Origin: Klebsiella phage KP13-26
Reading direction: 5' to 3' (one strand)
Sequence record: OP617743.1
DNA: 64,000 nt
Shown: positions 1-64,000 of the stretch, piece by piece
Layout of the letters: every line of letters begins with the position of its first letter
How positions within the stretch are numbered: position 1 is the stretch's first letter
The notes under the pieces: generated by a model
What the model was told of the DNA's origin: nothing
Databases searched by the model: none
What the model saw: only the letters and a program-made list of their open reading frames with translations
Program-made: the position numbers and the translations under genes

Positions 1-1
1 A

Positions 2-1024
2 CTGGGGAACTACTTCCTGAGTCGTGGGGATTTAACAGGCGTACCAAGCGTCCTGTATGGTGAAACAGAGAAACGTGCATCACACATCATCTCCACCTAC
101 AAACGTCGTGCGGAGCAGGGCAAGAATACAGGTGTTCTCTTATCCGGTACAAAAGGTAGTGGTAAAACCATGCTGGCTAAAGTAATTAGCCGTAAGCTTG
201 CCGCCGAAGGTTTGCCAGTGATTATGGTAACGCAAGCGTACAGTGATGCCAACTTCATTGAACTGATGAGCAAGATTGCAGAGAAAGCCATCATCATCTT
301 TGATGAGTTTGACAAAGTGTACGAGAAGAAACAGGATCAGGAGGCGCTGTTAACGCTTCTGGATGGAACGGGTAGCGGTAATAAACTATTCATTCTCACG
401 AAGAATAGTGGTTTTATCTCCGAGTTCTTCCTGAACCGTCCGAGCCGTGTTTTCTACAGCTTCAACTATGATAAGATCTCGTTGGAAACAATGCTGGATT
501 ATCTGGATAAGAATCTGGATAATAAGGAGCACCAGGCAAGCTTCCAGCGTCTGTGGGATGTTAGTTTAGAACTCTCCTTTGATGTGATTCAAGGTATTGT
601 AGAAGAGCTTAACTTCTACAAAGACATGACCTTCAAAGCATGTCTGGATATGATGGGTATTTCCCTGGGCGGTGAAGCCAAGTGGGATATCAGTAGTATC
701 ACCGTGAACGGTAAACTGGCAGAAGTGAACTGGGTTAGTAACTGGCATGGATTCAATCCAATGTCATTCCTGAGCGGCATCAAAACCCTTGATGTTTACC
801 TGCGTCCGGCGACGCAGGACAATCAGGAAGCGTTCGAAGAGTGTTCCGCAGTCATCATTGATGATGAAGGTGATCCACGTATTCACCTGAACGCCACGAA
901 GTGGAAAACAGACCTGATTGCAGGTGGTAAACTGGTGGTTTACAGTGATGTGCCAGGTGATAGTTTCCGAATTGTGTTAGAGCCAAGTACGACACGTTCA
1001 GCAAATCTGTCACTGCTTTACTAA
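2..1024 (+). CDS. AAA+ ATPase, 5'-truncated at window edge (possibly clamp-loader-like)
   Basis: Open frame from nt 2. Walker A GTKGSGKT, Walker B IIIFDEFD, sensor-like PSRV. Stop at 1022-1024 is followed by a hairpin terminator. Confidence 0.6.
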   Translation: MGNYFLSRGDLTGVPSVLYGETEKRASHIISTYKRRAEQGKNTGVLLSGTKGSGKTMLAKVISRKLAAEGLPVIMVTQAYSDANFIELMSKIAEKAIIIFDEFDKVYEKKQDQEALLTLLDGTGSGNKLFILTKNSGFISEFFLNRPSRVFYSFNYDKISLETMLDYLDKNLDNKEHQASFQRLWDVSLELSFDVIQGIVEELNFYKDMTFKACLDMMGISLGGEAKWDISSITVNGKLAEVNWVSNWHGFNPMSFLSGIKTLDVYLRPATQDNQEAFEECSAVIIDDEGDPRIHLNATKWKTDLIAGGKLVVYSDVPGDSFRIVLEPSTTRSANLSLLY

Positions 1025-1028
1025 AATA

Positions 1029-1051
1029 AGCCCCGAAAGGGGCTTTCTTTT
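1029..1051 (+). terminator. Rho-independent terminator
   Basis: AGCCCC-GAAA-GGGGCT stem followed by TTCTTTT. Confidence 0.6.
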
Positions 1052-1064
1052 ATGGAGGAAATAA

Positions 1065-1406
1065 ATGAAAGTAGAGGTTGCAGTTGTACGTTGGGAAGAA
1101 GTAGATCTTGTAGAAGCAATGGAGTTTCATCGCATTGCTTGGGACTATGACATTATTACAGGTAACTTTGCAGAACGCTACTATCCTGCGGAGAGCGATG
1201 ATGTTATTCTGGAGATAAACCAAGAGTTAGTTAATACATGGGATGGGAGCAATGACAGCTATCGTATTGCATGGTTGGAGTGTGCTTCCCTATTGCCCGT
1301 TCTTGAAGGTCTGCACGGTAGTGACATTAAGCGTGCAGTGGTACAGTATGTTAAAGACAACATAGAACGTGTTATTGACACAGATAAAACTGGAGGTTAT
1401 TGGTGA
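1065..1406 (+). CDS. hypothetical protein (113 aa)
   Basis: ORF with GGAGG RBS 7 nt upstream of the ATG. Confidence 0.6.
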   Translation: MKVEVAVVRWEEVDLVEAMEFHRIAWDYDIITGNFAERYYPAESDDVILEINQELVNTWDGSNDSYRIAWLECASLLPVLEGLHGSDIKRAVVQYVKDNIERVIDTDKTGGYW

Positions 1407-1627
1407 AATTAACTAAGGAGCAGATGTTTGATTTTATCCTGAACAACGTAGTTACCATTAGGCCAGATAGTGGTTGGTGGACAAGACATGATGAAGAAGG
1501 AAATATTATTGAACGGTATCAGAATAAATATGCTGTGAGCATCAACGAAACGGGTATGATTGGAATGGATCTTGAAGAAGCCATTCAATACTATCATGAC
1601 AATTGCGGGGATAAGGATGAAATTTGA
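1400..1627 (+). CDS. hypothetical small protein
   Basis: ORF overlapping the previous stop. Likely start is GTG 1403 (after GGAGG) or ATG 1424 (after AAGGAG). Confidence 0.45.
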   Translation: MVKLTKEQMFDFILNNVVTIRPDSGWWTRHDEEGNIIERYQNKYAVSINETGMIGMDLEEAIQYYHDNCGDKDEI

Positions 1628-2234
1628 TAACCTAATCGTAGTGGGTATGCGGGACAAAGTGCCGGAAGGTTTTACAGTGGTTAACACTACGAGTCGTGAT
1701 AAAGAAGGATACGGACAGCAACTTAGTCCGTTCTACCTGCGTGATATACCGATGTATGATGGCATCGTAGCCAAGAACATGGAGAATGCGTGGCAGTTTA
1801 GTAAAGTGTACGAAGAGCACGTAGACGAGGATGGTGATCCGACGGAAGCGTATTACACGTGGGCGCGAGCTGGTTGGGCTAACTGGAGAGCGGAACGCTA
1901 CCCTATGGGTAAGGGTAGAAAGCCTTTGTACAGCCTCTGGGACGGCAAGAAACTGGACTACATCTCCGCTCGTCGTAATCTCTACTTCCCAATGTACGCT
2001 CGTGCAGTGGTGCAAACAGAAACGTTCAAAGATCTGTGGAAACGGGTTAACGATGGTGAAAAGATTGCACTATTGGACTTTGACGGCTATCATTACCAAG
2101 AGTTAGGTATGGATTATTATGATGTAATTCATGCTGAGGACAAAAAGTGTGGTCATGGTTTCGTTATCTACGGGTTAATTCAAAGAGAACTAATTCTAAG
2201 TGGCGACCGACTTTTCCTACCAATGCTAGCCTAA
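1617..2234 (+). CDS. NADAR (DUF1768/YbiA-like) domain protein, possible ADP-ribose-processing enzyme
   Basis: Internal ATG 1617 with AAGGA RBS; the N-extension in the ORF track is rejected. Motifs LSPFY...MENAWQFSKVY resemble the NADAR signature (SNF...E-H-Y-Q-K). Confidence 0.4.
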   Translation: MKFDNLIVVGMRDKVPEGFTVVNTTSRDKEGYGQQLSPFYLRDIPMYDGIVAKNMENAWQFSKVYEEHVDEDGDPTEAYYTWARAGWANWRAERYPMGKGRKPLYSLWDGKKLDYISARRNLYFPMYARAVVQTETFKDLWKRVNDGEKIALLDFDGYHYQELGMDYYDVIHAEDKKCGHGFVIYGLIQRELILSGDRLFLPMLA

Positions 2235-2506
2235 CCTGATATTATCTGATATTTTAAAAATTTTCTTTTTAGAATAAAGGGGGTGGGGTTCAATATTTCA
2301 GAGCCTCACCTCTGCCCTACCGATAAGGTTAGAAAGACGTTTTTATAAACCTCTCGCCATATTTAAAATAACAGTTGACTAATTTCGTAAGCTGTTGTAA
2401 TAGACTAAGAATCTGTTTTGATAGACTCTTGAACAATATCCAAGTAAAGTTTTAACAAAGTGTTCAGATTATTTAAAACTTTTGCGGGAGTTACTTTGAA
2501 AATATA

Positions 2507-2632
2507 GCAAACTGAAATTTAAAATTTCCCTAAATTATTTAAAGTTTTTCTGTATCTTACTACAGAAAAAACGTAAACTGAAATTTAAAATTTTCAAAAA
2601 ATTCCCCAATTATTAAAAGTTTTTCAACTTTT
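2507..2632. repeat. Two ~50-bp AT-rich direct repeats (AAACTGAAATTTAAAATTTYC...TTATT-AAAGTTTTTC) in a 480-bp non-coding region
   Basis: Copies at ~2509-2560 and ~2575-2630, seen by eye. Confidence 0.6.
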
Positions 2633-2711
2633 CGATCTGCATTTTTCCAAAAGCAAAATTTAGAATTCTCAAAAATTTGTCAGATGTTAATGAGAACTAT
2701 TATCATGTGTA

Positions 2712-2780
2712 TTGCAAATGATAATCATTCTCATTCGTATTTCGCTTTTATTTGAGAATGAGAATCATTCTTATTTGCAG
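2712..2780 (+). promoter_or_regulatory. Fur-box-like operator pair
   Basis: AATGATAATCATTCTCATT at 2716-2735 matches 15 of 16 positions of the Fur consensus GATAATGATAATCATTATC. A second copy, GAGAATGAGAATCATTCTTATT, is at 2754-2780. Confidence 0.4.
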
Positions 2781-3030
2781 AATGACACGCAGGTTCGGTG
2801 TTTGTCTCGCGATTCCCGTTATCCCTCGCCATGTAGAAATAATAACATAACCAACACTAGGATCAAGCGTCTTTACATTTCTTTACAAAACTATTCAAGG
2901 CGAACTACCGGCGATTCACCTTCCGACCTGGCCCCAGCGCCTGGTACGTTAGCCCCGCCTTTTCGCCGTGGGGTGGCGTGTCCTCTTCTTTATGGATACA
3001 TTATGCCCCATTCCCTGGGACGTGTCAACA

Positions 3031-3300
3031 TTATTTTTGGGCCTTTTGTGCGTCCAGGACGCCACGCCAAAAGGAGATCCGATCCGGTTTATAACCACAC
3101 GCTGAATAGGCCGCGCCGCATATATCCACTACACACATTTTTACCGCCTTTAAGCCGTGTCCGTGGGCTATAACGTTTGATATTGGGAAAGTGTGTAAGT
3201 CTAGGACTTCCATCACGGTTAACCCTGTATCGCTTGCTACCTGGTGAATGGTGCCACCTTGCCAGCCTAGCGCCTTCATTAAATGTTCTGTATTGGTCAT
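3031..3300 (-). CDS. hypothetical protein (89 aa) in a GC-rich island
   Basis: Minus-strand ORF with AGGAG RBS 8 nt upstream. Strand is opposite to the surrounding early genes. Confidence 0.5.
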   Translation of the reverse strand: MTNTEHLMKALGWQGGTIHQVASDTGLTVMEVLDLHTFPISNVIAHGHGLKAVKMCVVDICGAAYSACGYKPDRISFWRGVLDAQKAQK

Positions 3301-3370
3301 TGCTTGATCTCCTGTGAATGTCTAATGAGTATAAGCCAGGGGCGCACATAGTGCAAGCCCCCAGGATCAA

Positions 3371-3547
3371 TTAATTATACAGGGTATCGGCTAACACTTC
3401 CCCGTTTTCCGCTACAACCTTAACCCGATAAAATCCACCGTCCAACATGCGCAGCGCATGAGGCAAGGGGACAGATCGCGCCTGGCAATGGTTAGCGGAT
3501 GTTTCCCAGGTGTACAGCATTACGATAGTGTCGGACGTTGTGATCAT
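3371..3547 (-). CDS. hypothetical small protein (58 aa)
   Basis: Minus-strand ORF below the 60-aa track cutoff. AAGGAAAG RBS. Sequence MITTSDTIVMLYTWETSANHC... Confidence 0.4.
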   Translation of the reverse strand: MITTSDTIVMLYTWETSANHCQARSVPLPHALRMLDGGFYRVKVVAENGEVLADTLYN

Positions 3548-3650
3548 GTTGCTTTCCTTGTTATGCCTCCACCGTGGCGGCTTGATAACTACTATATACT
3601 AATGAAGGTAAAACGCAAGCGAAAAGATTTAGAAAATATTTGCATCCAAG

Positions 3651-3679
3651 TATTGACGCGAGGATCACACCGAGCTATT
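3651..3679 (+). promoter_or_regulatory. sigma70 promoter TTGACG-N17-TATTAT
   Basis: Consensus spacing; drives ORF 3734. Confidence 0.5.
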
Positions 3680-3733
3680 ATTTCCTACACAAGGCGAGGC
3701 GATAGGCGCTGCGCGCACTAGGAAGAAAAGAAA

Positions 3734-3955
3734 ATGGCAACATTACACGTGGTAGTTTATAAACATGCGGTAACGGGTGATGATATGATCCAGGTACTTG
3801 TTAATGGCTTTTGTGAGATGGAAAGAGAAGCCGATTTTAACGGTTATTGTGTTGTATGTGCTTTCCTTGATTCCCTGGTTGAAATGTGCGTGATCACTCA
3901 TGAGCAGCGCGAAGCGAAGATCAACCGCCTGAAAAAACTTTTAGATATCGAATAA
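3734..3955 (+). CDS. hypothetical early protein (73 aa)
   Basis: ORF with AGGAAG RBS. Confidence 0.6.
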   Translation: MATLHVVVYKHAVTGDDMIQVLVNGFCEMEREADFNGYCVVCAFLDSLVEMCVITHEQREAKINRLKKLLDIE

Positions 3956-3962
3956 AAACCAC

Positions 3963-3990
3963 TTGACAGATTCGCACAGTAACGTATAAT
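3963..3990 (+). promoter_or_regulatory. sigma70 promoter TTGACA-N16-TATAAT
   Basis: Consensus hexamers. Confidence 0.65.
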
Positions 3991-4004
3991 TCACTTCATA
4001 GGCA

Positions 4005-4021
4005 GCGGGAATGGTTCCCGC
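4005..4021 (+). repeat. Leader palindrome GCGGGAATGGTTCCCGC (copy 1)
   Basis: Perfect inverted repeat between the promoter and the RBS. Confidence 0.7.
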
Positions 4022-4044
4022 GCCGATACAAAGAGATTAAAATT

Positions 4045-4581
4045 ATGTCTGACATCATTGAAACTTTCAAATTCTCCCGTAATAACATTGATTTTACTGT
4101 TAGCGTAGTATGTACACAATATTACAATGGATTCGATGATCAATGGAAGATGACCGATACCCATAAGGGCGGCGTAACTATCAAAAACGCTGATGCCGGG
4201 TGGAATGGTTATAAATATGCTATTCCCCAGCAAACTACCCTGGCAGAACTAGCAAGCGCATACGCGGCGCAGGGGCGCGAAAATCCTAGCCGTGAAGCCT
4301 ATGAAAGTCTACAGCGGCAATTATCGCGCGATATTAATGCGAGTGATTACTATTTCAAGGTTGACGCTAGGGCCGGATCTCATATCCTGTTAGATGGTGA
4401 AGTATTTTGTTGCTGTTTTGATTATTCTTACGATGATGAGGGATCATTGTTAGACGTCGCTAAAGAAGTGTGGAAAGAGTACAACGGAGAAGATGAAGCC
4501 CTGGAAGCGGCAACAAAAGCGGCGCGTGACCTCCTGGCAGGCGTAGACGTGTTGAAAAGTATTGTTGAAAACGCGCAATAA
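4045..4581 (+). CDS. hypothetical early protein (178 aa)
   Basis: ORF with AGAGA RBS. Confidence 0.65.
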   Translation: MSDIIETFKFSRNNIDFTVSVVCTQYYNGFDDQWKMTDTHKGGVTIKNADAGWNGYKYAIPQQTTLAELASAYAAQGRENPSREAYESLQRQLSRDINASDYYFKVDARAGSHILLDGEVFCCCFDYSYDDEGSLLDVAKEVWKEYNGEDEALEAATKAARDLLAGVDVLKSIVENAQ

Positions 4582-4584
4582 TAC

Positions 4585-4613
4585 TTGACGCGCCCAAGGA
4601 AAGGGCGCATAAT
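4585..4613 (+). promoter_or_regulatory. sigma70 promoter TTGACG-N17-CATAAT with GCGCCC-N7-GGGCGC palindrome in the spacer
   Basis: The same promoter architecture recurs at 5988, 11658 and 11965. Confidence 0.6.
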
Positions 4614-4643
4614 TCCTCTACACCAACAAAAGAGATTTGAAAA

Positions 4644-4934
4644 ATGAAAATTTCAGAGAACAAAGATCTAATTTTCACCGTTAAAAATTATATACGTTAC
4701 CCATATGAATTTGGCGGATATCCGAAAATTTTAATTATGCGTGATGGTAGTTGCCTTTGCTCAAAGTGTACGCATGAAAATTTTCCCCGCCTATTGGAAG
4801 AATTAAGAGATGAGAGTGATCTAGCATGGATGCCCGCCGACGTGGATATTTTCTGGGAAGGTGCGGATTTCCCGTGTGGTAATTGCCAGACTCCGATCCA
4901 TAGTGCATATGGAGATCCCGAAGAAGAAGAATAA
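4644..4934 (+). CDS. hypothetical protein with CxxC...CxxC (96 aa)
   Basis: ORF containing CSKC and CGNC pairs. Confidence 0.6.
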   Translation: MKISENKDLIFTVKNYIRYPYEFGGYPKILIMRDGSCLCSKCTHENFPRLLEELRDESDLAWMPADVDIFWEGADFPCGNCQTPIHSAYGDPEEEE

Positions 4935-4937
4935 ATA

Positions 4938-4965
4938 TTGACAAGCATCTAAAAGATAGTAAACT
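4938..4965 (+). promoter_or_regulatory. sigma70 promoter TTGACA-N16-TAAACT
   Basis: Hexamers followed by the leader palindrome. Confidence 0.5.
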
Positions 4966-4977
4966 GTTAATCAAAGG

Positions 4978-4994
4978 GCGGGAATGGTTCCCGC
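4978..4994 (+). repeat. Leader palindrome GCGGGAATGGTTCCCGC (copy 2)
   Basis: Identical 17-mer. Confidence 0.7.
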
Positions 4995-5016
4995 GCCTCA
5001 CCAAAGGTAGAAGATT

Positions 5017-5163
5017 ATGAAACAACGTGTAATGAAAATCCATACCAATACCGGATCAACCGTTGTCACTCCCTCCCGTTTCGCTATCGCAAGCCGTTGC
5101 GCTCGTTTGAAACGTGAGTTAAAATCTAACCAGGGCGCGGGGTTTACCAGATGGGGGAAATAA
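5017..5163 (+). CDS. hypothetical small basic protein (48 aa)
   Basis: Sub-cutoff ORF with AAGGTAGAAG RBS. Confidence 0.45.
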   Translation: MKQRVMKIHTNTGSTVVTPSRFAIASRCARLKRELKSNQGAGFTRWGK

Positions 5164-5170
5164 TAACGCA

Positions 5171-5431
5171 ATGAAACCACTGTTTTTAAGCTGTGAGGGC
5201 GAGGTGATCGCCTTCATGGATTCAACAGCCTACGATCTGGCACGGTATGCAATGACGTTTAGAGGGAACGTATATAAAAGGAATGGCGGAGGATATACTA
5301 TCTTTAATCATCGCAATGCCGAGGTAAAGGACGTCACAAGGGTGGATTTAGGGAAGTACCGGATCGGGTGGATGCCATCACGTGATGCGGCAAGCCTTTA
5401 CCGTGTGTGTGAGTTAGTAACGAGGGGCTAA
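5171..5431 (+). CDS. hypothetical protein (86 aa)
   Basis: ORF. Confidence 0.55.
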   Translation: MKPLFLSCEGEVIAFMDSTAYDLARYAMTFRGNVYKRNGGGYTIFNHRNAEVKDVTRVDLGKYRIGWMPSRDAASLYRVCELVTRG

Positions 5432-5434
5432 CCT

Positions 5435-5983
5435 ATGGGGCGCGAGCATGTTGTGCAATCTTGGGTAAAACATGATGAGGATGATTGGAGGGTGATCCCT
5501 CCTCACCTCCTAGACACTGCCAGCGGATACAGTGGCGAGCAAGTGGGGCAACGTGTAGCCCGTAACAACGGGAACACGGCGATTCGCGCCACGATTCCTG
5601 GTTGGCTGCCAAATGGCCGCGCCGACATTGCAGGGGCGGCAGATCCGGCAGATGAAGCAAAAGGTGATCCGCTACTGCTAGTAGATCCAGCGTTTAAGAC
5701 GCTTTTAGAGTACCCTGGCAAGGTGGCGGCGCTGGAGGCTGCGCATAGGGCGGGTAAATTGCCGGATAGCTTATATCGTAGCGCCTTGCGCGTCTTAGAC
5801 GTGAAAGCAGATAAGGCACAGCGCAAGATCGACAAGCTGGCGGGATCTGTCCTCCTGGAGGAAGAGAACGCGCCAGATGAGGAGCCGGAATTGATTCCGG
5901 TAGTCCTGGAGGAGGACGCGATCACGCCGTATCATCCTACACCGGAAGAGGCGGAGCAAGCCTTACGAAATTATTTTAAATAA
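5435..5983 (+). CDS. hypothetical protein (182 aa)
   Basis: ORF with GAGGGG RBS. The long antisense ORF at 5503-5925 is rejected. Confidence 0.6.
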   Translation: MGREHVVQSWVKHDEDDWRVIPPHLLDTASGYSGEQVGQRVARNNGNTAIRATIPGWLPNGRADIAGAADPADEAKGDPLLLVDPAFKTLLEYPGKVAALEAAHRAGKLPDSLYRSALRVLDVKADKAQRKIDKLAGSVLLEEENAPDEEPELIPVVLEEDAITPYHPTPEEAEQALRNYFK

Positions 5984-5987
5984 AGGA

Positions 5988-6016
5988 TTGACAAGCGCCC
6001 AAGAGGGGCGCATAAT
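5988..6016 (+). promoter_or_regulatory. sigma70 promoter TTGACA-N17-CATAAT with GCGCCC/GGGCGC spacer palindrome
   Basis: As the 4585 promoter. Confidence 0.6.
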
Positions 6017-6062
6017 TCATCACATAGGGCGGCAATGACGCCGACACCAAAGAGGATAGATT

Positions 6063-6179
6063 ATGTTAATCAAGAAAGAAAACTGTTTTTTCACTGGTAT
6101 TATCAATGCGCTGATCCTTTCGGTTCCATTGTGGGTAGTTATCGGTTTTACTTTGTGGTTAGTATCGAAAGCAGCGTAA
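6063..6179 (+). CDS. small membrane protein (38 aa)
   Basis: Hydrophobic sub-cutoff ORF with AGAGGA RBS. Confidence 0.4.
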   Translation: MLIKKENCFFTGIINALILSVPLWVVIGFTLWLVSKAA

Positions 6180-6187
6180 AAAAGTAG

Positions 6188-6216
6188 TTGACAGGCAGAT
6201 CCAAAGGGTCTAATAT
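6188..6216 (+). promoter_or_regulatory. sigma70 promoter TTGACA-N17-TAATAT
   Basis: Hexamers followed by a GGCGG...CCGCC leader hairpin. Confidence 0.55.
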
Positions 6217-6269
6217 TCATATCAAGGCGGGGAGATAGGCGAACCGCCAAAGCTGAAAAGGTTGGCATT

Positions 6270-6509
6270 ATGGCAAAGTCAAAAGGTTTTAACGGTCACA
6301 AAAACTGGAATCATTGGAATGTTGCATTATGGATCAATAATGATGAGGGATTATACCGCTATGCAATCGGGTTAATCAATGAGTGCAGTAGCAAGGATGA
6401 GGCCGCGGATCTGATGTGCTACCGTCTTGCGCAAGATGGCATCACCAAAACACCGGACGGCGCGCCGTACAGCAAAACCACGATCCGCGCTGCAATGGTT
6501 GGAATGTAG
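6270..6509 (+). CDS. hypothetical protein (79 aa)
   Basis: ORF. Confidence 0.55.
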   Translation: MAKSKGFNGHKNWNHWNVALWINNDEGLYRYAIGLINECSSKDEAADLMCYRLAQDGITKTPDGAPYSKTTIRAAMVGM

Positions 6510-6536
6510 AAAAATCGTCAATCTTATAAAATAAGG

Positions 6537-6565
6537 TTGACAACCTTCTAAAATAAAGTAAACTG
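6537..6565 (+). promoter_or_regulatory. sigma70 promoter TTGACA-N16-TAAACT
   Basis: Hexamers. Confidence 0.5.
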
Positions 6566-6573
6566 TTAATCAA

Positions 6574-6592
6574 GGCGGGAATGATTCCCGCC
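6574..6592 (+). repeat. Leader palindrome GGCGGGAATGATTCCCGCC (copy 3, variant)
   Basis: Inverted repeat. Confidence 0.65.
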
Positions 6593-6611
6593 ACAACAAA
6601 GAGAGAAAATT

Positions 6612-6773
6612 ATGATTGCCATGAATACTCGCGAAGCCGCTCGCAACGTAGCCCGTAAAGTTAACGCCGTTGCACCTGCTAAATTGAAAGCACCAGTGAA
6701 AGGCGAAAACGGCTGGATCTTCCCTGGCTTGTCTCATAACGATGGCAAAGGCACCTTGAGCCTGAAAAAATAA
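6612..6773 (+). CDS. hypothetical small protein (53 aa)
   Basis: Sub-cutoff ORF with AGAGAGAAAA RBS. Confidence 0.45.
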   Translation: MIAMNTREAARNVARKVNAVAPAKLKAPVKGENGWIFPGLSHNDGKGTLSLKK

Positions 6774-6782
6774 GGGTATACC

Positions 6783-6938
6783 ATGACAAAAGATCAAGCT
6801 TTAAAAATGTTATCCGAAGCACTGACAGCAGCAACCGAAAGTGGATTACTTGACGATGAAATGTTAGGTGCGGTAGCAAACGCCGAAAGCATTAATGATT
6901 TTTGTGATGCGGTGGCGTACTTAGAAAATAGTTGTTGA
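6783..6938 (+). CDS. hypothetical small acidic protein (51 aa)
   Basis: Sub-cutoff ORF. Confidence 0.4.
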   Translation: MTKDQALKMLSEALTAATESGLLDDEMLGAVANAESINDFCDAVAYLENSC

Positions 6939-6963
6939 CTTTTCGTTATGCCGTGCTATCATG
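6935..6963 (+). promoter_or_regulatory. sigma70 promoter TTGACT-N16-TATCAT with a hairpin over the -10
   Basis: GTTGACTTTTCGTTAT motif shared with the 7277 promoter. Confidence 0.55.
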
Positions 6964-7026
6964 TACGGCATAGAGAAAAAGAAACATCCGGCAATAATGC
7001 CTATATCATCAATAAAGGAGATACAC

Positions 7027-7272
7027 ATGACAACTACTAACCTGCTGAAAACCCCGCGTATCGGTGATTCTGTATTCATTGGTTTTGCCACTAATGGCGA
7101 CGGCAAAATGGTTAAGGGTGGCGCTGAAATTCCGTTCGATAAGGTGGCGGCAATCTACGCCGAAACTTCCACCACTAAGGACGGTAAAACCATGCATCAT
7201 GTACGCACAGCGAGCGGCGACGCGGTTGCAGTGATCGGTTGTTCAAAAAACTACTGGCACGCTGTTAAATAA
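7027..7272 (+). CDS. hypothetical protein (82 aa)
   Basis: Internal ATG with AAGGAG RBS; the track extension from 6961 is rejected. Confidence 0.55.
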   Translation: MTTTNLLKTPRIGDSVFIGFATNGDGKMVKGGAEIPFDKVAAIYAETSTTKDGKTMHHVRTASGDAVAVIGCSKNYWHAVK

Positions 7273-7276
7273 GCAG

Positions 7277-7304
7277 TTGACTTTTCGTTATAGCGTCCTA
7301 TAAT
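7277..7304 (+). promoter_or_regulatory. sigma70 promoter TTGACT-N16-TATAAT
   Basis: Hexamers. Confidence 0.6.
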
Positions 7305-7346
7305 GGGCGCTATAGAGAAGAGAAACCACGTTAAACAGGTGAAATC

Positions 7347-7508
7347 ATGACCAACAAAGATAAAGCAACTATTCGCGCACATTACCCGCATTTAACCTTA
7401 CGGTTTAAAGCTGATGGATCTGTAATGGCGTCCAGTGGGCGCGGGTACGCTTACGGGTTATTGTATACAGCAGAGCAAGCACAAGCACACTTAAATTCAG
7501 TAAAATAA
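7347..7508 (+). CDS. hypothetical small protein (53 aa)
   Basis: Sub-cutoff ORF. Confidence 0.4.
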   Translation: MTNKDKATIRAHYPHLTLRFKADGSVMASSGRGYAYGLLYTAEQAQAHLNSVK

Positions 7509-7538
7509 GTTGACTTTCTGTAATGGCTGTTAGATAAT
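7509..7538 (+). promoter_or_regulatory. sigma70 promoter TTGACT-N17-GATAAT
   Basis: Hexamers with a palindrome over the -10. Confidence 0.5.
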
Positions 7539-7583
7539 ACAGCCATTGAAGAGAGAAACCAAACAATCTAACGAGGTGATAAA

Positions 7584-7805
7584 ATGGTTACATTTGCAAT
7601 TATTTCCCTGGTGGCTGGCAACGTGTTTATCAATGACACTTTCCCGGCAGATGATAGCAAGCCCGGCGAGATCAGCACAGCTTATGCAGATTGTAAAGCC
7701 GCCGAACGTATGTTATCGCCTTGCTTGCTGATGAGTGAGCGAGACGACGGGAAAATCGTATTCACCAACGTTGAAACCTGGTATCAATTAGTAGTTGCAA
7801 AATAA
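7584..7805 (+). CDS. hypothetical protein (73 aa)
   Basis: ORF with GAGG RBS. Confidence 0.55.
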   Translation: MVTFAIISLVAGNVFINDTFPADDSKPGEISTAYADCKAAERMLSPCLLMSERDDGKIVFTNVETWYQLVVAK

Positions 7806-7853
7806 ATTTCATCTGATAGAATACTGACATCACTTAAGTAAAAGGGCAATAAC

Positions 7854-8081
7854 ATGAAACGCAAAATCACTATTTCTTATGAGTGGACGCAAGCAGATGG
7901 TAGTGAAGTACTGGATCACCACAAAGAGTACTTGGAAGAGTCAGCCGATGATCGTATCCGCGAACAGATTGCAGTAGGTTGTATTGAGGGGCAATTGCTC
8001 GACAACATCCACACGCAGGAAGATCCCGACGACCACGAAGGGACAGAGTATAAAGGTTGGTGGACTTTAATTACCGAGTAA
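7854..8081 (+). CDS. hypothetical acidic protein (75 aa)
   Basis: ORF with AAGGG RBS. Confidence 0.55.
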   Translation: MKRKITISYEWTQADGSEVLDHHKEYLEESADDRIREQIAVGCIEGQLLDNIHTQEDPDDHEGTEYKGWWTLITE

Positions 8082-8165
8082 AATTAGTGGAAAAATAAAT
8101 TTAGTTCTGTATAATGTTTTACATAGAGACGGGAAACACCTTTTCCCACTAATTAAGGAAAACAA

Positions 8166-8438
8166 ATGAAACTCTTAACTTCTTCTGAAATTCACACTAT
8201 ACTGACAACCAATATCCAAGATTGGAAAAAGTATGCAGATATCGAAAATGTTCAGGATCTTAATAGTTCATTAAAAGATACTGATGTTTTATATATTTTG
8301 GTATCACCTGATTTTTATGATGATATTAATGATGTAGAGCAGGAACTTGAATCCGTATTGGATAAGCATTTTTTACCGTTCAATCGTGATTTTAAACGAG
8401 AATCATATATTTTGATGCATAACATTTACAATAAGTAA
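8166..8438 (+). CDS. hypothetical protein (90 aa)
   Basis: ORF with AAGGAA RBS. Confidence 0.55.
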   Translation: MKLLTSSEIHTILTTNIQDWKKYADIENVQDLNSSLKDTDVLYILVSPDFYDDINDVEQELESVLDKHFLPFNRDFKRESYILMHNIYNK

Positions 8439-8456
8439 AATAAATTACAAGTTCTA

Positions 8457-8484
8457 TTGACATTATTTGGTAGTACTTTATAAT
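8457..8484 (+). promoter_or_regulatory. sigma70 promoter TTGACA-N16-TATAAT
   Basis: Hexamers. Confidence 0.6.
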
Positions 8485-8536
8485 ACTTACCTACAGACAG
8501 ATAGTCTGTTCTTATTTGACTACAACAGAGTAATGA

Positions 8537-8689
8537 AATGAATCCCAAGCATAAAATGATGATGGAAGCAAGCCGTTTTATCAATAAAACAGAAAAAAGA
8601 AAATGTTTTGTTTTATGTCTAATAACGCTTGCAATTGGTTTGGCTTGTGTTATTATTACTTACGCTGATTTATCAAATACCACTAAATA
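8537..8689 (+). CDS. small membrane protein (50 aa)
   Basis: Sub-cutoff ORF with a C-terminal transmembrane segment. Confidence 0.4.
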
Positions 8690-8701
8690 AGAGATAAGAT
8701 T

Positions 8702-9058
8702 ATGAATAACATCCTGATTGAGAAACGCGCCGAACTGCTGGAAGTTAAACAGGCTATCTATGCAAAACAGAGAGAGATCCGCAACTTCTCTTACGAGTCA
8801 ACTGATGATGAGTATGATTCTTATTTGGATGGATGCTATGGCGATCTTGACGTTTGCGGCAGCACTTTCAGCGCGTCCTATGCTCTTAAAAATCTTGACC
8901 CTACGGCGTACCGTTGCGGAAAGTCAGATTATGACAGTGAAAAAGATCTTGACGATGTGCCGGAGTATGTTACACTCATGGAAGAGCTGGAAGAGCTGGA
9001 AGATAAAGAAACCGATCTGGAAAACGAGATCGAAGAGCTGGAAGTGAGCGAAGAATAA
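8702..9058 (+). CDS. hypothetical acidic coiled-coil protein (118 aa)
   Basis: ORF. Confidence 0.55.
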   Translation: MNNILIEKRAELLEVKQAIYAKQREIRNFSYESTDDEYDSYLDGCYGDLDVCGSTFSASYALKNLDPTAYRCGKSDYDSEKDLDDVPEYVTLMEELEELEDKETDLENEIEELEVSEE

Positions 9059-9070
9059 TTTAAAAACAGG

Positions 9071-9099
9071 TTGACAAGGTAAACAGTTTAAAGTAGATT
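9071..9099 (+). promoter_or_regulatory. sigma70 promoter TTGACA-N17-TAGATT
   Basis: Hexamers. Confidence 0.5.
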
Positions 9100-9111
9100 A
9101 TTATTCAAGAC

Positions 9112-9130
9112 GGCGGGAATTGTTCCCGCC
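9112..9130 (+). repeat. Leader palindrome GGCGGGAATTGTTCCCGCC (copy 4)
   Basis: Inverted repeat. Confidence 0.65.
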
Positions 9131-9150
9131 TCACAGATAAAGGTAACACC

Positions 9151-9522
9151 ATGAAAGCAGCAGAGAAAATCAAATCTTACATCCTGGCAGCGATTGATTT
9201 TGAAGGCGAAAACGGCAAAACGTTTACCACCGAGGAAGAGAAGATCACCGAACTGATGCGCCGCTTTAAAGCTGAATATTGGTATCCAGCAAATCAGCAG
9301 CGCTACGGCACCATGACAAAAGCAATGGCCTCATGGTTGCAGGGTTTACCGTCTGACATTAATCACGCATTCTATTATGATGAGATTGATTCTCTTTTGA
9401 TTGAGTGGGGTTATCTAAAACATACCAGCCGTGAAGCAACAATTGACCGCGAGCGGGATCAATACTGGCTTTATCTGGCGGGTTCACTGATGAGCCTTGC
9501 AAAGGGTTACAACCTGGCATAA
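9151..9522 (+). CDS. hypothetical protein (123 aa)
   Basis: ORF with AAAGG RBS. Confidence 0.6.
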   Translation: MKAAEKIKSYILAAIDFEGENGKTFTTEEEKITELMRRFKAEYWYPANQQRYGTMTKAMASWLQGLPSDINHAFYYDEIDSLLIEWGYLKHTSREATIDRERDQYWLYLAGSLMSLAKGYNLA

Positions 9523-9582
9523 GATACACAACAACGGCGGCAACTTCCCGCCACACTTTGAAAATAAAATGAGGGTTTAAAA

Positions 9583-9717
9583 ATGAATGGTAGCCACCAC
9601 GTCGAAAAAATGGCAAGCGATAAACAGCGAAAATCATGGGACGATGAAACCGGGCGCAAAGGAGACAAGCGCAATAAAACAAAACGAGATCGGAGTGAAA
9701 AACGACGTTGGGAGTAA
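9583..9717 (+). CDS. hypothetical small basic protein (44 aa)
   Basis: Sub-cutoff ORF followed by a terminator. Confidence 0.35.
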   Translation: MNGSHHVEKMASDKQRKSWDDETGRKGDKRNKTKRDRSEKRRWE

Positions 9718-9723
9718 TAAGGA

Positions 9724-9748
9724 GGGGCGCAGATAGCGCCCTTTTCGC
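9724..9748 (+). terminator. Rho-independent terminator
   Basis: GGGGCGC-AGATA-GCGCCC stem followed by TTTTCGCTTT. Confidence 0.6.
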
Positions 9749-9834
9749 TTTATACAGCGTTTTCTATAGTGAGCCATACAAACACCAGGGAGCACCATAA
9801 AAACCGCTTAGAACGTATTACAGGAGCTTAGACA

Positions 9835-10017
9835 ATGATATTAGAACAGATTCAAAAGGCACTAGCCCAGGGCGGCAGACTTTCAGCACGTTACCGTGAT
9901 CAATGGGGTTTTATCATTAGCGGCGTGATCCTGGCTACCGAGGGCGGCGACGTGCTGATCGATACCCTGAAAAACCGAGTGAAGCCGGAGATGGTGATAT
10001 CTATCAAGCACCTTTGA
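9835..10017 (+). CDS. hypothetical protein (60 aa)
   Basis: ORF whose RBS (AGGAG) lies inside repeat element copy a. Confidence 0.5.
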   Translation: MILEQIQKALAQGGRLSARYRDQWGFIISGVILATEGGDVLIDTLKNRVKPEMVISIKHL

Positions 10018-10108
10018 TTGATAGGTTTAAACGATTAGACACTGCATCGATAATGGCACATAGTAGATACATAGAGCGGGGCAAAGGCCAGCTAGGGGAG
10101 GAAACGAA

Positions 10109-10492
10109 ATGAAAAAATTTATCATCGCCGCTATGCTGGCAGCAGTAAGCGCCAGCGCAGCAGCAGACACCGAGATCAACGTGATGAGCGCAAGCCGTGA
10201 TTTACGCGCCAGTATTGAAAAAATGTTAATTGTATCAGGTGATAATAACGCAACGTTACGATCTTACACCTTATCAAAAACCTTTGAGGACGCGCTTGAT
10301 TCTCAAATGATACCTATTCTCAATAATGACCCTGATGCATCATGCGAGCTTATCGCAGCGCGGATCGCGGAAAACGGGCGGCAGAACTACGCGCCTTATC
10401 AGGTTAACCCACTTATGACAAGGGCTATTGATAATATGATCGGTAAAATGGTTGTTTATACTATGGCGCGGTGTTATTACTTAAAGGGTTGA
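10109..10492 (+). CDS. secreted/periplasmic hypothetical protein (127 aa)
   Basis: N-terminal signal peptide MKKFIIAAMLAAVSASA/AAD. GGGGAGG RBS. Confidence 0.6.
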   Translation: MKKFIIAAMLAAVSASAAADTEINVMSASRDLRASIEKMLIVSGDNNATLRSYTLSKTFEDALDSQMIPILNNDPDASCELIAARIAENGRQNYAPYQVNPLMTRAIDNMIGKMVVYTMARCYYLKG

Positions 10493-10517
10493 CAGGAAGC
10501 ACTTGATCGATTATCTT
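10489..10517 (+). promoter_or_regulatory. sigma70 promoter TTGACA-N17-TATCTT
   Basis: Hexamers. Confidence 0.5.
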
Positions 10518-10547
10518 TAAGCCAGGCAAACAAAAGGGTAAAGAAAA

Positions 10548-10823
10548 ATGATTCAGGCTAACACTTTAATGATGTTTCAGGAAGTGCAAAACGCCGCTGT
10601 AATGGTTGAGCAATTCCAGGACGGCGACACCATGATCGCCACGTTGAAAGAGAACGCCGAAAGCATTCTAATCATTAGCTTGAAAACAGTTGCAAAAGGT
10701 TATTATTCCCTTGCTTATCATTTTATCACTAATGATGATGAAGCAAGCCAAGATTTTTCCCTGCCTTTCCCGGCAAATTATGCGCCAGCTTTTGTGGCTG
10801 CAATTATTAATGATGTTTTCTAA
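10548..10823 (+). CDS. hypothetical protein (91 aa)
   Basis: ORF with AAGGGTAAAG RBS. Confidence 0.55.
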   Translation: MIQANTLMMFQEVQNAAVMVEQFQDGDTMIATLKENAESILIISLKTVAKGYYSLAYHFITNDDEASQDFSLPFPANYAPAFVAAIINDVF

Positions 10824-11106
10824 TGGGTAATGAATAAAGAAAGTCAATAGCTTTCCCAGTTATTTTTCATTTTTGCGTTATGCAAAAAAGTGAATTTAAA
10901 GACTTCTCATGCAAGATGATTAAGGGTATGGCAAACGGCGAGAGCCGCTTAGAATGCGTTTTAGAGCGTTTTAGCGGGTATTGACTTTTCCAGAAACGCT
11001 CAAAGCGTCTTAAATTTAGTTTCATCGTGTGATTATTTGCATACAGGTGCATTTCTATTCATTTTTCTGAATAATGTAAATATGATGAATATTCCATTCA
11101 TCCCTA

Positions 11107-11134
11107 TTGACTACCCGACCCGATCTGCTATGAT
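11107..11134 (+). promoter_or_regulatory. sigma70 promoter TTGACT-N16-TATGAT
   Basis: Hexamers. Confidence 0.5.
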
Positions 11135-11189
11135 TTATCACGTAGGGCGGGGCAATAATGCAGCGCCACAAAATCCGAAGGATTGTATT

Positions 11190-11648
11190 ATGAATAAATT
11201 CTGTGTAGGTCAAAAAGTTATTGATTGTTTCAATGATCGTAAACTGTTAACGGTTGTTAAAACTTTTGAATCTGGTCAAATCGAACTTGAAAACGGCGTG
11301 ATCACCTATACGGATCGGGTTCAACGCCAAGAGCATTACCTTGATCATACAAATTACCTGTACCATCATTCTCGTTTTGGTGATGCTGTATGCATGATCA
11401 ATGAAGCGTTTCAAGAGTACATTTCAGGACTTGCCGAAATGGGAGATTTATGCTCTTATCCTGGGGAATCTGTTTTCATAATGAAAGCGCGTACCATGTG
11501 CCAAACGTGGATCGACGAAGCCGCCGCGAGGATTGAGCATGGTTTAGCCTGGAAGCGTACAGCAGAACACAATTTATCACAGTGGTATCGTGTACCGCTT
11601 GATCATCACTTCCCATTCCTTAACCCTGAAAATGTGACAGACTACTAA
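11190..11648 (+). CDS. hypothetical protein (152 aa)
   Basis: Internal ATG with AAGGA RBS; the track extension from 11037 is rejected. Confidence 0.55.
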   Translation: MNKFCVGQKVIDCFNDRKLLTVVKTFESGQIELENGVITYTDRVQRQEHYLDHTNYLYHHSRFGDAVCMINEAFQEYISGLAEMGDLCSYPGESVFIMKARTMCQTWIDEAAARIEHGLAWKRTAEHNLSQWYRVPLDHHFPFLNPENVTDY

Positions 11649-11657
11649 AAAATAGTG

Positions 11658-11686
11658 TTGACGCGCCCAAGGAAAGGGCGCATAAT
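11658..11686 (+). promoter_or_regulatory. sigma70 promoter TTGACG-N17-CATAAT with spacer palindrome (identical to the 4585 promoter)
   Basis: 29-bp identity to the promoter at 4585. Confidence 0.6.
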
Positions 11687-11698
11687 TCATCACATAGA

Positions 11699-11717
11699 GC
11701 GGGGAGCGGTTCCCCGC
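11699..11717 (+). repeat. Leader palindrome variant GCGGGGAGCGGTTCCCCGC
   Basis: Inverted repeat. Confidence 0.55.
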
Positions 11718-11737
11718 TAAATGAGAGAGATTCCATT

Positions 11738-11962
11738 ATGTTCGATTTAGACAGACTGGCAACAGCGATTGAAAAAGCAGGTGATGCAAAGTATGGCATC
11801 CAAGATCATTACTTTATCGGTCAATATCCTGATGGTACTTACTACGGTGTATTGTCTAACAAAGTGAAAAGCCGTAGCAGCGCCGCTCAACTGCGAAGCC
11901 CGGAATTTTTCGAACAAAAAGGCATTAAAGCGATCAAGGTTATGAAGCGTAAAGCTAAATAA
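11738..11962 (+). CDS. hypothetical protein (74 aa)
   Basis: Leader AAATGAGAGAGATT is shared with the gene at 15679. Confidence 0.55.
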   Translation: MFDLDRLATAIEKAGDAKYGIQDHYFIGQYPDGTYYGVLSNKVKSRSSAAQLRSPEFFEQKGIKAIKVMKRKAK

Positions 11963-11964
11963 AT

Positions 11965-11994
11965 TTGACAACGCGCCCGAAGAGGGCGCATAAT
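11965..11994 (+). promoter_or_regulatory. sigma70 promoter TTGACA-N18-CATAAT with GCGCCC/GGGCGC spacer palindrome
   Basis: Hexamers. Confidence 0.5.
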
Positions 11995-12024
11995 ACATTT
12001 TTATATTGTACCGGAGTTTAATAA

Positions 12025-12477
12025 ATGAAAATCACAGAAAAAGATATCGCACCTGGTAAAGTATTCTATAATGTATTTTTCCTGCCAGGACGTAGCGCAG
12101 CCAAATTAGAATCGAAGGTTATTGTAACATCTTTTGTTAATACTAATAACAATATTAAAAGACCCTGGTTTACTTGTATTCATGATTACCGCCCCTATGG
12201 GTTCGATTGGGAAAATAAAGACGCACATAATTTTTTAGGTGATATTGGTATTGGGGCATGTTATAATATGCACAGGATGTTTACAACCGAAGAAAGCGCC
12301 CTTGATTATGTCAAACAATGTAATTCCGGGGTTTTTGTAGACAAAGAAGACCAAAAGTATTATGATAGTGAGACTAGTTTAGAGGCCATCACGAGAAGGG
12401 AATATTTAGAGCTAGTTGATAATGATTTCTGGAATCTTGAGGATGATTATCAAAGTACGCCGGAAGATTTTCAATAA
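12025..12477 (+). CDS. hypothetical protein (150 aa)
   Basis: ORF with GGAG RBS. Confidence 0.6.
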   Translation: MKITEKDIAPGKVFYNVFFLPGRSAAKLESKVIVTSFVNTNNNIKRPWFTCIHDYRPYGFDWENKDAHNFLGDIGIGACYNMHRMFTTEESALDYVKQCNSGVFVDKEDQKYYDSETSLEAITRREYLELVDNDFWNLEDDYQSTPEDFQ

Positions 12478-12490
12478 CTAAGGTAGAATC

Positions 12491-12727
12491 ATGAAAACGA
12501 AAAGCATTCTCATTAACAAAAAATTTCCCAATCGTGTCTGGGAAATTAGTGAAGTGATCCACGCCGGGACGATTGAACAATATAACCGTTTAATTGGGTA
12601 TATCCGGGAAACTGAATGCGGTTATGTCTGGACTCATTCTGGACTAAACCGCGAAAGCGCAAGCTATTTCCCAACAAAACCCCTTGCGCTGATAGGTTTA
12701 AAGATGGTGCATCAAGATTATAAATAA
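12491..12727 (+). CDS. hypothetical protein (78 aa)
   Basis: ORF with AAGG RBS. Confidence 0.5.
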   Translation: MKTKSILINKKFPNRVWEISEVIHAGTIEQYNRLIGYIRETECGYVWTHSGLNRESASYFPTKPLALIGLKMVHQDYK

Positions 12728-12745
12728 TTTATTTCGCCCTGGGGC

Positions 12746-12774
12746 TTGATCTCCCTGGGGCGTTTTGCTATCCT
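12746..12774 (+). promoter_or_regulatory. sigma70 promoter TTGATC-N17-TATCCT
   Basis: Weaker hexamers. Confidence 0.35.
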
Positions 12775-12782
12775 TATTTTGT

Positions 12783-12802
12783 GGGCGGGAATGGTTCCCG
12801 AC
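12783..12802 (+). repeat. Leader palindrome GGGCGGGAATGGTTCCCGAC (copy 5, imperfect)
   Basis: Inverted repeat. Confidence 0.6.
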
Positions 12803-12820
12803 ACATAACGGGGATTTAAC

Positions 12821-13120
12821 ATGCAACCTTTACAATTACTTTCCACTTTACGCGCTATTGCCAACAACACTTTGATCGCTTGCCAGCGCCAGGAGTTTAA
12901 ACCTGAATTCATCTATAAGAATCATAACCAGCAGTTAGCCACCATTGAACAGGCAATTAGTGGTTACAAAATGGGGGCAAAGGTTAACGCGAAATATAAA
13001 GCAGAGATCAAGAAAATAACGCTTGCACCAATGAAAGATAAGAATTATTATCTAATCAGTGAGCAGGTGAAAGGCGGCGTAAGCCAACTAACCAGCGCGA
13101 TTGACTTCATGAAACGATAA
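12821..13120 (+). CDS. hypothetical protein (99 aa)
   Basis: ORF. Confidence 0.55.
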   Translation: MQPLQLLSTLRAIANNTLIACQRQEFKPEFIYKNHNQQLATIEQAISGYKMGAKVNAKYKAEIKKITLAPMKDKNYYLISEQVKGGVSQLTSAIDFMKR

Positions 13121-13167
13121 CCAGCGATTAACCAGGAGGGCGGCAGCAATGCCGCCAACAATGAAGA

Positions 13168-13431
13168 ATGAAAAACATCATTTACCGATTGACAAAACGC
13201 AACATTCTGATCGCTACTGTGATCGCTTGCCTTTTCGCTTTCGTGAGTAACGCAACGTTTAACGCTGTGGGCGGGATGCTGTTTAATGCTGGAAATGTTT
13301 CAACAGCTAACACAATGATCGACATTTTGCAACTTTTCTTTTATGTCGCCTTTCGTTTAAAAATAGCTTGCAAACTGGATCGCTATGATGTACCTTTTAT
13401 TTGTGGCGGCGTGATAGCTATTGTATGTTAA
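13168..13431 (+). CDS. putative membrane protein (87 aa)
   Basis: Hydrophobic ORF with a weak RBS. Confidence 0.4.
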   Translation: MKNIIYRLTKRNILIATVIACLFAFVSNATFNAVGGMLFNAGNVSTANTMIDILQLFFYVAFRLKIACKLDRYDVPFICGGVIAIVC

Positions 13432-13444
13432 CCGGAGTAAAAAC

Positions 13445-13738
13445 ATGTTAAGATCTAACAAAAATTTAAAATTGCGTCAATCCCTCGTTAATATGGCGAT
13501 CAGTGTTGAGCCGTACAAACGAAAGGAGCCTAAGCAAGATATGCGAGGGCGCAAAACAACCTGGACAGATCAACAGGTATTAGAGATCCGGGCCTTACAT
13601 AAATATGGCGGCATGTTACCCGCCGAAATTGCAGAACGTTACAACACCACGAAAGGTGCAATAAATAGCTTGCTTTCTTATGTTACCCGCGTACACTTAG
13701 AGCCAGAAAGAAAACATTTACCAGCGAGAGAGGCTTGA
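13445..13738 (+). CDS. HTH DNA-binding protein (putative early transcriptional regulator)
   Basis: Internal ATG with GGAG RBS. Helix-turn-helix-like segment LPAEIAERYNTTKGAINSLL. Confidence 0.45.
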   Translation: MLRSNKNLKLRQSLVNMAISVEPYKRKEPKQDMRGRKTTWTDQQVLEIRALHKYGGMLPAEIAERYNTTKGAINSLLSYVTRVHLEPERKHLPAREA

Positions 13739-13762
13739 CAATAGCAGCGGATCTGGTAAAGT
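13735..13762 (+). promoter_or_regulatory. sigma70 promoter TTGACA-N16-TAAAGT
   Basis: Hexamers. Confidence 0.4.
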
Positions 13763-13813
13763 GTATCACGTAGGGCGCGGAATAAGCCGAGGCCCGTAAA
13801 AGAGGTTAGAAAC

Positions 13814-14011
13814 ATGTTTACTTACTTGCTAATTAATGATTCAGCTAATGAAGTGGTGCATACTGATAAGCCATCTTTGCCGGGTTTTCGTCATTTTGGT
13901 AAATATGAAAATTGCAAGCAAATTTCGTGCTTTACTGGAAAAGTCATTTCCACCGTTGAAGATGACTTGGAAATCCTCACAAAAATTTGTAACTTGCGTT
14001 TAACTAAATAG
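13814..14011 (+). CDS. hypothetical protein (65 aa)
   Basis: ORF with AGAGG RBS. Confidence 0.5.
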   Translation: MFTYLLINDSANEVVHTDKPSLPGFRHFGKYENCKQISCFTGKVISTVEDDLEILTKICNLRLTK

Positions 14012-14013
14012 GA

Positions 14014-14406
14014 ATGATTCTCATGTCCAACTTTGATATCTTTTTAGCGGCTTATGTTGAGGCTATGTTTTGGAGTAGTAGCGGGACAACCCCGGACGGG
14101 GAAGATCTGGAAAGTCTGGAAGGGTTCGAACTTTCCACCGAAGCGAAGCGCAAGGCTAAAGGAGAATGCGAATCATTCTTATTTGCAGGGGCTAACCTCC
14201 TGGCTGATCTGCCTGAATGGTACGGGAAAGGCGACGGCGGCGCATACGCTTATGCTGGGCATGACTTTTGGCTTACTCGCAACCATCACGGTGCTGGATT
14301 CTGGGATCGTGGGCTAGGTGATTTGGGCGACCGCCTCACCACGTTAGCGCAGACATATGAGGAGTCTGATCCCTATATTGGCGATGATGGAAAAATTTAT
14401 TATTAA
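14014..14406 (+). CDS. hypothetical protein (130 aa)
   Basis: ORF with AGGAA RBS. The alternative-frame ORF at 14054-14317 is rejected. Confidence 0.55.
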   Translation: MILMSNFDIFLAAYVEAMFWSSSGTTPDGEDLESLEGFELSTEAKRKAKGECESFLFAGANLLADLPEWYGKGDGGAYAYAGHDFWLTRNHHGAGFWDRGLGDLGDRLTTLAQTYEESDPYIGDDGKIYY

Positions 14407-14412
14407 AAACGC

Positions 14413-14441
14413 TTGCAACGCTGATCGCCGTTTGCTATAGT
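14413..14441 (+). promoter_or_regulatory. sigma70 promoter TTGCAA-N17-TATAGT
   Basis: Hexamers. Confidence 0.5.
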
Positions 14442-14451
14442 TTACCACGTA

Positions 14452-14471
14452 GGGCGGGAATGGTTCCCGCC
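14452..14471 (+). repeat. Leader palindrome GGGCGGGAATGGTTCCCGCC (copy 6)
   Basis: Inverted repeat. Confidence 0.7.
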
Positions 14472-14486
14472 TCCCGGAGAAACATC

Positions 14487-14876
14487 ATGAAAAATTCCAT
14501 TGTTATCACTAATAACGACAAATTAACTACCCTGATCGGGATTGTTAACGATGTTTCGCCATTCCTGGTGAAAACCATGTACAAATATATGCAGGAGTGC
14601 AAATATAGTATTTGGGCAGAGCATTGCCACTACCAGGATGAAAGCGCGGCGGAGTATATGATCGCACGTCTGCGGGATAATATGCAAGCGTGCTTATCAC
14701 AGAGCATGATTAATGAGATTGATTCTCGTTATTCAATGGCGCTTGAATATCAAGCACAAGCACAATACTCGCAGCTCGACTACGAAGAGCAGCAGGATCA
14801 GGAGGCTTTTTGGGAACGTAGCGACGCACAGGCTGATTTTGATGATAAGGTGAGCATGTATTACAACGAATATTAA
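14487..14876 (+). CDS. hypothetical protein (129 aa)
   Basis: Start at ATG 14487 after CGGAGA. The track start at 14460 lies inside the palindrome and is rejected. Confidence 0.55.
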   Translation: MKNSIVITNNDKLTTLIGIVNDVSPFLVKTMYKYMQECKYSIWAEHCHYQDESAAEYMIARLRDNMQACLSQSMINEIDSRYSMALEYQAQAQYSQLDYEEQQDQEAFWERSDAQADFDDKVSMYYNEY

Positions 14877-14925
14877 TAAACAAGGGGAGCCGCTACGGTT
14901 CCCCATCTTTATAAGGATAAATAGT

Positions 14926-15213
14926 ATGTTTACAGTCAAAGAAAAAACATTATTGTTAAAAGTGTTAAAAGATTATCCCCGTAACATGAGAGAACCATTT
15001 GAAACGAATGGAGAATTTGAGCAGCACTTAAAAGAGGTTGACTCATTGATTAAAAAGGTGGAAGATTTTTCCCCCGTAAATATGAAGTACTACGACGATG
15101 GATGGAATGATTTTGTAAACGGTAAACCTTTTGATGAATCTCAAAGGGAAAATATCCATTATAGTGATGGTTATGATGATTCAAAGTTCTATAATGCCAA
15201 AGAAGAGATTTAA
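14926..15213 (+). CDS. hypothetical protein (95 aa)
   Basis: ORF with AAGGA RBS. Confidence 0.55.
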   Translation: MFTVKEKTLLLKVLKDYPRNMREPFETNGEFEQHLKEVDSLIKKVEDFSPVNMKYYDDGWNDFVNGKPFDESQRENIHYSDGYDDSKFYNAKEEI

Positions 15214-15224
15214 TCTTTACAATT

Positions 15225-15253
15225 CCAGGGCTTGCTTTTTGCCCTGGTTTTGC
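15225..15253 (+). terminator. Rho-independent terminator
   Basis: CCAGGGC-loop-GCCCTGG stem followed by TTTTGC. Confidence 0.55.
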
Positions 15254-15598
15254 TATTATCTTTTATAGGCTATGGCACCTGATGCAGGGGGAGACAAACA
15301 CCGAACCTGCCCGTCATTCAGGGAAGCTAACCGAACCTGGACGCCTCCCTTCAAATGAGAATTACTCGCAACAAACATCGTGCCAACTTTACTTTCTAAG
15401 TGAGAAAAATTCTTATTAGTGAGATCTATTTGTTTATGAGCTAGGGTATTACCAGGACACAAAAGCGCTTAAAATCGATTCTAGAGCGTTTTAAAGGTAT
15501 GTATGTTTATACAGGTTATGAAAATAAATTTGACAAAGTTTTTATAGTGTGCTATTCGCATATGATTGTTTTCTTTACAGTTCTTTACAAATCTACTC

Positions 15599-15626
15599 TT
15601 GCATGAAATATCAGTTATGCTATTAT
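15599..15626 (+). promoter_or_regulatory. sigma70 promoter TTGCAT-N16-TATTAT
   Basis: Hexamers. Confidence 0.5.
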
Positions 15627-15678
15627 TTATCTCGTAGGGCAGGAACACGAAATCAACCACTAAATGAGAGAGATTATT

Positions 15679-15873
15679 ATGTACATCATCAAAGGCACTG
15701 AAAAGGTTATGGGTTTAGGTCACATGGCTGCACATATTGAAAACATGACCGGAAAAACGAATGACCGACTTTATGATCATGTTGTTACCCGCCTGGCAGC
15801 TATGAAAAACATCGGACAGCTTGAAGGGTTCAGCGTAGCAGGGCAGCAAGTAACAGTAATCAAAATCGGCTAA
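15679..15873 (+). CDS. hypothetical protein (64 aa)
   Basis: Second in-frame ATG chosen by analogy with the 11738 leader. Confidence 0.5.
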   Translation: MYIIKGTEKVMGLGHMAAHIENMTGKTNDRLYDHVVTRLAAMKNIGQLEGFSVAGQQVTVIKIG

Positions 15874-15926
15874 CAATCTGGGGCGTGACAAGCGCCCTAA
15901 CAATAAACTCACATAGGAAAACGAAA

Positions 15927-16295
15927 ATGACTATCATCAATCTGAATACTACTATCAAAGGTAAAGATTTTGGCGGCGTAGTAGATAACGATCCTATGTG
16001 GAGTCTGTCAGTGTTTAAAGGTGATTTAATCGACGTTGTAACCATTGATAGCGGGTCAGATGACTATAAGTGTGAAATTCATCTCACTAACTGGTACACT
16101 GGCAAAGTTTACGCCCTGGATCGCGTGATCATCGGTCGAATCGAAACATTAGAGGACGAAGAAACCGGAGAAACCTTTGATTATTATATCAATAGCACTA
16201 ACCGTGCAGAACGCTTGTTAGAGAAGATGAAAGAAAAGGGAACTATTGATTTATCTCATTGGGTGGACATTACAAACGATCCAGCCTACAAATAA
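15927..16295 (+). CDS. hypothetical protein (122 aa)
   Basis: Internal ATG with AGGAAAACG RBS. Confidence 0.55.
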   Translation: MTIINLNTTIKGKDFGGVVDNDPMWSLSVFKGDLIDVVTIDSGSDDYKCEIHLTNWYTGKVYALDRVIIGRIETLEDEETGETFDYYINSTNRAERLLEKMKEKGTIDLSHWVDITNDPAYK

Positions 16296-16311
16296 AACAC
16301 CATTTCAAATA

Positions 16312-16340
16312 GGGCGCACAAAGCGCCGTTTCTTTTTGCT
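16312..16340 (+). terminator. Rho-independent terminator ending the early block
   Basis: GGGCGC-ACAAA-GCGCC stem followed by GTTTCTTTTTG. Confidence 0.6.
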
Positions 16341-16499
16341 TATCATTTAATGATAGCTTTTACCGATTGAAATCACTCACAGCAAAAAGTGAATAAATCG
16401 CGTTATGAGGTTTTCTAAGCAAGGTTGACTAACTACCAGGGGCAAGCGGTAAGCCGCTTAGAACGCATTACAGGAGCTTTAAAGGGCATAGCCACTATC

Positions 16500-17250
16500 T
16501 AAGTGATCAATAAATCCACCAATTTAACGATCTAATCAATAATGATAATCAATCTCATCTATCTGTGCTTAATTATGCAGAATATTGCATAATGTGATAG
16601 TGAGAATCATTTACAATCAAAGTAACAATTGACAATTTATCCAATCATAAACAATCAAATAATAAATAGATAAATAGTTATCTTGCTAACATATCTAATT
16701 GATATCATTTCATTAATTAACAATAACACAATAAAACAATCAACTAATCAATAATAAGCAATGAAATTATTATTAATCTACAATTCATTCTTACAATAAT
16801 AATCTATGAAATAATTAGCAAAGAATGTATTAGCAAGCCTACGCGGGAAACGTAGGCTGCTAATAATACCGCAACTACACCACCCCACTCATTACTATTC
16901 CTAATAGTAATTCGTGTTATTATGTAGCTTGCAATAATTGCAAGCGTAATGCTTCCGCTTACAATCATTACGTGCGGTATTATTAGCACGTTGTTAAATA
17001 ATCCTAGAGGTATTATTAGCTATCAAAGAATATCTAATAACCTAACGGTATTATTAGCCATATTGGAAATGGCAATAATGCCCACTATCACGAAGTGATA
17101 AACATACGGAATTATTAGCACACAAAGCAATTAGCATTCTAACAGAATAATTCATTGTGAAACAATTAGCACACTATCTATTTGCGGAGGAATTATTGAG
17201 TGAATAACGAAAATAATTCTATAGCTAATGAATAGCATTGTAATTATTAA
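16500..17250. other. AT-rich non-coding region with iterons (GGTATTATTAGC x4), a TTGCAATAATTGCAA palindrome and a CCTACG/CGTAGG hairpin; candidate replication origin
   Basis: No plausible ORFs. Iteron-like sites at 16975, 17008, 17046 and 17107, with an inverted copy at 16861. Confidence 0.45.
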
Positions 17251-17756
17251 GGATTAAATAATGAAAAGAATAACTATTGTCGGCGAAAACATTAGCGCGA
17301 TCAGCGCTATGTGTTGAGCATTAATGAGAATAAGAATTAATATTATTCGGGCGAGCAAATGCCCACGAAGTGGGCTATTGTTGAGCACAGAGCTAATACT
17401 ATTTGCGGGGAAAACATCGTTAGATGTTCGTTAGAACAGCTACGGAATGTTGAGCCACTTCTTTTAAAAGAGAAATTTTTAGGAATTATCTTGATTTTCG
17501 AGCCGTTTGATGCTATGCGCAGCATACCACTGTTCACTTATACAGTGGATTTGTCATGAGAATCGTTATCAGTCGCCTTTTGTGGCAATTTGGCACCTTG
17601 TAAACACATGTTTATTAATGCCAAGCCATTGATTTATAAGGATTTATTGTCAGTTTATCGTGATTGGCATGGAATATGGCTAATCTTTGACCAAAAGTGT
17701 CGTAAGTTATTGAATGATATTAAGAATGAGAATGATTCGCATTGATATTTGGGACT

Positions 17757-17818
17757 CGCGGAAATTTGAAAATGGGGGTGCCCGAAAATCGCGTTAAGCA
17801 CCTCTCGCAACCGCGAGA
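17757..17818 (+). ncRNA. GC-rich structured element (two stem-loops) inside the AT-rich non-coding region; possible small RNA or binding site
   Basis: CGCG...CGCG stem of 37 nt and a CTCGC-AACC-GCGAG hairpin. This is speculative. Confidence 0.2.
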
Positions 17819-17870
17819 AAGCGAGCCATATTGACGCCAACATATTGATATTATTAACATTTCTTTGCCA

Positions 17871-18033
17871 AATAGGGGGTGGCTTAAAAATTCCGGGTAT
17901 ATGGGAGAAATTTTGTAGTTTTTGTGGTAATTGTATGTAAAATAATCAGCAATAATAATGTTTAATTGATAGATATTTCCGATGATAATCCTGTGTAAAT
18001 AGGGGTAGCTTTTTATTTCCGGGTGTTGTAGGA
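17871..18033. repeat. Two ~35-bp direct repeats AATAGGGGTRGCTT...TTCCGGGT
   Basis: Copies at ~17871-17905 and ~17999-18033. Confidence 0.5.
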
Positions 18034-18257
18034 TGATTGTCATGAAAGATTGCTATGTGTAAGGAGAGAAAGATGGAAGCGTTAATGATACTTGGTGCTA
18101 TAGTTGTGTTGCTGCTGGTACTATATTTTGCTCCAGGAGATGGTTCAGATTGGGATACATATTTCTAAAGAGGAGAATGTTAGGTGCAAGATGAGAGTAA
18201 AAACTTAAGAATGGAAGTCATGTAATAGCTAGTGATCGTCATAACAAAGGAGAAATT

Positions 18258-18455
18258 ATGTATCAATTGAAAGTGAACAGTGTGATTAATCATCCGATTA
18301 ATCTGGTGATTAATGGTGCAATTGCCACAGGCTTCGGGGTGTATTATTATGATGGCTGGGATGCTGTAACGTATAGCTTGGCTATGTTTGCAATGATGCA
18401 AATGTTTGACGCTTTATGGGTTTACATCAAAACTAAGTGGTGCAATAAGGAGTGA
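18258..18455 (+). CDS. small membrane protein (65 aa)
   Basis: ORF with AAGGAG RBS. Confidence 0.55.
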   Translation: MYQLKVNSVINHPINLVINGAIATGFGVYYYDGWDAVTYSLAMFAMMQMFDALWVYIKTKWCNKE

Positions 18456-18621
18456 TTAACATGCAAGAAGAGCGTAGTGTTTGGTATGCTGAGGGATTTG
18501 TCCATGCTCTTTCATACGGGCGATTCTATCGTCGTAATCCCTACAGGGTGGGGAGCAGACCCTTTAATGAGTGAGAAGAAGGTTTTGATCATGGTGTACG
18601 TAAATATTCTGAGGAGAAGGT

Positions 18622-19332
18622 ATGATCAGTAAAGAAGAGTTAGAGAAGTGGGCTTTTCAGCTAAATATGGATGGTGATTGTGATGCAACAGATAAAGATA
18701 TTGAAACTCTCATTACTCAGGCGCTGGACACAATGGAAGAGCTTGAGACAGCAAAACGTTGTTTACCTGTAGATAAAGAATTTGAAGTGAGAGGTTCATG
18801 GATTGGTTCTGTGCAAAATTACATTGTTCACCTAGAAGAATCCTTGAAGGATGCAACTGCTTATATTGAAAAACTACGGGAGTGGAATGCAGGCTTAGCT
18901 CAAGAATCTTTTGAAAGGCAGGAACGAATTGCAGAGTTGACAGCGGGGAAGGTTGGTAATGCTTTGCTTGAAAGAGAAAATCATCATGCCGAAGTTGTTG
19001 GACATTTGGTTGATCTGATTATTGAGCTTAAAGCAAAACTCTCAGAGTCTTCTGAGAGCGAGTCAGATCGTAACCCTGTACTAGCGTATGCCGACAGTTA
19101 TCGTGATATGGCGAAACAAGGTGTCGAGTCAGTCCCAATTTGGAGCGTCATCACCGACCTAGAGCGAAACATAGCGCCGCTATGTCGCCACACGCAGCCA
19201 GCGCCGGAAGTGCCAACGTTTGATGAATGGCTGGAGCTTAGCGGTAATAAGCCACTTGGTTGGGTCAAAGACGCGATGCGCGAATCTTATGACGCCTGCC
19301 GTTCTGCCATGCTTAACGGAGGTAAATTATGA
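18622..19332 (+). CDS. hypothetical protein (236 aa)
   Basis: ORF with GAGGAGAAGG RBS. Confidence 0.65.
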   Translation: MISKEELEKWAFQLNMDGDCDATDKDIETLITQALDTMEELETAKRCLPVDKEFEVRGSWIGSVQNYIVHLEESLKDATAYIEKLREWNAGLAQESFERQERIAELTAGKVGNALLERENHHAEVVGHLVDLIIELKAKLSESSESESDRNPVLAYADSYRDMAKQGVESVPIWSVITDLERNIAPLCRHTQPAPEVPTFDEWLELSGNKPLGWVKDAMRESYDACRSAMLNGGKL

Positions 19333-19694
19333 AGTTCGAAGAATGGTTAGCACAACAGGATGGGGTTATTGAAGTAGATTGCGGCTGTGTTACCGCAGAA
19401 GCTTTTTATCACTGGATGCGCGTAGCTTATGAGTCGGGTAACTCTCTAGTGCAATCCGATTGCTGCCCGGTGAAAAACCAAGGATGGATTCCCGTAAGCG
19501 AGCGTCTACCAGAGAATAAACCAGGAGGTTACGAATACCTGGTATTTGAAACACTCAATGGATGTGTAAATCATGATTACTGGGCTGTGCCAGATACAGG
19601 ACAGGAATTTACTCCTTTCTGGAACCGTTATGGCAACTATGTAACCCACTGGATGCCACTGCCCGCTGGGCCAAAGGAGCAAGATAATGTTTAA
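19329..19694 (+). CDS. DUF551-like phage protein
   Basis: W-IPVSERLPE and THWMPLP motifs, typical of DUF551. ATGA overlap with the upstream gene. Confidence 0.5.
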   Translation: MKFEEWLAQQDGVIEVDCGCVTAEAFYHWMRVAYESGNSLVQSDCCPVKNQGWIPVSERLPENKPGGYEYLVFETLNGCVNHDYWAVPDTGQEFTPFWNRYGNYVTHWMPLPAGPKEQDNV

Positions 19695-19818
19695 TCCTAA
19701 TGAAGGTCTTACTTCTATGCTTATTGTGCTAGGAATTGTTTGTGGGGTTGTTGGATGGGCAGCCATCGAACTTCTCTGTTGGTTGTTTTCTTTCGTGCAT
19801 ATCACTTTTGGGAGATAA
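19687..19818 (+). CDS. small membrane protein (43 aa)
   Basis: Sub-cutoff hydrophobic ORF; coordinates approximate. Confidence 0.35.
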   Translation: MFNPNEGLTSMLIVLGIVCGVVGWAAIELLCWLFSFVHITFGR

Positions 19819-19884
19819 ACAAGCCTTGCAATTTCTTATGAATGTGTGTAATGTATGTACAAGATATAGAAATGGAGGTGGAAG

Positions 19885-20403
19885 ATGAAAATTCGTTTAT
19901 TACACGATGGTGGTTATGAGGGATTAGCTAACGTGCAATTTCCTGTTGAAGTGGAAGTTGAGCGTGAGGGTTACGGCGGCGGCGTCTATGTGGGGTGGGA
20001 TGCAATCTCTGCTATTCCTGGGTGGTTCTACAATAAAAATGATGCTTACGAAGGAGGTTCTTATTATTTCTGTAAGCATGAAGTGGAAATCGTTGGCAGC
20101 GAGGTAGAGGAGCGTATCTCTGCTCTACGTGAAAAAGGCATAACTTTGTTCCCTAACCTCTCGAAAGAAGAAAAGATAGACGTGTTGTATATTGAGGATG
20201 AACCTGCGGTATCCGCTAAATATTACACTGATAAGATACTGGGTGCAGATCGCAAAGACAAACTGATCTCGCTTGTAAGAGATTACGGGGAGATCATTAC
20301 CGAGGGATACAAACACGACTCTCTTCTAGCTATGCTTGCTTGTCACGAAGAAGAGAAGCGTCTGTTGAAAGAGATCATTAAGATGATTAACGAGGGTGTT
20401 TAG
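19885..20403 (+). CDS. hypothetical protein (172 aa)
   Basis: ORF with GGAGG RBS. Confidence 0.65.
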   Translation: MKIRLLHDGGYEGLANVQFPVEVEVEREGYGGGVYVGWDAISAIPGWFYNKNDAYEGGSYYFCKHEVEIVGSEVEERISALREKGITLFPNLSKEEKIDVLYIEDEPAVSAKYYTDKILGADRKDKLISLVRDYGEIITEGYKHDSLLAMLACHEEEKRLLKEIIKMINEGV

Positions 20404-20411
20404 GAGGGCGT

Positions 20412-20642
20412 ATGAAAGGTAATAAAATGAAAGTTAAAGATGTACCTAGCGCATACACTTTGTGGTTAGCACGACTTCTACGTCAACAAATTACCACTGG
20501 ACAGAAAACCCCTATGAATGCTCGTGCTCTGAAGAAAGGACGCGCTACTTTTGGATTTAATGCTGTTTCCGTGAAGATGATGAAATTAGGCTATAAACCA
20601 AAATATGCCCGTTATCCTTCTACATATGCTTGGTTTGATTAA
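20412..20642 (+). CDS. hypothetical basic protein (76 aa)
   Basis: ORF. Confidence 0.5.
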   Translation: MKGNKMKVKDVPSAYTLWLARLLRQQITTGQKTPMNARALKKGRATFGFNAVSVKMMKLGYKPKYARYPSTYAWFD

Positions 20643-20653
20643 CAGGAGTGAAT

Positions 20654-20839
20654 ATGGAAAAGTCAGAACAAAAATTTAAGATTGGGGATCGTGTAGCTGA
20701 TATTCACACAGGTAAAGTGGGAAATATCACAGCTATTTACTGGAGTGAAGGCGATAAACATAACCCAGCGGAGTGGGCATACTCTATGGATAAAATGGGG
20801 TGGTTATTTATTGGGGAATCAGATTTAGTAGCAGTGTAA
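20654..20839 (+). CDS. hypothetical protein (61 aa)
   Basis: ATG 5 nt after CAGGAG. Confidence 0.5.
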   Translation: MEKSEQKFKIGDRVADIHTGKVGNITAIYWSEGDKHNPAEWAYSMDKMGWLFIGESDLVAV

Positions 20840-20849
20840 GGAGGTAGTC

Positions 20850-21020
20850 ATGCGTGTGTTTATAGATGAGTTTGATAGAGATTACAGAACTATTACCAAT
20901 AACCTTGAGAAGGAATTCAACTCTATCCAGGAAGCAGAAGAATGGTGCAAAGAAGCCTCTGGGTCAGGGTACACTTATCTTATTGATATGAGCTTGACAA
21001 AAGCTATAAACGAGGGTTAA
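20850..21020 (+). CDS. hypothetical small protein (56 aa)
   Basis: Sub-cutoff ORF with AAGGAGG RBS. Confidence 0.45.
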   Translation: MRVFIDEFDRDYRTITNNLEKEFNSIQEAEEWCKEASGSGYTYLIDMSLTKAINEG

Positions 21021-21100
21021 ATATGCTCATACACTTCTTGATGGATGTTTGGTTTATTATACTTATGTCTTGGGTCTTTGTATCAAGGGGAGAATTTTGA

Positions 21101-21391
21101 ATGAACGTTAAGAAACAATCTAAAATAAAGTCTCTAGGTCGTTATAAACATTATAAAAGTTTTGGATGGTTGGCTAGAGTAGTTTATCGTCTACGCGGTG
21201 ATAAAACTATTCGCCACTATCTTGCCACTGGCAAGTATGTTAGAACAGAGTCGGAAGAAGCCTATGAACTTGTGCCAGGATCTGGTATGTTGTTCAAAGA
21301 TTTATTTATCACCAGCAAAGTGAGGCGTTCACGTGTTAAAAATGTTCCTGATGGTGCGCGATTTGTGGGTAAAACATGCGGTTTATCGTGA
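21101..21391 (+). CDS. hypothetical basic protein (96 aa)
   Basis: ORF with AGGGGAGAA RBS. Confidence 0.55.
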   Translation: MNVKKQSKIKSLGRYKHYKSFGWLARVVYRLRGDKTIRHYLATGKYVRTESEEAYELVPGSGMLFKDLFITSKVRRSRVKNVPDGARFVGKTCGLS

Positions 21392-21558
21392 GTATCTCAT
21401 TGATAATGCACAGCAGAAACAGCTTGGGATATCTTAGGGAGGTGTTAAACCGTGGAGATTGAGAAAGTAAAGGTTGCCCCGAAGGAAAGAGTTTTACAAC
21501 TAATTCCAATTCCAGTATGCTTCCTGCTAATGGGGTTGACACTTATTTAGGAGGCGCT

Positions 21559-21768
21559 ATGCGACGTATGCTGTGTTGGTTTTTAGCTGGGGTTTTAGGG
21601 GCTTTCTTTTTAGTAGTGTGTGATAAGCTGGCAGAACTTGCAAGTGGTGCTGCACATAAACAGAAGGTACAAACAGAAGAGTGTATCTATCTAAAATACA
21701 AAAAAGATGCTGAAAAGTTCCTTGACAAGGACTGTCAGAGGTATGTAAGATATAAGCAAGATAACTAA
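21559..21768 (+). CDS. membrane protein (69 aa)
   Basis: Internal ATG after AGGAGG; N-terminal transmembrane segment. Confidence 0.5.
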   Translation: MRRMLCWFLAGVLGAFFLVVCDKLAELASGAAHKQKVQTEECIYLKYKKDAEKFLDKDCQRYVRYKQDN

Positions 21769-21796
21769 CTAGGTAATTAACTTAGAGAGGTAGAGT

Positions 21797-22060
21797 ATGA
21801 CTCTGGCAGACAAAGTGCTACAAAACGTTAAGAGTAAAGCCATAGTGTGTAGAGCTAAAGCTTTCGAATCCTATTACTATGATTTGAAGAAAATGGTGAA
21901 AGATCCTGACCTACTAGAAACAGGGGTTGTACACTACTATCATCGTAACCATTTAACTAATCAAAGATTCAACAATAGAGGCACGAATAGCAGATGGTAT
22001 GCAACTACTACGTATACCACTGAAAATAAAACTGGTATTAGTCTTTCTTTAATGAGATAA
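21797..22060 (+). CDS. hypothetical protein (87 aa)
   Basis: ORF with GAGAGG RBS. Confidence 0.55.
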   Translation: MTLADKVLQNVKSKAIVCRAKAFESYYYDLKKMVKDPDLLETGVVHYYHRNHLTNQRFNNRGTNSRWYATTTYTTENKTGISLSLMR

Positions 22061-22068
22061 GGAAGTAT

Positions 22069-22311
22069 ATGAACATATTCACTGAGCAACGTATGGGTAC
22101 ACCAATTACAGAAGATGAAAGATTCGCTATTTCTACAGAGCTTAACAATCTGGAAGCCCTGTATCATGATGAAGCATGGATTGGCAAGGAGGTAGCCGCT
22201 TGCACAGATTTGATGGGAAGTTGGGATAGAGATCTAGTGCTATTGTGTCTTGAGCATGACATAAACATGTTGCGTCGTACTCTCGAAACAGGTATAGTGA
22301 CAGAACATTAA
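22069..22311 (+). CDS. hypothetical protein (80 aa)
   Basis: ORF with AAGGAAG RBS. Confidence 0.55.
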   Translation: MNIFTEQRMGTPITEDERFAISTELNNLEALYHDEAWIGKEVAACTDLMGSWDRDLVLLCLEHDINMLRRTLETGIVTEH

Positions 22312-22336
22312 CGCTACATACAAGGTGTCTTCCATA

Positions 22337-22627
22337 ATGAATGATATAGTTAAGTTTGCTCTGGTGATTTCAGTGTTAAGTTTGTTTGGATGGCTTATTC
22401 TCACTATAGCTTCACATTTCTTAATGCGAGAGTTAAGAAAGGAAGAGAAAGCATATGAAGAGACAATGAGACATTTAAGACTGTTATGCAGACATGTAAG
22501 TTTTGCAGGAGCATATTCTGCCTATAGAGATTACTACAAAAAGGATGAAGATCATCTTCCAGCAGATTTATTAAGAAGACACTACCAAGCCGCACGTATA
22601 GAATGGTTAGCACGTAACCCAAGATAG
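22337..22627 (+). CDS. membrane-anchored protein (96 aa)
   Basis: Internal ATG; N-terminal transmembrane segment. Confidence 0.5.
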   Translation: MNDIVKFALVISVLSLFGWLILTIASHFLMRELRKEEKAYEETMRHLRLLCRHVSFAGAYSAYRDYYKKDEDHLPADLLRRHYQAARIEWLARNPR

Positions 22628-22637
22628 GAGAATAGAT

Positions 22638-23066
22638 ATGAATTTTAAAGTAGGGGATAAGATCGTTTTTCAACCGCAAGGTAATAACATTGAAGATTAT
22701 TTTCTTAGCGGAGTACAGGCGGGTGATACTGGAATTATCACTTATCTTACAGAAGAAGATGTTATTGCAAATATGACTACCCAGTGGGGAGAGATTCTTG
22801 AATATTTTTATCTTAACCCTGAAGATTGCATTGTTGAGGAAGAAAAACTACCTCCTGTAGAAGCTACTCTACATATTGGTAAACATGATGTAAAACTTCT
22901 TTTAGATCGTAGTGTCTATGAAGATGTATACATTGGGATAGGAGATATTTATAAGGATGGATTTCTACATGCAGGAGAAGGAATCCATTTCACTGTTGAT
23001 GAAGCCTTAGCTTTAGCTCATGATATTAAACGTATGGCTCTAGCTGTACAGAGAGGAGAACTATAA
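22638..23066 (+). CDS. hypothetical protein (142 aa)
   Basis: ORF with AGGAGAA RBS. Confidence 0.6.
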   Translation: MNFKVGDKIVFQPQGNNIEDYFLSGVQAGDTGIITYLTEEDVIANMTTQWGEILEYFYLNPEDCIVEEEKLPPVEATLHIGKHDVKLLLDRSVYEDVYIGIGDIYKDGFLHAGEGIHFTVDEALALAHDIKRMALAVQRGEL

Positions 23067-23077
23067 TTAATAAATAG

Positions 23078-23140
23078 ATAGTTAATTAGTTAATAATTAA
23101 TTAGTTAATAATTAATTAGTTTATTGGTTAATAGGTTAAT
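23078..23140. repeat. AT-only tandem repeat (TTAATTAGTTAATAA x3, then GGTTAATAGG x2)
   Basis: Seen by eye in the intergenic region. Confidence 0.6.
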
Positions 23141-23290
23141 AGGTAGTAGATAGATTAACATAACATGTTTCTCATAACAAATCTACTACCTCGCTATCGC
23201 TCGGTATATAATACTAGGGTAGCATGTTTTTTATCAAAAGTAAAACAGATAATTCCTATTAATAAGGGAAGATTGACAGTTGGAGGCTAT

Positions 23291-23527
23291 ATGGCAAAGA
23301 AGTCTAAAAAAGTGAATGAAGAAACCTCTGAACAAGAAACCTTTACACAGATTGGAGATCTGTGTAATGAACCAGTTGCTCCTACAGAGGCGCTGGAAGA
23401 GGTTATGTCCTGCAAAGAAGAAAAAAGATTTTGCCCTGTTTGTGGTGGAACAGGTTTTGTCTTTGTTGGAGAAGGACAGCTAGAAAGATGCTGGCCTTGT
23501 TCTGGCACGGGTGTTACAGCTCTTTGA
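23291..23527 (+). CDS. DnaJ-type zinc-finger mini-protein (CxxCxGxG x2)
   Basis: CPVCGGTG and CWPCSGTG repeats; GGAGG RBS. The long antisense ORF at 23287-23862 is rejected. Confidence 0.5.
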   Translation: MAKKSKKVNEETSEQETFTQIGDLCNEPVAPTEALEEVMSCKEEKRFCPVCGGTGFVFVGEGQLERCWPCSGTGVTAL

Positions 23528-23544
23528 TTATTTAAGGAGGTTTT

Positions 23545-23874
23545 ATGGAATTTAATATTGATCAGGGTAAAGAATATCTTGCATCCCTGTCTGGAAAAGA
23601 TACATCTTACGGAAATAAATGGGATAAACCTTCTGATGGTCACGATTCTGTAACCAAAGTATGGTATTTTGATGTACAATGGTCTGATTGCCCTGTGGAA
23701 GTTGAAAAACAAGTAATCCAGATGTGGGAGGATTACGAACTTGGTAATGACTTTTACATGCTCAAATCTAACCTGGATGAGGATCTTTTTGAAAATTATC
23801 CGGCAGTCTACTTCTGGCTTGAACACAAAGGCGTTCAACCCGGTGAACGTGTAATCATTCATTGGTGGTGGTGA
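23545..23874 (+). CDS. hypothetical protein (109 aa)
   Basis: ORF with AAGGAGG RBS. Confidence 0.6.
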   Translation: MEFNIDQGKEYLASLSGKDTSYGNKWDKPSDGHDSVTKVWYFDVQWSDCPVEVEKQVIQMWEDYELGNDFYMLKSNLDEDLFENYPAVYFWLEHKGVQPGERVIIHWWW

Positions 23875-23972
23875 TTTAAGCGTTTACAATGTGCGGATAC
23901 CGCACAGAAGTAAATCGCTATATACTAAAGATCGCGCCTTCGGCGCTCGGATAAATCCTAAGCGGAGGTCAA

Positions 23973-24164
23973 ATGATTAGAAGTTATCACAGATGGTTAG
24001 CCATCCAAGAGAAGAATACCCTCCGTGGTGTTCCAGGGTACAGCCCAAGCACGGATGATATCTTAGATAAGATGGAAGAATTCTTCAAAGAGCCTCGTTC
24101 TCATCTGAAAGAGGTACTTGGGGCATGGGACGGTACGCCTGAAAGTGTAGGAGAACGTACATGA
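23973..24164 (+). CDS. hypothetical protein (63 aa)
   Basis: ORF with GGAGG RBS. Confidence 0.5.
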   Translation: MIRSYHRWLAIQEKNTLRGVPGYSPSTDDILDKMEEFFKEPRSHLKEVLGAWDGTPESVGERT

Positions 24165-24571
24165 TTACCTTAGAACAATTCCAGAACATGGAGCGAGGAA
24201 CCATTATCTATATTTGTGCAGGTGGGAGAGCAAATAACTTGGTCGTGGATCGTTTCCATTCAGTACACGAAAACAAAAAGCGCGGAACCGATACAACCAT
24301 GATTCTCACTTACACTGGAGGTATGAGTTTTATAGGCCACATGAATTCAGGTAATGGTGTTTACCTTACAGAAGAAGAAGCTAGAGAGCACATGCGTAAA
24401 CGCGCTAAGTGGTTGCATGATATCCAAACAGAAAACCTCAAGGCGAAAATTGCAAACTTGCAATATGAGCTTGATAAACATCTTGACAGCGATCCAACTA
24501 TTGACTATGTTTATCTGGACAGAACAGATGAACCAGAACCGGAGGGATGGTGGTATGACAAAACAATATAG
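24161..24571 (+). CDS. hypothetical protein (136 aa)
   Basis: ATGA overlap with the upstream gene. Confidence 0.6.
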   Translation: MITLEQFQNMERGTIIYICAGGRANNLVVDRFHSVHENKKRGTDTTMILTYTGGMSFIGHMNSGNGVYLTEEEAREHMRKRAKWLHDIQTENLKAKIANLQYELDKHLDSDPTIDYVYLDRTDEPEPEGWWYDKTI

Positions 24572-24839
24572 AATTTTAGAAAGGCAACGGTTTGAAGATG
24601 AGAGTGTGTATATTGTTCAACGGACTCGAAAATTTCTTTGGTTGTTTCCTTATTGGGCCACTTATCAAGGTTACACATTCACCGGTAATGAAGATTGTAT
24701 ATTTAATACCATAGAAGATGCTAAAGCTTTTATTGAAAATACTGTAAAGTTTAATCGCTGGTGCGCCGAGAGAGGTGATCGTGTGATTGCTGTGTACCAG
24801 CTAAACAACGATGGTGAACTGGAGGAAGTTGAAACATGA
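24555..24839 (+). CDS. hypothetical protein (94 aa)
   Basis: Start ATG after GGAGGG; the track extension from 24354 is rejected. Confidence 0.5.
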   Translation: MTKQYRILERQRFEDESVYIVQRTRKFLWLFPYWATYQGYTFTGNEDCIFNTIEDAKAFIENTVKFNRWCAERGDRVIAVYQLNNDGELEEVET

Positions 24840-24994
24840 AAATAGCCCTTGTGTTTTTGGTAGGATTTGTGGTATCATTCTTTATGCTTTGTGGAGGTAG
24901 TGTTCTCTTTCATTATGGACTCGATGGTTTTGCTGTCTTTTTAGGGAGTCTTGCCATTGGATCTATTACCGCGATTATTGCAGCCAATAACTAA
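24836..24994 (+). CDS. small membrane protein (52 aa)
   Basis: Sub-cutoff hydrophobic ORF with ATGA overlap. Confidence 0.4.
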   Translation: MKIALVFLVGFVVSFFMLCGGSVLFHYGLDGFAVFLGSLAIGSITAIIAANN

Positions 24995-25010
24995 TGAAGG
25001 ATATTGCAAA

Positions 25011-25643
25011 ATGAAAATTGGTATCGGTGTGATCACTATGGGTGTTCGCACCATTAATAGAAAACTATTTGAAAACAGTGAACATGGGATTTTTATCTAC
25101 ACAGATAAGGAACGTTTAGGCCCAAGTCATGCTCGTAATAAAGTGCTAGAGCACTTTGACGGTTATGATCATATTTTTATATTTGATGATGATTGTTTCC
25201 CTACAAAACTTGGTTGGGAAAATTATTTCATCACTCAAGCTTCTGAGCATAACATCCATTATATGGCTATTCCAGAAGTATTTGGTGGTCAGTTTGTATC
25301 TAGTGACAAAGAAATGCAGTATTGGTTTAGCGCATTAGGTTGTTTCGTGTATCAAGATAAGGTTGCAATGGATGTTATTGGTGGTTATAATACTGCGTAT
25401 AACAGATATGGTTATGAAGATGCAGGGCGATCTCGTAGAGCATTACAGGCTGGCTTAACAGGACATAACAATGCTTGGGGCTTTCCTGTGCGAGGGTTGT
25501 CTTACATACATTCTGAAGATGTATTCGGAGAGAATCCTGCCCCGAACATTCAGACTTCTGAAAAGCTGGCGTATATCGCACAAAACCAACCGATCTACCA
25601 GAAAGAGATTGAAGGTAAACAACTTTTCTACCCATACAAATAA
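25011..25643 (+). CDS. GT-A fold (family 2-like) glycosyltransferase
   Basis: DxD motif FIFDDDCFP and YGYEDAGRSRR (GT2 G-x-G-ED-like) motif. Confidence 0.5.
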   Translation: MKIGIGVITMGVRTINRKLFENSEHGIFIYTDKERLGPSHARNKVLEHFDGYDHIFIFDDDCFPTKLGWENYFITQASEHNIHYMAIPEVFGGQFVSSDKEMQYWFSALGCFVYQDKVAMDVIGGYNTAYNRYGYEDAGRSRRALQAGLTGHNNAWGFPVRGLSYIHSEDVFGENPAPNIQTSEKLAYIAQNQPIYQKEIEGKQLFYPYK

Positions 25644-25653
25644 GGAGAGAGAA

Positions 25654-25863
25654 ATGGAAATGCCAAACCAAGAGGTTATCGAGCAAGCAATTATCCTCCT
25701 AGCTGAAAGTTGCCAGGCAGACATGGCGGTTCTGTTTGTTGCAGAGCCAACTCAGGATGCTATTGATCGTATGATCGCAGCAGACACTGCGTGGAGAGAG
25801 TTTAGCGCTGCTCACCCTGAGATTGAACAGTACGTTGATTGGAAAGAGTTGCAGGGGGATTAA
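25654..25863 (+). CDS. hypothetical protein (69 aa)
   Basis: ATG after AAGGAGAGAG. Confidence 0.5.
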   Translation: MEMPNQEVIEQAIILLAESCQADMAVLFVAEPTQDAIDRMIAADTAWREFSAAHPEIEQYVDWKELQGD

Positions 25864-25864
25864 C

Positions 25865-26230
25865 ATGTTAATTAAAGAAAACTACAAAAACTATAGCAGC
25901 AGCATAAACTTCATTGACTCCAATGATAACTTCGTTGGTTTCGATATGGGTGGTCAGTGTTGCGAACAGTTCGGCTGGTACATCAGTCGTGAAGCGATTG
26001 CTTTCGACGATTATGGAAGTTCTGTCGAACTTCAAGAAGAAGATCTGGTAGGTTATCGTTTTGATACCACTTTTGTCGATAACTACAATTTTGATGAAAC
26101 TGTAGTGTTTCGTCTGGTGAGTGATAAAGGCGGTGTTGCATACCTGCATCTGTTCAACTCTCATAATGGCTACTACAGCCACGGTTGGGAGTCTACAATG
26201 GATGGCATTTCTCGTGAAGGGTATCTATGA
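25865..26230 (+). CDS. hypothetical protein (121 aa)
   Basis: Internal ATG with GGGGGA RBS. Confidence 0.55.
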   Translation: MLIKENYKNYSSSINFIDSNDNFVGFDMGGQCCEQFGWYISREAIAFDDYGSSVELQEEDLVGYRFDTTFVDNYNFDETVVFRLVSDKGGVAYLHLFNSHNGYYSHGWESTMDGISREGYL

Positions 26231-26850
26231 GTGATGCTAATTACTGGGACGGGGTGAAACCCCTCGTTCCAGGTGTAGTGGTGAAGTACGCTGGGTCAAA
26301 AAGCAGCGATTTTTACCTACTACCTGAGCCAGGTACACTACTAACTCTTATTGCAGAAGATATTCAGATGGGTTTCAACCCTGTTTGGATTTGTCTCTGG
26401 TATGATGAGGCTGGCAGAGTGAATCTCGTCCCTCTTTTGAAGAATGTGCTAGCGCCTGCCGAAGAACCGATTGATCCACGTACACAGGAAGTAGCTGATC
26501 GTTATTATCCGTGGACAGGCAAAGCCTTAGATCTGAAATTCTTACAGAAGTCTCTTGACTCCCTGTTGAATCCAGTGCAAAATGAACCTGTTCCTGATGA
26601 GAAACCTGCCTCAAAGTTTTCTGAGGTAACGTTCCTCACTGATGGAGGTAGTGCAGCATTAAGTAACGTTCGCTTCCCTGTCACTCTACAATTGACGGAC
26701 GAAGAACATAAACTATACCCAGAGCTAGATGGTGTTACCATCCTTGGTGGAATACTTAACATGCTTCCTGGTATTGATAAAGACCATAAATTCGATGATG
26801 ATAAGTTCTACTTGTTCTACATCAACGAAGAAATCACCTATAAGGAGTAA
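26227..26850 (+). CDS. hypothetical protein (207 aa)
   Basis: ATGA overlap with the upstream gene. Confidence 0.65.
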   Translation: MSDANYWDGVKPLVPGVVVKYAGSKSSDFYLLPEPGTLLTLIAEDIQMGFNPVWICLWYDEAGRVNLVPLLKNVLAPAEEPIDPRTQEVADRYYPWTGKALDLKFLQKSLDSLLNPVQNEPVPDEKPASKFSEVTFLTDGGSAALSNVRFPVTLQLTDEEHKLYPELDGVTILGGILNMLPGIDKDHKFDDDKFYLFYINEEITYKE

Positions 26851-27030
26851 TGATGATTACCGCAATCGTATTTTTCGCGCTGGGATACCTCACCCACAAA
26901 TACAAAGACGTGCTGATCGTTAAGATTGAAGCAGCTACTGCTAAAATCCAAGCGTTCCTCGACTCTAAACGTTAATACCTATTAAAGGCTGTATCTTGAT
27001 AGGTACAGCCTATCAAAGAAGGAGAAAAGC

Positions 27031-27204
27031 ATGTTTACAGAAACCGATTTCAAGTGTGTTCATTGTGGTAAATCATTTGGCGACCATAAAGCAAAGACTT
27101 TCCATTGTCCTCGTAAAGGTCGCGGTAATTTAAAAGGTTTCGATCCATCACATGTGTATTCGCCTAACCGTGATAAGCCAGAAGAGGATAAATTCACCAG
27201 CTAA
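27031..27204 (+). CDS. zinc-ribbon small protein (57 aa)
   Basis: CVHCG...HCPRKG motifs; GGAGAAAAGC RBS; sub-cutoff. Confidence 0.4.
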   Translation: MFTETDFKCVHCGKSFGDHKAKTFHCPRKGRGNLKGFDPSHVYSPNRDKPEEDKFTS

Positions 27205-27332
27205 GGAGGTTTCATGTCTACAGTTATAATCATCGTTGCAGTGCTGATCATCTTTGGTGCTGCCAAGTACAGCCTTATTGCGGCTCTGGTGGCTGGTATG
27301 GTGTTGGGCCTCATCTTACCGAGACTCATGAA

Positions 27333-27716
27333 ATGAAGTTGTGGCGTGTAGCAGGGAAGGATGGTAAAGGTTTTTACTACACAGAAGTAAAACCTGGTAT
27401 TACGATGAGCCAAGCTGTAAGCAACGCAATCAACCGAGATATTGGGATGATGGATGAACAGCACCCTCGTCCTAGTGACGATGGTATCCGAGATGTTGAA
27501 GACCACCACCGCTTTGCTTTCTCTTCAATGAGCCAACTGTACAATTGGTTTGATCCAGAGATGTTTTCTGCTAGTTGTAAGCAAGGCGCTATGCTGGAGG
27601 TGTGGGAAGTGGATTCACAGTATGTGAAGTTTGGTCGAACTCAAGTGTGCTTTGAACAAGATAAAGCAAAAAGAATAAAAGTAACAAGACTGGAAAAACA
27701 CAAATTGAGGAGATAG
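27333..27716 (+). CDS. hypothetical protein (127 aa)
   Basis: ORF. Confidence 0.6.
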   Translation: MKLWRVAGKDGKGFYYTEVKPGITMSQAVSNAINRDIGMMDEQHPRPSDDGIRDVEDHHRFAFSSMSQLYNWFDPEMFSASCKQGAMLEVWEVDSQYVKFGRTQVCFEQDKAKRIKVTRLEKHKLRR

Positions 27717-27717
27717 T

Positions 27718-28008
27718 ATGGAACTCGTACAAGAAGTTTATGATAAACTGAAAGATAAAGGCTTAGATTGGCCTATGTATGCTCTTGTCGTGGTAAGAGA
27801 TGATGACGGGGAGATAAAGTTCTCATCCCTGAGTAAAGATTATATCTCAGTAAGCCCAGAGAATAATATTTATATGCGAGGCCAAGACTGTCTGTTTAAT
27901 AACAGAGTGTTACCTGAACCATACTTAGGATATGGTACTAAGAATGCTATGGAGATTGTGACTCGTTACGAGTTTGAACAGTTTTATTTTACTAAAGAGA
28001 ATAAATAG
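27718..28008 (+). CDS. hypothetical protein (96 aa)
   Basis: ORF with GAGGAG RBS. Confidence 0.6.
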   Translation: MELVQEVYDKLKDKGLDWPMYALVVVRDDDGEIKFSSLSKDYISVSPENNIYMRGQDCLFNNRVLPEPYLGYGTKNAMEIVTRYEFEQFYFTKENK

Positions 28009-28016
28009 GAGAAAAT

Positions 28017-28538
28017 ATGAAAGCAAAAGTTATTAGTGCAATAGGTTATAGTTTTGATGCCGAGGTAGTTGGTAAAGTTTTTAATGTTGTTGAAGATTTC
28101 GGTCACGGTGTACGCCTTGATATTAAAAATACATCCAACAACGGGTTTTGGAATTTTCCTAAGAGTCATGTACAACTGATTGAAGATACAGTTTCTGAAC
28201 AAGGAAAAAAGTCGAAGACTAAAGTAAGACAAAAGCCTAAGAAGCAGATACAAACTAAAGTTTATATTTCTTACCGAGATGGTTCTAGCCATTTGACTAA
28301 ACGTGTAGTTAATATTGTTGTACGTGCAGAAGATAAAGTTATCGCTGTAACATCCGAACGTAATGTAGACGGCCTGGTTATTCGTGAGAATGTTACTATC
28401 CCTTCTACTAACATTGATTGGATTGATATCACCGGTAAAGAGGCTCATCACAGTTACTTCTTCGATGAACAGGGTCAAGTAAAAGCTTCTTGTCAATGGT
28501 TTGGAAAAGACCATAAGTTCAAAACACGTAGTCATTAA
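28017..28538 (+). CDS. hypothetical protein (173 aa)
   Basis: ORF with AGGAGAAAA RBS. The antisense ORF at 27984-28535 is rejected. Confidence 0.6.
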   Translation: MKAKVISAIGYSFDAEVVGKVFNVVEDFGHGVRLDIKNTSNNGFWNFPKSHVQLIEDTVSEQGKKSKTKVRQKPKKQIQTKVYISYRDGSSHLTKRVVNIVVRAEDKVIAVTSERNVDGLVIRENVTIPSTNIDWIDITGKEAHHSYFFDEQGQVKASCQWFGKDHKFKTRSH

Positions 28539-28546
28539 TAAAATAA

Positions 28547-28570
28547 ACCCGCCTAGTGCGGGTTTTCTTA
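28547..28570 (+). terminator. Rho-independent terminator
   Basis: ACCCGC-CTAGT-GCGGGT stem followed by TTTCTTA. Confidence 0.6.
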
Positions 28571-28792
28571 TAGGAGAATTTTATGGATGGTCTTTACTTA
28601 TACTGTCAAGTGTGTAATAACTATGTTGCAGGGGAAATTGTGGTTGTGGGTGGACTAATCGTTATCTGAAAGATGAACAGCCTCTACTAGAAGATATTGC
28701 AATGGAAGAACTTATCCAGGAGCTATCGTCACGACTGTTTCATTTCACCCCAGACGAGTTTGAAGATGTCTTAGATGAACTGAGGAGGAATT

Positions 28793-29017
28793 ATGTTAGA
28801 GATTAATGAAGGGTGTATGGCTTTCTTAGTAGATAATCCTTTTCCATTTAGTGTAGGGGTTCATGTTGGAGAAAAGATGCAAGATGGTCTATGGCATTGT
28901 GTATTGATTAGTAAGATTCATCATTACCAAGAGGTTTACCTTCATACAGATCAGATCGCTAGGATATCCGATTATGATGATTTAGTTATTGAACTATATA
29001 GTAAGGGGGTACATTGA
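28793..29017 (+). CDS. hypothetical protein (74 aa)
   Basis: ORF with GAGGAGG RBS. Confidence 0.55.
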   Translation: MLEINEGCMAFLVDNPFPFSVGVHVGEKMQDGLWHCVLISKIHHYQEVYLHTDQIARISDYDDLVIELYSKGVH

Positions 29018-29096
29018 TTGGATTTTGGGAAGGAGTGTTAGTAACACTGGTAATAGTTGTACTCATTGCAGGTTACTTTAGTGATGAATAAAATAA

Positions 29097-29128
29097 AGCC
29101 CTCAGAGCGTTTATGAGGGCTTTTCTCT
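29097..29128 (+). terminator. Rho-independent terminator at the end of the plus-strand block
   Basis: AAGCCCTCA-loop-TGAGGGCTT stem followed by TTCTC. Confidence 0.6.
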
Positions 29129-29204
29129 ATGTAACATGAATCAATGTACTAGGTGAGCTTAGAAACGCTTACAAAGCGATTGAGAGCGTTTTAGACGTTA
29201 TTCA

Positions 29205-29238
29205 AATAAAAGAAAAGGGGCTTTCGCCCCTTTGATTA
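29205..29238 (-). terminator. Bidirectional hairpin terminator at the strand switch
   Basis: GGGGC-TTTC-GCCCC stem flanked by T-runs on both strands. Confidence 0.6.
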
Positions 29239-30051
29239 TCCATTTAGATGATCTTCGACCATCTTAATGAAATGTGCATTGCTGAAGGTCTCAGCAGCTC
29301 CTGCATAGTAAACAACGACTCCCCTTTCTTCATAGAGGTTTTGTTCAAGATAATTCAAGCCGGGGTTAACAACGATCATCTTGGTTCCCATGTTTAGCGC
29401 AGGAAACAGTTCCCAGTTAAAGTTGATTACTTGGTTAGAGCAGCCAACTACAATTACCATATCTTGCCCTGTTAGGGTATCGAACAACGCATACATGTCG
29501 TTGTAGAGAGGTGCAGCCTCACCGAAGAACACAACATTAGGTTTAACCCAGTGGAATGCGTCGATATCCACATGAGCGTAGCCAACGTCCACCAGTGTTT
29601 CTTGAGAACTAGGCTCTAAACGATAACGGATCTCAGGTAAATAGCCGTGAACATGGAGTACAGATTCACGAGCCACACCAGCACGTTCCAACAGATCATC
29701 AACGTTAGTCGTGATGTTGTAGACACGCTCAGGAGCCATTGCAAACCATTTAGCAATTTGCAGGTGAGCTGCGTTAGGCTCTACAGTTGCTAGTTCTACA
29801 CGACGCTTGTTGTAGAAATTGTTTGTCTTCTCGTACAAATCCATCCCGTCATCATCAATACCACCTACAACAGGAACATCAGGGGATGTACGGCGGCGAT
29901 AGCCAGCTTGGAATGCACCAATATCACACACTTCAGCAAGATCATACTCGTCCCATAGTGCTTTCCCACTATCGGTATCGGTACGAAATGTACGCACACC
30001 GCTATCGGCGCTAAGTCCAGCACCGGAAACCACAATTAACCTTCTTGGCAT
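29236..30051 (-). CDS. SIR2 (sirtuin)-family NAD-dependent enzyme, no Zn ribbon
   Basis: Motifs GAGLSADSGVRTFR, TTNVDDLLERAG, VHG and KPNVVFFGE. Internal ATG 30051 preceded by GGAGGG. Confidence 0.7.
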   Translation of the reverse strand: MPRRLIVVSGAGLSADSGVRTFRTDTDSGKALWDEYDLAEVCDIGAFQAGYRRRTSPDVPVVGGIDDDGMDLYEKTNNFYNKRRVELATVEPNAAHLQIAKWFAMAPERVYNITTNVDDLLERAGVARESVLHVHGYLPEIRYRLEPSSQETLVDVGYAHVDIDAFHWVKPNVVFFGEAAPLYNDMYALFDTLTGQDMVIVVGCSNQVINFNWELFPALNMGTKMIVVNPGLNYLEQNLYEERGVVVYYAGAAETFSNAHFIKMVEDHLNG

Positions 30052-30167
30052 TTTTATCCCTCCACTATTTAATACACATTGTGTTTGATAATTTATCATA
30101 TCTTGATAATTCATATTTCACCTATACAAATAAAGCCCCAGGAAGGGGCTTTTATTAATTTTGAACA

Positions 30168-30827
30168 CTATACCACAGTTTTCATGTAGTTGTCAAATGT
30201 TTCTTTGTCTCCATTGGCAACCCAACAGGAGAAGTCTTCCTTCGGGTCTGGGGTTACACCTTCTTTCCAATCCCAACGAACATGACCACCATACTTCGCA
30301 CCAGGGAAAGTGTACTCCGCAGTATGAGTGATACGTCCAGGGCCACCCTCAAACTTGGTAAAGGTGAGCTGTGGATAGCAACGCATGACTGTTTCAATCC
30401 ACCAATCAAGACGATCTTTCGCCTCGTTGATGTAATAGGCATGGCGTTCCATCTCATCCCAATCGAACCATACACCCTGTTCATTCTGGAAAAACACGAG
30501 TTTCAGAGGATCATAGATATACGTGTAGTAATCATCGTTTTCCTCTTCGCCATTATATCCTTCCCAAGCTTCGCGCAGTTCTTTGTTATCATGTGCAGAG
30601 TACATCCACCAACCATGCTCCAAAAGAGCTTTATAAGGAACATAACCCTTTTCTGCATATTGGTCAAATTCTTTCACACGATGGACTTTACAGTATTCGT
30701 CGTCACCACCAATATCGAGCATACAAGCTCCACGACGACGAGCTGCCAAGCCGTGAGAGTCAAATACAACTACACTACCTTCGTAATCATTGCGATCAAC
30801 TTGATACGCCACCAGTTTCTTTGTCAT
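30168..30827 (-). CDS. hypothetical protein (219 aa), SIR2 operon
   Basis: ATG 30827 after GGAG; TAATG overlap with the Zn-ribbon gene. Confidence 0.55.
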   Translation of the reverse strand: MTKKLVAYQVDRNDYEGSVVVFDSHGLAARRRGACMLDIGGDDEYCKVHRVKEFDQYAEKGYVPYKALLEHGWWMYSAHDNKELREAWEGYNGEEENDDYYTYIYDPLKLVFFQNEQGVWFDWDEMERHAYYINEAKDRLDWWIETVMRCYPQLTFTKFEGGPGRITHTAEYTFPGAKYGGHVRWDWKEGVTPDPKEDFSCWVANGDKETFDNYMKTVV

Positions 30828-31006
30828 TATTTGCTCTCCAAACTTTTGTAACCAGTTTTGCAACTGTTACACTCATATATGTTTAATTTAGTATTGTCTG
30901 GTTTATGGAAGCAATTACAGCCGCACTTACAACTAAATTCTTTTCCGCCTACTGTTAAAATGAATGTTTCAATCTTTCCATCTTCTAGTGTCACTGGTTC
31001 TGCCAT
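30827..31006 (-). CDS. Cys-rich zinc-ribbon protein (59 aa)
   Basis: Sub-cutoff ORF with seven Cys (CKCGCNC...CNSC); GGAGG RBS. Confidence 0.5.
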   Translation of the reverse strand: MAEPVTLEDGKIETFILTVGGKEFSCKCGCNCFHKPDNTKLNIYECNSCKTGYKSLESK

Positions 31007-31027
31007 ACTACCTCCGTAGAAATTATC

Positions 31028-31171
31028 TTAGTAATATAAACTTAATATTGCTGCTAGGCATAGCAAAGATACCAGCAACCATGTAGTGTATTTTACCACT
31101 TTGTATCTAAAGATAGTAGGATCGGTAGCCAACTTTGATAACATCTCTAACACTGCCACTACCGCCTCCAT
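31028..31171 (-). CDS. small membrane protein (47 aa)
   Basis: Sub-cutoff hydrophobic ORF; TAATG overlap with the upstream gene; coordinates approximate. Confidence 0.35.
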   Translation of the reverse strand: MEAVVAVLEMLSKLATDPTIFRYKVVKYTTWLLVSLLCLAAILSLYY

Positions 31172-31854
31172 TACACACCTCTATTAGCCTTAAATACAGC
31201 ACGAGCAAACCCACGAGGCGTGAGAGATCGCAACTGTTTAGTTTTCTGGCTCTTCCCGCCTAGACTTTTCCATCCCCAAAACCAGTTTTGGTATTCTTTA
31301 ACCGGATTCTTAGGAGGCATGACAAATCCGTTACCACACCAGATACATGTTTTCTTTGTGTAAGCATCACAGAAAGGCATCTTAGGATGAAAACTCCCCT
31401 CTTCGGGGCGAAGATGCGCCCCATACTCCCACGGATGAAAATAATAATTAGGAAGCTTCCATTTAGTAGAAAGTTTACCTACTGGGTTTTCAATCATGTA
31501 GGGTACATTATATTTGTTACCTAATGTCTCTACTATACGAACATTTTTCAAAGCTTCATCAAGTTCTTCTTCAGTTCTCTCATGTTGCTCTCCACTGTTT
31601 GCTAGGAAAGTACACGAAGGGAACCCAAAGATAATGCTAGGGGCATCCCCACCATTATTACCCATCCCAGTAGGATCGAAAGTTTCATCAATCCAAGTAT
31701 CCACATATGTGATTAATGGGTGTTCCATTTTAATCACATATTGTCCATGATCCGCAGCACTGGAATTAAAGCAATACACTTGATATCCAGCCTCAGCCCA
31801 GGGAAGCCCCATGATTCCTGAGCCATCATAAAGGCACCATACCACTTTACTCAT
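31171..31854 (-). CDS. C5-cytosine methyltransferase-like catalytic-domain protein (truncated, no target-recognition domain)
   Basis: Motif I LYDGSGIMGLPWAEAG, motif IV-like GFPSC and motif VI IENPVG. The 227-aa length is too short for a complete C5-methyltransferase. Confidence 0.45.
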   Translation of the reverse strand: MSKVVWCLYDGSGIMGLPWAEAGYQVYCFNSSAADHGQYVIKMEHPLITYVDTWIDETFDPTGMGNNGGDAPSIIFGFPSCTFLANSGEQHERTEEELDEALKNVRIVETLGNKYNVPYMIENPVGKLSTKWKLPNYYFHPWEYGAHLRPEEGSFHPKMPFCDAYTKKTCIWCGNGFVMPPKNPVKEYQNWFWGWKSLGGKSQKTKQLRSLTPRGFARAVFKANRGV

Positions 31855-32784
31855 TCAATCTCCTTGAAATGGTTTAACGATGTGACTGTTAGCTTTGAAT
31901 CGCTCGATGTAATCAGTTTCACCCATGCTCTCATAGAATTTCATAACTACTCCGAAATTCTCCCAAGCGTACTCACGGAAGTAGCCTGACGTTATAGAGG
32001 TGCAAACCTTGCTCAAAGCCATAACAAAACTCTGACGAGCAGGAACTTCAAAATTAAAAGGGATCTGCGAACGTTCCAGTGCTAAGACACAGCTTTCTTC
32101 GTACACACCGAGAAGACGGATATGATTTTCTTGCTCAAAGAACTTTTCTTTGGAGGTCATCACTTCACTATCATCTTTCATATACGATTTGTATGCAGGA
32201 ACACCGAGAACTGCCACCGCTTCGTGAATGGTGTCATGATCGTACACATATGGCACTTCGTCGCCTTTGAAGAAGTCTTTGCTCTTCACATCCAAGTTTG
32301 GGTGAGAATAGTTATAGGTTTCTTTCTCACGCAGTTTGAATACTTCTTCTAACTCCGGCGGAATTTTAGCCCCAAGAGAGCGCATGAAATGAATGTCGTT
32401 CATGGTCTTGAAAAAGTGTGGACTGTTCTTCTTATAACGATGACTCATTTTCAGAAGATACAGAACATCTACCGGAGCCACGAAATCACCGTTGTTAAGG
32501 AACATACTCTGTGGGCTTGCCTTGCAATATTGGATCAGAATATCTGTGCTATCGCCCGGTTGAGCAATATCAAACTCGATATGTGTCCCATCTGTCAGTT
32601 TGACATGACCTTTGTTGCCAGTACGTTCCACAAGCTCAACGCCTTCTTCGTGGGTGTAACGCATGAATGCTATACTCCACTCCTTCTCTGTGCAAAGAAA
32701 GTCAAGATCAAGACAAGGGCGATAAAATTTCTTAGCCTCCCGTTCTAATTGAATCTCTAAACCACGGCTACCAACCATAATCAT
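31855..32784 (-). CDS. hypothetical protein (309 aa), first gene of the SIR2 operon
   Basis: GAGGAG RBS; stop adjacent to the 31854 start. Confidence 0.6.
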   Translation of the reverse strand: MIMVGSRGLEIQLEREAKKFYRPCLDLDFLCTEKEWSIAFMRYTHEEGVELVERTGNKGHVKLTDGTHIEFDIAQPGDSTDILIQYCKASPQSMFLNNGDFVAPVDVLYLLKMSHRYKKNSPHFFKTMNDIHFMRSLGAKIPPELEEVFKLREKETYNYSHPNLDVKSKDFFKGDEVPYVYDHDTIHEAVAVLGVPAYKSYMKDDSEVMTSKEKFFEQENHIRLLGVYEESCVLALERSQIPFNFEVPARQSFVMALSKVCTSITSGYFREYAWENFGVVMKFYESMGETDYIERFKANSHIVKPFQGD

Positions 32785-32854
32785 AATGTTTCTCCTCTCT
32801 TAAATGATAGATAGAGTTTACTTAGTATTATACCCAATGTCAATACTTAGACAA

Positions 32855-32877
32855 TAAAAAACCCGCCGAAGCGGGTT
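32855..32877 (-). terminator. Rho-independent terminator (minus strand)
   Basis: ACCCGC-TTCG-GCGGGT stem followed by TTTTTT. Confidence 0.6.
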
Positions 32878-32885
32878 CTTGTCAT

Positions 32886-33251
32886 TTAACACATTTCTGA
32901 AGAAGACACCCAGATACCTTGAGTTAGTTTACCTTCCTCATCGGCATATTCACTTGCTCGCCAGCCCAGGTAGTATTCTTCAATATCTGTACCTTTAGGA
33001 TAATATGTTTGTCCATTTTCCCCATATTCACCCCAGTAGGCTTGTACACCACCCTCGTCAGCCAAAGCGGCTATCTGATCTTTCACCGTCTCCACATATT
33101 CTTCTGCGGCTTTGGTCAGCTCTTGAATTTCTTTATCGTAATCACGTTTTTCCATTTTCTTCTCCTCTGCTTCTGCGATTAAGTTTAGCTCTGGCATCAG
33201 GAATGACCAGAGCAATTCATTAGCAACTGGACGTGACCCAAACTGATCCAT
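32886..33251 (-). CDS. WxSSSxxC-tail paralog F (121 aa)
   Basis: Ends GIWVSSSEMC. Start taken at ATG 33251; the listed 33290 start is TTG. Confidence 0.5.
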   Translation of the reverse strand: MDQFGSRPVANELLWSFLMPELNLIAEAEEKKMEKRDYDKEIQELTKAAEEYVETVKDQIAALADEGGVQAYWGEYGENGQTYYPKGTDIEEYYLGWRASEYADEEGKLTQGIWVSSSEMC

Positions 33252-33444
33252 CTGCGTACACTCCAAACGTTTCGGAATTTCCTTCGCCAAAACAGTCAGA
33301 AGACTGCCAATCTTCGAAGGTCATTTCTCCATCACAACTGATATCTAATCCGAAATCATTAGCTTCAGCCAGTGCGTGTAGTTCTTTAATGATTTTTTGT
33401 GCTTCAAGTGCCTTCTCTTGAATCTGATCAATGTTACGTGACAT
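33220..33444 (-). CDS. WxSSSxxC-tail paralog E (74 aa)
   Basis: Ends SVWVTSSC; ATG 33444 after AGAGGGT. Confidence 0.5.
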   Translation of the reverse strand: MSRNIDQIQEKALEAQKIIKELHALAEANDFGLDISCDGEMTFEDWQSSDCFGEGNSETFGVYADGSVWVTSSC

Positions 33445-33470
33445 TTTTGTACCCTCTATTGTTAAACTGC

Positions 33471-33499
33471 TTTCATTATAGGGCAAAACTTCATGCCCT
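33471..33499 (-). promoter_or_regulatory. Minus-strand sigma70 promoter TTGCAG-N17-TATAAT with GGGCA/TGCCC spacer palindrome
   Basis: Seen on the reverse complement. Confidence 0.45.
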
Positions 33500-33529
33500 G
33501 CAATAAAAATTCTTACATCATAACCCATA

Positions 33530-33724
33530 CTAGCAACCCAGAGAAGACGGGAACCAGTTATCACCAGTATACTCGTTTTCTTCTTCTGGATCAAAGTAAC
33601 CGCCCATGCCGTAAGCCGGATGGAAACCAAAACCTTCACCTGTTTCCAAGGATAGACGCTGTGCTTCTTCAAGAGCGGCTCTTGCCGCAGCTACTGCTTC
33701 GCTTACTGTTTTAAATTCACCCAT
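33530..33724 (-). CDS. WxSSSxxC-tail paralog D (64 aa)
   Basis: Ends DNWFPSSLGC; AGGAG RBS. Confidence 0.5.
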   Translation of the reverse strand: MGEFKTVSEAVAAARAALEEAQRLSLETGEGFGFHPAYGMGGYFDPEEENEYTGDNWFPSSLGC

Positions 33725-33739
33725 TTTTATCTCCTATTA

Positions 33740-34177
33740 TTACCAGCAAATACTGCTTGAAATCCAACCATGCTCATATCCAGCGTTAATGTGCGCTGAA
33801 AGAACTTGCTCTTTACCTACACTAAACTTTCCGTCTTCGTAGACGAAAGGTTCTTGGATACCAGATTCTTCCCAGAGATTCATCAGCACCTGTTTAGCAG
33901 TGTTGATTTCATCCAGGCGTTCTTTACTAACCATAACATTGTTGTAGCAATAATCATAGATTGCATCTTCCTGAATAGGTTCCATAGTCTCTTTGTTATA
34001 AGCCCATGTGGTCAGCATGTAATCATCTGTCCAATAAGGTTTAACTTCGAGAGGAATACCTTCCACATGAAGACGCTCATCTTCATCACCCAAGAACAAA
34101 ACGGTAAATTTATATTCGCCGCTACTTAGATCGTAGTAATCTTCACCTACACGAAGGTTGTCAATGTTATTATACAT
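33740..34177 (-). CDS. WxSSSxxC-tail paralog C (145 aa)
   Basis: Ends HGWISSSICW; AAGGGG RBS. Confidence 0.55.
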   Translation of the reverse strand: MYNNIDNLRVGEDYYDLSSGEYKFTVLFLGDEDERLHVEGIPLEVKPYWTDDYMLTTWAYNKETMEPIQEDAIYDYCYNNVMVSKERLDEINTAKQVLMNLWEESGIQEPFVYEDGKFSVGKEQVLSAHINAGYEHGWISSSICW

Positions 34178-34186
34178 TTTAGCCCC

Positions 34187-34606
34187 TTAACAAGTCATGC
34201 TACTAGAGCACCAAGCATGAGTACCTTGGATATAGGCAGAGCATTCGTCGTTACCAATATACACACGGTCATCTGATACAATAAGATCTCTTGTATTTAC
34301 ACCCAGAGACTTCAGCGTATCCACGATGTGTTGGCGTTCTTTATCTTTTCTTTTACGTTCTACAGGATCGATTAGACCGTGTTCATTAATAAATTCTTCA
34401 ATATAATTATCCCCTTCAATAAATTCGTCATTATAATAATCTTCGTAAAGAATTGCATCGTTATGTTCAGGGAGTTCATTCATTTCTTCTAGATATGCCT
34501 GTTTGTCTTCATCACTAGACCAAACACCATCAGCAAACACAATGCGAGCTACTTCATCACCCCAATTATCTTCGAATACTTGCCCAGCCACATATTTATT
34601 CTTCAC
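34187..34606 (-). CDS. WxSSSxxC-tail paralog B (139 aa)
   Basis: Ends THAWCSSSMTC; GTG start after GAGGAG. Confidence 0.55.
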   Translation of the reverse strand: MKNKYVAGQVFEDNWGDEVARIVFADGVWSSDEDKQAYLEEMNELPEHNDAILYEDYYNDEFIEGDNYIEEFINEHGLIDPVERKRKDKERQHIVDTLKSLGVNTRDLIVSDDRVYIGNDECSAYIQGTHAWCSSSMTC

Positions 34607-34880
34607 AAGGTATCTCCTCTTCTAATACTGCTTTAATTTTAAATGCTTTACTTCCTAAGTAACCGTCGCAACGGTCTTCATCCCCATAGTGCGAATAAAA
34701 GTCAAATTGTACAGTTGATTCACTCATTAGAAAAATCATATCTGTATGCTTTGTACCTTCGGGAACAATATTTTGGATATGCGGTAGAAGTTTACAATCA
34801 TAAAAACAAAGATCACCCGCACTACCTACTTCATCCCAACCTTCCCAAGACTCCACAAAAGAATGTTCTAAGCCTGCCAT
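34596..34880 (-). CDS. hypothetical acidic protein (94 aa)
   Basis: GAGGAGGG RBS. Confidence 0.55.
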   Translation of the reverse strand: MAGLEHSFVESWEGWDEVGSAGDLCFYDCKLLPHIQNIVPEGTKHTDMIFLMSESTVQFDFYSHYGDEDRCDGYLGSKAFKIKAVLEEEIPCEE

Positions 34881-34895
34881 ACAACCCTCCTCTAG

Positions 34896-35054
34896 TTAAC
34901 AATCATAAGAAGAACTACGCCAAGAGACATTTACTTCAACATTTTCCCCATCTTCTAAAGTAATGTTGAAATAATCATGCCCTAAACCCTCAGCACGAGC
35001 CATAACAATGGCCTCTTCTAGCTTTTGTGCAATCAGTTGCTCGATAGTTTTCAT
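34896..35054 (-). CDS. WxSSSxxC-tail paralog A (52 aa)
   Basis: Sub-cutoff ORF ending VSWRSSSYDC; GAGGAG RBS. Confidence 0.45.
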   Translation of the reverse strand: MKTIEQLIAQKLEEAIVMARAEGLGHDYFNITLEDGENVEVNVSWRSSSYDC

Positions 35055-35077
35055 TTACTTCTCCTCTATTCTAAATA

Positions 35078-35521
35078 TTACACCAATACACTCTTGCTGA
35101 TATCTTCTAAAAGAAAGCTGAATTCTAGAACTAAAAAATCTCCTTCAGAATTACTTTCTATATATACAGAAAAACCAACATCTGTGTTATCCTTAGAGAG
35201 TGGCCCCAAGTGAAGTTTATATTCTTTATGATCTTCTTTTGTATATGTTACTGTATAGAACATATCCCTAAGTAACCCAGCCACAAAACGTTGTTTTTCT
35301 AACGGATTGGTATAAGTTAAAAGCTTCTCTTTTTGCTCCTCATTCAAAGGTCTTTCTACTGTATAGAAAGGAATTTCTTTCTTTTCTTCAGAATTAAGAA
35401 TTACCGTAGAGTTTGTAGAATAAACCCTGTCTTTTAAACCCACCTCGTCTAACTTATCATTTACATATTTAGTTAAAGCAGGTGTTAATTTGAATATCTC
35501 GTTTACTTGTCTTATCGTCAT
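35078..35521 (-). CDS. hypothetical protein (147 aa)
   Basis: TAATG overlap with the upstream gene. Confidence 0.6.
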   Translation of the reverse strand: MTIRQVNEIFKLTPALTKYVNDKLDEVGLKDRVYSTNSTVILNSEEKKEIPFYTVERPLNEEQKEKLLTYTNPLEKQRFVAGLLRDMFYTVTYTKEDHKEYKLHLGPLSKDNTDVGFSVYIESNSEGDFLVLEFSFLLEDISKSVLV

Positions 35522-36039
35522 TACCAGGTATCTCCCTTTGGCTTGATAACCTCAACGAAGAAAGAAGTTTCCATTTGCAGAGTATTGTTTAAAATAAACC
35601 CGTATAAAGGATACGCTGTAGTTCCTGCATATTGAATAGTATCAGCAGGAGCAAAATGCACAGCTACTTTTTGTGCTCCGTTATCTAACTCATGAACAAT
35701 TGCACGTAAGATCTCATTCACCATCACGGTAGTGAATGTTTGCAGTACAGTGTTTTCAAATGGAACATACCCTAAGAAATGAAGATTAATATCTTCAATC
35801 TCTTGTTGAGTCAAATCTTTATCCAGTGGATAAAATGGAATAGTATATGCAACGTTATCTTTTGTCAAGAAGACATCACAATTATGATAAAGGAAGTCTA
35901 CTTTGTCCATAACAAAACGAATACCTTGCCAAAGTGTATCTTGTACACGTTCTTGGATAGCCTCAGTTAAATCTACGAGATCGTGATGCATATGACTTAC
36001 ATTAGTACGTTCTCCTCCTCTAAGACATGCTTTAAGCAT
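35521..36039 (-). CDS. hypothetical protein (172 aa)
   Basis: GAGGAGG RBS. Confidence 0.6.
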   Translation of the reverse strand: MLKACLRGGERTNVSHMHHDLVDLTEAIQERVQDTLWQGIRFVMDKVDFLYHNCDVFLTKDNVAYTIPFYPLDKDLTQQEIEDINLHFLGYVPFENTVLQTFTTVMVNEILRAIVHELDNGAQKVAVHFAPADTIQYAGTTAYPLYGFILNNTLQMETSFFVEVIKPKGDTW

Positions 36040-36604
36040 TAATTGCCTCCTCTAAAATAGGTTTAATGAAATCAAATATTTCCCGTTTACTTTTACCTCG
36101 TATGTTAAAGCAAGGAATATTAAACTGTTTTGCTAACATCCATGCAGTTCTAGTCCCTCCTTTTGCATCCCCATTTTTATCTACATCTGAACAGGCCAAT
36201 AAAAATAAAGAGGGAACAGGATTTTCCAAATCTCTTCCTAGCACCTGATGAACATTGCGTTGATGCAATTTCTTACCCCCTTGTGATAACCTATCCCAAG
36301 CAGGATGTATTTCTTTTGCATATTTAACGCTTATAGCGTAGTTCATTGTATCAGGGCTGTCAAGACAAATTTTCTCCCCTGCTATTTCATTACCTTCAAA
36401 TTTAGGCCACGGAATGTAAATTTCTTTGTTATCAGGAAGATTAGACAAGGATACACCATACTCGAATGCAGAATCGGAGCCTCCTGCCTTACCGGATCTT
36501 AACTTAAGCCATTGGGCTAACCATTTAGCGACGGCAACCATTATATCCCATTCTTCATCTGTGATATCACGACTTCCTACACCAGTGTAAAATAATCCCT
36601 CCAT
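36032..36604 (-). CDS. DprA/SLOG-like Rossmann-fold protein
   Basis: GVGSR...SGKAGGSD...GGTRTA pattern resembling the DprA/Smf fold; GAGGTGA RBS. Confidence 0.35.
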   Translation of the reverse strand: MEGLFYTGVGSRDITDEEWDIMVAVAKWLAQWLKLRSGKAGGSDSAFEYGVSLSNLPDNKEIYIPWPKFEGNEIAGEKICLDSPDTMNYAISVKYAKEIHPAWDRLSQGGKKLHQRNVHQVLGRDLENPVPSLFLLACSDVDKNGDAKGGTRTAWMLAKQFNIPCFNIRGKSKREIFDFIKPILEEAINA

Positions 36605-36613
36605 CCTATCACC

Positions 36614-36868
36614 TCAGCAGGTTACAGTAAATGGATTACCTGGGGTATAAGGTATTTGTGGATTCTTCCAGATATCCTCGATTTGCTGTTTCCAAATTTC
36701 CCTTAGCTTTGTCACATCTGGATCAATGCTTTCATTAGGAACATCTGTTTCCACCTTAATAATTTCTTCTGACACCAAAATCTCTTTGGCTAGCTCAAGG
36801 TTGTCTGTCTCGATAGTGGTTTCTTTAGTCACTTCACCGACAGTTTCTTTGATTGTTATTTTGTACAT
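36614..36868 (-). CDS. hypothetical protein (84 aa)
   Basis: AGAGGAAG RBS; TAATG overlap with the upstream gene. Confidence 0.55.
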   Translation of the reverse strand: MYKITIKETVGEVTKETTIETDNLELAKEILVSEEIIKVETDVPNESIDPDVTKLREIWKQQIEDIWKNPQIPYTPGNPFTVTC

Positions 36869-37605
36869 TAGTCTTCCTCTAAAGTTGAATAAAACTTAAC
36901 CGTTCCTTGCTCATCAAACCAACTAAATGTCAGATTATTGTTGAAACAAGACCCGGTATCCATATATATACGATTAGCATTCATTAATGGCTTTGGTACA
37001 TAAGAGTGTCCATGAAATACATAGTCTACGCCTAATACTTTAGGCAAAGAAATCCCCTCCTGAGCACAGGAAATCATATCTCTATCCCACATTAAAGACT
37101 CTGCAAAAATATCTTCCTTTTCCTTGGATAATCCCAAATTAGGTATCTCTGTTACTGGTAAATATTCATAAGCAGAAGGATAACCTCCATGTATAAATGC
37201 TAACTTTTTACCTCTATGTTCTACTACTAGAACAACGGGGAGATTTTCTACCATTGTTGCCAATAAACTAACACCATCTTCCCCAAGCTCACTCCAAACA
37301 GTATGACCACCATTCTGATACCAACATTCATAATAATCTCTACTGCCTTCTAACATGCCTCTAATTAGCATATCTTCATGATTACCACGGATAGCAAAAC
37401 GGTTAGACTTACGTGTGAATTCAATTACACATCGCAGATTTTGTTTACCCCTGTCAGTAAGATCTCCGAGAGAAATAACATAATCTGTATCTCTAATTCC
37501 TAGAACTCTTTCTCCTTTTTTATAGAGATCGTAACATCCATGTAAATCCCCTATGATAAATAAATCTTTATCATCCTCCAATTTAATAAATTCATAAAGT
37601 TTCAC
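36868..37605 (-). CDS. Ser/Thr protein phosphatase (PPP/lambda-phosphatase type)
   Basis: GDLHG, GDLTDRG and RGNHE motifs; GTG start after GAGGAG. Confidence 0.8.
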   Translation of the reverse strand: MKLYEFIKLEDDKDLFIIGDLHGCYDLYKKGERVLGIRDTDYVISLGDLTDRGKQNLRCVIEFTRKSNRFAIRGNHEDMLIRGMLEGSRDYYECWYQNGGHTVWSELGEDGVSLLATMVENLPVVLVVEHRGKKLAFIHGGYPSAYEYLPVTEIPNLGLSKEKEDIFAESLMWDRDMISCAQEGISLPKVLGVDYVFHGHSYVPKPLMNANRIYMDTGSCFNNNLTFSWFDEQGTVKFYSTLEED

Positions 37606-37614
37606 TTTTTCTCC

Positions 37615-38187
37615 TCAATAAGTCATTCCAACAGCGTAGCTGAAGGTAGGCTCGACAATAACAGTTGCAACAGCTATATATTTTTCATTTACTGCATAGC
37701 ATTCTACACGACATACAACAATACCATTTACAATGAACTCCATACAATGTGTCATATCCTCGCATGTAAATATAGTATATGTTATTCCCATAGCATCATA
37801 CAACGATTTTACTTCTTTTGCAAGTTCTGTGATAGGGTCTGTTTCTGCTACAATATATGCTGCTACTATTAAACTATTTGAGTAGTGTGTTGTATCTTCT
37901 AAAGATAATGATCGACAAGGAAGTAATGAAAAGTACTTACCATATGCCAATAACCCAGATCTTACTTGATTAATAACAGCTTGAGAAGGATTTGTTACAT
38001 AAAATAAATTCTCTTTTGGGTTATCAATATTACTGCGAGCTATACATTTAGTAGGAGAATTCTGGTCAAAGACATGATCAAAGTCTACACAAATAGGTAG
38101 ATTATAAGTTTTAAAATTATTTTGTAGGATTGAGACAGCTTTTAAAATGCTGTCCGTATTTATTTTACCATTAAAAGCCAAAGGCAT
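37615..38187 (-). CDS. hypothetical protein (190 aa)
   Basis: AAGGAG RBS. Confidence 0.6.
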   Translation of the reverse strand: MPLAFNGKINTDSILKAVSILQNNFKTYNLPICVDFDHVFDQNSPTKCIARSNIDNPKENLFYVTNPSQAVINQVRSGLLAYGKYFSLLPCRSLSLEDTTHYSNSLIVAAYIVAETDPITELAKEVKSLYDAMGITYTIFTCEDMTHCMEFIVNGIVVCRVECYAVNEKYIAVATVIVEPTFSYAVGMTY

Positions 38188-38196
38188 ATGTGCTCC

Positions 38197-38394
38197 TTAA
38201 CTAGTAACATCTACCTCAGTACTTCCTTCCGTAGGAGATATTACAGTACACCTGGTTGCCATATAAGAAACATTCCAACCATTTGGAGAAGTTTCTATTA
38301 AAACCCTATCTTTTGCGATAAACTGGATATAATCAAGTGCTTCTCGCATAGATAAGAACGTTTTTGTAATTTGTTCTTCGTGCAATGATTCCAT
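38197..38394 (-). CDS. hypothetical protein (65 aa)
   Basis: Internal ATG 38394 after GAGGAG. Confidence 0.5.
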   Translation of the reverse strand: MESLHEEQITKTFLSMREALDYIQFIAKDRVLIETSPNGWNVSYMATRCTVISPTEGSTEVDVTS

Positions 38395-38402
38395 AGGTCT
38401 CC

Positions 38403-39065
38403 TCAACTTATTTCTAATTTGTGACATAAACGTTGTACTGCTTTTGCATCGAAAGCTGCGCCTCTTATTGTTTTTTTGCCTGCCTCATTTAACCTTTTTG
38501 AAATAGTTAAAAATGGCATGTTTTGAGACCTGTATGCAGTTAACAATGGTTTAAATTCTTCTGCCCACTCCAAGGAGTACTTAGTATGTTCCTTCTTCGA
38601 GTAATCTGTTCTATGGTATTTTTCATTAGCAGCGCCTAAGAGAGTACCTTTCTCTTTAGCTACTTTTAAACTTTTCTTTACACGATCAGAGATTCCTTTT
38701 GCTTCCTCTTCTGCAAGAACTGCAAGAATATTAATGATCATGTTTTCTGCGGAGGGCATCGTAGCTACACGCACTTGTATCATTTCCAATAAAGCCGCAA
38801 CGGAGGCTGTGTTACGTCCTAAACGGTCAACCTTAGCAACAACTAAGGTGGCTCCTGTTTGCTTACATAGGTTAACAGCTTTAACAAGTTCCCTACGCTG
38901 ACGCCAGTCGCCTTTACCCGTGTAGTACTCAGCAAAACTACCAATAACAGTACAATCTTCTTGAGTATCAAGAAATCTTTGAATGTCAATCTCTTGAGCT
39001 TCAATACCGTATTGATTACCTTGTTGTTTTCTTTTAGATAGACGATGATAAAGTACGTATTTCAT
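38403..39065 (-). CDS. Serine recombinase (resolvase/invertase family)
   Basis: N-terminal YHRLS-Q catalytic-serine motif, VDRLGRN, C-terminal helix-turn-helix; AGGAGGG RBS. Confidence 0.75.
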   Translation of the reverse strand: MKYVLYHRLSKRKQQGNQYGIEAQEIDIQRFLDTQEDCTVIGSFAEYYTGKGDWRQRRELVKAVNLCKQTGATLVVAKVDRLGRNTASVAALLEMIQVRVATMPSAENMIINILAVLAEEEAKGISDRVKKSLKVAKEKGTLLGAANEKYHRTDYSKKEHTKYSLEWAEEFKPLLTAYRSQNMPFLTISKRLNEAGKKTIRGAAFDAKAVQRLCHKLEIS

Positions 39066-39114
39066 AATGCCCTCCTGCTATTTATGAAGAGTATGCACTA
39101 CTCTTCATCATATG

Positions 39115-39318
39115 TCAAGTGGTTGTGATATCATCTTCCTGAATAGTTGATTCTTCATCAACAAAAACTTTATCAGGAGTGATATTCTTTCCTGTTATAC
39201 GTGATAGAAGAACAGCACCAATATCTTTTGCTTGCTGTTCATTATCAGCGTAGACATTAGTTCCCGTGTCCTTCTTAGTACTTTCATTAGTGTACACTAA
39301 GTAATAACTGTATGGCAT
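39115..39318 (-). CDS. hypothetical protein (67 aa)
   Basis: ORF. Confidence 0.5.
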   Translation of the reverse strand: MPYSYYLVYTNESTKKDTGTNVYADNEQQAKDIGAVLLSRITGKNITPDKVFVDEESTIQEDDITTT

Positions 39319-39326
39319 TTTTATTC

Positions 39327-39551
39327 CTAGTAGTTATCTCGTTCATCCTGAAGACTTTTAGCAATCTTTCCGTACTCTATAGCCAGTCCAGCCATGCTTT
39401 CTGTTTGTGCCGTCATAGCTTCTTTGAAGAACATAGAAATTGCTGCTTGTTGAATAGTTTCAATACCGTCTGAATCTGTAGTGATATTGAGGCTCAAGTC
39501 ATCATCTTCTGTAAAGATAAGCGAGATGTTAAAATTAAAAGTTGATTCCAT
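39327..39551 (-). CDS. hypothetical protein (74 aa)
   Basis: ATG 39551 after GAGGAG. Confidence 0.5.
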   Translation of the reverse strand: MESTFNFNISLIFTEDDDLSLNITTDSDGIETIQQAAISMFFKEAMTAQTESMAGLAIEYGKIAKSLQDERDNY

Positions 39552-39561
39552 TAGTTTCTCC

Positions 39562-40071
39562 TCATACAAAATAGAAAGGTTGCGTAAGCCCTAGACGATT
39601 CTTAGGGTCATAAACATACCACGCATATGCTGTTTTATCTGTCCCGCCACCAACAAAAGAGGGTCTTTCTGACAAAACGATCAAATGATTAGGGGGATTA
39701 TTTTTATGAAACTCCCTACGTTTCTTGGATTCTAAGAATCCTAAACGAAGGAGGTATATACACACATCACATTCTTGTAGACTCTTCTCTAAGAATTGTA
39801 ATGCCAGTTTAAATGGAGGATTTGTGATAATAGCATCTGGCTTTCTCTTCCAACTACTATTAAAATAATCTATCCCCTCGTCTAACTCACAATATTCAGA
39901 TCCTTCTGGAAAATGCTGATAGATAGCATTTGCTAAACCTCTACAAGGTTCAGCAAAAGTCCATCCCTCTTCCACAAGATTTTTAAAATCTATAATACCG
40001 AATAAACTATCTATACACTTTTGGGGAGTAGGATAAAAGTCATTATCCGGTCTTTCATAGTTGTTTGCCAA
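39562..40071 (-). CDS. Phage Dam-type N6-adenine DNA methyltransferase (small, PF05869-like)
   Basis: NPPF motif IV; about 170 aa, typical of phage Dam. Probable TTG start. Confidence 0.55.
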   Translation of the reverse strand: MANNYERPDNDFYPTPQKCIDSLFGIIDFKNLVEEGWTFAEPCRGLANAIYQHFPEGSEYCELDEGIDYFNSSWKRKPDAIITNPPFKLALQFLEKSLQECDVCIYLLRLGFLESKKRREFHKNNPPNHLIVLSERPSFVGGGTDKTAYAWYVYDPKNRLGLTQPFYFV

Positions 40072-40489
40072 TTTCTAAAATATCCTCTTTAGTTAACTCT
40101 GGGTCTTCCTCGAAGGAGCTGATATCCATAAGAACTTGAAACTCCTCCAGAGACACAGGAATTACCTGATTTTCCTCACGTGCTTTTAATACTTCCAATA
40201 AAGCATCTACCATATCAGAGTATTCATAGAACTTGAGTAGTTGATAATCTAAAGGAGATATCTTATCTTCTTGAAGTAGCCATTCTGTGGCATTATCGAG
40301 AGAACCAACAACGTGCATCATTTCTCCAAAGGCATTAACCTCCCATTGGCGTGTTCTCCACCAACTTAACTTCTCAGTTAAAACGTAACGCTTGTTAGAA
40401 AGATAACTTAAATAATTTTCAGCACGCTTACATGTTTGCTGATAAGCATATACCTGTTTATCAAAAAACTCTACTGGGATAGGTAACAT
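40055..40489 (-). CDS. hypothetical protein (144 aa)
   Basis: AAGGAGGAG RBS. Confidence 0.6.
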   Translation of the reverse strand: MLPIPVEFFDKQVYAYQQTCKRAENYLSYLSNKRYVLTEKLSWWRTRQWEVNAFGEMMHVVGSLDNATEWLLQEDKISPLDYQLLKFYEYSDMVDALLEVLKAREENQVIPVSLEEFQVLMDISSFEEDPELTKEDILEIGKQL

Positions 40490-40500
40490 ATCTCCTCCTT

Positions 40501-40522
40501 AAAATGCCCCGGAGGGCATTTT
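40501..40522 (-). terminator. Hairpin terminator
   Basis: TGCCCC-GGA-GGGCA stem with flanking T-runs. Confidence 0.45.
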
Positions 40523-40525
40523 TTA

Positions 40526-41152
40526 TTAGTTGTCTACACTACTCGATGTGTCTGTCTCATCTGAGCCTTCGGCTAGAATTCTATCCCCTTCTTCACCATC
40601 AGGGCTACCTGTAAGGAGCAGATTTAAAAGTTGTGCTCGGGTGAATCCACGGAGATCCTCGTCAGTAATATCCACAGGAACTTTTTGCTCTTCTATGAAG
40701 GTATCTCCTCCAGAAAAAGCATCTCTAAGTTTAGCTACATCCATTGCTACCTCTGGTGTAGCGCCACTATCCAGTGCTGCTAAAGCGTAATCCGCTCCAC
40801 TTCCTACAGCGTAGTATTCAGCTTCTATTGGCATTGCACGTGCTGGATTATTTCCTTCGTGAATAAAAATTTTACCATCAGGATGAACAACAAGCGCCAC
40901 AAATTCTTCATCTTCTTTATCTGGGTCAGATTGAATCATTAACCCCGGAATAGCTTCTTGTGCAGCCTGACATTGTAGATTTTGTTCAAACCAAGAGAAA
41001 AAAGTTAAAATAGAAGATAAACGCCCTGCACCACCCACAAGATAATCACCAATTTTTCTTACTTTTTTAAAGTTGTATTGATCTACTCTGGAGCCTACAG
41101 TCACTTTACCATCACTAAGGATTTTATTTCTTGTTGCAATAATTGTTGTCAT
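40526..41152 (-). CDS. hslV: HslV-like Ntn-hydrolase threonine protease with acidic C-terminal extension
   Basis: Start re-set to Met-Thr-Thr (MTTIIATRNK) after AGGAGGAG. Aligns with E. coli HslV blocks GNVKKVRR..., GFAGG and IGSGG. No HslU gene nearby. Confidence 0.7.
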   Translation of the reverse strand: MTTIIATRNKILSDGKVTVGSRVDQYNFKKVRKIGDYLVGGAGRLSSILTFFSWFEQNLQCQAAQEAIPGLMIQSDPDKEDEEFVALVVHPDGKIFIHEGNNPARAMPIEAEYYAVGSGADYALAALDSGATPEVAMDVAKLRDAFSGGDTFIEEQKVPVDITDEDLRGFTRAQLLNLLLTGSPDGEEGDRILAEGSDETDTSSSVDN

Positions 41153-41153
41153 A

Positions 41154-41645
41154 TTATTTCTCCTCCTGAAGTGTTTTAAGAACAGCTTTGCCACCATTGG
41201 TATATTTTCTTAAATAATCAATGGCTCGCAATGTTTCTTTATCTACTGTTATTTTACTGGATACTGCCAGAGGATGATTCAGTAAATCACTGCATTCTCT
41301 CACTAGCAAAGACTTTTTATGGAATATATTACTTAAGAACAATAGTTTACTCTCTTCTTCGTCCAGGAGAAGAAGCTCAGGAGTTGAGCCTGCTATCTCT
41401 ATTATACACTCAAGTAAGCTCCCATTACTATCAGAAAGTTCTTGATAGTAGCTTAAAATATAATTTTTATTTGTAATCCACGATAAAAACATTTTAAATT
41501 TTTGTCTTAAAGTCAGATTTTCTAATCTTAAAGATATTTCCTGCTCAATAAGATTACTACAAATTTGTCTAAACTCATTGGGTTTTACTAACCCTGCTTG
41601 ATAACACTCGTCTATTCCATTCTTATCAATCTCAACAAAAACCAT
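41154..41645 (-). CDS. hypothetical protein (163 aa)
   Basis: AAGGAGAG RBS. Confidence 0.6.
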   Translation of the reverse strand: MVFVEIDKNGIDECYQAGLVKPNEFRQICSNLIEQEISLRLENLTLRQKFKMFLSWITNKNYILSYYQELSDSNGSLLECIIEIAGSTPELLLLDEEESKLLFLSNIFHKKSLLVRECSDLLNHPLAVSSKITVDKETLRAIDYLRKYTNGGKAVLKTLQEEK

Positions 41646-41683
41646 TATCTCTCCTTAAAAGTGGCGTCCTTGCCTTATTATTA

Positions 41684-42439
41684 TCACTTATAAACGTCTG
41701 TCATCAACTTAGAAAGACGAGAACGTTTGTTTTCATCCGAGGACATTTCTACATAACCGATAAAGTCTACGATAGGTTGTCTATCACCATACTCATCTTC
41801 TGGTACGAGATGGTCTAGAAGATCTTTTAGACCATTAGGACGTTTCTTAATAGCATATGTTTGCCTAATATCTCCAAGAACAACAACGTGAGTATTAATA
41901 CCCGCTCGCTCAACGAGAAGTTTTAAAGTATCCGGCGACATGAGCTGTGCTTCATCAATTAAAACAATGGAGTTATCCAAGGTGGCACCAAGCATGTAGT
42001 TCGGAATATTAAGCTCAATCTTACCAGAAGAAATATCATTTTCTAGCTTATTCGCGGTCATGAACTGCTGGAAGATGCGTTTCGTTGAATCATAGTGGGC
42101 TGCCAGTTTGTCTGTTTTATCTCCTGATAAAAAACCAATCTGGTCATCACCGACTTCCGTTGGATTTTTAAGGAAGATAAGTTTACGATAATCTCCTGCA
42201 CGGAGCATTTGTAGTGCTTTCCATAGGGCTGTGGATGTTTTACCAGTACCTGCTGGGGCAGTAACGATAGTCAAATCATTCCACACCATACTATGTACAA
42301 TATCTTGTTGCGCTTCGGTAGGATAAAATTCGTCTAAACGATAGTCATCATTTCCTACAGCCTTTTGTGCGTAGCGACTTTCGCGTTTATCATTGTTTGC
42401 TAACTCTTGACGACGAGTTTTTGCTGGTTTATTTCCCAT
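41684..42439 (-). CDS. phoH: PhoH-like ATPase
   Basis: Walker A APAGTGKT; length and architecture fit PhoH; AAGGAG RBS. Confidence 0.8.
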   Translation of the reverse strand: MGNKPAKTRRQELANNDKRESRYAQKAVGNDDYRLDEFYPTEAQQDIVHSMVWNDLTIVTAPAGTGKTSTALWKALQMLRAGDYRKLIFLKNPTEVGDDQIGFLSGDKTDKLAAHYDSTKRIFQQFMTANKLENDISSGKIELNIPNYMLGATLDNSIVLIDEAQLMSPDTLKLLVERAGINTHVVVLGDIRQTYAIKKRPNGLKDLLDHLVPEDEYGDRQPIVDFIGYVEMSSDENKRSRLSKLMTDVYK

Positions 42440-42475
42440 AGTACCGCTCCTTAATAAGGGGCTTACGCCCCTTTG

Positions 42476-42976
42476 TTAGTTGTAAGCATCAAGTGTTCCA
42501 GAGGTTAGAACCTTGATTACTCGCTCTGCACGATTAGGCGTTTGTTTGTACCACTTACTCTTACGTAAGTTAATACCAGCCTGAGTATAGTACGAATTGC
42601 TTACTAATGTCAAGCTGTTTTTGAAAGATTCTGCTCCAGCAATCCCCATTTGGAATACCATATTGATGATTGCCATTTTACGAATAGGACTAACCTTATC
42701 GTAGATAGGAGACAGGATCTTACTTTGTTTAATTTGCTTAGTTGCTTTTTCAACATCAGCTCGGAATATAGCACGTGCTTCTGCTTCAGTGATAACTCCA
42801 TTGGTCTTACGACCTACTAGCTTATCCAGTTCAGCAATAGCCACTGCTTTATCTTTGACTTTTGTTAAAAGATGCCCAATACCAATTGTCCAATACCCAA
42901 GGGTATCTTTATAGACAGTTAGCTTTAAGCCTTCATCTAAGCGAAGCATATCAAACTCATCTACTACTCTAGCCAT
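42476..42976 (-). CDS. T4-type lysozyme (endolysin, GH24)
   Basis: MLRLDEGLKLTVYKDTLGYWTIGIGHLL carries the T4 lysozyme catalytic E/D/T triad. Start re-set to MARVV (166 aa). Confidence 0.85.
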   Translation of the reverse strand: MARVVDEFDMLRLDEGLKLTVYKDTLGYWTIGIGHLLTKVKDKAVAIAELDKLVGRKTNGVITEAEARAIFRADVEKATKQIKQSKILSPIYDKVSPIRKMAIINMVFQMGIAGAESFKNSLTLVSNSYYTQAGINLRKSKWYKQTPNRAERVIKVLTSGTLDAYN

Positions 42977-42983
42977 GTTTTCC

Positions 42984-43130
42984 TTATGCGTCAACCTCAC
43001 CATGATCCAGAACATCAAAAAGCATGTGTTCTTGAGTTGGTTCACGTTTCGGTTTTGTTTTCTTAGTGTGGGACTTAAGCTCTGCTGCTAAAGCACGAGA
43101 AAAGATCTTACGTTTTTGTTTACCTTTCAT
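42984..43130 (-). CDS. small Lys-rich protein (48 aa)
   Basis: Sub-cutoff ORF with GGAG RBS. Confidence 0.3.
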   Translation of the reverse strand: MKGKQKRKIFSRALAAELKSHTKKTKPKREPTQEHMLFDVLDHGEVDA

Positions 43131-43134
43131 ATTG

Positions 43135-43401
43135 TTACTCCGCAATCTGAGCCATGAATTCACGTAGTTCTGTAAAACCTCCTACGTGTTTATAGTCCAC
43201 GTCAGCATCTTCCTGTACTAGAATCTGAGGAAAAGTGCGTGGTGGAACTCCTGTTTTCTCTATGACCACTGCTTGCATGTGGTCTAGAGAATAATCTTCA
43301 TCCAAGGTAAGATATTTAAAATCCTGACCTCTCATCTCCAACAGTTGTTTAGCCATGTTGCAGAATTGGCAGTCAGGTTTACCGTAGATTACAAAATTCA
43401 T
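43135..43401 (-). CDS. Glutaredoxin/NrdH-like redoxin
   Basis: GKPDCQFC active-site-like motif; thioredoxin-fold length; ATGA overlap with rmlD. Confidence 0.6.
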   Translation of the reverse strand: MNFVIYGKPDCQFCNMAKQLLEMRGQDFKYLTLDEDYSLDHMQAVVIEKTGVPPRTFPQILVQEDADVDYKHVGGFTELREFMAQIAE

Positions 43402-44240
43402 TCTCTCTCCTTATTTAATAGAACTTTCAGTGATTCATTAATACCGCAGACTACTGGTTTTGGATTCAGAAAGCCTTTGGTTTCAAGATAAGATTTAGCA
43501 GGACGTGGTGCCTTGGAATTATATTGCGAAGCAGATATTGGATTCACTTTAACTGTCGTATCTATTTCGCAGAAAATAGTTGTCGCGAAATCATACCAAC
43601 TTAAATAGTCCTTGCCTGCATAATGAAAAATACGAGCACCAACCCCATACTCCAGCATGGCAAAGATCATCTCGGCAAGGTAAGGAGCATATGTTGGACA
43701 AGAGTAATGATCACAGATAACATCAAACTCCCGCTGACCTGCGTTATAACGACCTAACAATGTTTTTAGGAAGTTATTACCGAACTCACTGTATACCGAA
43801 GCAGTACGAATAATTAAAGCTCCCGGATGAATGGCATGAACTAACTCTTCACCAAAACGTTTGGAATAACCATATACATTTAGAGGATTGGTTGGAGCAC
43901 CTTCGATACCAGGGAATGAACCATCAAAAACATAATCAGTCGAAATGTGGATTAAGTCAATGTGCAATTCGCTACAAATTTTAGCAATGTTAGCCGCACC
44001 ATAAGCATTTACATCTAAAGCTGCTTGAATGTTATCTTCTGCTTTGTCAACATCTGTGTAAGCTGCACAGTTAATAACTGCATCTGGCATCTCATCAATA
44101 ATCAAGTTACGGATTTGCTCAAAATTGGTAATGTCGCTGCGTTTACGATCAGGTCTGATGAGTTCCACGTCATCGGGTTTCACTTTCTTAAGTGCTTGGC
44201 CTAATTGTCCTTGCGCTCCCAATACTAAGTAACGTTTCAT
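43398..44240 (-). CDS. rmlD: dTDP-4-dehydrorhamnose reductase
   Basis: N-terminal Rossmann GAQGQLG; STDYVFDG motif. Confidence 0.75.
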   Translation of the reverse strand: MKRYLVLGAQGQLGQALKKVKPDDVELIRPDRKRSDITNFEQIRNLIIDEMPDAVINCAAYTDVDKAEDNIQAALDVNAYGAANIAKICSELHIDLIHISTDYVFDGSFPGIEGAPTNPLNVYGYSKRFGEELVHAIHPGALIIRTASVYSEFGNNFLKTLLGRYNAGQREFDVICDHYSCPTYAPYLAEMIFAMLEYGVGARIFHYAGKDYLSWYDFATTIFCEIDTTVKVNPISASQYNSKAPRPAKSYLETKGFLNPKPVVCGINESLKVLLNKERE

Positions 44241-44806
44241 CCAAAGATCTCCCTTAACGTTTTAGCCTCTCGGTCTTTTTGGGACAAGATAGGCTTAAAG
44301 TAGTCATCATTAAAGATGAGGTCAAATCCCCAATCAACAGCCACATCTGGATCATTCCAAGCGAGGCTACGCTCTGACGTAGGATCGTAATATTCAGTGC
44401 ATTTGTACTCGAAGTCGGCAGTATCAGAAACCACAACGAAACCGTGGGCGAAGCCTGGTGGAATCCAGAACTGCACCTTGTTTTGTTCGCTAAGTACCAC
44501 ACCCTCCCACTCCCCAAAGGTCGGACTACCTTCACGCAAATCAACAGCTACGTCAAAGACCATGCCACTTGTGCATCGCACCAACTTACCTTGAGGATTT
44601 GTTTCTTGATAGTGGAGTCCACGCAGGACTCCTTTTGAAGAACGAGAATGATTGTCTTGAACAAATGTATATTTTCCAATAAGAGTATCATAACGAGCTT
44701 GATTAAAAGATTCTAGAAAAAATCCTCGGTCATCAGCAAATACTCTAGGTGTGATTATTAGGAGACCTTCAATACCTGTCTCTCTTACGTTATGAGTATT
44801 CTCCAC
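44237..44806 (-). CDS. rmlC: dTDP-4-dehydrorhamnose 3,5-epimerase (cupin)
   Basis: Blocks PRVFADDRGFF, RGLHYQ and WIPPGFAHGF. GTG start after AGAGGGG; ATGA overlap with rmlD. Confidence 0.8.
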   Translation of the reverse strand: MENTHNVRETGIEGLLIITPRVFADDRGFFLESFNQARYDTLIGKYTFVQDNHSRSSKGVLRGLHYQETNPQGKLVRCTSGMVFDVAVDLREGSPTFGEWEGVVLSEQNKVQFWIPPGFAHGFVVVSDTADFEYKCTEYYDPTSERSLAWNDPDVAVDWGFDLIFNDDYFKPILSQKDREAKTLREIFG

Positions 44807-44817
44807 TGTTACCCCTC

Positions 44818-45144
44818 TTACCAAACATTTTGACTACAAATAGTTGTTGTCTCAACCCCATATTTCTCTTTAAGTTCTTTAGCAATTTCTTCAGCCTTTA
44901 CAGTAAGGAATTTCAAATCTATGTCTTTTGCATAATCCCCGCCTGCTAGTTCAACACCAAACATACAATCTTCTTGAGCAGCATCATAATAAGGAGAAGC
45001 AGAAACTACTTTAAGACAATCATATAGGAACCAAGTGAAATCCCCATCGTATCCCTCAACAACTTCTTCATTATCTCCTAATGCTTGCTCCCAAACTGAG
45101 AAAGGAGCACCTTGAATCATTTTCCAGCCAATATCAATTCCCAT
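44818..45144 (-). CDS. hypothetical protein (108 aa)
   Basis: AGAGGAG RBS. Confidence 0.55.
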   Translation of the reverse strand: MGIDIGWKMIQGAPFSVWEQALGDNEEVVEGYDGDFTWFLYDCLKVVSASPYYDAAQEDCMFGVELAGGDYAKDIDLKFLTVKAEEIAKELKEKYGVETTTICSQNVW

Positions 45145-45347
45145 TATAACTCCTCTTTAATCTGTTTAAGCATAGTTTTCAACTCTAGTTCTGATAACAC
45201 CAACTCAAAAATATCTCCTGATTCTTCTGATTTGACGAATATGGAGTAACCTTTCTTAAGACTTCCATCATTAGACACAAAGTCAACAGCACCACCTTCC
45301 TCAACAACTAATTCTGAAATTATACTAGCGTCTTCAAATTCAATCAT
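45144..45347 (-). CDS. hypothetical protein (67 aa)
   Basis: GAGGAG RBS. Confidence 0.5.
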   Translation of the reverse strand: MIEFEDASIISELVVEEGGAVDFVSNDGSLKKGYSIFVKSEESGDIFELVLSELELKTMLKQIKEEL

Positions 45348-45356
45348 GTTTTCTCC

Positions 45357-46442
45357 TCAAAAATCAAACTCTTCATCATCGGCAATATCTTTATTTGCTG
45401 AATTAAGTTTATAATCAGTGCGCTGAATCTCTTGTGCTGCTGCTTGAATTTGATCCGGGTTTAGCCACACATCCATCCAAGCTAAAGGAGTTTGTTTTGG
45501 AGCACGGAATTTGTGTTTCATCTTTAAACGACGATAAATAGGTGCAGCATTGAAGTAAACCCATTGTTTTGACAACTCAGCATTCAGGCCAACGATAACA
45601 CGTCCTTCACTGAACAGATAATCGCACCAATCTTCTTCTTGGGCAATAATAGTATCCAGAATAGCAGTCAGTTCTTCAATGTTATCTTCATAAACTTTCT
45701 TCCATTCAGGTTCTTTCATCAGCGCGTCAATAATAGCATAATCCATCTTAACATGCAATACCTCATCCAACATAATTTTCTGAATCAGCTTACATGCACC
45801 AACGAACAATTGTTGCTCTGCTAAAGCAAATGTTGCAGAGAAAGAAGAAATAAACTGAATACCTTCCAGACCAATTAGAGCAATCATACCTTTGAGGATC
45901 AACAGACGCAGGTCGTCATTTGCTTCCAGTTGTCCTAGAGCGTATTTGTGACCAGCTTCATACAGTTCTGACATCACTTCTTCCACAACACCCATACGCT
46001 GGAAAATACGGTCATTCTCCATGATCTGTTCAATCACTTCGTTTGGATTTGGAATACACTGACGGATAATTTCAGAGTAAGTGAGAGCGTGAAGCACTTC
46101 AATTTCAGATTGCTTCATCATCATCGCACAAGCTTCGTTATTACTCAGGAACGGAGCAAACAACGTGATAATAGATTTCGCCAGGGAATCATTCTCCCAC
46201 TGGAACGACAGGTTCTTTATCATCACATCGTAGTTATTGGCAGAACACGCTACGAAGTCTTTTCTTGTTTGATCTAAGTTGACTTCATTTTCATCCCAAT
46301 CTTGGGCCTTTTGTAGTTTGTACAAGCGATGCATTTCAGGATAGGTAACATTAATGGAATCGAAGATACCCAGTTGTTCACCTAAGAAGACCGGGTATTT
46401 ACCCTCTTTGTAAGTTTCGTTATGTAAGTTAATTGCTGCCAT
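45357..46442 (-). CDS. nrdB: Ribonucleotide reductase class Ia small subunit
   Basis: Di-iron ligand blocks (…EVLHV…, FALAEQQLF); 361 aa. Confidence 0.85.
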   Translation of the reverse strand: MAAINLHNETYKEGKYPVFLGEQLGIFDSINVTYPEMHRLYKLQKAQDWDENEVNLDQTRKDFVACSANNYDVMIKNLSFQWENDSLAKSIITLFAPFLSNNEACAMMMKQSEIEVLHALTYSEIIRQCIPNPNEVIEQIMENDRIFQRMGVVEEVMSELYEAGHKYALGQLEANDDLRLLILKGMIALIGLEGIQFISSFSATFALAEQQLFVGACKLIQKIMLDEVLHVKMDYAIIDALMKEPEWKKVYEDNIEELTAILDTIIAQEEDWCDYLFSEGRVIVGLNAELSKQWVYFNAAPIYRRLKMKHKFRAPKQTPLAWMDVWLNPDQIQAAAQEIQRTDYKLNSANKDIADDEEFDF

Positions 46443-46774
46443 TATTTTAAATCCTCCACGATATTACACGATGTTTTAATTGCCTCAATGTGTTTTTGTT
46501 CCATGTTTTCCATTTGATAAAGTGATTCCAATGCTTCCCATACACTTTTTGTTAGCAGGATTGTACCAGTATTATTCCTTTTCCCAAAGTATCTAGACAT
46601 AGCCCATGCTGTGGCCTCTGGATCATCTGAAGCCCATATTTCAACGTTATCAAACTGCATACCTGCAATACACTTACAACACCAACTAGACGTAAAATCT
46701 TTACTATCAACTAATATATAGTTTCCATTTCGTCTTAAAGGTGTTACGCCAGGGAGTACGATTAACGTATGCAT
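46442..46774 (-). CDS. hypothetical protein between nrdA and nrdB (111 aa)
   Basis: Start at internal ATG after AAGGAGG; the 46837 start lies inside the nrdA terminator and is rejected. Confidence 0.45.
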   Translation of the reverse strand: MHTLIVLPGVTPLRRNGNYILVDSKDFTSSWCCKCIAGMQFDNVEIWASDDPEATAWAMSRYFGKRNNTGTILLTKSVWEALESLYQMENMEQKHIEAIKTSCNIVEDLK

Positions 46775-46785
46775 ATTCCTCCTTA

Positions 46786-46810
46786 GAAAAATAAAGGGGC
46801 TTTCGCCCCT
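46786..46810 (-). terminator. Rho-independent terminator after nrdA
   Basis: GGGGC-GAAA-GCCCC stem followed by TTTATTTTTCT on the minus strand. Confidence 0.55.
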
Positions 46811-46815
46811 TGATA

Positions 46816-49065
46816 CTACATCTTGCAAGCGGAACAACCATCTTCATCAAAACCAGAATCCTCTTGGGCCAAAGATTCGGCTGACTTAGTTTTACTATTC
46901 AGATAGTAAAGAGACTTACCACCTAACTTAGCAAATGTAAAGATAAATTGCATCTGAGCTTTAATAGATAGACGACCACCCTCCATTTTTGAATAGTCAA
47001 CCCATTCATCACAGGAAATACCCTGATCCATGAATTTAGTTAACAATCCGTACATTTCAGCAACATCCTTTGGAGGAGTATCCCATGCACTCTGATAAAC
47101 AGTTTTCAGCTTTTCGTAGTCAGGTACGATAAACAATACGTTCCCTTTCTGACTCTGTTTATACATGATTGTGTCACGTACTGGATATACAGAATTGGTG
47201 GTGTTACTCACTAGGCTACTTGATTCGTTCGGTGCAATAGCTGTTAATACACTGTTGCGGATACCACCCTGAGCAATAATCTCCTGGCGTAATCCTTCCC
47301 AATCGTGTTTCAACTCAAAGTTGCCAATATCATCCACCGCTTTTGAGTAGGTGTCAATTGGGAGCCAACCTTGAGGCCATTTGGTTTTGTCAATCCATTC
47401 TGCATTACCTTTCTCTTTCGCCAAGCGAAGAGATGCACTTGCCAACCAGAAATAGTGGCGTTCGGCTAACTCGTGAATCAGTTTCTTACCATACGGATCA
47501 GAATATGTCGCGAAGTTACTTGCGAGATAATGAGCAAGGTTTGTAATCCCAACACCGATGGAACGACGAGCTTTCGCTGTGATCTCATTGTGCTTGAATG
47601 GGTAAACCATTGTCTCAATAACGTTGTCGATTGTCAATACGGTATAGTAAGCGACATCTTCATACTCTTCCGGTTTAACTCTACCAGCAACGATAGAAGA
47701 TAGGAAGCACAAAGCTAATTCCTGATCCTCAGTATTATCACCAGTGAAAAGATCCGTCATCTTATGGAATGCTTTCGTCGGCAGGAAAATTTCCTGACAC
47801 AGGTTTGACTGATACACGGTATCAATAAACGGTGTGTGATTATTTACGTTGTCAGCAAAGAACATATAAATACGTCCTGTTTCTGCACGTTGAATAATAA
47901 TCTCCGTCAATAGATCACGAGCTTTAACGAATTTCTTTTTAATACGTTTACGACTAACACGGTCATAAACCTCATCAAACTCTTCTTCGCTCTTATAAAG
48001 CGCCTCATAGAGTTCTGGAGCATCATCACAACTCACCAACATCCATTCTTCACCTTTCGCTGCACGACGCAGGAAGGAACGGTTAACCACAACAGAATAA
48101 TCTAACTTATCTACACGCTTGTCAACTGGAGTTGTCGGATTCTTGATACGGATTAAGTCATCAAAATCTGGTTCCAAGATAGTGTATGTGACGGTAGCAC
48201 TACCACCACGACTTGCCTGTTTTGAAGCACCAACACTATCTTCCATCCACTTCAAATAGGGAAGTAATCCACCGTGAATAATACGGTTTTTCTTAACTCC
48301 TTGTCCCGTAGCACGAGTCTGAAGGTTAACACCAATACCAGCGTTATTCAGAGTATACTCGTGTGCGAGATAGTTTGCAATAGCCAACGATTCTGCTGTA
48401 TCGTCTGCACGGAACAAACAACAAGAAGCACTACCCGGAATAGGAGTACGCAGTGTCGTCAGATAAGGTGACGGTAGATTGATTTTAAGATCGCTGACAT
48501 AGGTGTACAGGCGCTTAATATCTTCAATGCGTCGTTCCTTCGGCTGGATCTCCATTACCTTCATTGCCACACCGATAAATAAGAACTGTGGAGATTCATG
48601 AACAATATCGTTCACGGCATCTTTAACTAGGTATTTATCTGACATTTGGCGAAGAACAGAGTAACCATAGCCCAAGTTCTTATCGTGTTTAACAATCTTG
48701 CCTATTTCTTTAATTTCTTCTTCGGTATAGTCCATTTTGATCCAGTGGCCTTGGCTCACCATATCTCTATAGAAATCATTCAGGGAAGGGATACTGTGGT
48801 ATCCCCCATGTGCCTGCTTATAAATCATACCAAGAAGTAATCGACCAGCCATATCACTATATGCTTGAGTTTTCTTGTCAATACACGCAGAGATCATTGC
48901 TTTATGCAGATCACGTGTTGACACCCCATCATAACAACGTTTTACAGCTTCTAATTCAATTTCAGACCAGTTTAGTTTTCCGGCAGCGAATTCAGACCAT
49001 TTACGAAGTTTCTCTGGATTAAACTCTTCTTTCTTTCCATTAGATTTGGTTACGTATCGAATCAC
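46816..49065 (-). CDS. nrdA: Ribonucleotide reductase class Ia large subunit
   Basis: ATP-cone N-terminus; NLCQEIFLPT active-site block; C-terminal CxxC tail; GTG start after GGAG. Confidence 0.9.
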   Translation of the reverse strand: MIRYVTKSNGKKEEFNPEKLRKWSEFAAGKLNWSEIELEAVKRCYDGVSTRDLHKAMISACIDKKTQAYSDMAGRLLLGMIYKQAHGGYHSIPSLNDFYRDMVSQGHWIKMDYTEEEIKEIGKIVKHDKNLGYGYSVLRQMSDKYLVKDAVNDIVHESPQFLFIGVAMKVMEIQPKERRIEDIKRLYTYVSDLKINLPSPYLTTLRTPIPGSASCCLFRADDTAESLAIANYLAHEYTLNNAGIGVNLQTRATGQGVKKNRIIHGGLLPYLKWMEDSVGASKQASRGGSATVTYTILEPDFDDLIRIKNPTTPVDKRVDKLDYSVVVNRSFLRRAAKGEEWMLVSCDDAPELYEALYKSEEEFDEVYDRVSRKRIKKKFVKARDLLTEIIIQRAETGRIYMFFADNVNNHTPFIDTVYQSNLCQEIFLPTKAFHKMTDLFTGDNTEDQELALCFLSSIVAGRVKPEEYEDVAYYTVLTIDNVIETMVYPFKHNEITAKARRSIGVGITNLAHYLASNFATYSDPYGKKLIHELAERHYFWLASASLRLAKEKGNAEWIDKTKWPQGWLPIDTYSKAVDDIGNFELKHDWEGLRQEIIAQGGIRNSVLTAIAPNESSSLVSNTTNSVYPVRDTIMYKQSQKGNVLFIVPDYEKLKTVYQSAWDTPPKDVAEMYGLLTKFMDQGISCDEWVDYSKMEGGRLSIKAQMQFIFTFAKLGGKSLYYLNSKTKSAESLAQEDSGFDEDGCSACKM

Positions 49066-49075
49066 TTCTACTCCA

Positions 49076-49324
49076 TTAATTATGCATATTTAGAACATCT
49101 ACATCATACCCTGTTTTCATTTCGTTATATAAGCCATTTGCATATAAGAATCCTTCAAAATGAGTAATATCTTGAAAACCTTTTTCTTTAGCTTTACGAT
49201 CTGCTTCTTGTCTTTTAGGGGATAATCGTTTAGATGTGTCTTTAATTACTGTGACATTACAGCCAATACTTTCATCAAAGTAAACTTCAATATCACAACC
49301 TTCATATTTATTACTTTCGGTCAT
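49076..49324 (-). CDS. hypothetical protein (82 aa)
   Basis: ATG 49324 after GAGAGG. Confidence 0.5.
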   Translation of the reverse strand: MTESNKYEGCDIEVYFDESIGCNVTVIKDTSKRLSPKRQEADRKAKEKGFQDITHFEGFLYANGLYNEMKTGYDVDVLNMHN

Positions 49325-49336
49325 TTGGCCTCTCAA

Positions 49337-49750
49337 TTAGAAATCAGAGCCATCATCATTACGTGACGGATCATGTTCATTTCCAAAGTCTTCCATTTTA
49401 ATATGAGAAACACCCCAACCTTCAAATTCTTCTTCTCCAAAATGTAAAATGTCATTGTTTTGATATACACGTTTAAATAGACAATTTGCATCTACAGGGA
49501 AAGTAAATAAAGTGGTTTTAGCATAAACAACACGACGATTATTATTACTACGAATATTCATATCGCGCTCGACAGTGTAATGTCCATTTTCAGGCATACC
49601 TAACATAACGAGAGCAGCTCGTAACACATTAGAATATTCTGAATTTGGGATTGTGCCATTATTTTCCTGTTCTTTTTTCTGCCAGATAGGTGTAGCTTTG
49701 ATGGTAGACATGCTTACGGTCGCCCAAGTGGTTGTATTAATTAGTGACAT
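49337..49750 (-). CDS. hypothetical protein (137 aa)
   Basis: AAGGAGA RBS. Confidence 0.6.
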   Translation of the reverse strand: MSLINTTTWATVSMSTIKATPIWQKKEQENNGTIPNSEYSNVLRAALVMLGMPENGHYTVERDMNIRSNNNRRVVYAKTTLFTFPVDANCLFKRVYQNNDILHFGEEEFEGWGVSHIKMEDFGNEHDPSRNDDGSDF

Positions 49751-49771
49751 AAATTCTCCTTATTCTCCAAA

Positions 49772-49789
49772 GGAGAGCTATAGCTCTCC
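49772..49789 (-). terminator. Perfect 18-bp palindrome GGAGAGCTATAGCTCTCC (hairpin terminator; a minus-strand TTGACT-N17-TAAGAT promoter overlaps it)
   Basis: Seen in sequence. Confidence 0.4.
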
Positions 49790-49826
49790 CAACGTTATGC
49801 TATCTTACATCAATCTCAAGTAAAAG

Positions 49827-50249
49827 TCAATAGGAGTTTGGTAAATATCTCCCTGTGGTTAAATCTCTGGGGTTGGTTGGTTTTAACCCCATATTTATAG
49901 CGTGGGTAGTGTTTTCTTTTTCAGTACACCACTCCAGATTTTCCACGGTGTTATTATGTTTGTTACCATCTTTATGGTTGACAAAAGGTTTGTTATCAGG
50001 GTTTGGAATAAACGCTTCTGCAACTAACCTGTGAACCCTGTACGTCTTAACAATACCATCCTTAGCTAGCCGTATGGTAAGGTAGCCTGTGCCATGTTCT
50101 GAACACTTTCTTTCACATTCTGGTACAAACTGTTGAACATCACCGTAAGGAGTTTTCCTTGTAACCCATCTCTCTAAACTATAAACCTTACCATTTTCAT
50201 CAACTTCGTAGACGCCCTCATACCCTTTAACAGATTTACGTTTTACCAT
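49827..50249 (-). CDS. HNH homing endonuclease (NUMOD4 + HNH_3)
   Basis: GYEGVYEV and HRLVAEAF...[10 protein letters not shown] motifs. Confidence 0.75.
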
Positions 50250-51211
50250 TTAGTGTGGTTCGGTAGTAGTTGTCTATATTGCACCCATCCTTTGAAATTA
50301 GCACTCCAGAAGTTACCATGCTTGTCTACATGAGTATAACCTTCATATCTATTAAGGGTGGCAAATACATCTTCACCTGTTGAAGAATCAACTACTAGCA
50401 TGGGAGTGGCAATATGTTCGAAAGGAGAAGCATGTACCTTACGACCAGTTAGTAAACGTCCATAGATATCCAAAGCTTTATCTTTAGTAGAGTTTAGACG
50501 ACGATAACTCACCTGCGCACAACAGGATGATGAAATAGCTTTAGCTTCTTGCTCATCTAGGATAACTTTCTCGCCATTTTCATCTTCTACGTAATAGCCG
50601 CAGAATACCCAGACGTCATCCCCTTCTGTACCAATATTTTCGTAGAAGTGTTCTACGTAAGGTGTATGCCACTGCCCTGGATGAAGCAGTTCTGGAGTTG
50701 AAGATTCCACTTCTTTATGCATAGCTTTAGCCAGAGCTTCAATAGTAGGATCAGCTTCCTCGTCATCTCGTAGCCACCAAAAGTTTTCATATTCTGTTGC
50801 AGTGAGCACTGTTTTCATTCTCTGGAACGGCTCTAGGAGACGATTAGCAATCTGCTTATGATAACCAGCTTCTGCTAGTTCTTCTGCAAAACGTGCTGCA
50901 CTAAGAGCAGCCAATTTCCACCATTCACGACCAGTGTATCCTGCACCCACAATACCATCGTGTTCTACGCCCTTATCTTGCATACCTGGTTGATTAGCCC
51001 CAAACCGATAAGGCATTGCAGGTTCATTTCTAACCATTTCAATTAGTGTTTTTACTGGAATTGCGCGGCTAGAAGCAGCATTTCTACTGAATAAGCGATG
51101 TGTCATTAACTCGCTATGGATGATTCGAGGGTATTCCAACTCGAAGGTGATGATTTCATTTCCACGCCCATTATGTGAATGAGCAATTACTTTTGCGCTA
51201 ATATCTGGCAT
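50243..51211 (-). CDS. thyX: Flavin-dependent thymidylate synthase
   Basis: ThyX-type motif …[16 protein letters not shown] (H-R then Ser 7 residues later); AAGGAGA RBS. Longer than typical ThyX (322 aa). Confidence 0.6.
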
Positions 51212-51220
51212 TGTTTCTCC

Positions 51221-51820
51221 TTATTTATGATAAATGTCCACAACATTAAAGATATCCTTCCAAGGATCTTCAATTGAAGTTATCAATACATTTGGTAGTG
51301 CTTTTAATTCTTCTAAAAATGGGTCTTCGTAAATAGTATTAAAGTATACCTTTACAACATGATCAGGGAATAGAACAAGATTCTCTGCCCGATCATCAAT
51401 TGTTATGTCACAAGGTAGTAAGTATTTCTCCTTTGTTGCGAAGAAGCCATTACCTGTTCCTCTCCCAAAATCAAATTCAGGAAGGTTACGCTTTATATAA
51501 CGATATTTGGAACTAAAGTGTCCACCCTTTGTATGGCTTGCAATGAGAAGTGAATCCCCCGCTTTACCAAAGTAGTTAAGTGTTTCGACACTTCCTGGTA
51601 CTGTACCCATTGTGTCGTATAGATGCTGATTATCCCAGAAGGAATGTGGGTCTATCCCAAATCTCTTTTCGAAATCAGGAAAGTATGCGGATAGGTTGTA
51701 AAGTGCATCTTTGCCAGAAGTTGGCAATACCACGTTATCACCACTCACAGCATTCAACCAAGCAAGCCAGGGAACATCAGCCGGAGCTATTACTAAATCA
51801 CAATCACAAACGATTCTCAT
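51221..51820 (-). CDS. HAD-superfamily 5'(3')-deoxyribonucleotidase-like protein
   Basis: N-terminal DxDxV (CDCDLV) motif directly after the Met; GAGGAG RBS. Confidence 0.4.
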   Translation of the reverse strand: MRIVCDCDLVIAPADVPWLAWLNAVSGDNVVLPTSGKDALYNLSAYFPDFEKRFGIDPHSFWDNQHLYDTMGTVPGSVETLNYFGKAGDSLLIASHTKGGHFSSKYRYIKRNLPEFDFGRGTGNGFFATKEKYLLPCDITIDDRAENLVLFPDHVVKVYFNTIYEDPFLEELKALPNVLITSIEDPWKDIFNVVDIYHK

Positions 51821-51862
51821 GTTTCTCCTCAAAGCCCCGTCTGTGGGGCTTATATTACTCTC

Positions 51863-52435
51863 TTAAGACTTAGATGCAAGCAAAATTTCAACTATCTGTT
51901 TTCTTCGCTTAATTATTGTACTGGCGGGAATAACCCCACGTTTTGTAAGCCAAGCTTTATCTTTTTTAGCTGAACACAAAGCAATTGCTTCTTTCTCTAT
52001 TCTAGCTTCTTCAAAAGAAATTCCATGTTTATCTGCATAAGCATGGATGGCATTACATTGTTTACACAGAATACGCAAGTCTTCCTCCTTAACATATAGA
52101 AGACGTAGGACAAATTCTGGCACATCTTCATAACATGTTAGGGCTTTTGCAGGATAAATATGGTCTACCTGAAAATCTGCCATTTTACCTGTATGTCCAC
52201 AGATATCGCAAGTGCAATTCCATATTTGCTTAGGCTTACCTGTTTTCTTATCTAACATGACATTTCCGTCTTTGTCAAGTCTATCTACTTTGAATCTTGC
52301 AGCATTAAGTTTTTTTATTTTGTTAGGGTGTACCATCCAAGCTCTACGTAAACACCCTCTTATATACGTATAAAATTCTGCTTGTGTTTTCCAGGGAGTT
52401 CCTTCTCCCCACATTATTTTTGGTTCTTTATTCAC
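51863..52435 (-). CDS. HNH endonuclease domain protein
   Basis: CDICGHTG...DHIYP HNH motif. Confidence 0.5.
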   Translation of the reverse strand: MNKEPKIMWGEGTPWKTQAEFYTYIRGCLRRAWMVHPNKIKKLNAARFKVDRLDKDGNVMLDKKTGKPKQIWNCTCDICGHTGKMADFQVDHIYPAKALTCYEDVPEFVLRLLYVKEEDLRILCKQCNAIHAYADKHGISFEEARIEKEAIALCSAKKDKAWLTKRGVIPASTIIKRRKQIVEILLASKS

Positions 52436-52616
52436 TACTACTTACCTTCTCTGCTGAATAATCACCCGGTGGAATGTTATATTTGAAAAATAGCATTCTA
52501 TCTAAACCTGATTTACACATATGCTCAGGGATAACAATAGTATGAAGAAGTTTGCTTTTTCTTTTATTATATATGTGATAAACATCTCCTTCCCTATATT
52601 GTTTATTCTCTGCCAT
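52428..52616 (-). CDS. hypothetical protein (62 aa)
   Basis: ORF. Confidence 0.45.
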   Translation of the reverse strand: MAENKQYREGDVYHIYNKRKSKLLHTIVIPEHMCKSGLDRMLFFKYNIPPGDYSAEKVSSSE

Positions 52617-53001
52617 CAAGTTTTCTCTTTAAAGATTCTACTTCCGCTACTGCTGCAAAGTAGTCCTGATGAATCATAGCTTTTAATGCAGCTTGAATAA
52701 AAGGATCTTCAGAATACATGTCAATAAGGATTTCTGCTTGTTCCTTCTTCTCTTGACTATTGAACAATGGGTAGTTGCTTTTGAGATAATTTGGTGCAGA
52801 AGCACAGATATCCCGTTCAATATTAATACAATGAATGGCCTTATTTAAATTGACTAATCTATCGCCTTTATCTCTGATGATGTATTTAGCTAGCTTAGTA
52901 AAACAAGGTGTTCCCCCAATAAGATATGCTAATTCTAGGGGTTGCATTTTAAGACGTTTGTAATGATCGCCATCTATTTGAATGTTTAATGCATCAGACA
53001 T
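52603..53001 (-). CDS. hypothetical protein (133 aa)
   Basis: Internal ATG after AGGAGA, preceded by a terminator. Confidence 0.5.
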   Translation of the reverse strand: MSDALNIQIDGDHYKRLKMQPLELAYLIGGTPCFTKLAKYIIRDKGDRLVNLNKAIHCINIERDICASAPNYLKSNYPLFNSQEKKEQAEILIDMYSEDPFIQAALKAMIHQDYFAAVAEVESLKRKLDGRE

Positions 53002-53010
53002 ATAATCTCC

Positions 53011-53036
53011 TAAATAAGAAAGGGGCCGAAGCCCCT
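53011..53036 (-). terminator. Rho-independent terminator
   Basis: GGGGC-TTCG-GCCCC stem followed by TTTCTTATTTA on the minus strand. Confidence 0.55.
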
Positions 53037-53041
53037 GTGTG

Positions 53042-54010
53042 TTAGATACCAATAGTTGTATTGGCACGTTTTTCTTTATTACGTAGGTTAATACGCCCAC
53101 GAGACAAGCTGTTGCAAGAGGAGCAGCGCAACACTTGGAATGTACTTACCGTGGTATGATAAAACTTACCAGGTACAATTTCTAAATGATCCTTCCCACA
53201 ACGAGGACAACGAACATTCTCGTCTTCGTAATAAGCTGACAGATTAGGATGTTGAGGAATCCACGCCAAGATTTTAATGTACAAATCACGTAATGAAACT
53301 ACATCCCCGTCATTATATGTTTGCATACGTTCGAAAGCACTTTTATCACCTTCGCAACAAGCTTTCCACAATGGGAATCCTTCATTATCTAGCTTTTCGC
53401 TTTCTGTTTCAAAGTATGCACCCATTTCTTTTAACGAGTTGGACGGTAGCGCAAACTGTTTCTTGGCTGCTTTCAATGTGTCTACAACAACATACGTAGA
53501 TGGTGGTTTCATACCATGATAAGCAAATCTTTGATTAATGTAGGCTCTATCAAACTTATACCCATTGTGTGCGACAACCACATCAGCATCATCTAGAATC
53601 TGCCATAGGTCTTGACACAATTCCCAATCATCTGTATGATCGATATCGAACAACGGGTATGAAGTTAAGTTCTTACCTTCTACTTCTCCTGTATAAAGAT
53701 CAGAAATAGAATAAGACAACAGATAACCACGTTTAATAACTTGATCTGGTGAAATAAAAGCTTTGAAACGGCGGAAACTATAAACAATTTCCGGGGCTGT
53801 CTCTACGTCAATGATTTTGATTACAGGCTGTTTAATTCCATCTGCAATATCCCTGACTTCACTAAGACTCTCGCCACGTGCAAGAAAATCATTTACTGTG
53901 CTCTTTCTACTGGCACTTCCTAGAACTTTAGCTGCAATGTGTCTTGAAGAATAACCCGCAGCTTTCATCGATGCAATTTCGATTTTCTGTTCATTTGTTA
54001 ACTTACTCAA
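53042..54010 (-). CDS. DnaQ-like DEDDy 3'-5' exonuclease with N-terminal HTH and C-terminal zinc ribbon
   Basis: Exo I IIDVETAP, Exo II HNGYKFDRAY, Exo III YNDGD, CPRCG...CSSC. TTG start after AGAGGAGGAAG. Confidence 0.6.
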   Translation of the reverse strand: MSKLTNEQKIEIASMKAAGYSSRHIAAKVLGSASRKSTVNDFLARGESLSEVRDIADGIKQPVIKIIDVETAPEIVYSFRRFKAFISPDQVIKRGYLLSYSISDLYTGEVEGKNLTSYPLFDIDHTDDWELCQDLWQILDDADVVVAHNGYKFDRAYINQRFAYHGMKPPSTYVVVDTLKAAKKQFALPSNSLKEMGAYFETESEKLDNEGFPLWKACCEGDKSAFERMQTYNDGDVVSLRDLYIKILAWIPQHPNLSAYYEDENVRCPRCGKDHLEIVPGKFYHTTVSTFQVLRCSSCNSLSRGRINLRNKEKRANTTIGI

Positions 54011-55122
54011 ACTTCCTCCTCTTCTGAGATATAGCTCTGAAGCATACTCTCAAATGTTGTTTCATCTTTATCCCAACGTTTCATATAAACCAACTGGAAT
54101 ATTGTTTCTAGCCATTCATCAGTAGTCAGATATACATCTACCCCATCGAAAGATGTAAAAGTAACTCCTGTAGGGAACCATTCATAGTACTGGTCTTTTA
54201 CGGTTTGGAATAATTCCGCTTGGGTTTTACACTGAGATATTAATTTATAACATGTCATATCGCCAAATTTAATATCAAAATCTTGGTATGGGCGGATACT
54301 ATCTGTTTTATCTCCCATAAGCATCTGGTATGCTAACCAATAACTACCCCAGCCCTTAACCTCTTTCTTTTTACTTTTTTCTACTACCCAAATATCTCCG
54401 ATAGAGTCATCTATCAGAATTATCTGAGGTGTTTTAAACACACCATCTTCTTTATAGAAGTTGAATAGTAAACTAGGAGTGGATAAGCTGTCCTTATCTA
54501 TTGAGCACACTACGTATGAAAATTTCCCTGTTTTAAGGTAATCTTGGTATCCCGTATACCCATATTTTTCAAGTTCATCGTCTGCTTCAATATCTGTGAC
54601 TACATCCCCGTTATGTTGTTCCACAAGGTAGTTTTTAGTCTCAGATAATTGTAAGGGTTTTATTTCAGATCTTTCAGATTTGTATTCTGTTGGCATTTGG
54701 AATAAATGCCGGAATGTTTTACCTACACCAATAACGCCACGGTATTTTGTTACTTTGAGATGGTCTAAAATACCACCGATTTTTGTTTTTGCTGCTTGAA
54801 AAGTGAATGCAATGTTATCAGGAGCAACTTGAACATCTTCAATGTCAAAATCTTCTTTTGAGAAAGTTTTTTTGCCTGCCTTCTCTCTTGAGCTATTTAA
54901 AGCTCCTAACCAACCCCCAATGGTTGTTTTACTACTTCCCCAAAAATCGGTACGTTTATCAAACTCTTTTGTGTTCCCGGAAGATTTGTGTATAACTTTG
55001 ATTGAACGTTTCTCTAAAGCAGATGCGGCTTGGAAAGCAATCTGATCATAGTCAATTACAAGTGTTGTATTTTCATCAATATACTTATGTAAATCTTCCG
55101 GCTCTATTAATATGTAGCCGAT
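54007..55122 (-). CDS. FEN-family 5'-3' exonuclease / RNase H-like; N-terminal 145 codons lack a canonical start
   Basis: The track ORF 54007-54696 carries DIEADDEL and GDKTDSIRPY (H3TH) blocks. Its upstream in-frame extension 54697-55131 carries the FEN N-motif TLVIDYDQIAFQAAS but has no ATG, GTG or TTG. A possible ATC start at 55122 follows AGGAGGG. Confidence 0.45.
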   Translation of the reverse strand: MGYILIEPEDLHKYIDENTTLVIDYDQIAFQAASALEKRSIKVIHKSSGNTKEFDKRTDFWGSSKTTIGGWLGALNSSREKAGKKTFSKEDFDIEDVQVAPDNIAFTFQAAKTKIGGILDHLKVTKYRGVIGVGKTFRHLFQMPTEYKSERSEIKPLQLSETKNYLVEQHNGDVVTDIEADDELEKYGYTGYQDYLKTGKFSYVVCSIDKDSLSTPSLLFNFYKEDGVFKTPQIILIDDSIGDIWVVEKSKKKEVKGWGSYWLAYQMLMGDKTDSIRPYQDFDIKFGDMTCYKLISQCKTQAELFQTVKDQYYEWFPTGVTFTSFDGVDVYLTTDEWLETIFQLVYMKRWDKDETTFESMLQSYISEEEEV

Positions 55123-55131
55123 ATTACCCTC

Positions 55132-55341
55132 CTATTCATCATCCTCGTCGGTTGAAAATGTCTTTGTATATGGACATTGACGATTTACAGATACTTCGTA
55201 GGTGAAGTCATAATTTGAGTTAGAATAGAAACAAACTTTTGTATCACCACTCACAGTTTCTCCTGAATTTGGAATGGTTATTTGCCCTGCTTTTGCAGAA
55301 GCACTTGTGATTAATAATAAAACAAGTAGAATGTTCTTCAT
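55132..55341 (-). CDS. small secreted protein (69 aa) with signal peptide
   Basis: MKNILLVLLLITSASA/KA. Its TAG stop is in-frame with the FEN extension. Confidence 0.5.
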   Translation of the reverse strand: MKNILLVLLLITSASAKAGQITIPNSGETVSGDTKVCFYSNSNYDFTYEVSVNRQCPYTKTFSTDEDDE

Positions 55342-55415
55342 AATATTATCCTCATAATGCCCACCTAACTAAGTAGGAGGGCATGTTAACACAAACGAAG
55401 TCCGTAAGTCAAGCG

Positions 55416-56300
55416 TTATTTTTTAAAAGTGGCCCCAGCCAGATCTTCGAGCATACCACGTACCTCTTTGAAGCACAGCAGGACTGCTGCTTCGATACTA
55501 CCTTCCTCGTCGTTGAAGTATTTCGGGAACTTGATTCCGCTCAGACGGAAATCTTTATCCACAATGAAGTTGACAACACCATCATACTCCAGACCAATAG
55601 CCTGAACAGATTTGCCATCTTCTTTCAGTTCTAGAGCTTTAGAGTCATACAGAGATTCTTTGCTCCAGACAACGATACCTTCATCATCTTCTAGTTTGAT
55701 GTAGTTGCCTAGGGTTAGACGCTGAAATTCATGAGTCTCTAAAATCTCACCAAAACCTTTTACAATAAGGTCTTCATGGACACCAAAACCCATAACTGCA
55801 AAACTACCCAGAACATCACGCAGGAATGCAGTAATTTCCTCGCTGACTTTCTTACTACCATTAATAACGTACAGAATGTCCATCTCAGTATCAAGCACTA
55901 CGTAGTTGTAGAAATCATCTGCTTCTGTCTCCGGGAGGAGAGAGAAAATAACATCAGCTTCAATAGCTTTCTTACTTTCTTTGTCGAGGAAGAACTCAAT
56001 ACCGGGATTATCGATAGCATGGGCTTCTTCCATCTGTTTAATCTTAGCAGCAACCAGGCGTTTAACTTTTTTCTTGTTCACTTTCTTGACAGACTGACCA
56101 ACGTTGATCAGTTGCAAACCGTTAAACTCTTTCACATAAGATTGGTCATCCTCAAACTTAACAAGGCCAATTGTATGAGCTTGCTGACCTTCTGCAATCA
56201 CAAAGTCCAGAGGACGATCAGTGATGTTATTTAGTTCGGCAATAGACAGACCTTCGGCAGCAGCCAGCGGAAGGGCAGATTTGAATTTTTTAGCAAACAT
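55416..56300 (-). CDS. RdgC-like recombination-associated protein
   Basis: About 300 aa; blocks SLLP...VLDTEMDILYVINGSKK...LRDVLGS align with E. coli RdgC; AAGGAGA RBS. Confidence 0.4.
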   Translation of the reverse strand: MFAKKFKSALPLAAAEGLSIAELNNITDRPLDFVIAEGQQAHTIGLVKFEDDQSYVKEFNGLQLINVGQSVKKVNKKKVKRLVAAKIKQMEEAHAIDNPGIEFFLDKESKKAIEADVIFSLLPETEADDFYNYVVLDTEMDILYVINGSKKVSEEITAFLRDVLGSFAVMGFGVHEDLIVKGFGEILETHEFQRLTLGNYIKLEDDEGIVVWSKESLYDSKALELKEDGKSVQAIGLEYDGVVNFIVDKDFRLSGIKFPKYFNDEEGSIEAAVLLCFKEVRGMLEDLAGATFKK

Positions 56301-56309
56301 AGTTTCTCC

Positions 56310-56594
56310 TTATTTCACTTCAACAACGAAATACTGTACCTTCTCATAGGTCACGATATAGTCAGGCATCTTATACTCACCCTTGTAGGTCTTACCAAAT
56401 AGGCGCACAGCTTCATTTACTTTATTAGCAGGGTCAGCTAACCACTGTGCTTCAGTATGGAAACGGAACTTCATGTGTTTGTTGCCACTATGCAACCCAA
56501 CAACTTCTGTTGTAATGTCTTCGATACCTGCACGTTTGAGGTTTTGAATAACCTGTACTAATCCGTTCTCGAAAATTTGATTTTGTTCAAACAC
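56310..56594 (-). CDS. hypothetical protein (94 aa)
   Basis: GTG start after GGAGG; a hairpin lies upstream. Confidence 0.5.
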   Translation of the reverse strand: MFEQNQIFENGLVQVIQNLKRAGIEDITTEVVGLHSGNKHMKFRFHTEAQWLADPANKVNEAVRLFGKTYKGEYKMPDYIVTYEKVQYFVVEVK

Positions 56595-56634
56595 GGTTTC
56601 CTCCAAACATTGCCCCCGAAGGGGGGGCATAAAG

Positions 56635-57357
56635 TTAGCCTACAATACTTTTAATATCAGGTTTAGAAAAGGTAGAAGGTTTCATGATCTTACCTTTATC
56701 ATCAAAAAACACATAGACTTTTTGTTTCTCATTGTAGGTGGCATGTACACCAATGTACGCACCTTCTGAACGATCCTTATTACGCTCCTCGATTGCAGCA
56801 CATTCTTGTGCAATAGCAAACTCAATATCCTTAGTCTCCCACACTGCCAGAAGCTGTTTGCGAGTTGGGTATTTCGAGTCATTACTACGTAATACCTCTT
56901 TAAGAACTTTTTTGTAGTTGTACTTAGAACGGACTAGAGTGTCTCTTGCCATGCGTAGCATAGCTATAGTAAGAGGGATAATTTGTGCATCGGTTGACAT
57001 TTCTTTCTCATATAAAAGAAATTCATCATACACTGCTTCAGGGAAAACATCACCAACACCTGTGCTTAAAATCTTTTCGAGATTTTCTTCACTAGTAAAC
57101 ATAAAAGTTAGGTAACTAGCTACTACAAAAACATCTGCGGCAGCATCTAAAAGTTCAACATGATCGTTAATCTTCGCAGCATCTTGAAATTCTTTCAACT
57201 CTTCTCTGACATATCCTAACTGTGCAATAAACATTTCATTGGTAAACTCAGGAGTTTCTCCTCCTCGTGCTTTAGCATTCCATGCAATAACATGTTTAGC
57301 AGCGTCAATGAAAAATTGATTATCGGCTTTAATAGGTTTATAAAAATCTGTAATCAC
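56635..57357 (-). CDS. MazG-like all-alpha NTP pyrophosphohydrolase
   Basis: REELKEFQDA...ELLDAAADVFVVASYL EExxE/D pattern. Confidence 0.35.
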   Translation of the reverse strand: MITDFYKPIKADNQFFIDAAKHVIAWNAKARGGETPEFTNEMFIAQLGYVREELKEFQDAAKINDHVELLDAAADVFVVASYLTFMFTSEENLEKILSTGVGDVFPEAVYDEFLLYEKEMSTDAQIIPLTIAMLRMARDTLVRSKYNYKKVLKEVLRSNDSKYPTRKQLLAVWETKDIEFAIAQECAAIEERNKDRSEGAYIGVHATYNEKQKVYVFFDDKGKIMKPSTFSKPDIKSIVG

Positions 57358-57371
57358 TCGTTCTCCTTAAA

Positions 57372-57546
57372 TTAAATCAGAAATATAGCGTGCTAGGTAA
57401 TATGTAACTAAACCAAAACCAATCCCAGACATAGCCGAATCTATAACGCCAGCAACTTGTACAGGAATAGTTTTTCTTTCTTGTTCAGCAAGGGTCATAA
57501 TACCGATTGCGATAATAAACAACACTAATAAAATAATGTAAAACAT
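57372..57546 (-). CDS. small two-TM membrane protein (58 aa)
   Basis: Sub-cutoff ORF with AAGGAGG RBS. Confidence 0.4.
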
Positions 57547-57555
57547 TTTACCTCC

Positions 57556-58674
57556 TTATTCGGCAGGTTCCCATGTCCCGTCGATCATCTCTCTTAGACG
57601 AACACCAACTGGTTTCGTAGGAATCCCGGCGTCAGATAATTCTTCATATTCAATTTCTACAAATTGATCGATAAGTTGGGAAGCGTTATCGGCTTTGCGG
57701 TAGTTAATGGTCGGATGTGAATCTTTCCTCATCAGGAATTCCACAATCTTATCATCTTTTGTAACCCCTGTCAACACCCCATCACCATTTTTATCAACAG
57801 TCATACCCGTTACTTTTACTTCCATGTTGCCACGAGGTTTACGTTTGATAACGTCATAGGAACGTTTACCGAACTCATACATACCGTCTTCGTTGCGATA
57901 CACGATACCTTCGGCTTTATCTTCCAAAGCTTTTTCATAAAAAGCGTCTAACTGCTCTTGGTTTTCAATGTACTCAGAATGCACAACATGAATAAGGTCT
58001 TCTAAGCCAGCTTGTACAACCATCTCTGCTAAGTCTTTCAAGAACTCTACACGCTTCTTGAATGGTAGATCTGGTACAGGAATATCATATACGTAGTAGC
58101 CTAACTGCTCAGTGATACCAGCCTTATACTTCTTCCATGCTCCATTGATGACTTGCAGACTCAGAACACCCAAGCCAGCAAACACTTCACCATCTAAAGG
58201 ATACCCAAAATCTTCCTGAATGAACTCAGGAATTTTAGTCCAGTGTTCAGGAAGTGTATACACTTCACCAGCTTTTGATAGGCATTCACCATCATCGTTA
58301 AGCATAGAACGTAAACCATTCAACTTGTATTGCGCATACCCTGGGAAACGCACTTTATGAGAGAAGTCCTTATAATCCTGACACTTCATCGGTGTAAAGG
58401 GTTCGTGATCTTGTGCTTCCTCAATGGTGTGGTAATATCCTCGTTTAAGCTGCTTCGTCCATTTTGCCAAAGCTTCTAATTCCGCTTGCTCTTCTGGTGT
58501 AGTTTCATTAGATCGACCAACATTTTTAGCTTCGGCTTCATAGGACTTCGTAGTAATCTTTCCACCAAGACGACCATGACCAACTGTAACAGTTGCACCA
58601 TCCGTATAGACAGACCATTCTTTAATATTACCTTTGGTGTCTTTACCATACAATGTAGGATTTAATTGCAGCAT
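57556..58674 (-). CDS. ATP-dependent DNA ligase
   Basis: Motif I K-L-N-G-L-R; 372 aa, similar to T7-type ligases; AAGGAGAA RBS. Confidence 0.6.
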   Translation of the reverse strand: MLQLNPTLYGKDTKGNIKEWSVYTDGATVTVGHGRLGGKITTKSYEAEAKNVGRSNETTPEEQAELEALAKWTKQLKRGYYHTIEEAQDHEPFTPMKCQDYKDFSHKVRFPGYAQYKLNGLRSMLNDDGECLSKAGEVYTLPEHWTKIPEFIQEDFGYPLDGEVFAGLGVLSLQVINGAWKKYKAGITEQLGYYVYDIPVPDLPFKKRVEFLKDLAEMVVQAGLEDLIHVVHSEYIENQEQLDAFYEKALEDKAEGIVYRNEDGMYEFGKRSYDVIKRKPRGNMEVKVTGMTVDKNGDGVLTGVTKDDKIVEFLMRKDSHPTINYRKADNASQLIDQFVEIEYEELSDAGIPTKPVGVRLREMIDGTWEPAE

Positions 58675-58683
58675 TATTTCTCC

Positions 58684-58908
58684 TTACCAATCAAAAACTG
58701 TTTCTTGGACACTAAACATCATCTGTGTTAAATCAACCTCTAAATATTCTGATGAGGTAACGAGGAATGAGTTTACAATAGTGAATCCTTCATTATCCAA
58801 GACTTCGCAAATCTCTTGATACATATCTTCAATCTCTACACCTTCCCCAAAAGAGAAAAGGCATTGCTCATGCTCACTCACGCCTCTTACATAAATAGCT
58901 GTACTCAT
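58684..58908 (-). CDS. hypothetical protein (74 aa)
   Basis: GGGAGGA RBS. Confidence 0.5.
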   Translation of the reverse strand: MSTAIYVRGVSEHEQCLFSFGEGVEIEDMYQEICEVLDNEGFTIVNSFLVTSSEYLEVDLTQMMFSVQETVFDW

Positions 58909-59090
58909 TCATCCTCCCACGCTGCATACGCGCAGCAATCATCTGTTTCGATTTCACCTTCATTTCCGCAAACAAGGCATTTCACTTTGTCGCCATAATA
59001 GAGGTATAACTCATCACCTTTTTCGGTCTCTACTTCAATCTTACTGCTCCCACAAGGGCAATAGAGCCACGGTACAATAAGTTTTCTCAA
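58905..59090 (-). CDS. zinc-ribbon protein (61 aa)
   Basis: CPCG...CLVCG; TTG start after GGAGGTGA. Confidence 0.45.
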   Translation of the reverse strand: MRKLIVPWLYCPCGSSKIEVETEKGDELYLYYGDKVKCLVCGNEGEIETDDCCAYAAWEDE

Positions 59091-59329
59091 ATATCACCTC
59101 CACACATTCCACAGCGTTCACGCCCACTCATATCATAGTAGGTAGCACCATCATGGGGACAACCCTTATGAAGTTGCTCATAAGCGTGATTGAATGCACG
59201 TAATTCATGTTCCCAAAACCCACGGTTATCTTCATCAGGTTCACCAGTTACAGGCTCCAGTTCGATAAGACGTTCAAGAGCCTTTCTCCACGAGTTCTCA
59301 TGGGTATAAAAATCATCTGGAATATTCAT
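59087..59329 (-). CDS. zinc-binding protein (80 aa)
   Basis: CPHDG...CGMCGG. Confidence 0.45.
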   Translation of the reverse strand: MNIPDDFYTHENSWRKALERLIELEPVTGEPDEDNRGFWEHELRAFNHAYEQLHKGCPHDGATYYDMSGRERCGMCGGDI

Positions 59330-59331
59330 TT

Positions 59332-59490
59332 TCACCCCTTTGGTACGCAGATGCCACGGTCAAAGATTTTGTTGCGAACGCCCTCATTCAAGGCCATCAT
59401 ACATGCACCCTGAGAATTAAACTCCTGATTCCAACCACTGCTACCTTCCCCGTAAGTCCAGATAGCAAACAGTATATACATTGTTACCAT
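59332..59490 (-). CDS. hypothetical small protein (52 aa)
   Basis: Sub-cutoff ORF with AGGAGGAG RBS. Confidence 0.35.
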   Translation of the reverse strand: MVTMYILFAIWTYGEGSSGWNQEFNSQGACMMALNEGVRNKIFDRGICVPKG

Positions 59491-59501
59491 TATTACTCCT
59501 C

Positions 59502-59906
59502 CTACTGTAATTTTAAGGAATTACGCAAACGTTTTTCTTGAGTATCACGAATATTCTGTGGAACATCGTGGATAGAGTTATTCCCATGACGGTTTTCTAC
59601 AACTAAGCTTACCACCTGATATTCGTACTCTTCTGCTAAATCCAGATAAGGAGTAAGTTCTTTCTCCGTGGTGGATGTATTAGATACGATAATCTTGAGG
59701 AAACCCTGTTCCATCGCTTCCTTTACCTTATCTTGGCACCATTTATGTGCTGCATGAACATTCTCAGGTTTCCAATCGTAAACACCATCCTCAGTGTAAT
59801 GAAATTTGTCTGCTTCACAGACAGGCCACAAATCTTCTGCCAACATATCTGCCACTGTGGACTTACCAGCACCAGACACACCACGTAAAATAATAAGTCT
59901 TTTCAT
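59502..59906 (-). CDS. Polynucleotide 5'-kinase (T4 Pnk N-terminal-domain-like, stand-alone)
   Basis: P-loop GVSGAGKST; IIVSNTS corresponds to the T4 Pnk SDTN block. Confidence 0.6.
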   Translation of the reverse strand: MKRLIILRGVSGAGKSTVADMLAEDLWPVCEADKFHYTEDGVYDWKPENVHAAHKWCQDKVKEAMEQGFLKIIVSNTSTTEKELTPYLDLAEEYEYQVVSLVVENRHGNNSIHDVPQNIRDTQEKRLRNSLKLQ

Positions 59907-60826
59907 TATTTCTCCCTCTCAAAGTACGTTTCGATTTTCTCTCTCCGAACTTGGGAATCTAAAGCTTTCCATTCTTCTTTTTCAAAAGCGAAACGTAGCC
60001 ACTCTAGCAGTGAATAGTATTCTTCGTCAATACGTTTCCTTGCTTCTTGTGGATTATCCCAAATCATATCCCATTTATTATCCCCTCCGCGCATCAGGAA
60101 TTTTTTCGCCAAGTAATGTGGAGATTTGATTTTCATAAGAAGTTCGCTGTTTTCTTCATCTGTTCCGATATTACGGATGACATAACCCTCATGCTGGACA
60201 TGCTGGACATTATAGACCACATCACCAAAAGGAACAACACCCCATGTAGGGCGCTTTGCGCCAATAACCTCAGCAATACGATCAAGCTTATGTTCTTCCA
60301 CCATAACACCGTTCAAAGCAAGGTCACGGACACCAATAAGATATGCCCCTTCTTCCTCATCTATAATGTGCGGATCACTTCTATCACAGATTTCAAAGAT
60401 AAATGTGAAATCCTCTGGAAACGCCACACGGTCAAACTTAAGTTCGTCAAGATGTTTCCGTGCAAGAGTGGAGAACTCGGAATCCAAGGTTCCTGTTGTT
60501 GACACAAGAAGTTTTTCACCACGTACCGCAGCAGTTGCCATAAATCCATTGACTTTACGAACGCACACAACCTGCTGATCAAGTGGTAAGTCTGTTCCAT
60601 TTTCAAAACGATTGAAAATCTTCGTGAAAGGCCAGATAATAACATTATCTTCTGCATCAACAACCATCCCACGGCATTCCAGCAAACGTTGGTCTGTATG
60701 CCATAGGTTATCCCAGAACACATTGTTCTTATATTTAAGAACAGACAGTCCCGCGTATGGGCCATCAATATAAGTCTTTTTCGTGACTAATTTTTTAGCT
60801 ACCAAGTCATCGACATTAAATTTCAT
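59906..60826 (-). CDS. RNA ligase, T4 Rnl1 (RnlA)-like
   Basis: LLECRGMVV and motif I VRKVNGF align with T4 Rnl1 LECRGIMF and TKEDGSL. Confidence 0.55.
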   Translation of the reverse strand: MKFNVDDLVAKKLVTKKTYIDGPYAGLSVLKYKNNVFWDNLWHTDQRLLECRGMVVDAEDNVIIWPFTKIFNRFENGTDLPLDQQVVCVRKVNGFMATAAVRGEKLLVSTTGTLDSEFSTLARKHLDELKFDRVAFPEDFTFIFEICDRSDPHIIDEEEGAYLIGVRDLALNGVMVEEHKLDRIAEVIGAKRPTWGVVPFGDVVYNVQHVQHEGYVIRNIGTDEENSELLMKIKSPHYLAKKFLMRGGDNKWDMIWDNPQEARKRIDEEYYSLLEWLRFAFEKEEWKALDSQVRREKIETYFEREK

Positions 60827-60828
60827 AA

Positions 60829-61377
60829 CTATTCCTCAATCTTTTTATGGTGATCGATTACCTTCACGTCGCGCGTATCCATAATCTCAATAACTTCATC
60901 GAAATGAATTATTTTACCAACAGCATCCCAACCAACATCCATCATCTTTCCGAATAAATGGTCTGGAAAACTTCCATGTGAGTGCCCATGTAAATGAATT
61001 GAACCACGGCCTTGTTTATTCCATGACGCAATAGGATAGTGACAAAGAACAAAAAATTTCTTTTTATACTTCACCTCTTCATAATACTTCACTTCACCGT
61101 ACTTTTCAAGAACTTCACGGTGTTTTGAGTAATCATGATTCCCAACGATAAAGGTAATCTCACCGTTTAAACGGGAAGCAATGAAATCTGTTTCTTCTGG
61201 CGTACCAAAACAGAAATCTCCAAGATGATACATTTTTGTGCCAGGTGTTTTTGCTTTTTCGTTCCAAGCCGCAATAAGAGCCTCTGTCATCTCTTCCATA
61301 GTTTCCCACGGTCTAAAATTAGGAGCAAACTCCTTGATACGTTTATGCATGAAATGCAGGTCACTTGTCAAATACAT
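60829..61377 (-). CDS. Calcineurin-like metallophosphoesterase
   Basis: DLHFMH, GDFCFG, GNHD and HGHSH motifs. Confidence 0.7.
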   Translation of the reverse strand: MYLTSDLHFMHKRIKEFAPNFRPWETMEEMTEALIAAWNEKAKTPGTKMYHLGDFCFGTPEETDFIASRLNGEITFIVGNHDYSKHREVLEKYGEVKYYEEVKYKKKFFVLCHYPIASWNKQGRGSIHLHGHSHGSFPDHLFGKMMDVGWDAVGKIIHFDEVIEIMDTRDVKVIDHHKKIEE

Positions 61378-61736
61378 TAATATAGTCCCTCGCTAAATAG
61401 GTCACGGTGATGACCGTTTCTTTCATAGTTAATCTGATTGGCTGCTTCTGCGATGATATACGCATCTTCGCGACTCCACCAATTATAATACTGATCAATG
61501 AAGCCTTGATCATCAGGAAGACACCAACCTTTCTCCAACAAACCAGCATCCATTAGAACTTTTATCTGTTGGGATAATACCGGATTTGTGTGTCTGACAC
61601 ATGGTACAACCAATTCTTCCCCAGTTGTCAGGATGTATTTGTTAGCCGCACATACAATAACACGTTGAGCGTAAGTCTCTTCGTCATGAATCCAATAGAG
61701 ATGTTGGTAGCAAATATTATCTTTCATCATGATCAT
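61377..61736 (-). CDS. hypothetical protein (119 aa)
   Basis: Start uncertain. Confidence 0.45.
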   Translation of the reverse strand: MIMMKDNICYQHLYWIHDEETYAQRVIVCAANKYILTTGEELVVPCVRHTNPVLSQQIKVLMDAGLLEKGWCLPDDQGFIDQYYNWWSREDAYIIAEAANQINYERNGHHRDLFSEGLY

Positions 61737-61892
61737 CTGTACTAATTTTTAGACCACTTGTAATTAATACAACTACAAAAAGTAACCATTCCCATCCCGG
61801 TTTATCATGGTAGATAAGAAATGCTACAGCGAGAAATCCGGTAATAGGAATTGCTGCAAACATAAAAACAGCCAAAATGTCTCTTATTTCTT

Positions 61893-62060
61893 TCATTTAG
61901 GTCTCCACATTTCAGGTGTCCAGTAGACATAACATCTGTCCCCAGCAGGGAACCAAAGATTACCGACACGATACATCTCTACTTCTTTTCCTTCTGGTGT
62001 AATGGCAATCACCACCTGATGTGGGTAAGGAAGTTGACCTTGTGCGGGTTTATTCCACAT
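61893..62060 (-). CDS. hypothetical small protein (55 aa)
   Basis: Sub-cutoff ORF with AGGAGAAA RBS. Confidence 0.35.
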   Translation of the reverse strand: MWNKPAQGQLPYPHQVVIAITPEGKEVEMYRVGNLWFPAGDRCYVYWTPEMWRPK

Positions 62061-62216
62061 GTTATTTCTCCTGTCTACTCGTCTTCAAAGTGTGAATCAT
62101 AGTAACAATAATCGAAACTGTCAAGGGCTTTCTGCACATCAGGCCAATGGTCTGTTTCTTTATAGATATACCACCCATCACCTTCATCTACCCAGATAAC
62201 GTACATATTTGTTTCC

Positions 62217-62558
62217 TCAATAGTGTTTACGAATCAGTTCAATACCGTAACGAGCAAGATGCTCCTTTGCCAGCATGAATTTCTGTGCAGCAGATGGATT
62301 GGATGTATGCACATAGATACTCTGCAAACCTTTAAAACCTCCCGCAGCAATCATGCTCTCCAGTCTGGTGAATACATAATATCCATCGTACCCAGGGCCG
62401 AGGTCATTGTCAAAGTGAATTTCAGTCACTTCGTTTGTAATGCCTTTGAACTGAAGATTCATGTACAAACTCCAGATGCCTTGTGCGGATTTAACCCAGA
62501 TAGCTTCTGGGTAGCCGTAGTCTTTAGGATCACGTAAATCATCAAGCCAAATTCTCAT
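62217..62558 (-). CDS. hypothetical protein (113 aa)
   Basis: ATG 62558 (MRIWLDDLRDP...). Confidence 0.5.
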   Translation of the reverse strand: MRIWLDDLRDPKDYGYPEAIWVKSAQGIWSLYMNLQFKGITNEVTEIHFDNDLGPGYDGYYVFTRLESMIAAGGFKGLQSIYVHTSNPSAAQKFMLAKEHLARYGIELIRKHY

Positions 62559-62710
62559 ACCTTTTGCACCCAACCTTTTTCGATTAGGATATCGAAGATA
62601 GGCATATGCTCGTTATATTCCAAGACATCGCCTACCTTGTGTGCGCCAAGGATTGACAAAGCAATATGGTAGTTGTCAAACGCTCGGATATCAGTGATAC
62701 GTAGTTTCAT
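62555..62710 (-). CDS. hypothetical small protein (51 aa)
   Basis: Sub-cutoff ORF with GGGAGGAAG RBS and ATGA overlap. Confidence 0.4.
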   Translation of the reverse strand: MKLRITDIRAFDNYHIALSILGAHKVGDVLEYNEHMPIFDILIEKGWVQKV

Positions 62711-63033
62711 TTCTTCTTCCTCCCTTTCGGTTTCTCATAAAGTCCCAATACCGCAGATTCTTTCGCACATATTGGAACTGTAGTCATGCCACGTCTTTTT
62801 GCATCTGGCATGTGCAATTCCCACCATCCCCACCAGTAGAGTTGATCCTGCGTGAGAGGTTCAGCCATAGGATCTGCCTCCTGCTCTTCAAAGCGTTGGA
62901 GCGCCTCTTCAATCTTCTCAATCGGTGTGTCAAAGACAAATGCCTCCGTGTCAAACTTAGGTTTCGGTGCAGATGGAGATGCTCGCTTAGTAGCGGGTTT
63001 TCGAGCGGATTGCTTCTTCGGTGTTTTCGCCAC
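62707..63033 (-). CDS. hypothetical protein with basic termini (108 aa)
   Basis: GTG start after GGAGGTGGTGA. Confidence 0.5.
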   Translation of the reverse strand: MAKTPKKQSARKPATKRASPSAPKPKFDTEAFVFDTPIEKIEEALQRFEEQEADPMAEPLTQDQLYWWGWWELHMPDAKRRGMTTVPICAKESAVLGLYEKPKGRKKK

Positions 63034-63226
63034 TCACCACCTCCATACGATCTAAGAAGTCTCCCTGGAAACGCCAGTATTGTGTACCACTACGAAGATC
63101 TTCGTAGATCACAATAGGATCAAACACCTTTGATACGCCAGCAGGGGAAGGGAAACTAACCACTGAATACAATCCACCTTTACCCACACAAGAATAGGTA
63201 ACACCTGTAAGCGGAAATTTACTCAT
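62987..63226 (-). CDS. hypothetical protein (79 aa)
   Basis: ATGA coupling to the upstream gene; overlaps the next gene by 47 nt. Confidence 0.4.
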   Translation of the reverse strand: MSKFPLTGVTYSCVGKGGLYSVVSFPSPAGVSKVFDPIVIYEDLRSGTQYWRFQGDFLDRMEVVSGENTEEAIRSKTRY

Positions 63227-63408
63227 TTTCGCATATACTCCAAAACAGGAACATGATCTGCTGTGAGAGTAACACTATTATATGTCACTTCACCCCACTC
63301 AATCAACTCAGCAACCCAAATAAGAAAATGTTCTTTGGCCTCTGCATAGTTGTGTGTTTGTTTAACATCATGAATACCACCCAAGGTTACACGATAAATA
63401 GGAGCCAT
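63223..63408 (-). CDS. hypothetical protein (61 aa)
   Basis: Internal ATG after GGAGAAA. Confidence 0.45.
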   Translation of the reverse strand: MAPIYRVTLGGIHDVKQTHNYAEAKEHFLIWVAELIEWGEVTYNSVTLTADHVPVLEYMRK

Positions 63409-63409
63409 A

Positions 63410-63628
63410 TTATTTCTCCACTCGGAAAGACATAATATCACCGGGCTGAGGATCATTTTCATCAATCCACCATTCTTCTGCCTCATCCCTGCCTGTACGC
63501 ACATTGTGGAATACTTCTCCATCCCGATGGAGAACCGTCACTAACGTACCTTCTGGTACTGGGAAATAAGGTTCTTTATCACCATCGACACCCCAATTAT
63601 ACCATACGCCTTTTTCATATTCGCTCAT
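63410..63628 (-). CDS. hypothetical protein (72 aa)
   Basis: GAGGAGAA RBS. Confidence 0.5.
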   Translation of the reverse strand: MSEYEKGVWYNWGVDGDKEPYFPVPEGTLVTVLHRDGEVFHNVRTGRDEAEEWWIDENDPQPGDIMSFRVEK

Positions 63629-63930
63629 CATTTCTCCTCACAAACAAGTTGTAGTTGTCGTTCCAAGGGAATCTTGTTCCCAAATTGGAAGTTGATTAAT
63701 TTGCAATCAAGGTCGATGATCTGATTACGATCCAAACCAACTACCTTAACAGAGTTACCAACGTACCACTCTACGTGGTCGAAGTCAAGCATTGTATTTG
63801 CTTTTTCTAAGATAAACTCCAATTGCTTCCATTCCACCGACATATCATCGTCATGGAAAGCAGCACAGAAAGCTTCACCGTTATAGAATCCGCGAAGCTC
63901 TCCTATCAAAGTTGTATGTGTAAAGTCCAT
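63628..63930 (-). CDS. hypothetical protein (100 aa)
   Basis: AGGAGGT RBS. Confidence 0.55.
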   Translation of the reverse strand: MDFTHTTLIGELRGFYNGEAFCAAFHDDDMSVEWKQLEFILEKANTMLDFDHVEWYVGNSVKVVGLDRNQIIDLDCKLINFQFGNKIPLERQLQLVCEEK

Positions 63931-63948
63931 CAGACCTCCTGTATCGCG

Positions 63949-64000
63949 TTATGAGCCGTTTTCTTTCTCTGGATGATAAACCACTAGCCGTGGCTTGTCA
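63949..64000 (-). CDS. 3' end of a gene running off the window edge
   Basis: Open frame ending at TAA ~63949. Confidence 0.3.
   Translation of the reverse strand, partial: DKPRLVVYHPEKENGS

What the first reader, a model, noticed from the sequence alone, without database searches (positions are those of the whole stretch)
32886..35054. Tandem array of six small acidic paralogs sharing a C-terminal W-x-SSS-x-x-C tail
Six consecutive minus-strand genes of 52 to 145 aa, each with its own strong RBS, end in WRSSSYDC, WCSSSMTC, WISSSICW, WFPSSLGC, WVTSSC and WVSSSEMC. The bodies are highly acidic and rich in Tyr, Glu and Asp, with an N-terminal A/E-rich helix. One non-member gene (34596-34880) interrupts the array, and an internal sigma70 promoter with a spacer palindrome (33471-33499) sits within it. 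I do not recognise this family. A hypervariable tandem family with a conserved Cys-containing tail suggests diversifying anti-defence or DNA-mimic proteins, or a shared processing, modification or secretion tag.
Basis: seen in the sequence. Interest (0 to 1): 0.7.

Follow-up and report, generated by a model that had tools for sequence, protein, structure and literature searches.

The report
Small Cys-tailed proteins partnering a phage nucleotidyltransferase
The six small acidic genes are real members of a widespread, unstudied phage protein family ending in W-x-S-S-S-x-x-Cys, and this family almost always sits just upstream of one highly conserved nucleotidyltransferase gene, so the two probably work together.

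Summary
Six minus-strand genes (52-145 aa, pI 4.05-4.35, each with an RBS) end in W-x-[S/P/T]-S-S..C/W. They are the only 6 of 658 reading frames in the window with such a tail. The window is a Klebsiella phage related to phi92/Phapecoctavirus.

The family is not local or chance. The tails are conserved in orthologues and substitutions fall mainly at third codon positions. Relatives form tandem arrays of 1-6 genes in T4-like, phi92-like, Otagovirus and jumbo phages. An exhaustive HMM search found 223 clusters, nearly all ending in Cys.

Best reading, by inference: they are partner proteins of that enzyme (regulators, adaptors or substrates). No function has been published. Anti-defence or DNA-mimic roles were not tested.

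The parts
34896..35054 (-). w1: 52-aa minimal member (helix, short strands, ..WRSSSYDC)
   Evidence: ORF and RBS. Tail regex. Orthologue P0048 and relatives in L018/L019 keep W.SSSY[DN]C. Weak match to a family HMM whose seed alignment already included w1 (E 0.0085 in a 2952-sequence search). 15 synonymous against 3 nonsynonymous codon changes versus L016.
34596..34880 (-). Interrupting non-member gene, 94 aa, acidic, no tail
   Evidence: phrog_4991, E 7.8e-17. Ends ..EEIPCEE.
34187..34606 (-). w3: 139-aa member with a variable N-terminal domain and a conserved C-terminal module ..WCSSSMTC
   Evidence: ORF with GTG start and RBS. 13 orthologues; invariant residues are concentrated in residues 94-139. 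Related to w4 by hhalign (E 3.4e-5, prob 72%). Against an independent profile of the core family only the tail aligns.
33740..34177 (-). w4: 145-aa member with a variable N-terminal domain and a conserved C-terminal module ..WISSSICW (Cys penultimate)
   Evidence: 16 orthologues; invariant residues are concentrated in residues 109-145. Match to a family HMM whose seed alignment already included w4 (E 0.0017). Against the independent profile A5 only the helix-G segment aligns (prob 4%).
33530..33724 (-). w5: 64-aa core-family member (helix, AYGMGGYF loop, ..WFPSSLGC)
   Evidence: phrog_899, E 6.7e-7. Family HMM E 1.5e-14 (w5 is in the seed alignment). The YGMGG type is the most widespread subfamily, in 60 of 78 loci.
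33475..33503 (-). Promoter-like element TTGCAG-17-TATAAT with a spacer palindrome, in the 85-nt gap between w5 and w6
   Evidence: Read from the sequence. It does not pass the consensus scan because the -35 matches only 3 of 6. Function was not tested.
33220..33444 (-). w6: 74-aa member carrying the motif twice (internal WQSSDC, terminal WVTSSC)
   Evidence: phrog_899, E 2.2e-6. Family HMM E 1.3e-7 (w6 is in the seed alignment). The double-motif subfamily occurs in 27 of 78 loci.
32886..33155 (-). w7: 89-aa core-family member (long helix, YGxGxTYYP loop, ..WVSSSEMC)
32857..32880 (-). Intrinsic terminator closing the array
   Evidence: 10-bp stem with 5 GC pairs followed by a T-run.
32827..32854 (-). 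Promoter-like site TTGTCT-16-TATAAT in front of the nucleotidyltransferase gene
   Evidence: 10 of 12 consensus matches.
31855..32784 (-). 309-aa pol-beta-type nucleotidyltransferase (DUF7277 + DUF7275), the conserved partner gene of the array

Best explanation
The six genes belong to a phage-specific family of small, acidic, folded proteins: an N-terminal amphipathic helix, a small sheet, and a C-terminal W-x-S-S-(S)-x-x-Cys motif. They form one functional module with the next gene downstream, a highly conserved nucleotidyltransferase whose fold is closest to the MenT/AbiEii enzymes that add nucleotides to tRNA 3' ends. What is shown: the family is real, it occurs in tandem arrays of 1-6, the motif is almost invariant, and the family and the enzyme gene are linked in both directions across unrelated phage lineages while all other neighbours change. 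What is inferred: the small proteins bind the enzyme and gate or direct its nucleotidyl transfer, acting as antitoxin-like regulators or interchangeable specificity subunits. In this reading the conserved C-terminal motif (Trp anchoring the last strand, then an exposed Ser-Ser..Cys end) is the common element the conserved enzyme recognises, and the variable bodies and N-terminal domains give each paralogue its own target or timing. The enzyme itself most likely acts on RNA 3' ends, because relatives sit beside RNA ligase, Pnk or phosphoesterase genes and beside tRNA genes.
For: The tail occurs only in these six frames of the window. Orthologues keep each tail. Across 260 diverse members, W, S(+3) and the terminal C are about 100% conserved and S(+4) 89%. 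143 of 148 HMM hits carry the tail and 142 end in Cys. Forward linkage: 78 of 80 NTase-selected IMG/VR loci have tail genes on the same strand, with 229 upstream, 10 downstream and 0 of 7822 opposite-strand frames. In those loci the small-protein clusters are the only family besides the NTase found in most loci (74 of 80, against 26 or fewer for any other family). Reverse linkage: 23 of 23 loci selected by a YGMGG-type small protein have the NTase 0.2-1.6 kb downstream. All 4 MAG contigs found also show it. The same arrangement occurs in Straboviridae, Stephanstirmvirinae, Otagovirus and roughly 350-kb jumbo phages. In 9 loci the gap to the NTase gene is 30 nt or less. The NTase keeps the pol-beta catalytic residues and is closest in fold to MenT1, MenT3 and MenT4. 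MenT toxins are known to be blocked by diverse small partner proteins, for example the 68-aa MenA1 (PMC10435456). The NTase has a conserved loop of low model confidence (residues 157-180), which could order on binding a partner or substrate. RNA-repair or tRNA context of NTase relatives.
Confidence: 0.45

Rival explanations
1. The small proteins are covalent substrates of the enzyme, by the logic of one enzyme and many precursors. The NTase would nucleotidylylate a tail Ser. Alternatively, activation of a Ser would be followed by attack of the terminal Cys to give a thioether-type C-terminal ring. The motif would then be a modification cassette carried by different scaffolds.
For: The invariant residues are exactly the chemically reactive ones: Ser at W+3 and W+4, and a single Cys at the very end. 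Most members have no other Cys, for example w1, w5 and w7, which rules out an intramolecular disulfide or a multi-Cys metal site. Several diverged paralogues next to one conserved enzyme resemble multi-precursor RiPP clusters (own knowledge). Pol-beta-fold NTases that modify proteins exist, such as GlnE, GlnD and MNT of HEPN/MNT (own knowledge). The linkage statistics apply as above.
Against: The nearest structural relatives of the enzyme act on tRNA or on small molecules, not proteins. No lanthipeptide-type or other RiPP enzyme was detected among the neighbours scanned. The spacing from Ser to Cys varies, with tails of 6, 8 and 9 residues. The proteins are confidently folded domains rather than leader-core peptides.
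Confidence: 0.17
2. The proteins are stand-alone host-takeover or anti-defence proteins (acidic nucleic-acid mimics or inhibitors of host factors). In this reading they merely travel with the NTase as part of an early-gene RNA-repair or anti-defence island, and the tail is a fold-stabilising element with a reactive Cys used against host targets.
For: They are strongly acidic, small and duplicated, and vary in copy number. The region holds other accessory genes: Ser/Thr phosphatase, a DprA/SLOG-like gene, Sir2 and methyltransferases. The array has its own terminator, and the NTase gene has its own promoter. Distant NTase homologues lack the small proteins.
Confidence: 0.28
3. The shared tail is only a structural signature of a small fold (Trp in the core, a Ser-Ser turn), and adjacency to the NTase gene is inherited synteny with no functional meaning.
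For: In the model, W82 lies in strand 81-84 and the domain is compact, with pLDDT 91. Many of the sampled contigs are related T4-like phages.
Against: An invariant Cys as the last residue of a cytoplasmic protein is hard to explain by folding alone. The pairing holds across lineages with unrelated flanks and 40-53% NTase identity.
Confidence: 0.1

Closest known systems
MenAT / AbiE nucleotidyltransferase toxin-antitoxin modules (DUF1814 toxins MenT1, MenT3/TglT, MenT4; small antitoxin MenA1)
   Same: The downstream 309-aa protein has the pol-beta NTase core with invariant GS, DxD and a third acidic residue. Its best structural matches are MenT1, MenT3 and MenT4. Small proteins of 52-145 aa that begin with a helix are encoded just upstream on the same strand, as antitoxins usually are. 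MenA antitoxins are known to be diverse, and MenA1 is a 68-aa direct binder.
RlaP (PF10127) and CCA-adding enzymes: phage NTases of RNA-repair clusters
   Same: All are pol-beta-fold NTases in large phages, found near RNA ligase, Pnk or phosphoesterase genes or tRNA genes (PMC7824862).
HEPN/MNT type VII toxin-antitoxin systems and GlnD/GlnE (protein-modifying pol-beta NTases)
   Same: They provide a precedent for an NTase-fold enzyme acting covalently on a partner protein encoded next to it (own knowledge).
   Different: There is no HEPN domain. The known acceptor residues are Tyr, not Ser or Cys. No sequence or close fold match was found.
Multi-precursor RiPP clusters (for example prochlorosin ProcA/ProcM)
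   Same: Several tandem, diverged small genes share one conserved segment rich in Ser and Cys and sit beside a single conserved enzyme.
   Different: The conserved segment is C-terminal and part of a folded domain. No known RiPP enzyme family was detected among the neighbours scanned. The products are 50-145-aa acidic proteins, not peptides.
PHROG 899 (unknown function)
   Same: w5, w6 and w7 match its C-terminal 70-80 positions (E 6.7e-7 to 6.1e-10), so the family is already clustered in a phage orthologue database.
   Different: It is a cluster without description, function or literature. w1, w3 and w4 do not match it.

Membership tests
W-x-S-S-x-x-Cys small phage proteins (family delimited here; includes PHROG 899) | C-terminal W-x-[SAPT]-S-[SN]-x(0-3)-C as the end of the protein | tested here: met
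   All six genes carry it; in w4 the Cys is penultimate (..ICW). 143 of 148 HMM hits carry it.
W-x-S-S-x-x-Cys small phage proteins (family delimited here; includes PHROG 899) | Significant sequence-profile match over the helix-strand-loop core, not just the tail | tested here: inconclusive
   Met for w5, w6 and w7 (phrog_899 E 6.7e-7 to 6.1e-10; family HMM E 1.3e-7 to 7.9e-18). w4 and w1 are marginal (E 0.0017 and 0.0085), and the HMM seed alignment included the window's own sequences. For w3 only the tail aligns. The independent profile A5 gives only local matches for w3 and w4. w3 and w4 are related to each other (E 3.4e-5).
W-x-S-S-x-x-Cys small phage proteins (family delimited here; includes PHROG 899) | Position just upstream of, and on the same strand as, a DUF7277/DUF7275 NTase gene | tested here: met
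   The array at 32886-35054 lies directly upstream of 31855-32784. The rule holds in 78 of 80, 23 of 23 and 4 of 4 loci.
MenAT/AbiE NTase toxin-antitoxin | Toxin carries the DUF1814 (AbiEii) domain by sequence | tested here: not met
   A Pfam scan at E up to 0.1 gives only DUF7275 and DUF7277. PADLOC gives no hit.
MenAT/AbiE NTase toxin-antitoxin | Pol-beta catalytic motifs (hG[GS]; [DE]x[DE]; a third acidic residue) and a MenT-like fold | tested here: met
MenAT/AbiE NTase toxin-antitoxin | NTase is toxic and is neutralised by the adjacent small protein | not testable with these tools
   This needs expression and co-expression assays.
RlaP (PF10127) RNA-ligase-associated NTase | PF10127 domain match | tested here: not met
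   No PF10127 hit. RlaP is defined as PF10127 in PMC12776372.
RiPP / lanthipeptide-type precursors | A known modifying enzyme family adjacent, and leader-core peptide architecture | tested here: not met
   The four flanking proteins scanned show no RiPP enzyme domain. w7 is a folded domain with pLDDT 91. Only the Ser/Cys content of the motif fits.
DNA-mimic anti-restriction proteins (Ocr, ArdA, Arn type) | Structural or sequence relationship to a known mimic; charge pattern imitating DNA | tested here: not met

The most novel reading that the evidence does not exclude
A phage-specific protein-modification system: the MenT-like nucleotidyltransferase covalently modifies the Ser/Cys cassette W-x-S-S-S-x-x-C, by Ser nucleotidylylation or by a Ser-to-Cys thioether ring. 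The cassette is carried as a portable C-terminal module by a set of interchangeable small proteins. This would be RiPP-like one-enzyme/many-substrate logic applied to folded proteins, used during infection to switch them on or to protect them.
Probability: 0.15. Interest if true: 0.9.

Novelty: new variant of a known kind. Interest (0 to 1): 0.66.

Why it matters
The module occurs in hundreds of sequenced phages of Enterobacteria, Aeromonas, Acinetobacter, Pseudomonas and others, including relatives of model and therapeutic phages: RB69, JS10, phAPEC8 and other Phapecoctavirus phages, and Klebsiella phages. Every component is still annotated 'hypothetical'. A conserved MenT-like enzyme in virulent phages implies that phages manipulate or repair RNA 3' ends in a way not yet described. 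An invariant C-terminal Cys motif on its satellite proteins gives a precise handle for experiments, through point mutants and mass shifts. If the small proteins regulate or are modified by the enzyme, this would be a new type of phage enzyme-plus-adaptor system. If they act alone, it would be a large new family of host-takeover proteins. Either way, the strict two-way gene linkage turns about seven 'hypothetical' genes per genome into one testable unit.

Tried and rejected
- Curated libraries. Pfam, NCBIfam and PADLOC scans of the six proteins gave nothing above noise.
- PDB sequence profiles. The small family matched only designed helical bundles, which is spurious, and the NTase matched nothing.
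- Word-indexed protein search. With alignments it returned mostly close orthologues, 51 and 24 hits, so it was of limited use for depth.
- The search for related loci. A YGMGG sub-alignment worked.
- hhalign of w3/w4 against alignment A3. This gave 95-97% probability, but I discount it as circular because A3 contains w3/w4-type sequences. The independent A5 comparison gave only local matches.
- RlaP identity of the NTase. Rejected, because there is no PF10127 hit.
- T4. The 0-100 kb stretch has neither the NTase nor a significant member, only sub-threshold resemblances in tk.1 and 49.3. The remaining 69 kb of T4 were not scanned.
- Literature. Searches for the DUF numbers, ORF names and phage tRNA-repair NTases found nothing on this family.
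- Bacterial genomes. The scan found only 4 phage-sized MAG contigs, so a chromosomal toxin-antitoxin origin is not supported.
- A fused NTase-linker-small-protein AlphaFold run.
Full report
**1. What is in the sequence**

Between 32886 and 35054 the minus strand carries seven tightly packed genes. Six of them end in a Trp-x-Ser/Pro/Thr-Ser-Ser..Cys motif:

| Gene | Coordinates | Length | C-terminus |
|---|---|---|---|
| w1 | 34896-35054 | 52 aa | WRSSSYDC |
| w3 | 34187-34606 | 139 aa (GTG start) | WCSSSMTC |
| w4 | 33740-34177 | 145 aa | WISSSICW |
| w5 | 33530-33724 | 64 aa | WFPSSLGC |
| w6 | 33220-33444 | 74 aa | WVTSSC |
| w7 | 32886-33155 | 89 aa | WVSSSEMC |

- For w6 and w7 the ATG preceded by an RBS is taken as the start, not the longer TTG-started ORF. 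More distant orthologues start at the same place.
- The seventh gene (34596-34880, 94 aa) is a different family, phrog_4991.
- A tail regex over all 658 frames of at least 40 aa in the 64-kb window finds these six and nothing else.
- All six have AGGAG/GAGG sites 5-9 nt upstream, pI 4.05-4.35 and net charge -6 to -19.
- Tyr richness is true only of w7 and w4.
- The proposed internal promoter exists as TTGCAG-17-TATAAT with a palindromic spacer (about 33503-33475). Its -35 is weak and it fails the scanner's threshold.

**2. These are real, conserved genes**

- The window is a Klebsiella phage. It is 96.5% identical to KP2025, 92.6% to FKP3 and 85.8% to phi1_175008. The locus is syntenic with E. 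coli Phapecoctavirus (Stephanstirmvirinae) phages.
- Orthologues from metagenomes keep each paralogue's own tail: WISSSICW, WCSSSM[ST]C, WFPSSL[GS]C and W[IV]SSS[ES]MC.
- In w3 and w4 the invariant positions cluster in the C-terminal roughly 45 residues, while the N-terminal domains vary.
- Against two diverged relatives, 152/239 and 253/426 nucleotide differences are at third codon positions. For w1 there are 15 synonymous against 3 nonsynonymous codon changes, and for w7 20 against 3.

**3. The family is widespread and undescribed**

- w5, w6 and w7 match the C-terminal part of PHROG 899, which has unknown function. Pfam, NCBIfam and PADLOC contain nothing.
- tblastn with w7 finds relatives in 346 phage records. 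They include T4-like phages of Escherichia, Aeromonas, Enterobacter, Klebsiella, Yersinia, Edwardsiella and Pectobacterium, as well as phi92-like phages.
- The relatives again form tandem arrays: five in JS10, three in p000v, and three each in ESCO5 and phiWec179.
- An exhaustive HMM search of 1.84 billion representative proteins finds 223 clusters at E up to 1e-3.
  - Of the 148 newly listed hits, 143 carry the tail and 142 end in Cys.
  - All true hits are 73-136 aa, with the domain at the C-terminus.
  - One hit is a spurious eukaryotic repeat protein.
  - All source names are 'hypothetical', and the contigs are of large-phage size.
- A 260-sequence alignment gives the family signature: an amphipathic helix ending ..[IL]A[DE]ExG, a strand [VLI]xF, a Y-G-x-G-G-x-Y-x-P loop in the commonest subfamily, an acidic stretch, then G-G-W-x-S-S-S-x-x-C.
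  - In that alignment W, S(+3) and C are about 100% conserved and S(+4) 89%.
- Two tail lengths dominate: 8 residues from W in 153 cases and 6 residues in 46.
- The w6 subfamily carries the motif twice.

**4. Homology among the six**

- w5, w6 and w7 are clearly homologous.
- w3 and w4 are related to each other (hhalign E 3.4e-5, probability 72%).
- w1 and w4 match the family HMM only weakly, and for w3 only the tail aligns. That HMM's seed alignment also included the window's own sequences.
- Against an independent profile, w3 and w4 align only over the helix-G segment or the tail.
- The high hhalign scores against A3 are circular and I disregard them.
- The membership of w1, w3 and w4 therefore rests on the tail, the order of elements and the genomic position. 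If they are not homologous, the shared tail becomes even more clearly a functional element.

**5. Structure**

- AlphaFold2 of w7, with a 26-sequence alignment, is confident (pLDDT 91.3, pTM 0.76).
- The model has helix 6-35, strands 39-41 and 49-52, helix 64-70, strand 81-84 (I-W-V-S), a turn at 85-87, then Met-Cys.
- The Trp is therefore part of the fold, while the Ser-Ser..Cys end follows the last strand.

**6. The decisive context**

The gene immediately downstream (31855-32784, 309 aa) is DUF7277 + DUF7275 and phrog_2141. It is 45-70% identical between Stephanstirmvirinae and Straboviridae, far more conserved than the small proteins, and follows their arrays there too.

*Forward test.*
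- 80 IMG/VR loci were selected through this protein. They carry 239 tail-bearing frames on its strand (of 5659) and none on the other strand (of 7822).
- 78 of the 80 loci have at least one; 229 lie upstream and 10 downstream. Copy number is 1-6.
- The nearest member ends a median 355 nt before the enzyme gene, and 30 nt or less before it in 9 loci.
- Clustering all same-strand ORFs of these loci shows the small proteins are the only other family present in most loci: 74 of 80, against 26 or fewer for any other family.

*Reverse test.*
- 23 loci were selected only by a YGMGG-type small protein. About two thirds are contigs not in the first set.
- All 23 have the enzyme gene 0.2-1.6 kb downstream, at 39-69% identity.

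*Breadth and limits.*
- The same arrangement occurs in Pseudomonas Otagovirus M5.1, the 349-kb Salmonella phage 7t3, Shewanella Thanatos-2 and Acinetobacter Kimel.
- In 185,579 bacterial and archaeal species genomes the enzyme appears only on 4 phage-sized MAG contigs, each again with tail genes upstream.
- The first 100 kb of T4 have neither component.
- More distant homologues of the enzyme lack the small proteins: ValKK3 (33% identity), DSS3_VP1 (29%) and Gordonia Engineer (30%).

**7. What the enzyme is**

- It keeps G5-S6, D26-x-D28 and E70, the pol-beta nucleotidyltransferase catalytic set. It also has a conserved K112/H115/R116/K119 helix, D182-H183-D184..H187, and two invariant Cys, C232 and C261.
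- The AF2 model is good (pLDDT 89, pTM 0.80), apart from a conserved loop at 157-180.
- There is no DUF1814 or PF10127 (RlaP) sequence match.
- Relatives lie beside RnlA+Pnk (7t3), a phosphoesterase and Rnl2 (DSS3_VP1), or tRNA genes (JS10, PSTCR6, Thanatos-2, Engineer).
- I infer an enzyme acting on RNA 3' ends, most likely tRNA. This is not shown.

**8. How it most likely works**

Shown:
- a conserved two-part module, one enzyme plus 1-6 small Cys-tailed proteins;
- it is phage-specific;
- the pairing persists while all other neighbours change.

Inferred:
- The small proteins act with the enzyme.
- My preferred version (confidence 0.45) is non-covalent partnership. They would be antitoxin-like gates or interchangeable specificity subunits, recognised through the shared C-terminal element.
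- The precedent is that MenT toxins are blocked by diverse small proteins such as the 68-aa MenA1.

Rivals:
- Covalent substrates of the enzyme (0.17). This is attractive because the invariant residues are the reactive Ser, Ser and a lone terminal Cys.
- Independent host-takeover or anti-defence proteins co-inherited in an accessory island (0.28).
- Purely structural motif plus inherited synteny (0.10).

Points against the preferred version:
- a terminator and a promoter lie between the array and the enzyme gene in this phage;
- the enzyme is acidic;
- distant homologues work without small proteins;
- arrays are atypical for antitoxins;
- no interaction data exist.

**9. Novelty**

- The family is clustered in PHROGs but is undescribed.
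- I found no paper on DUF7275/DUF7277, on the named ORFs, or on such a module.
- In logic it resembles NTase-plus-small-partner modules (MenAT). It fails their sequence definition and differs in being phage-only, arrayed, and marked by an invariant C-terminal Cys motif. I rate it a new variant of a known kind.
- A roughly 15% chance remains that it is something categorically new, namely a modification cassette on folded proteins.

Noticed in passing
window 31855-32784 (-): 309-aa DUF7277+DUF7275 protein. It is an apparently active pol-beta NTase (invariant GS, DxD, E) whose fold is nearest MenT1/3/4. It is 45-70% identical across phage families and occurs in 733 phage records. No publication on it was found.
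   Followed up: yes
window 32827-32880 (-): A strong intrinsic terminator (10-bp stem plus T-run) is followed directly by a TTGTCT-16-TATAAT promoter. Together they separate the array from the NTase gene, so in this phage the two are not a simple operon.
   Followed up: partly
window 33220-33444 (w6); also L003 4940-5164, L008 4743-4961, L011 3701-3946: The w6 subfamily carries the motif twice: an internal W-x-S-S-x-C followed by [YF]GE, and a terminal W-x-x-S-S-C. So the Cys need not be the C-terminal residue for the motif to be kept. This subfamily occurs in 27 of 78 loci.
   Followed up: partly
window 36032-36604 (-) and upstream; L010 3438-4007 and 5907-6650; L011 5172-5801: A DprA/SLOG-like gene (phrog_768; annotated YspA in KP2025) and a Ser/Thr phosphatase lie near the module in Phapecoctavirus. 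A DprA-like gene also follows the NTase in Thanatos-2, and a Ser/Thr phosphatase lies near it in jumbo phage 7t3. The identity of the 190-aa 7t3 gene at 3438-4007 was not checked. This may be a looser extended neighbourhood; each family is present in 14 or fewer of the 80 sampled loci.
   Followed up: partly
L010 1-2005 (7t3); L095 1265-2810 (DSS3_VP1); L003 782-1014, L007 256-1643, L011 4956-5103, L013 5853-8014: Homologues of the NTase repeatedly sit next to RNA-repair genes (RnlA, Pnk, phosphoesterase, Rnl2) or tRNA gene clusters. The window itself has no tRNA gene.
   Followed up: partly
L001 about 6476-6700 (KP2025, PP919962.1): The w6 orthologue is present as an intact ORF in the closest relative but is not annotated there. 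The w7 orthologue is annotated from an upstream ATG as 121 aa rather than 89 aa.
   Followed up: no
L096 47823-48131 (T4 gene 49.3) and L004 10346-10534 (T4 tk.1): These are sub-threshold resemblances to the family. gp49.3 has ..AKAEGIDFVV..PYGEN.. and ends ..EVSSWWCEK (E 0.4). tk.1 has ..LSFEISSEYGDAETYY.. (E 0.011) and no tail. They could be decayed relatives in a phage where neither the NTase nor a clear member was found in the 100 kb scanned, or they could be chance.
   Followed up: no
NTase residues 157-180, C232 and C261 (window 31855-32784): A stretch with several invariant residues (H161, P162, L164, F171, F172, Y179) is the only low-confidence part of the AF2 model. Two Cys are invariant in the helical domain. 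These are candidate contact points for a partner or substrate.
   Followed up: no
window 34596-34880 (-): The non-member inside the array is itself a conserved small acidic phage protein (phrog_4991, E 7.8e-17; pI 4.35, four Cys). The w3 start overlaps its 3' end by 11 nt.
   Followed up: no
P0189: A 1360-aa eukaryote-like lipocalin-repeat protein scored E 5e-12 against the small-protein profile through five repeats. This is a false positive, and a reminder that the short, compositionally biased profile can mislead.
   Followed up: yes

Follow-up and report, generated by a model that had tools for sequence, protein, structure and literature searches.

The window analysed here, a stretch of 64,000 nucleotides of Klebsiella phage KP13-26 (OP617743.1), contains a nuclease gene that raises a simple question: where does translation begin when the first canonical start codon of the reading frame lies deep inside the protein? 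On the minus strand, a frame of 371 codons extends from an ATC at its 5' end to a TGA at its 3' end (55122..54007; stop codon 54009..54007). No ATG, GTG or TTG occurs in this frame before the ATG at 54696, codon 143 if the ATC is taken as codon 1. Upstream, the frame joins in phase the TAG (55134..55132) of a 69-aa ORF with a signal peptide. This stop is located 9 nt upstream of the ATC, and the bases right after it read GAG GGT AAT ATC GGC TAC ATA TTA ATA. Both the lack of canonical starts in the upstream codons and the continuity with the small ORF had been described in the original prediction, and both are borne out. As argued below, the locus very probably holds two separate genes, the first for a small secreted protein that ends at the TAG and the second for a 371-aa FEN-type exonuclease that starts at an AUC codon.

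Under the codon usage of the window, the chance that a given stretch has 142 consecutive sense codons free of ATG, GTG and TTG is ~7e-4. About 0.4 canonical-start-free runs of this length are expected per window, and the next longest run observed has 107 codons. A scan of the window for further protein-like open frames without a canonical start found none besides the nuclease frame. The features of the locus are as follows.

53042..54010, minus strand: next gene, a DnaQ-like 3'-5' exonuclease (ORF list; annotations of relatives; precomputed Pfam RNase_H_2 match of a Logan orthologue)
54007..55122, minus strand: complete gene for a 5'-3' exonuclease of the FEN family (371 codons and a TGA stop), with the putative ATC start
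54301..54591, minus strand: C-terminal acidic motifs IEADDE (54591..54574), DKD (54498..54490) and GDKTD (54315..54301)
54694..54696, minus strand: internal ATG (Met143), the start that gene callers give to a shortened 229-aa product (ORF list)
54697..55119, minus strand: N-terminal codons 2-142, missing from public annotations, with D24, D26 and four core β-strands
55120..55122, minus strand: putative initiation codon ATC (AUC), aligned with the Met of MGY/MGF in distant homologues
55127..55133, minus strand: Shine-Dalgarno (SD) sequence AGGAGGG, read from the sequence, which overlaps the TAG of the upstream ORF
55132..55341, minus strand: 69-aa signal-peptide protein (MKNILLVLLLITSASAKAG...) of the phi92 gp086 family (ORF list; PHROG 4641, E 2e-16)
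55383..55412, minus strand: candidate promoter TTGACT-18-TAACAT (with TG) from a consensus scan, in the gap between an rdgC-like gene and the small ORF

The DnaQ-like gene begins with a TTG that overlaps the nuclease stop codon (GTTTGA) and is preceded by GAGGAGG. The orthologue of the 69-aa protein carries a SignalP annotation in the phi92 record. In a promoter and terminator scan of the region, sites were no more frequent than in shuffled sequence.

The N-terminal segment and the FEN fold

The motif blocks that had pointed to a FEN nuclease, TLVIDYDQIAFQAAS, DIEADDEL and GDKTDSIRPY, are all found in the frame. The full-length protein matches PHROG 107 ('exonuclease') over residues 9-366 with an E-value of 2e-58, and the N-terminal piece alone matches the same family (E 2.5e-8). 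The N-terminal piece and the annotated 229-aa piece occupy adjoining positions of the PHROG profile, 110-186 and 190-378, respectively. The invariant D24 and D26 are located in the IDYD sequence (55056..55045) and, together with E179, D181, D209, D211, D271 and D274, are conserved without exception in 23 homologues. The E-x-D, D-x-D and D-x-x-D spacing presumably matches that of the metal-ion carboxylates of T4 RNase H and T5 FEN.

Sequence searches of the PDB returned no match, whether the query was the single protein or a profile of 23 sequences; thus, the FEN fold is shown through structure prediction. The predicted structure has a PIN-like α/β core, a helical arch and an H3TH region, and is superimposable on solved FENs. 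The nearest known counterparts are the phage enzymes T5 D15 (1ut5 and 5hmm) and T4 RNase H (1tfr), and bacterial ExoIX and FenA. The predicted strands 20-24, 38-45, 92-99 and 126-136 all fall in the part missing from the annotations, and both pieces together are predicted to fold into one FEN-like domain. A Pfam scan of the full protein and of its halves assigned no family, including PF02739 and PF01367; PF02739 matches 2 of the 23 homologues (best E 2e-5). The PHROG 107 match and the predicted structure confirm the FEN assignment, and we regard the protein as a FEN-type 5'-3' exonuclease of the phage replication module, for which 5' nuclease activity is predicted.

The dN/dS ratio of codons 1-142 is 0.06-0.23 in comparisons with relatives, with synonymous sites near saturation, which shows purifying selection on these codons and indicates that they are translated. 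The earlier claim that the FEN is incomplete without the upstream 142-145 codons is supported by the adjoining PHROG matches, the single fold, the presence of D24 and D26, and purifying selection.

The nuclease is annotated short, by 11 to 143 codons, in all eight public records examined, phi92 included. KP2025, FKP3, phi1_175008 and ESCO5 annotate it from the ATG at 54696, and the phi92 curators commented on their chosen internal GTG: 'No RBS identified; weak Prodigal statistics'. In two of the eight records, the N-terminal gap is occupied by spurious antisense ORFs. The N-terminal segment is present, at 60% identity or more, in 133 GenBank records. Standard gene callers take only ATG, GTG and TTG as starts, and, as a result, the error spreads to protein databases, domain models and comparative studies.

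It is extremely unlikely that the 229-aa product from the ATG at 54696 is the only one, with the 142 upstream codons as an untranslated remnant. Although the 229-aa version is the annotation in all close GenBank records, these annotations are automatic, and in two of four records two spurious antisense ORFs lie in the gap. The 142 codons are stop-free in every relative, are subject to the purifying selection described above, and encode the two invariant aspartates and four core strands. Furthermore, no SD-like purine run directly before this ATG was seen by eye.

Start codons and upstream stops in related phages

Codons equivalent to the ATC were compared across relatives, counted as distinct start contexts. 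The 17 distinct relatives with at least 60% identity have ATC (10), ATT (5) or ATA (2) and never a canonical codon, and the clade at 49% identity has one CTG and one ATA. More distant homologues, at 37-45% identity, have TTG (14), GTG (2) or ATG (6), with TTG predominating in the ~40% clade. Below 37% identity, ATG was picked in ~25 of 32 contexts, and, of the seven remaining picks, several lie close to an ATG and are probably mis-picks. The check for an ordinary ATG at the start position in related phages was, thus, negative for all relatives with at least 49% identity. All of the near-cognate codons surveyed are single-mismatch neighbours of AUG.

The near-cognate codon (ATC, ATT, ATA or CTG) has an SD sequence 4-5 nt upstream in 19/19 distinct contexts. 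The SD core is AGGAGG or GGGGG in all relatives, with duplex energies from -9.3 to -12.2 kcal/mol. In the window, the SD and start region (TAGGAGGGTAATATC, putative start at 55122..55120) has a spacing of 5 nt between the AGGAGG core and the ATC, and an SD/anti-SD duplex of -10.7 kcal/mol. Homologues of 37-46% identity start with MGY, MGF or MNY, aligned on I1-G2-Y3. In four relatives (L019, L097, L098 and L100), an in-frame TAA immediately precedes the ATC, so translation of the protein must begin there at the ATC or at an AUH codon close to it; L098, in addition, lacks any canonical start ahead of codon 143. Like the window, L004, L098, L101, L020 and L105 reach their first canonical codon only at position 143 or 144.

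Drift between ATC, ATT and ATA is equally expected of a plain internal isoleucine codon, and the lack of ATG across ~19 related contexts does not provide statistically independent evidence of selection. The case for the codon at 55122 as the first one comes only from the flanking stops, the CTG variant and the Met alignment. We conclude that translation of the nuclease most likely starts at the ATC at 55122..55120. Of the three mechanisms offered originally, initiation at a rare AUC or AUA codon behind AGGAGGG, amber read-through, and an assembly error, the first is favoured by the comparative data. The N-terminus of the protein should then be Met-Gly-Tyr-Ile-Leu-Ile, i.e. (f)MGYILIEPEDLHK, with MISGYILIQPEDLHK as its phi92 counterpart.

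Initiation at a near-cognate ATA slightly downstream of this ATC (codon 4 or 6), or at several codons, appears unlikely. Nearly all relatives have ATA, ATT or ATC as codons 4 and 6 (ATA in the window), which the SD could still reach over distances of 14 and 20 nt. However, a spacing of 14-20 nt is poor, while the 4-5 nt between the core and the ATC is the usual optimum, and the Met of distant homologues aligns with codon 1. In addition, codon 1 is CTG in L030, where just one further near-cognate codon lies close by, an ATC at codon 7 whose SD duplex reaches no more than -2.2 kcal/mol. Entry into the frame by frameshifting from upstream was rejected on account of the in-frame TAA before the ATC in the four relatives named above, and is also disfavoured by the distant homologues' Met, which falls exactly at the ATC position.

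No significant RNA structure was detected around the SD and start codon (z -0.69). A hairpin just 3' of the start (CGGCU/AGCCG) shows a few apparently compensatory changes, and its consensus has only 4 bp (-2.1 kcal/mol). Complementarity between Gly (GGN) and Pro (CCN) codons accounts for this hairpin, which was rejected as a feature.

A sequencing or assembly error that removed a canonical start or faked the frame continuity has a negligible probability, and nothing was found in its favour. Identical or near-identical bases are found in four GenBank records from three phages (KP2025, FKP3 and two phi1_175008 records), in the Logan contig SRR30397360 and in the metagenome contig ERZ1026872. 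These independently sequenced genomes and contigs refute the idea of an assembly error, and the recurrence of a near-cognate start in ~19 diverged contexts also argues against it.

Decoding of the small-ORF TAG, perhaps by a phage suppressor tRNA, would yield a 444-aa fusion of the nuclease with an N-terminal signal peptide. The window, L004, L016, L101, L103 and L104 all have the TAG in phase with the nuclease frame. In the window, this phase results from the overlap of the TAG with the SD, in which case the 5-nt spacer gives the distance of 9 nt. KP2025 and phi1_175008, the closest relatives, carry a tRNA with a CTA anticodon and an encoded CCA end, outside the region equivalent to the window, and one Logan gene call (P0001, 444 aa) reads through the fusion with a Q at the TAG. 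However, P0001 is artefactual, having been called under a code with TAG=Gln; the underlying DNA has TAG, and P0001 was rejected as a sense-codon variant. The tRNA has two mismatches in its anticodon stem, and FKP3 has the same TAG-ATC arrangement with no match to this tRNA. This tRNA had no match in the E. coli relatives either, and no tRNA was found in the window.

The upstream stop itself is not conserved as a single in-frame TAG. It lies in another frame in L102 and in the phi92/PaulScherrer type, has a further in-frame stop behind it (TAG..TAA) in L019, L097, L098 and L100, and is TAA in ESCO5/L020 and L028 and TAA-TAG in L021. TAG ends 16 of 121 crude ORFs of the window, which have ordinary downstream extensions, indicating that it is a normal stop here. 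Moreover, a Sec signal peptide would export a replication nuclease from the cytoplasm. A conserved amber read-through fusion, one of the explanations first considered, is refuted by the out-of-frame, doubled or TAA stops of many relatives, and we regard the fusion as very unlikely. Some read-through of the in-frame TAG may occur in the KP2025/phi1_175008 lineage, given its CUA-anticodon tRNA.

Probable initiation at AUC and its possible role

In the preferred reading, initiation at AUC, the strong AGGAGGG 5 nt upstream would position the ribosome on the AUC at 55122..55120, and the initiator fMet-tRNA would pair with it with one mismatch. The AUC is presumably decoded as fMet by this tRNA. IF3 discriminates against near-cognate start codons in E. 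coli. In this species, initiation from AUA, AUC, AUU and CUG is reported to reach 1-2% of the AUG level, and an AUC start was found by mass spectrometry to give an N-terminal Met (Hecht et al., bioRxiv 10.1101/063800).

All relatives with at least 60% identity have the small-ORF stop 8-15 nt ahead of the nuclease start, a geometry suggesting that the small ORF is probably translationally coupled to the nuclease gene. Ribosomes that end on the small ORF 9 nt upstream would probably add initiation by re-initiating. Re-initiation after an upstream stop depends on initiator tRNA and IF2, and IF3 reduces it (Yoo and RajBhandary, PMC2268962). The arrangement resembles coupled phage gene pairs such as M13 gene V-VII, where the upstream stop is a few nucleotides before the downstream start. 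Unlike such pairs, the nuclease gene has a strong SD, so that de novo initiation is also possible.

The sole confirmed non-canonical starts in E. coli are those of infC and pcnB (Hecht et al., bioRxiv 10.1101/063800), and the AUU or AUC in infC is the target of IF3 autoregulation (He et al., PMC5499595). As in infC (IF3) and pcnB (poly(A) polymerase I), which have AUU starts, the nuclease has a near-cognate AUH codon as its probable sole start, conserved in orthologues. Expression of infC and pcnB is low or dependent on IF3 discrimination. In contrast to these two genes, the phage gene encodes a DNA nuclease instead of a factor for translation or RNA metabolism, shows no evident feedback loop, and has a codon that varies between AUC, AUU, AUA and CUG within the clade. 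A further precedent is ebpA of Enterococcus faecalis, in which an ATT start upstream of a mis-annotated ATG was predicted in silico from a missing N-terminus; mutagenesis and reporter fusions demonstrated that the ATT attenuates expression compared to ATG (PMC4447247). For the nuclease, comparative genomics likewise indicates a rare start upstream of the annotated ATG. A search of the available literature found no earlier description of a near-cognate nuclease start in phi92-like phages, and no experimental N-terminus, toeprint or start-site profiling for this start in the family. The AUC start would represent a clade-wide new example of the known AUU class (infC, pcnB).

The start is consistently AUC, AUU, AUA or CUG in this group and UUG in the next more distant clade, in each case behind a strong SD; this pattern suggests selection for low expression. 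The nuclease may be harmful in excess, and its expression may also hinge on IF3 or on coupling. A tentative extension, which we consider possible but somewhat doubtful, is that the near-cognate start is a selected control device of the whole phage subfamily, with initiation at ~1-2% of the AUG level and tied to IF3 and the upstream ORF. If true, the dose or timing of this potentially toxic nuclease would be controlled in the course of infection. A more remote variant is that, in the Klebsiella-phage lineage with the CUA tRNA, read-through of the TAG might add a second, signal-peptide-tagged nuclease isoform.

Confirmed AUU-class starts are very rare in bacteria, and the nuclease is a conserved replication gene of a widely studied group, the phi92-like Stephanstirmvirinae and their relatives. 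The succession from ATG in remote homologues, via TTG in Vequintavirinae-like phages, to AUH or CUG in Stephanstirmvirinae-like phages would, if the start is such a control device, record a stepwise tightening of nuclease control, and this gradient offers a natural series for relating start-codon strength to nuclease dose in infection.

The FEN gene and its upstream codons

The 5' end of the FEN-family 5'-3' exonuclease gene (55122..54007, minus strand; 371 codons counted from an ATC) is laid out as follows.

55341..55132, minus strand: small ORF of 69 codons, start MKNILLVLLLITSASAKAG, TAG stop at 55134..55132
55133..55128, minus strand: Shine-Dalgarno (SD) sequence AGGAGG, overlapping the small-ORF TAG and ending 5 nt from the ATC
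55122..55120, minus strand: ATC codon of the FEN gene

The TAG is followed by GAG GGT AAT ATC GGC TAC ATA TTA ATA (minus strand), and from there the FEN frame is uninterrupted up to the TGA at 54009..54007, its earliest in-frame ATG, GTG or TTG being the ATG at 54696. The sequence thus reads exactly as first described: a TAG-ended small ORF, AGGAGGG, ATC and no canonical start.

Sequence searches of Pfam and the PDB with the window FEN protein gave no match, and PF02739 matches just 2 of 23 homologues. The PHROG 107 profile ('exonuclease') matches residues 9–366 (E 2e-58); the 142 aa missing from the annotations and the 229 aa that they include fall on neighbouring segments of it. The structure predicted from 23 homologues has a mean pLDDT of 94.2 and a pTM of 0.87. 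Within the first 142 residues lie four strands of the core along with two invariant aspartates, D24 and D26; further invariant residues are E179, D181, D209, D211, D271 and D274. Across codons 1–142, dN/dS is 0.06–0.23 versus eight relatives, wherever dS was estimable. Both pieces thus belong to a single protein with the FEN fold. Together, the profile match, predicted fold, invariant residues and dN/dS indicate that the N-terminal part is translated and needed, bearing out the proposal that a complete FEN requires the upstream codons.

Start codons and annotation among relatives

The window belongs to the genome of a phi92-like (Stephanstirmvirinae) Klebsiella phage, and the region is 99.4% identical to KP2025 and 94–96% to FKP3 and phi1_175008. 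The junction TAG-GAGGGTA(A/G)T-ATC is common to these phages' four GenBank records and to two contigs, one from Logan and one from a metagenome, which excludes the assembly error once considered. The codon homologous to the start was located in every locus retrieved.

Start codons in distinct start contexts, by identity to the window protein
At least 60%: ATC 10, ATT 5, ATA 2, canonical 0
49%: CTG 1, ATA 1
37–45% (Vequintavirinae-like and others): TTG 14, GTG 2, ATG 6
Below 37%: ATG in about 25 of 32 contexts

The proposed comparison of orthologues for an ordinary ATG therefore found no canonical start at identities of at least 49%. Several of the seven non-ATG picks below 37% are probably script mis-picks, with an ATG within a few codons. 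Homologues at 37–46% identity start MGY, MGF or MNY, aligned on I1-G2-Y3 in the protein alignment. An AGGAGG or GGGGG core lies 4–5 nt 5' of the start in every context at 49% identity or more, with anti-SD duplex energies of -9.3 to -12.2 kcal/mol. In four loci (L019, L097, L098, L100) an in-frame TAA stands immediately 5' of the ATC; since the earliest canonical codon of L098 is codon 143, its start is possible only at the ATC or a neighbouring AUC, AUU or AUA. The codon survey, the methionine alignment and the conserved SD favour the rare AUC/AUA start behind AGGAGGG put forward in the original prediction. Judged from sequence, the start codons seen, all one mismatch from AUG, are as would be expected for initiator-tRNA decoding.

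With the window's codon usage, a given stretch of 142 codons lacks ATG, GTG and TTG with P ~7e-4, and a window would be expected to hold ~0.4 of these runs; a scan of the whole window found no further protein-like ORF without a start. Relatives carry canonical codons at codons 12–36 of the FEN frame, so the total absence in the window is a lineage accident that exposed the problem.

All four close records (KP2025, FKP3 and two of phi1_175008) annotate only the 229-aa ORF from the ATG at 54696. Two of them, FKP3 and phi1_175008 (PQ360875), fill the N-terminal gap with two small antisense 'hypothetical proteins', matched by length to these window ORFs:

54680-54799, plus strand: counterpart of the 120-nt antisense ORF
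55002-55205, plus strand: counterpart of the 204-nt antisense ORF

Both are most likely gap-filling artefacts. Relatives with 73–79% identity align from residue 1 or 2 (tblastn), and their annotated FEN starts are arbitrary internal codons. The annotated start is a GTG at codon 29, within the catalytic DYDQ|VAF motif, in phi92, PaulScherrer and Paula (the phi92 curators remark, 'No RBS identified; weak Prodigal statistics'), a TTG at codon 12 in PsgM04F and an ATG at codon 144 in ESCO5. Mis-annotation of the gene is uniform across the records examined.

Possible read-through and proposed initiation at AUC

Amber read-through, also proposed originally, is refuted as a conserved mechanism, because the in-phase TAG is not conserved among relatives. 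In L102 and the phi92/PaulScherrer type, the upstream stop lies 8 nt before the FEN start and is therefore out of phase. Four contexts add a second stop, TAA; ESCO5/L020 and L028 have TAA in place of TAG, and L021/PsgM04F has an out-of-phase TAA-TAG. The 9-nt, in-phase arrangement results from the overlap of TAG with the SD plus the 5-nt spacer. Minor read-through may occur in the window's lineage, as its nearest relatives KP2025 and phi1_175008 encode an amber-suppressor-type tRNA (anticodon CTA) whose gene includes the CCA end (L109, the KP2025 locus, 6695-6769; PP919962.1 139694-139768). However, read-through cannot be how the nuclease is made family-wide, and its product would be a replication enzyme with a Sec signal peptide attached. 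The tRNA has two mismatches in the anticodon stem, lies outside the window-equivalent region, and was found solely in KP2025 and both phi1_175008 records, with no match in FKP3 or the E. coli relatives; no tRNA genes were found within the window. TAG otherwise behaves as a normal stop codon in the window: of 121 crude ORFs, 16 end in it, and the extensions downstream are ordinary. A 444-aa 'fusion' in the protein database (P0001) was rejected as a gene call reading TAG as Gln; the underlying DNA has TAG.

Separately, one of three tRNA(CAT) genes of KP2025 (L109 12573-12650, outside the window) looks initiator-like, with 5' end CGCAGGGTGG and a mismatched 1:72 pair, but lacks the three anticodon-stem G-C pairs that mark bacterial initiator tRNA; connecting it with the non-AUG start would be wholly speculative.

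Under the favoured AUC start, fMet-tRNA would initiate at this codon, directed by the SD. AUA, AUC, AUU and CUG give 1–2% of AUG initiation in E. coli, and an AUC start yields N-terminal Met by mass spectrometry (bioRxiv 10.1101/063800). IF3 discriminates against AUU, AUC and AUA, which is exploited in infC autoregulation (He et al. review, PMC5499595). The small-ORF stop is 8–15 nt from the FEN start in all relatives at 60% identity or more, so ribosomes terminating on the small ORF could re-initiate there; re-initiation requires initiator tRNA and is reduced by IF3 (PMC2268962). mRNA structure around the FEN start was not significant (z -0.69).

Neighbouring elements and significance

53042-54010, minus strand: DnaQ-like 3'-5' exonuclease gene, TTG start overlapping the FEN stop (GTTTGA)

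The SD of this gene, GAGGAGG, falls inside the FEN C-terminal EEEEV codons, so that a weak start with a strong SD recurs in the module. The annotation in FKP3 and one phi1_175008 record begins at a downstream ATG, which shortens the gene by 14 codons. Throughout the subfamily, the small ORF (gp086 in phi92), which encodes a signal-peptide protein, is conserved beside the FEN gene. Its KP2025 label, 'gram-negative pili assembly chaperone', looks spurious, as 69 aa is far too short and the protein matches only PHROG 4641 (unknown function). An imperfect 9-bp stem-loop (55359-55382, minus strand; GCCCTCCTA-CTTAGT-TAGGTGGGC) directly follows a promoter-like TTGACT-18-TAACAT and would lie at the 5' end of the presumed small ORF and FEN transcript. 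Elsewhere, the largest stretches without an ORF, by a crude greedy gene call (at least 50 codons, canonical start), are 2235-2711, 16296-16803 and 16990-17358 (477, 508 and 369 nt).

The nearest parallels are infC and pcnB, together with E. faecalis ebpA, whose ATT start, lying 5' of the ATG that had been annotated, was first predicted in silico and afterwards proven (PMC4447247). The FEN case is a further instance alongside these non-canonical starts, and no earlier description of it in phi92-like phages was found in the literature searched. Overproduced phage 5' nucleases have been reported to be toxic. The graded series from ATG through TTG to AUC, AUU or AUA fits selection for low dosage, a selective reason that we infer. 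The FEN N-terminal segment occurs at 60% identity or more in 133 GenBank records; the non-AUG start is clade-wide and affects a core replication gene.

Follow-up and report, generated by a model that had tools for sequence, protein, structure and literature searches.

Klebsiella phage KP13-26 carries three neighbouring genes, encoding a Pnk-type kinase, an Rnl1-type ligase and a metallophosphoesterase, that probably constitute a phage RNA end-healing and end-sealing set split over three genes. The cassette lies within the 64-kb stretch of the phage genome analysed here (OP617743.1), hereafter the window. We infer that the RNAs it mends are most likely tRNAs cut by host defence nucleases. A role in RNA repair against RNA-cleaving host nucleases, as originally proposed, is still the best reading in view of the kinase and ligase families and the linkage of the genes. 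The cassette is genuine, is common among large phages and has already been predicted in the literature, since RNA repair was proposed independently, on computational grounds, for the V5/Mydo neighbourhood (Iyer, Burroughs, Anantharaman and Aravind, 2022; PMC9503650).

Organization of the cassette

Three open reading frames (ORFs) fill the span 59502-61377 exactly (Table 1), where they had been placed from the sequence and with the kinase and ligase motifs then read in them. All three proteins pass the Pfam gathering scores, and PHROG matches of 1e-56 to 1e-61 put their assignments far beyond chance. As the minus strand encodes the whole trio, transcription proceeds from phosphoesterase to ligase to kinase, the reverse of the order given in the original prediction. 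Translational coupling by TAATG, claimed for the whole trio, holds for one of its two junctions: ligase and kinase genes share a TAATG overlap, whereas phosphoesterase and ligase are joined by TAG-TT-ATG, a 2-nt spacer with GAGGA just upstream. A second TAATG couples an upstream 119-aa ORF to the phosphoesterase. This ORF has no Pfam, NCBIfam or PDB match, and its membership of the cassette is doubtful because it lies beside the cassette in only 3 of the 80 viral loci described below.

Table 1. The cassette genes and other genes of the window discussed in the text
Feature	Position	Strand	Evidence
Kinase, 134 aa	59502..59906	minus	ORF, Pfam, PHROG
Ligase, 306 aa	59906..60826	minus	ORF, Pfam, PHROG
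Phosphoesterase, 182 aa	60829..61377	minus	ORF, Pfam, PHROG
119-aa ORF	61377..61736	minus	phrog_839 1.2e-43
cREC domain protein, 118 aa	62217..62573	minus	Pfam cREC_REC 1e-13
MazG-like nucleotide pyrophosphohydrolase	56635..57357	minus	Pfam PRA-PH 1.4e-5, phrog_671 1e-27
SIR2-family protein	29236..30114	minus	Pfam SIR2 2.2e-21

Between 56 and 64 kb, 16 promoter-like sites were found against 19.5 expected, together with 9 terminator-like sites (4.9 +/- 2.3 expected), all of the latter within coding regions; with these results no operon boundaries can be drawn for the region. The 64-kb window contains no tRNA genes.

The ligase

The 306-aa protein belongs to the Rnl1 family and is predicted to be an ATP-dependent RNA ligase, the sealing enzyme of the set. 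It matches Pfam RNA_lig_T4_1 (4.4e-10) and phrog_562 (3.8e-61), and aligns with T4 RnlA by hhalign (probability 97.2, E 4e-11). A PDB search with the family profile returned T4 Rnl1 (2c5u, 2.3e-11), then Pab1020 (Rnl3) at 0.19, and no others. The AF2 model (pLDDT 90.3) is matched in Foldseek first by Trl1 ligase domains (best 6n0t, 1.7e-11), just ahead of T4 Rnl1, with Rnl3 nearly as good (2.6e-10). Profile, hhalign and Foldseek agree in upholding the Rnl1-type ligase with LECRG and KVNG motifs that had been recognized from the sequence. A DNA ligase or a capping enzyme, the other identities raised with the original prediction, is excluded by the family profile search and by Foldseek. An Rnl3 entry titled 'ATP dependent DNA ligase', matched by the single sequence in the PDB (E 0.02), was misleading and was overturned by the family profile.

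Nucleotidyltransferase motifs I, III, IV and V are all present: K91-V-N-G94, F144-E145, E213-G214-Y-V and K232-I-K234 do not vary among 22 homologues and align with T4 K99/G102, E159, E227/G228 and K240/K242 (hhalign). Upstream of motif I, L-E-C-R52-G and K69-I-F71-N have their counterparts in T4 LECR54G and K75-F-F77-N; no variation is seen at R52, K69 or N72, and F71 is kept in at least 90% of sequences. Of eleven T4 Rnl1 positions that we take to be functionally important, R54, K75, F77 and K119 among them, nine have invariant counterparts (R52, K69, K91, G94, E145, E213, G214, K232 and K234). The motif Ia lysine is absent, T4 K119 being aligned with T111 within a nearly invariant S-T-T-G. 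The hhalign match stops at T4 residue 249 and leaves T4 residues 250-374 unaligned by sequence. In the model, the C-terminal region of the phage ligase is helical and spans about 70 aa (236-304), fewer than the 125 residues left unaligned in T4 Rnl1, and it contains conserved basic residues (K241, K242, R246, K251 and R294). The C-terminal helical domain of T4 Rnl1 confers tRNA specificity. Both the replacement of Lys119 by Thr111 and the unaligned C-terminus are points against a repair role.

The kinase

The 134-aa protein is a minimal stand-alone Pnk-type P-loop kinase, with a predicted function in 5'-OH end healing; it consists of the kinase domain alone, with no fused 3'-phosphatase domain. 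It matches Pfam AAA_33 (1.7e-10), phrog_2071 (3e-57) and phrog_505 (polynucleotide kinase, 3e-9), and hhalign aligns it with the T4 PseT kinase domain (probability 96.9, E 2e-10). The three strongest named PDB families for its profile are all polynucleotide kinases, namely Pnkp1 (4xrp, 5.4e-6), CthPnkp kinase (2e-4) and T4 Pnk (2e-3). The AF2 model (pLDDT 89.4) likewise gives T4 Pnk (1ly1, 2ia5; TM 0.75-0.78) and CthPnk (4jt2; TM 0.79) at the top of Foldseek, and Mucorales Trl1-type kinase modules are also among the matches of profile and model. The resemblance to the T4 Pnk kinase domain noticed at the outset is thereby borne out by hhalign, PDB profile and Foldseek together.

Its P-loop reads G9-V-S-G-A-G-K15-S16-T (GVSGAGKST) and it also carries SNTS. 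D33 and T77, invariant in 24 homologues, align with T4 D35 and T86, which are the general base and a contact to the acceptor, respectively. The T4 acceptor and lid arginines are not matched: Arg38 is replaced by His36 and Arg126 aligns with Asn110, and both differences count against the repair reading. R106, nearly invariant, aligns with T4 R122; the lid assignment is uncertain because a 7-residue alignment gap lies just before the lid segment. Gluconokinases, the sole and weak single-sequence PDB matches of the kinase (E 0.06-0.1), were overturned by the family profile.

These weak matches, the plain 'ATPase' label of the kinase PHROG and the term 'nucleotide kinase' used by Iyer et al. (2022; PMC9503650) would suit a cassette that has nothing to do with repair. 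The P-loop protein would then be a kinase of nucleotides or small molecules and the ligase homologue a non-catalytic protein acting, for example, in tail-fibre attachment, the second annotated function of T4 gp63; phrog_562 is indeed labelled 'RNA ligase and tail fiber protein attachment catalyst'. We consider such a cassette highly improbable. All examined catalytic residues of the ligase are invariant in homologues down to 48% identity, and polynucleotide kinases rank first for the kinase by profile and by fold. Kinase and ligase have also been fused repeatedly and independently, and within the ligase clade there is fusion to a genuine Pnkp-type healing cassette (see below); unless the proteins act jointly on the ends of nucleic acids, such fusions would be hard to explain.

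The phosphoesterase

The 182-aa protein matches Pfam Metallophos (6.7e-7) and phrog_547 (3.8e-56) and carries the motifs SDLHF, LGDF, GNHD, CHYP and GHSHG. In 27 homologues the five motifs of binuclear metallophosphoesterases (D6-x-H8, G53-D54, G79-N80-H81, H113 and G131-H132-x-H134) are invariant, including the metal-binding and catalytic residues D6, H8, D54, N80, H81, H113, H132 and H134. The sole PDB relative is 1xm7 (Aquifex aq_1665), found with the single sequence at 1.5e-8 and with the family profile at 1.1e-20 over residues 2-116. The protein also has the N-terminal DxHxxH of aq_1665, in which H11 is invariant. It can thus be classified, by sequence, as a complete binuclear metallophosphoesterase of the aq_1665 branch. 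As a candidate 2',3'-cyclic phosphate or 3'-phosphate end-healing enzyme it is plausible but unproven.

The calcineurin-type phosphatase of Pnkp/Hen1 systems had been invoked for this gene. The superfamily and the status of a separate gene stand; the branch does not. GDxxDRG is missing, the corresponding motif being H-L-G-D-F-C-F-G, and in the PDB the phosphoesterase profile matches neither the CthPnkp phosphatase (4j6o) nor lambda phosphatase (1g5b) even at E <= 10. With 1xm7 as the only match, the profile search rules out a lambda/Pnkp-type identity. A separate gene of the window (37605..36868) carries GDLTDRG. NCBIfam gave nothing above threshold; the similarity of the phosphoesterase to PdeM, a DNA-repair endonuclease, is weak and sub-threshold.

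Linkage across viral loci and natural fusions

The context of the genes was surveyed in 80 viral metagenomic loci whose ligases are 36-79% identical to the phage ligase. The kinase accompanies the ligase in 75 of these loci, the phosphoesterase adjoins it in 63, and all three genes are present in 60. With M for phosphoesterase, L for ligase and K for kinase, the trio is arranged M-L-K in 39 loci, K-L-M in 18, L-M-K in 2 and divergently in 1. Median distances to the ligase ORF are 2 nt for the kinase ORF and 172 nt for the phosphoesterase ORF.

Kinase and ligase are also found as one protein. Kinase-ligase fusions occur in 11 viral loci and in Cardiobacteriaceae chromosomes, where a gene for an aq_1665-type phosphoesterase follows directly. 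Ligase-kinase and phosphoesterase-ligase fusions exist as well, and Leptolyngbyaceae encode kinase-phosphoesterase-ligase proteins of about 710-790 aa, or 700-812 aa in the representative library, with CthPnkp-type healing domains (4j6o 2.5e-24, 4gp6 3.5e-11), one of them beside RtcB. Adjacency kept in several gene orders and natural fusions sustain the functional link between the three genes that was originally suggested; this conserved linkage, with the fusions, gives good support to an end-healing and sealing role for kinase and ligase.

For the phosphoesterase the evidence is divided. The repair unit might comprise kinase and ligase only, and the aq_1665-type enzyme would then be a general phage phosphoesterase with no more than a tendency to lie close by. 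Its substrates might be nucleotide or cyclic-nucleotide signals, which it would break down, or DNA ends, which it would clean for a neighbouring DNA ligase, and 3'-end healing would in that case fall to cREC or another enzyme. The family is the more widespread of the two, with 1080 phage records against 638 sequenced phage genomes for the ligase, and it extends to Staphylococcus and Enterococcus phages, both outside the ten top-match genera of the ligase. In a converse survey (the best 80 viral loci retrieved with a 10-sequence subset of the 27-sequence phosphoesterase alignment), 49 loci had no Rnl1-type ligase within 6 kb. The phosphoesterase domains fused to ligases are of another type, the aq_1665 branch never being fused to a ligase there, and the viral kinase-ligase fusions have no phosphoesterase family close by, a search for a substitute among 70 neighbouring proteins having found none. 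The faint resemblance to PdeM and the presence of an ATP-dependent DNA ligase within 6 kb of the RNA ligase in 34 of the 80 ligase loci point the same way. Frequent lack of a nearby ligase, occurrence in Staphylococcus and Enterococcus phages, absence from ligase fusions and want of a characterised member in the aq_1665 branch weigh on the three-gene reading. Nevertheless, the phosphoesterase adjoins the RNA ligase in three gene orders and at close range, whereas the DNA ligase is 1-3 kb off and less constant, and in Cardiobacteriaceae an aq_1665-type gene directly follows the kinase-ligase fusion. In phosphoesterase loci without an Rnl1-type ligase, moreover, the immediate neighbours seen most often still belong to RNA repair, namely cREC (4), AAA_33 kinase (4), Rnl2-type ligase (2) and RlaP (1). 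A unit of kinase and ligase only is in our judgement unlikely, yet it is the most serious competitor of the three-gene set.

Neighbouring genes and an NAD-dependent pathway

The cREC (cyclic-phosphate-processing receiver) protein is a predicted cyclic phosphodiesterase (Iyer et al., 2022; PMC9503650) and would be an accessory member of the neighbourhood. In 13 of the 80 loci a homologue is located no more than 6 kb from the ligase; among the nine closest of these, six have the gene between ligase and kinase and a seventh has it directly downstream of the ligase. A MazG-like gene is found in the same 6-kb range in 12 loci. SIR2 homologues directly follow the kinase in 11 of the 80 loci, an arrangement of V5/Mydo-like relatives; in the window the SIR2 gene is 29 kb from the kinase. 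NAD-salvage genes flank the cassette in relatives. No Hen1 or other methyltransferase was found among the neighbouring ORFs scanned, a set that omitted several small ORFs at 58.7-63.9 kb.

Iyer et al. (2022; PMC9503650) proposed a pathway of the fungal/plant type that depends on NAD. In it, cREC would leave a 2'-phosphate, a Trl1-like ligase needing or tolerating that phosphate would seal, and the sirtuin would remove it in the manner of Tpt1/KptA; the metallophosphoesterase would act on residual phosphates or on ADP-ribose cyclic phosphate, the by-product. Opening of the cyclic phosphate to a 2'-phosphate could be due to cREC or to the metallophosphoesterase itself. The narrow lead of Trl1 ligase domains over T4 Rnl1 in Foldseek, the cREC gene in the neighbourhood, the SIR2 genes of the window and of the relatives, and the NAD-salvage genes are all in keeping with this published hypothesis. 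The ligase sequence profile, by contrast, finds T4 Rnl1 and no Trl1 entry, the SIR2 gene of the window is remote, and the functions of the cREC and sirtuin clades are themselves predictions (PMC9503650). Across the 80 loci, SIR2 and cREC accompany the ligase in 11 and 13 cases against 63 and 75 for phosphoesterase and kinase, which identifies them as lineage-specific additions. The NAD-dependent pathway appears improbable. The same low expectation attaches to the broader proposition that the cassette performs fungal/plant-type tRNA ligation in a phage or, in a milder form, that the orphan aq_1665 branch is an unrecognised, dedicated class of RNA 2',3'-end-healing enzymes. T4 Rnl1 needs no 2'-phosphate.

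Proposed mechanism and significance

In the three-gene set that we favour, the Pnk-type kinase would phosphorylate the 5'-OH of the broken RNA, and the cyclic phosphate would be converted to a 3'-OH by a phosphoesterase activity, most likely that of the adjacent aq_1665-type enzyme, possibly with help from the nearby cREC protein. The Rnl1-type ligase would then be adenylylated at Lys91, pass AMP to the 5'-phosphate and seal the break. Literature searches retrieved neither biochemistry nor genetics on the three proteins, and no experimental work on aq_1665.

Should the prediction be right, a compact counter-defence against tRNA-cleaving immunity is carried by a sizeable, medically relevant group of phages (V5-like, phi92-like, Mydo-like, Pakpunavirus and many Vibrio phages among them), several of which are used in therapy. 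This would bear on host-range prediction and on escape from PrrC/RloC-type systems and others that target RNA. The aq_1665 branch of metallophosphoesterases would gain a first function, and the minimal 134-aa polynucleotide kinase and the short Rnl1 ligase might serve as reagents. The 'unusual domain composition' of the original prediction has to be given up: with the ligase in 638 phage genomes, the trio in 60 of 80 loci and the neighbourhood already described (PMC9503650), the composition is not unusual for phages.

Comparison with known repair systems

Bacterial Pnkp/Hen1 systems (Clostridium thermocellum, Anabaena) resemble the cassette in combining a P-loop Pnk kinase, a calcineurin-superfamily phosphoesterase and an ATP-dependent ligase, and the CthPnkp kinase is recovered by the phage kinase profile and model. 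They differ in uniting these activities in one polypeptide, where the phage has three, and in their phosphatase, to which the phage enzyme, devoid of GDxxDRG, has no detectable sequence similarity. The Pnkp ligase domain has Pfam families of its own; the phage ligase is of Rnl1 type and does not match the Pnkp ligase-domain family in Pfam or PDB profile searches. The Pnkp1-Rnl-Hen1 system of Capnocytophaga gingivalis is likewise split, and the phage kinase profile matches no PDB sequence better than its Pnkp1. However, Pnkp1 (312 aa) adds a phosphatase domain, which is HAD-type, Hen1 is needed and the ligase is of a different family.

Trl1, the fungal and plant ligase-kinase-CPDase, provides the top structural matches of the phage ligase model, and its union of ligase and kinase has parallels in the phage ligase clade, where the two are fused in either order. 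Trl1 uses a 2H cyclic phosphodiesterase, whereas the phage cassette has no 2H domain. Trl1 also requires a 2'-phosphate, later removed by Tpt1. For aq_1665 of Aquifex aeolicus, a structural-genomics metallophosphoesterase to which PDB entry 1xm7 assigns no function, the match covers the N-terminal 116 residues of the phage enzyme.

A further counterpart is the V5/Mydo neighbourhood, KP13-26 being a relative (Stephanstirmvirinae, Justusliebigvirus). The published neighbourhood comprises a T4-like tRNA ligase, cREC, a small kinase, MazG, a calcineurin-like phosphoesterase and a sirtuin (PMC9503650), and the first five families are all encoded by the minus strand of the window between 56.6 and 62.6 kb. 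In KP13-26 the sirtuin is distant, and cREC lies upstream instead of separating ligase from kinase. The phosphoesterase, 'occasional' in the published account, is by far more regular in our 80 loci than cREC or sirtuin.

In the classic tRNA healing and sealing pathway of T4, Pnkp (pseT) and Rnl1 (rnlA) counter PrrC. Unlike the stand-alone phage kinase, the T4 kinase is fused to a HAD (DxDxT) phosphatase, and the proposed 3' healing enzyme of KP13-26 is a binuclear metallophosphoesterase from a separate gene. The T4 ligase is longer (374 aa) with a C-terminal region unalignable by sequence, and R38 and R126 of Pnk and K119 of Rnl1 are substituted in the KP13-26 proteins. In T4, pseT and rnlA are some 1.4 kb apart, with four genes (pseT.1, pseT.2, pseT.3 and alc) between them, whereas the KP13-26 genes abut. 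The ligases nevertheless belong to one family, and their motifs I, III, IV and V align, as do the ECRG and K-F-N elements; the kinases share fold, P-loop, general-base Asp and the Thr86 equivalent; and the same three chemical steps would be required. The cassette thus opens no new category, as its neighbourhood has already been predicted in print and its logic is that of T4 Pnkp and Rnl1.

Layout of the cassette

Three genes on the minus strand of the Klebsiella phage KP13-26 window, encoding a metallophosphoesterase, an Rnl1-type ligase and a Pnk-type kinase (see the table), probably constitute an RNA healing-and-sealing set. Judged from sequence and modelled structure, this reading is the best explanation of the trio, with a strong case for the kinase and the ligase and a less strong one for the phosphoesterase. 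The ORF listing bears out the three genes of the original prediction, tightly packed on one strand within 59502-61377, and the motifs that it named (GVSGAGKST, SNTS, LECRG and KVNG) are all found in the encoded proteins. Strand, order and one junction required small corrections. Because all three ORFs lie on the minus strand, the transcriptional order is phosphoesterase, ligase, kinase, the opposite of the order first proposed. Coupling by TAATG overlaps, claimed for the whole trio, holds for the ligase stop and the kinase start, but the phosphoesterase/ligase junction reads TAG-TT-ATG, with GAGGA just upstream.

The phage genome measures ~145 kb, and a KP13-26 protein matches the ligase at 100% identity. 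The DNA of the window shares 90-92% identity with Klebsiella phages KP2025 and FKP3, and DNA of Escherichia phage muut matches the window at ~73% identity; FKP3 and muut are classified in the Stephanstirmvirinae, genus Justusliebigvirus. Records of these relatives annotate the same genes as 'phosphoesterase', 'RNA ligase' (in some 'RNA ligase/RNA repair') and 'ATPase'. Small ORFs are inserted in the cassettes of the closest relatives: in FKP3, one hypothetical ORF of 216 nt separates phosphoesterase and ligase and another of 492 nt lies upstream of the phosphoesterase. Insertions are thus tolerated in the cassette, and its genes are not always as tightly coupled as in the window.

Features of the window and of related loci (L001, Klebsiella phage FKP3; L088, Cardiobacteriaceae MAG; L107, Leptolyngbya sp. 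PCC 7375)
Feature	Position	Strand	Remarks
Phosphoesterase, 182 aa	61377..60829	minus	cassette ORF
Ligase, 306 aa	60826..59906	minus	cassette ORF
Kinase, 134 aa	59906..59502	minus	cassette ORF
cREC_REC-domain protein, 118 aa	62217-62573	minus	Pfam 1e-13; acidic motifs WLDD, FDNDLG
ORF of 119 aa (phrog_839)	61377-61736	minus	TAATG overlap with phosphoesterase start
ATP-dependent DNA ligase	57556-58674	minus	DNA_ligase_A_M 2e-14; K-L-N-G at expected motif I position
Nucleotide/DNA metabolism block	40526-56300	minus	downstream of cassette
RdgC-like	55416-56300	minus	
RNase H-fold protein	53042-54010	minus	
NT5C-like HAD nucleotidase	51221-51832	minus	
ThyX	50243-51211	minus	
RNR small subunit	45357-46442	minus	
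RmlD-like reductase	43398-44240	minus	
PhoH	41684-42439	minus	
Proteasome-fold protein	40526-41197	minus	
Resolvase-domain protein	38403-39065		
Second metallophosphoesterase, lambda-phosphatase/PPP branch	36868-37605	minus	GDLHGC, GDLTDRG, RGNHE; 23 kb from cassette
SIR2-family protein	29236-30114	minus	Pfam 2e-21
Small hypothetical ORF, FKP3	L001:5359-5574		between phosphoesterase and ligase
Small hypothetical ORF, FKP3	L001:6126-6617		upstream of phosphoesterase
Kinase-ligase fusion (~495 aa), then phosphoesterase	L088:5392-7522	+	284-kb contig
Kinase-phosphatase-ligase fusion gene	L107:4780-6918	+	CthPnkp-type domains and Rnl1-type ligase

Ligase and kinase

The 306-aa protein is an Rnl1-family RNA ligase, as originally proposed. 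It matches Pfam RNA_lig_T4_1 above the gathering threshold (E 4.4e-10), a PDB search with the family HMM gives T4 Rnl1 at 2.3e-11 (followed, among ligase families, by Pab1020 of the Rnl3 type at 0.19), and hhalign of a 22-sequence family alignment against T4 RnlA gives a probability of 97.2 (E 4e-11) over T4 residues 48-249. Residues R54, K75, F77, K99, G102, K119, E159, E227, G228, K240 and K242 of T4 Rnl1 are essential; in the 22 sequences the counterparts of all except F77 and K119 are invariant, F71, the counterpart of F77, is kept in at least 90%, and the K119 position is a near-invariant Thr. The AlphaFold model (pLDDT 90.3) best matches Trl1 ligase domains and T4 Rnl1, with Rnl3 enzymes close behind and Rnl2, Rnl5 and DNA ligases far behind. 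Its ~70 last residues form a helical bundle, shorter than the unaligned C-terminal part of T4 Rnl1, which comprises 125 residues and is the tRNA-specificity domain of that enzyme. A DNA ligase or capping enzyme identity was ruled out.

The 134-aa protein is a minimal, divergent, stand-alone Pnk-type kinase, again in agreement with the earlier assignment. As a single sequence it matches AAA_33 (1.7e-10) and, weakly, only gluconokinases in the PDB; a 24-sequence profile ranks polynucleotide kinases first (Capnocytophaga Pnkp1 5.4e-6, Mucorales kinase entries 2e-5 to 8e-5, the CthPnkp kinase domain 2e-4, T4 Pnk 2e-3). hhalign against T4 PseT covers the whole kinase domain (probability 96.9), and the best superpositions of the model (pLDDT 89.4) are those with T4 Pnk and CthPnk (TM 0.75-0.79). 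K15, S16, D33 (T4 D35) and T77 (T4 T86) are kept in the 24-sequence profile, and R106 aligns with T4 R122; T4 R38 is replaced by His36, and R126 is aligned with Asn110.

Linkage and fusions

The 80 viral loci searched with family HMMs carry ligases that share 36-79% identity with that of the window. The order phosphoesterase-ligase-kinase occurs in 39 loci, kinase-ligase-phosphoesterase in 18, ligase-phosphoesterase-kinase in 2 and a divergent arrangement in 1; in 11 others, kinase and ligase are fused in one ORF of ~430 aa (AAA_33 and RNA_lig_T4_1) with no phosphoesterase nearby. Median distances to the ligase ORF are 2 nt for the kinase ORF and 172 nt for the phosphoesterase ORF. Adjacency persists although the order changes, which speaks for selection and not for common descent alone. 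The ligase is accompanied by a kinase in 75 loci (64 separate, 11 fused), a phosphoesterase in 63, cREC in 13 and a sirtuin in 11, counts that indicate a conserved core of kinase, ligase and phosphoesterase with other genes being lineage-specific.

Fusions firmly tie the ligase clade to end-healing modules. In a representative library of 1.8 billion proteins the clade comprises 475 clusters (E <= 1e-30); 35 of the best 150 reach at least 400 aa, and the ones examined among these 35 are mostly fusions, with ligase-kinase and phosphoesterase-ligase types represented. In Cardiobacteriaceae chromosomes a kinase-ligase fusion is followed, directly in the MAG locus, by a phosphoesterase related to Aquifex aeolicus aq_1665; the genes around this locus appear to be cellular, with a mechanosensitive channel and proteins of the EamA and VTT-domain types. 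On the chromosomes of Leptolyngbyaceae cyanobacteria, kinase-metallophosphoesterase-ligase fusions are encoded as single proteins, about 710-790 aa long (700-812 aa in the representative library). They have CthPnkp-type healing domains (4j6o 2.5e-24, 4gp6 3.5e-11) and a ligase domain 28-32% identical to the phage ligase, Rnl1-type rather than Pnkp-type. About 25 proteins resemble that of Leptolyngbya PCC 7375 (e.g. P0406). In this strain the fusion gene is followed by genes for a DUF29 protein and a Pol-beta nucleotidyltransferase, beyond which, 1.6 kb downstream, lies rtcB; Hen1 was not seen in the vicinity.

Phosphoesterase

Across 27 homologues, none of the five metallophosphoesterase motifs varies, so the phosphoesterase is expected to be an active binuclear enzyme. 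Its sole solved relative is aq_1665 (1xm7; 1.5e-8 with the single sequence, 1e-20 with the profile), a structure without assigned function.

The association with the ligase is asymmetric: among the 80 best viral loci of the phosphoesterase, a ligase lies within 6 kb in only 31 and a kinase in 24. The main rival explanation, that a more general phage phosphoesterase happens to lie near the cassette with no dedicated role in RNA repair, draws on this asymmetry, on the wider spread of the family (1080 isolated phage genomes versus 638 for the ligase, including phages of Staphylococcus and Enterococcus, both absent from the ten genera richest in ligase matches), and on the aq_1665 branch never being fused to a ligase in the bacterial loci and representative-library fusions examined. 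Against it, the commonest immediate neighbours of the phosphoesterase in loci without an Rnl1-type ligase are still repair genes, namely cREC (4), AAA_33 kinases (4), Rnl2-type ligases (2) and RlaP (1). Setting these neighbours against the asymmetry, we rate a role of the phosphoesterase in 3'-end healing as likely, though unproven.

Wider neighbourhood

In the window the cREC gene is found upstream of the phosphoesterase, 840 bp away, and its homologue sits between ligase and kinase in Mydo/V5-like relatives. In 11 of the 80 related loci the gene immediately after the kinase is a SIR2 homologue; in the window phage the SIR2 gene is displaced by 29 kb. The 119-aa ORF adjoins the cassette in only 3 of the 80 loci, and Pfam, NCBIfam and the PDB gave no match to it. 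Just downstream of the cassette are a MazG-like gene and the ATP-dependent DNA ligase. In 34 of the 80 viral loci a homologue of this DNA ligase is no more than 6 kb from the RNA ligase, and one also occurs in the kinase-ligase fusion loci. The second metallophosphoesterase has a homologue at this distance from the RNA ligase, up to 6 kb, in 4 of the 80.

The sign of the GC skew switches near 30 kb of the window, and among ORFs of at least 140 aa most of those before ~29 kb are plus-strand and nearly all beyond it are minus-strand; together these place a boundary of two oppositely transcribed gene blocks at about 29000-31000. ARAGORN found no tRNA genes in the 64-kb window, so any tRNA complement of the phage would be elsewhere in its genome.

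Comparison with known systems

The original prediction likened the phosphatase to that of bacterial Pnkp/Hen1 systems. Searches with the phosphoesterase found neither lambda phosphatase nor the CthPnkp phosphatase, even at E <= 10, and its motif is LGDFCFG, unlike the GDxxDRG of the Pnkp/Hen1 type; the likeness is therefore at superfamily level only. The bacterial Pnkp phosphatase belongs instead to the same branch as the second metallophosphoesterase of the window.

The composition had also been called unusual, a description that fails because the arrangement occurs widely and its prediction has already been published. A literature search found no experimental study of the cassette or neighbourhood proteins. 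Such a neighbourhood was described in phages V5 and Mydo, with a predicted function in RNA repair and a sirtuin acting like KptA (Iyer et al., 2022, section 3.7.3; PMC9503650). The cassette is of this computationally predicted kind, of which the window adds a further example, and its pathway may follow either the T4 route or a 2'-phosphate/NAD-dependent route.
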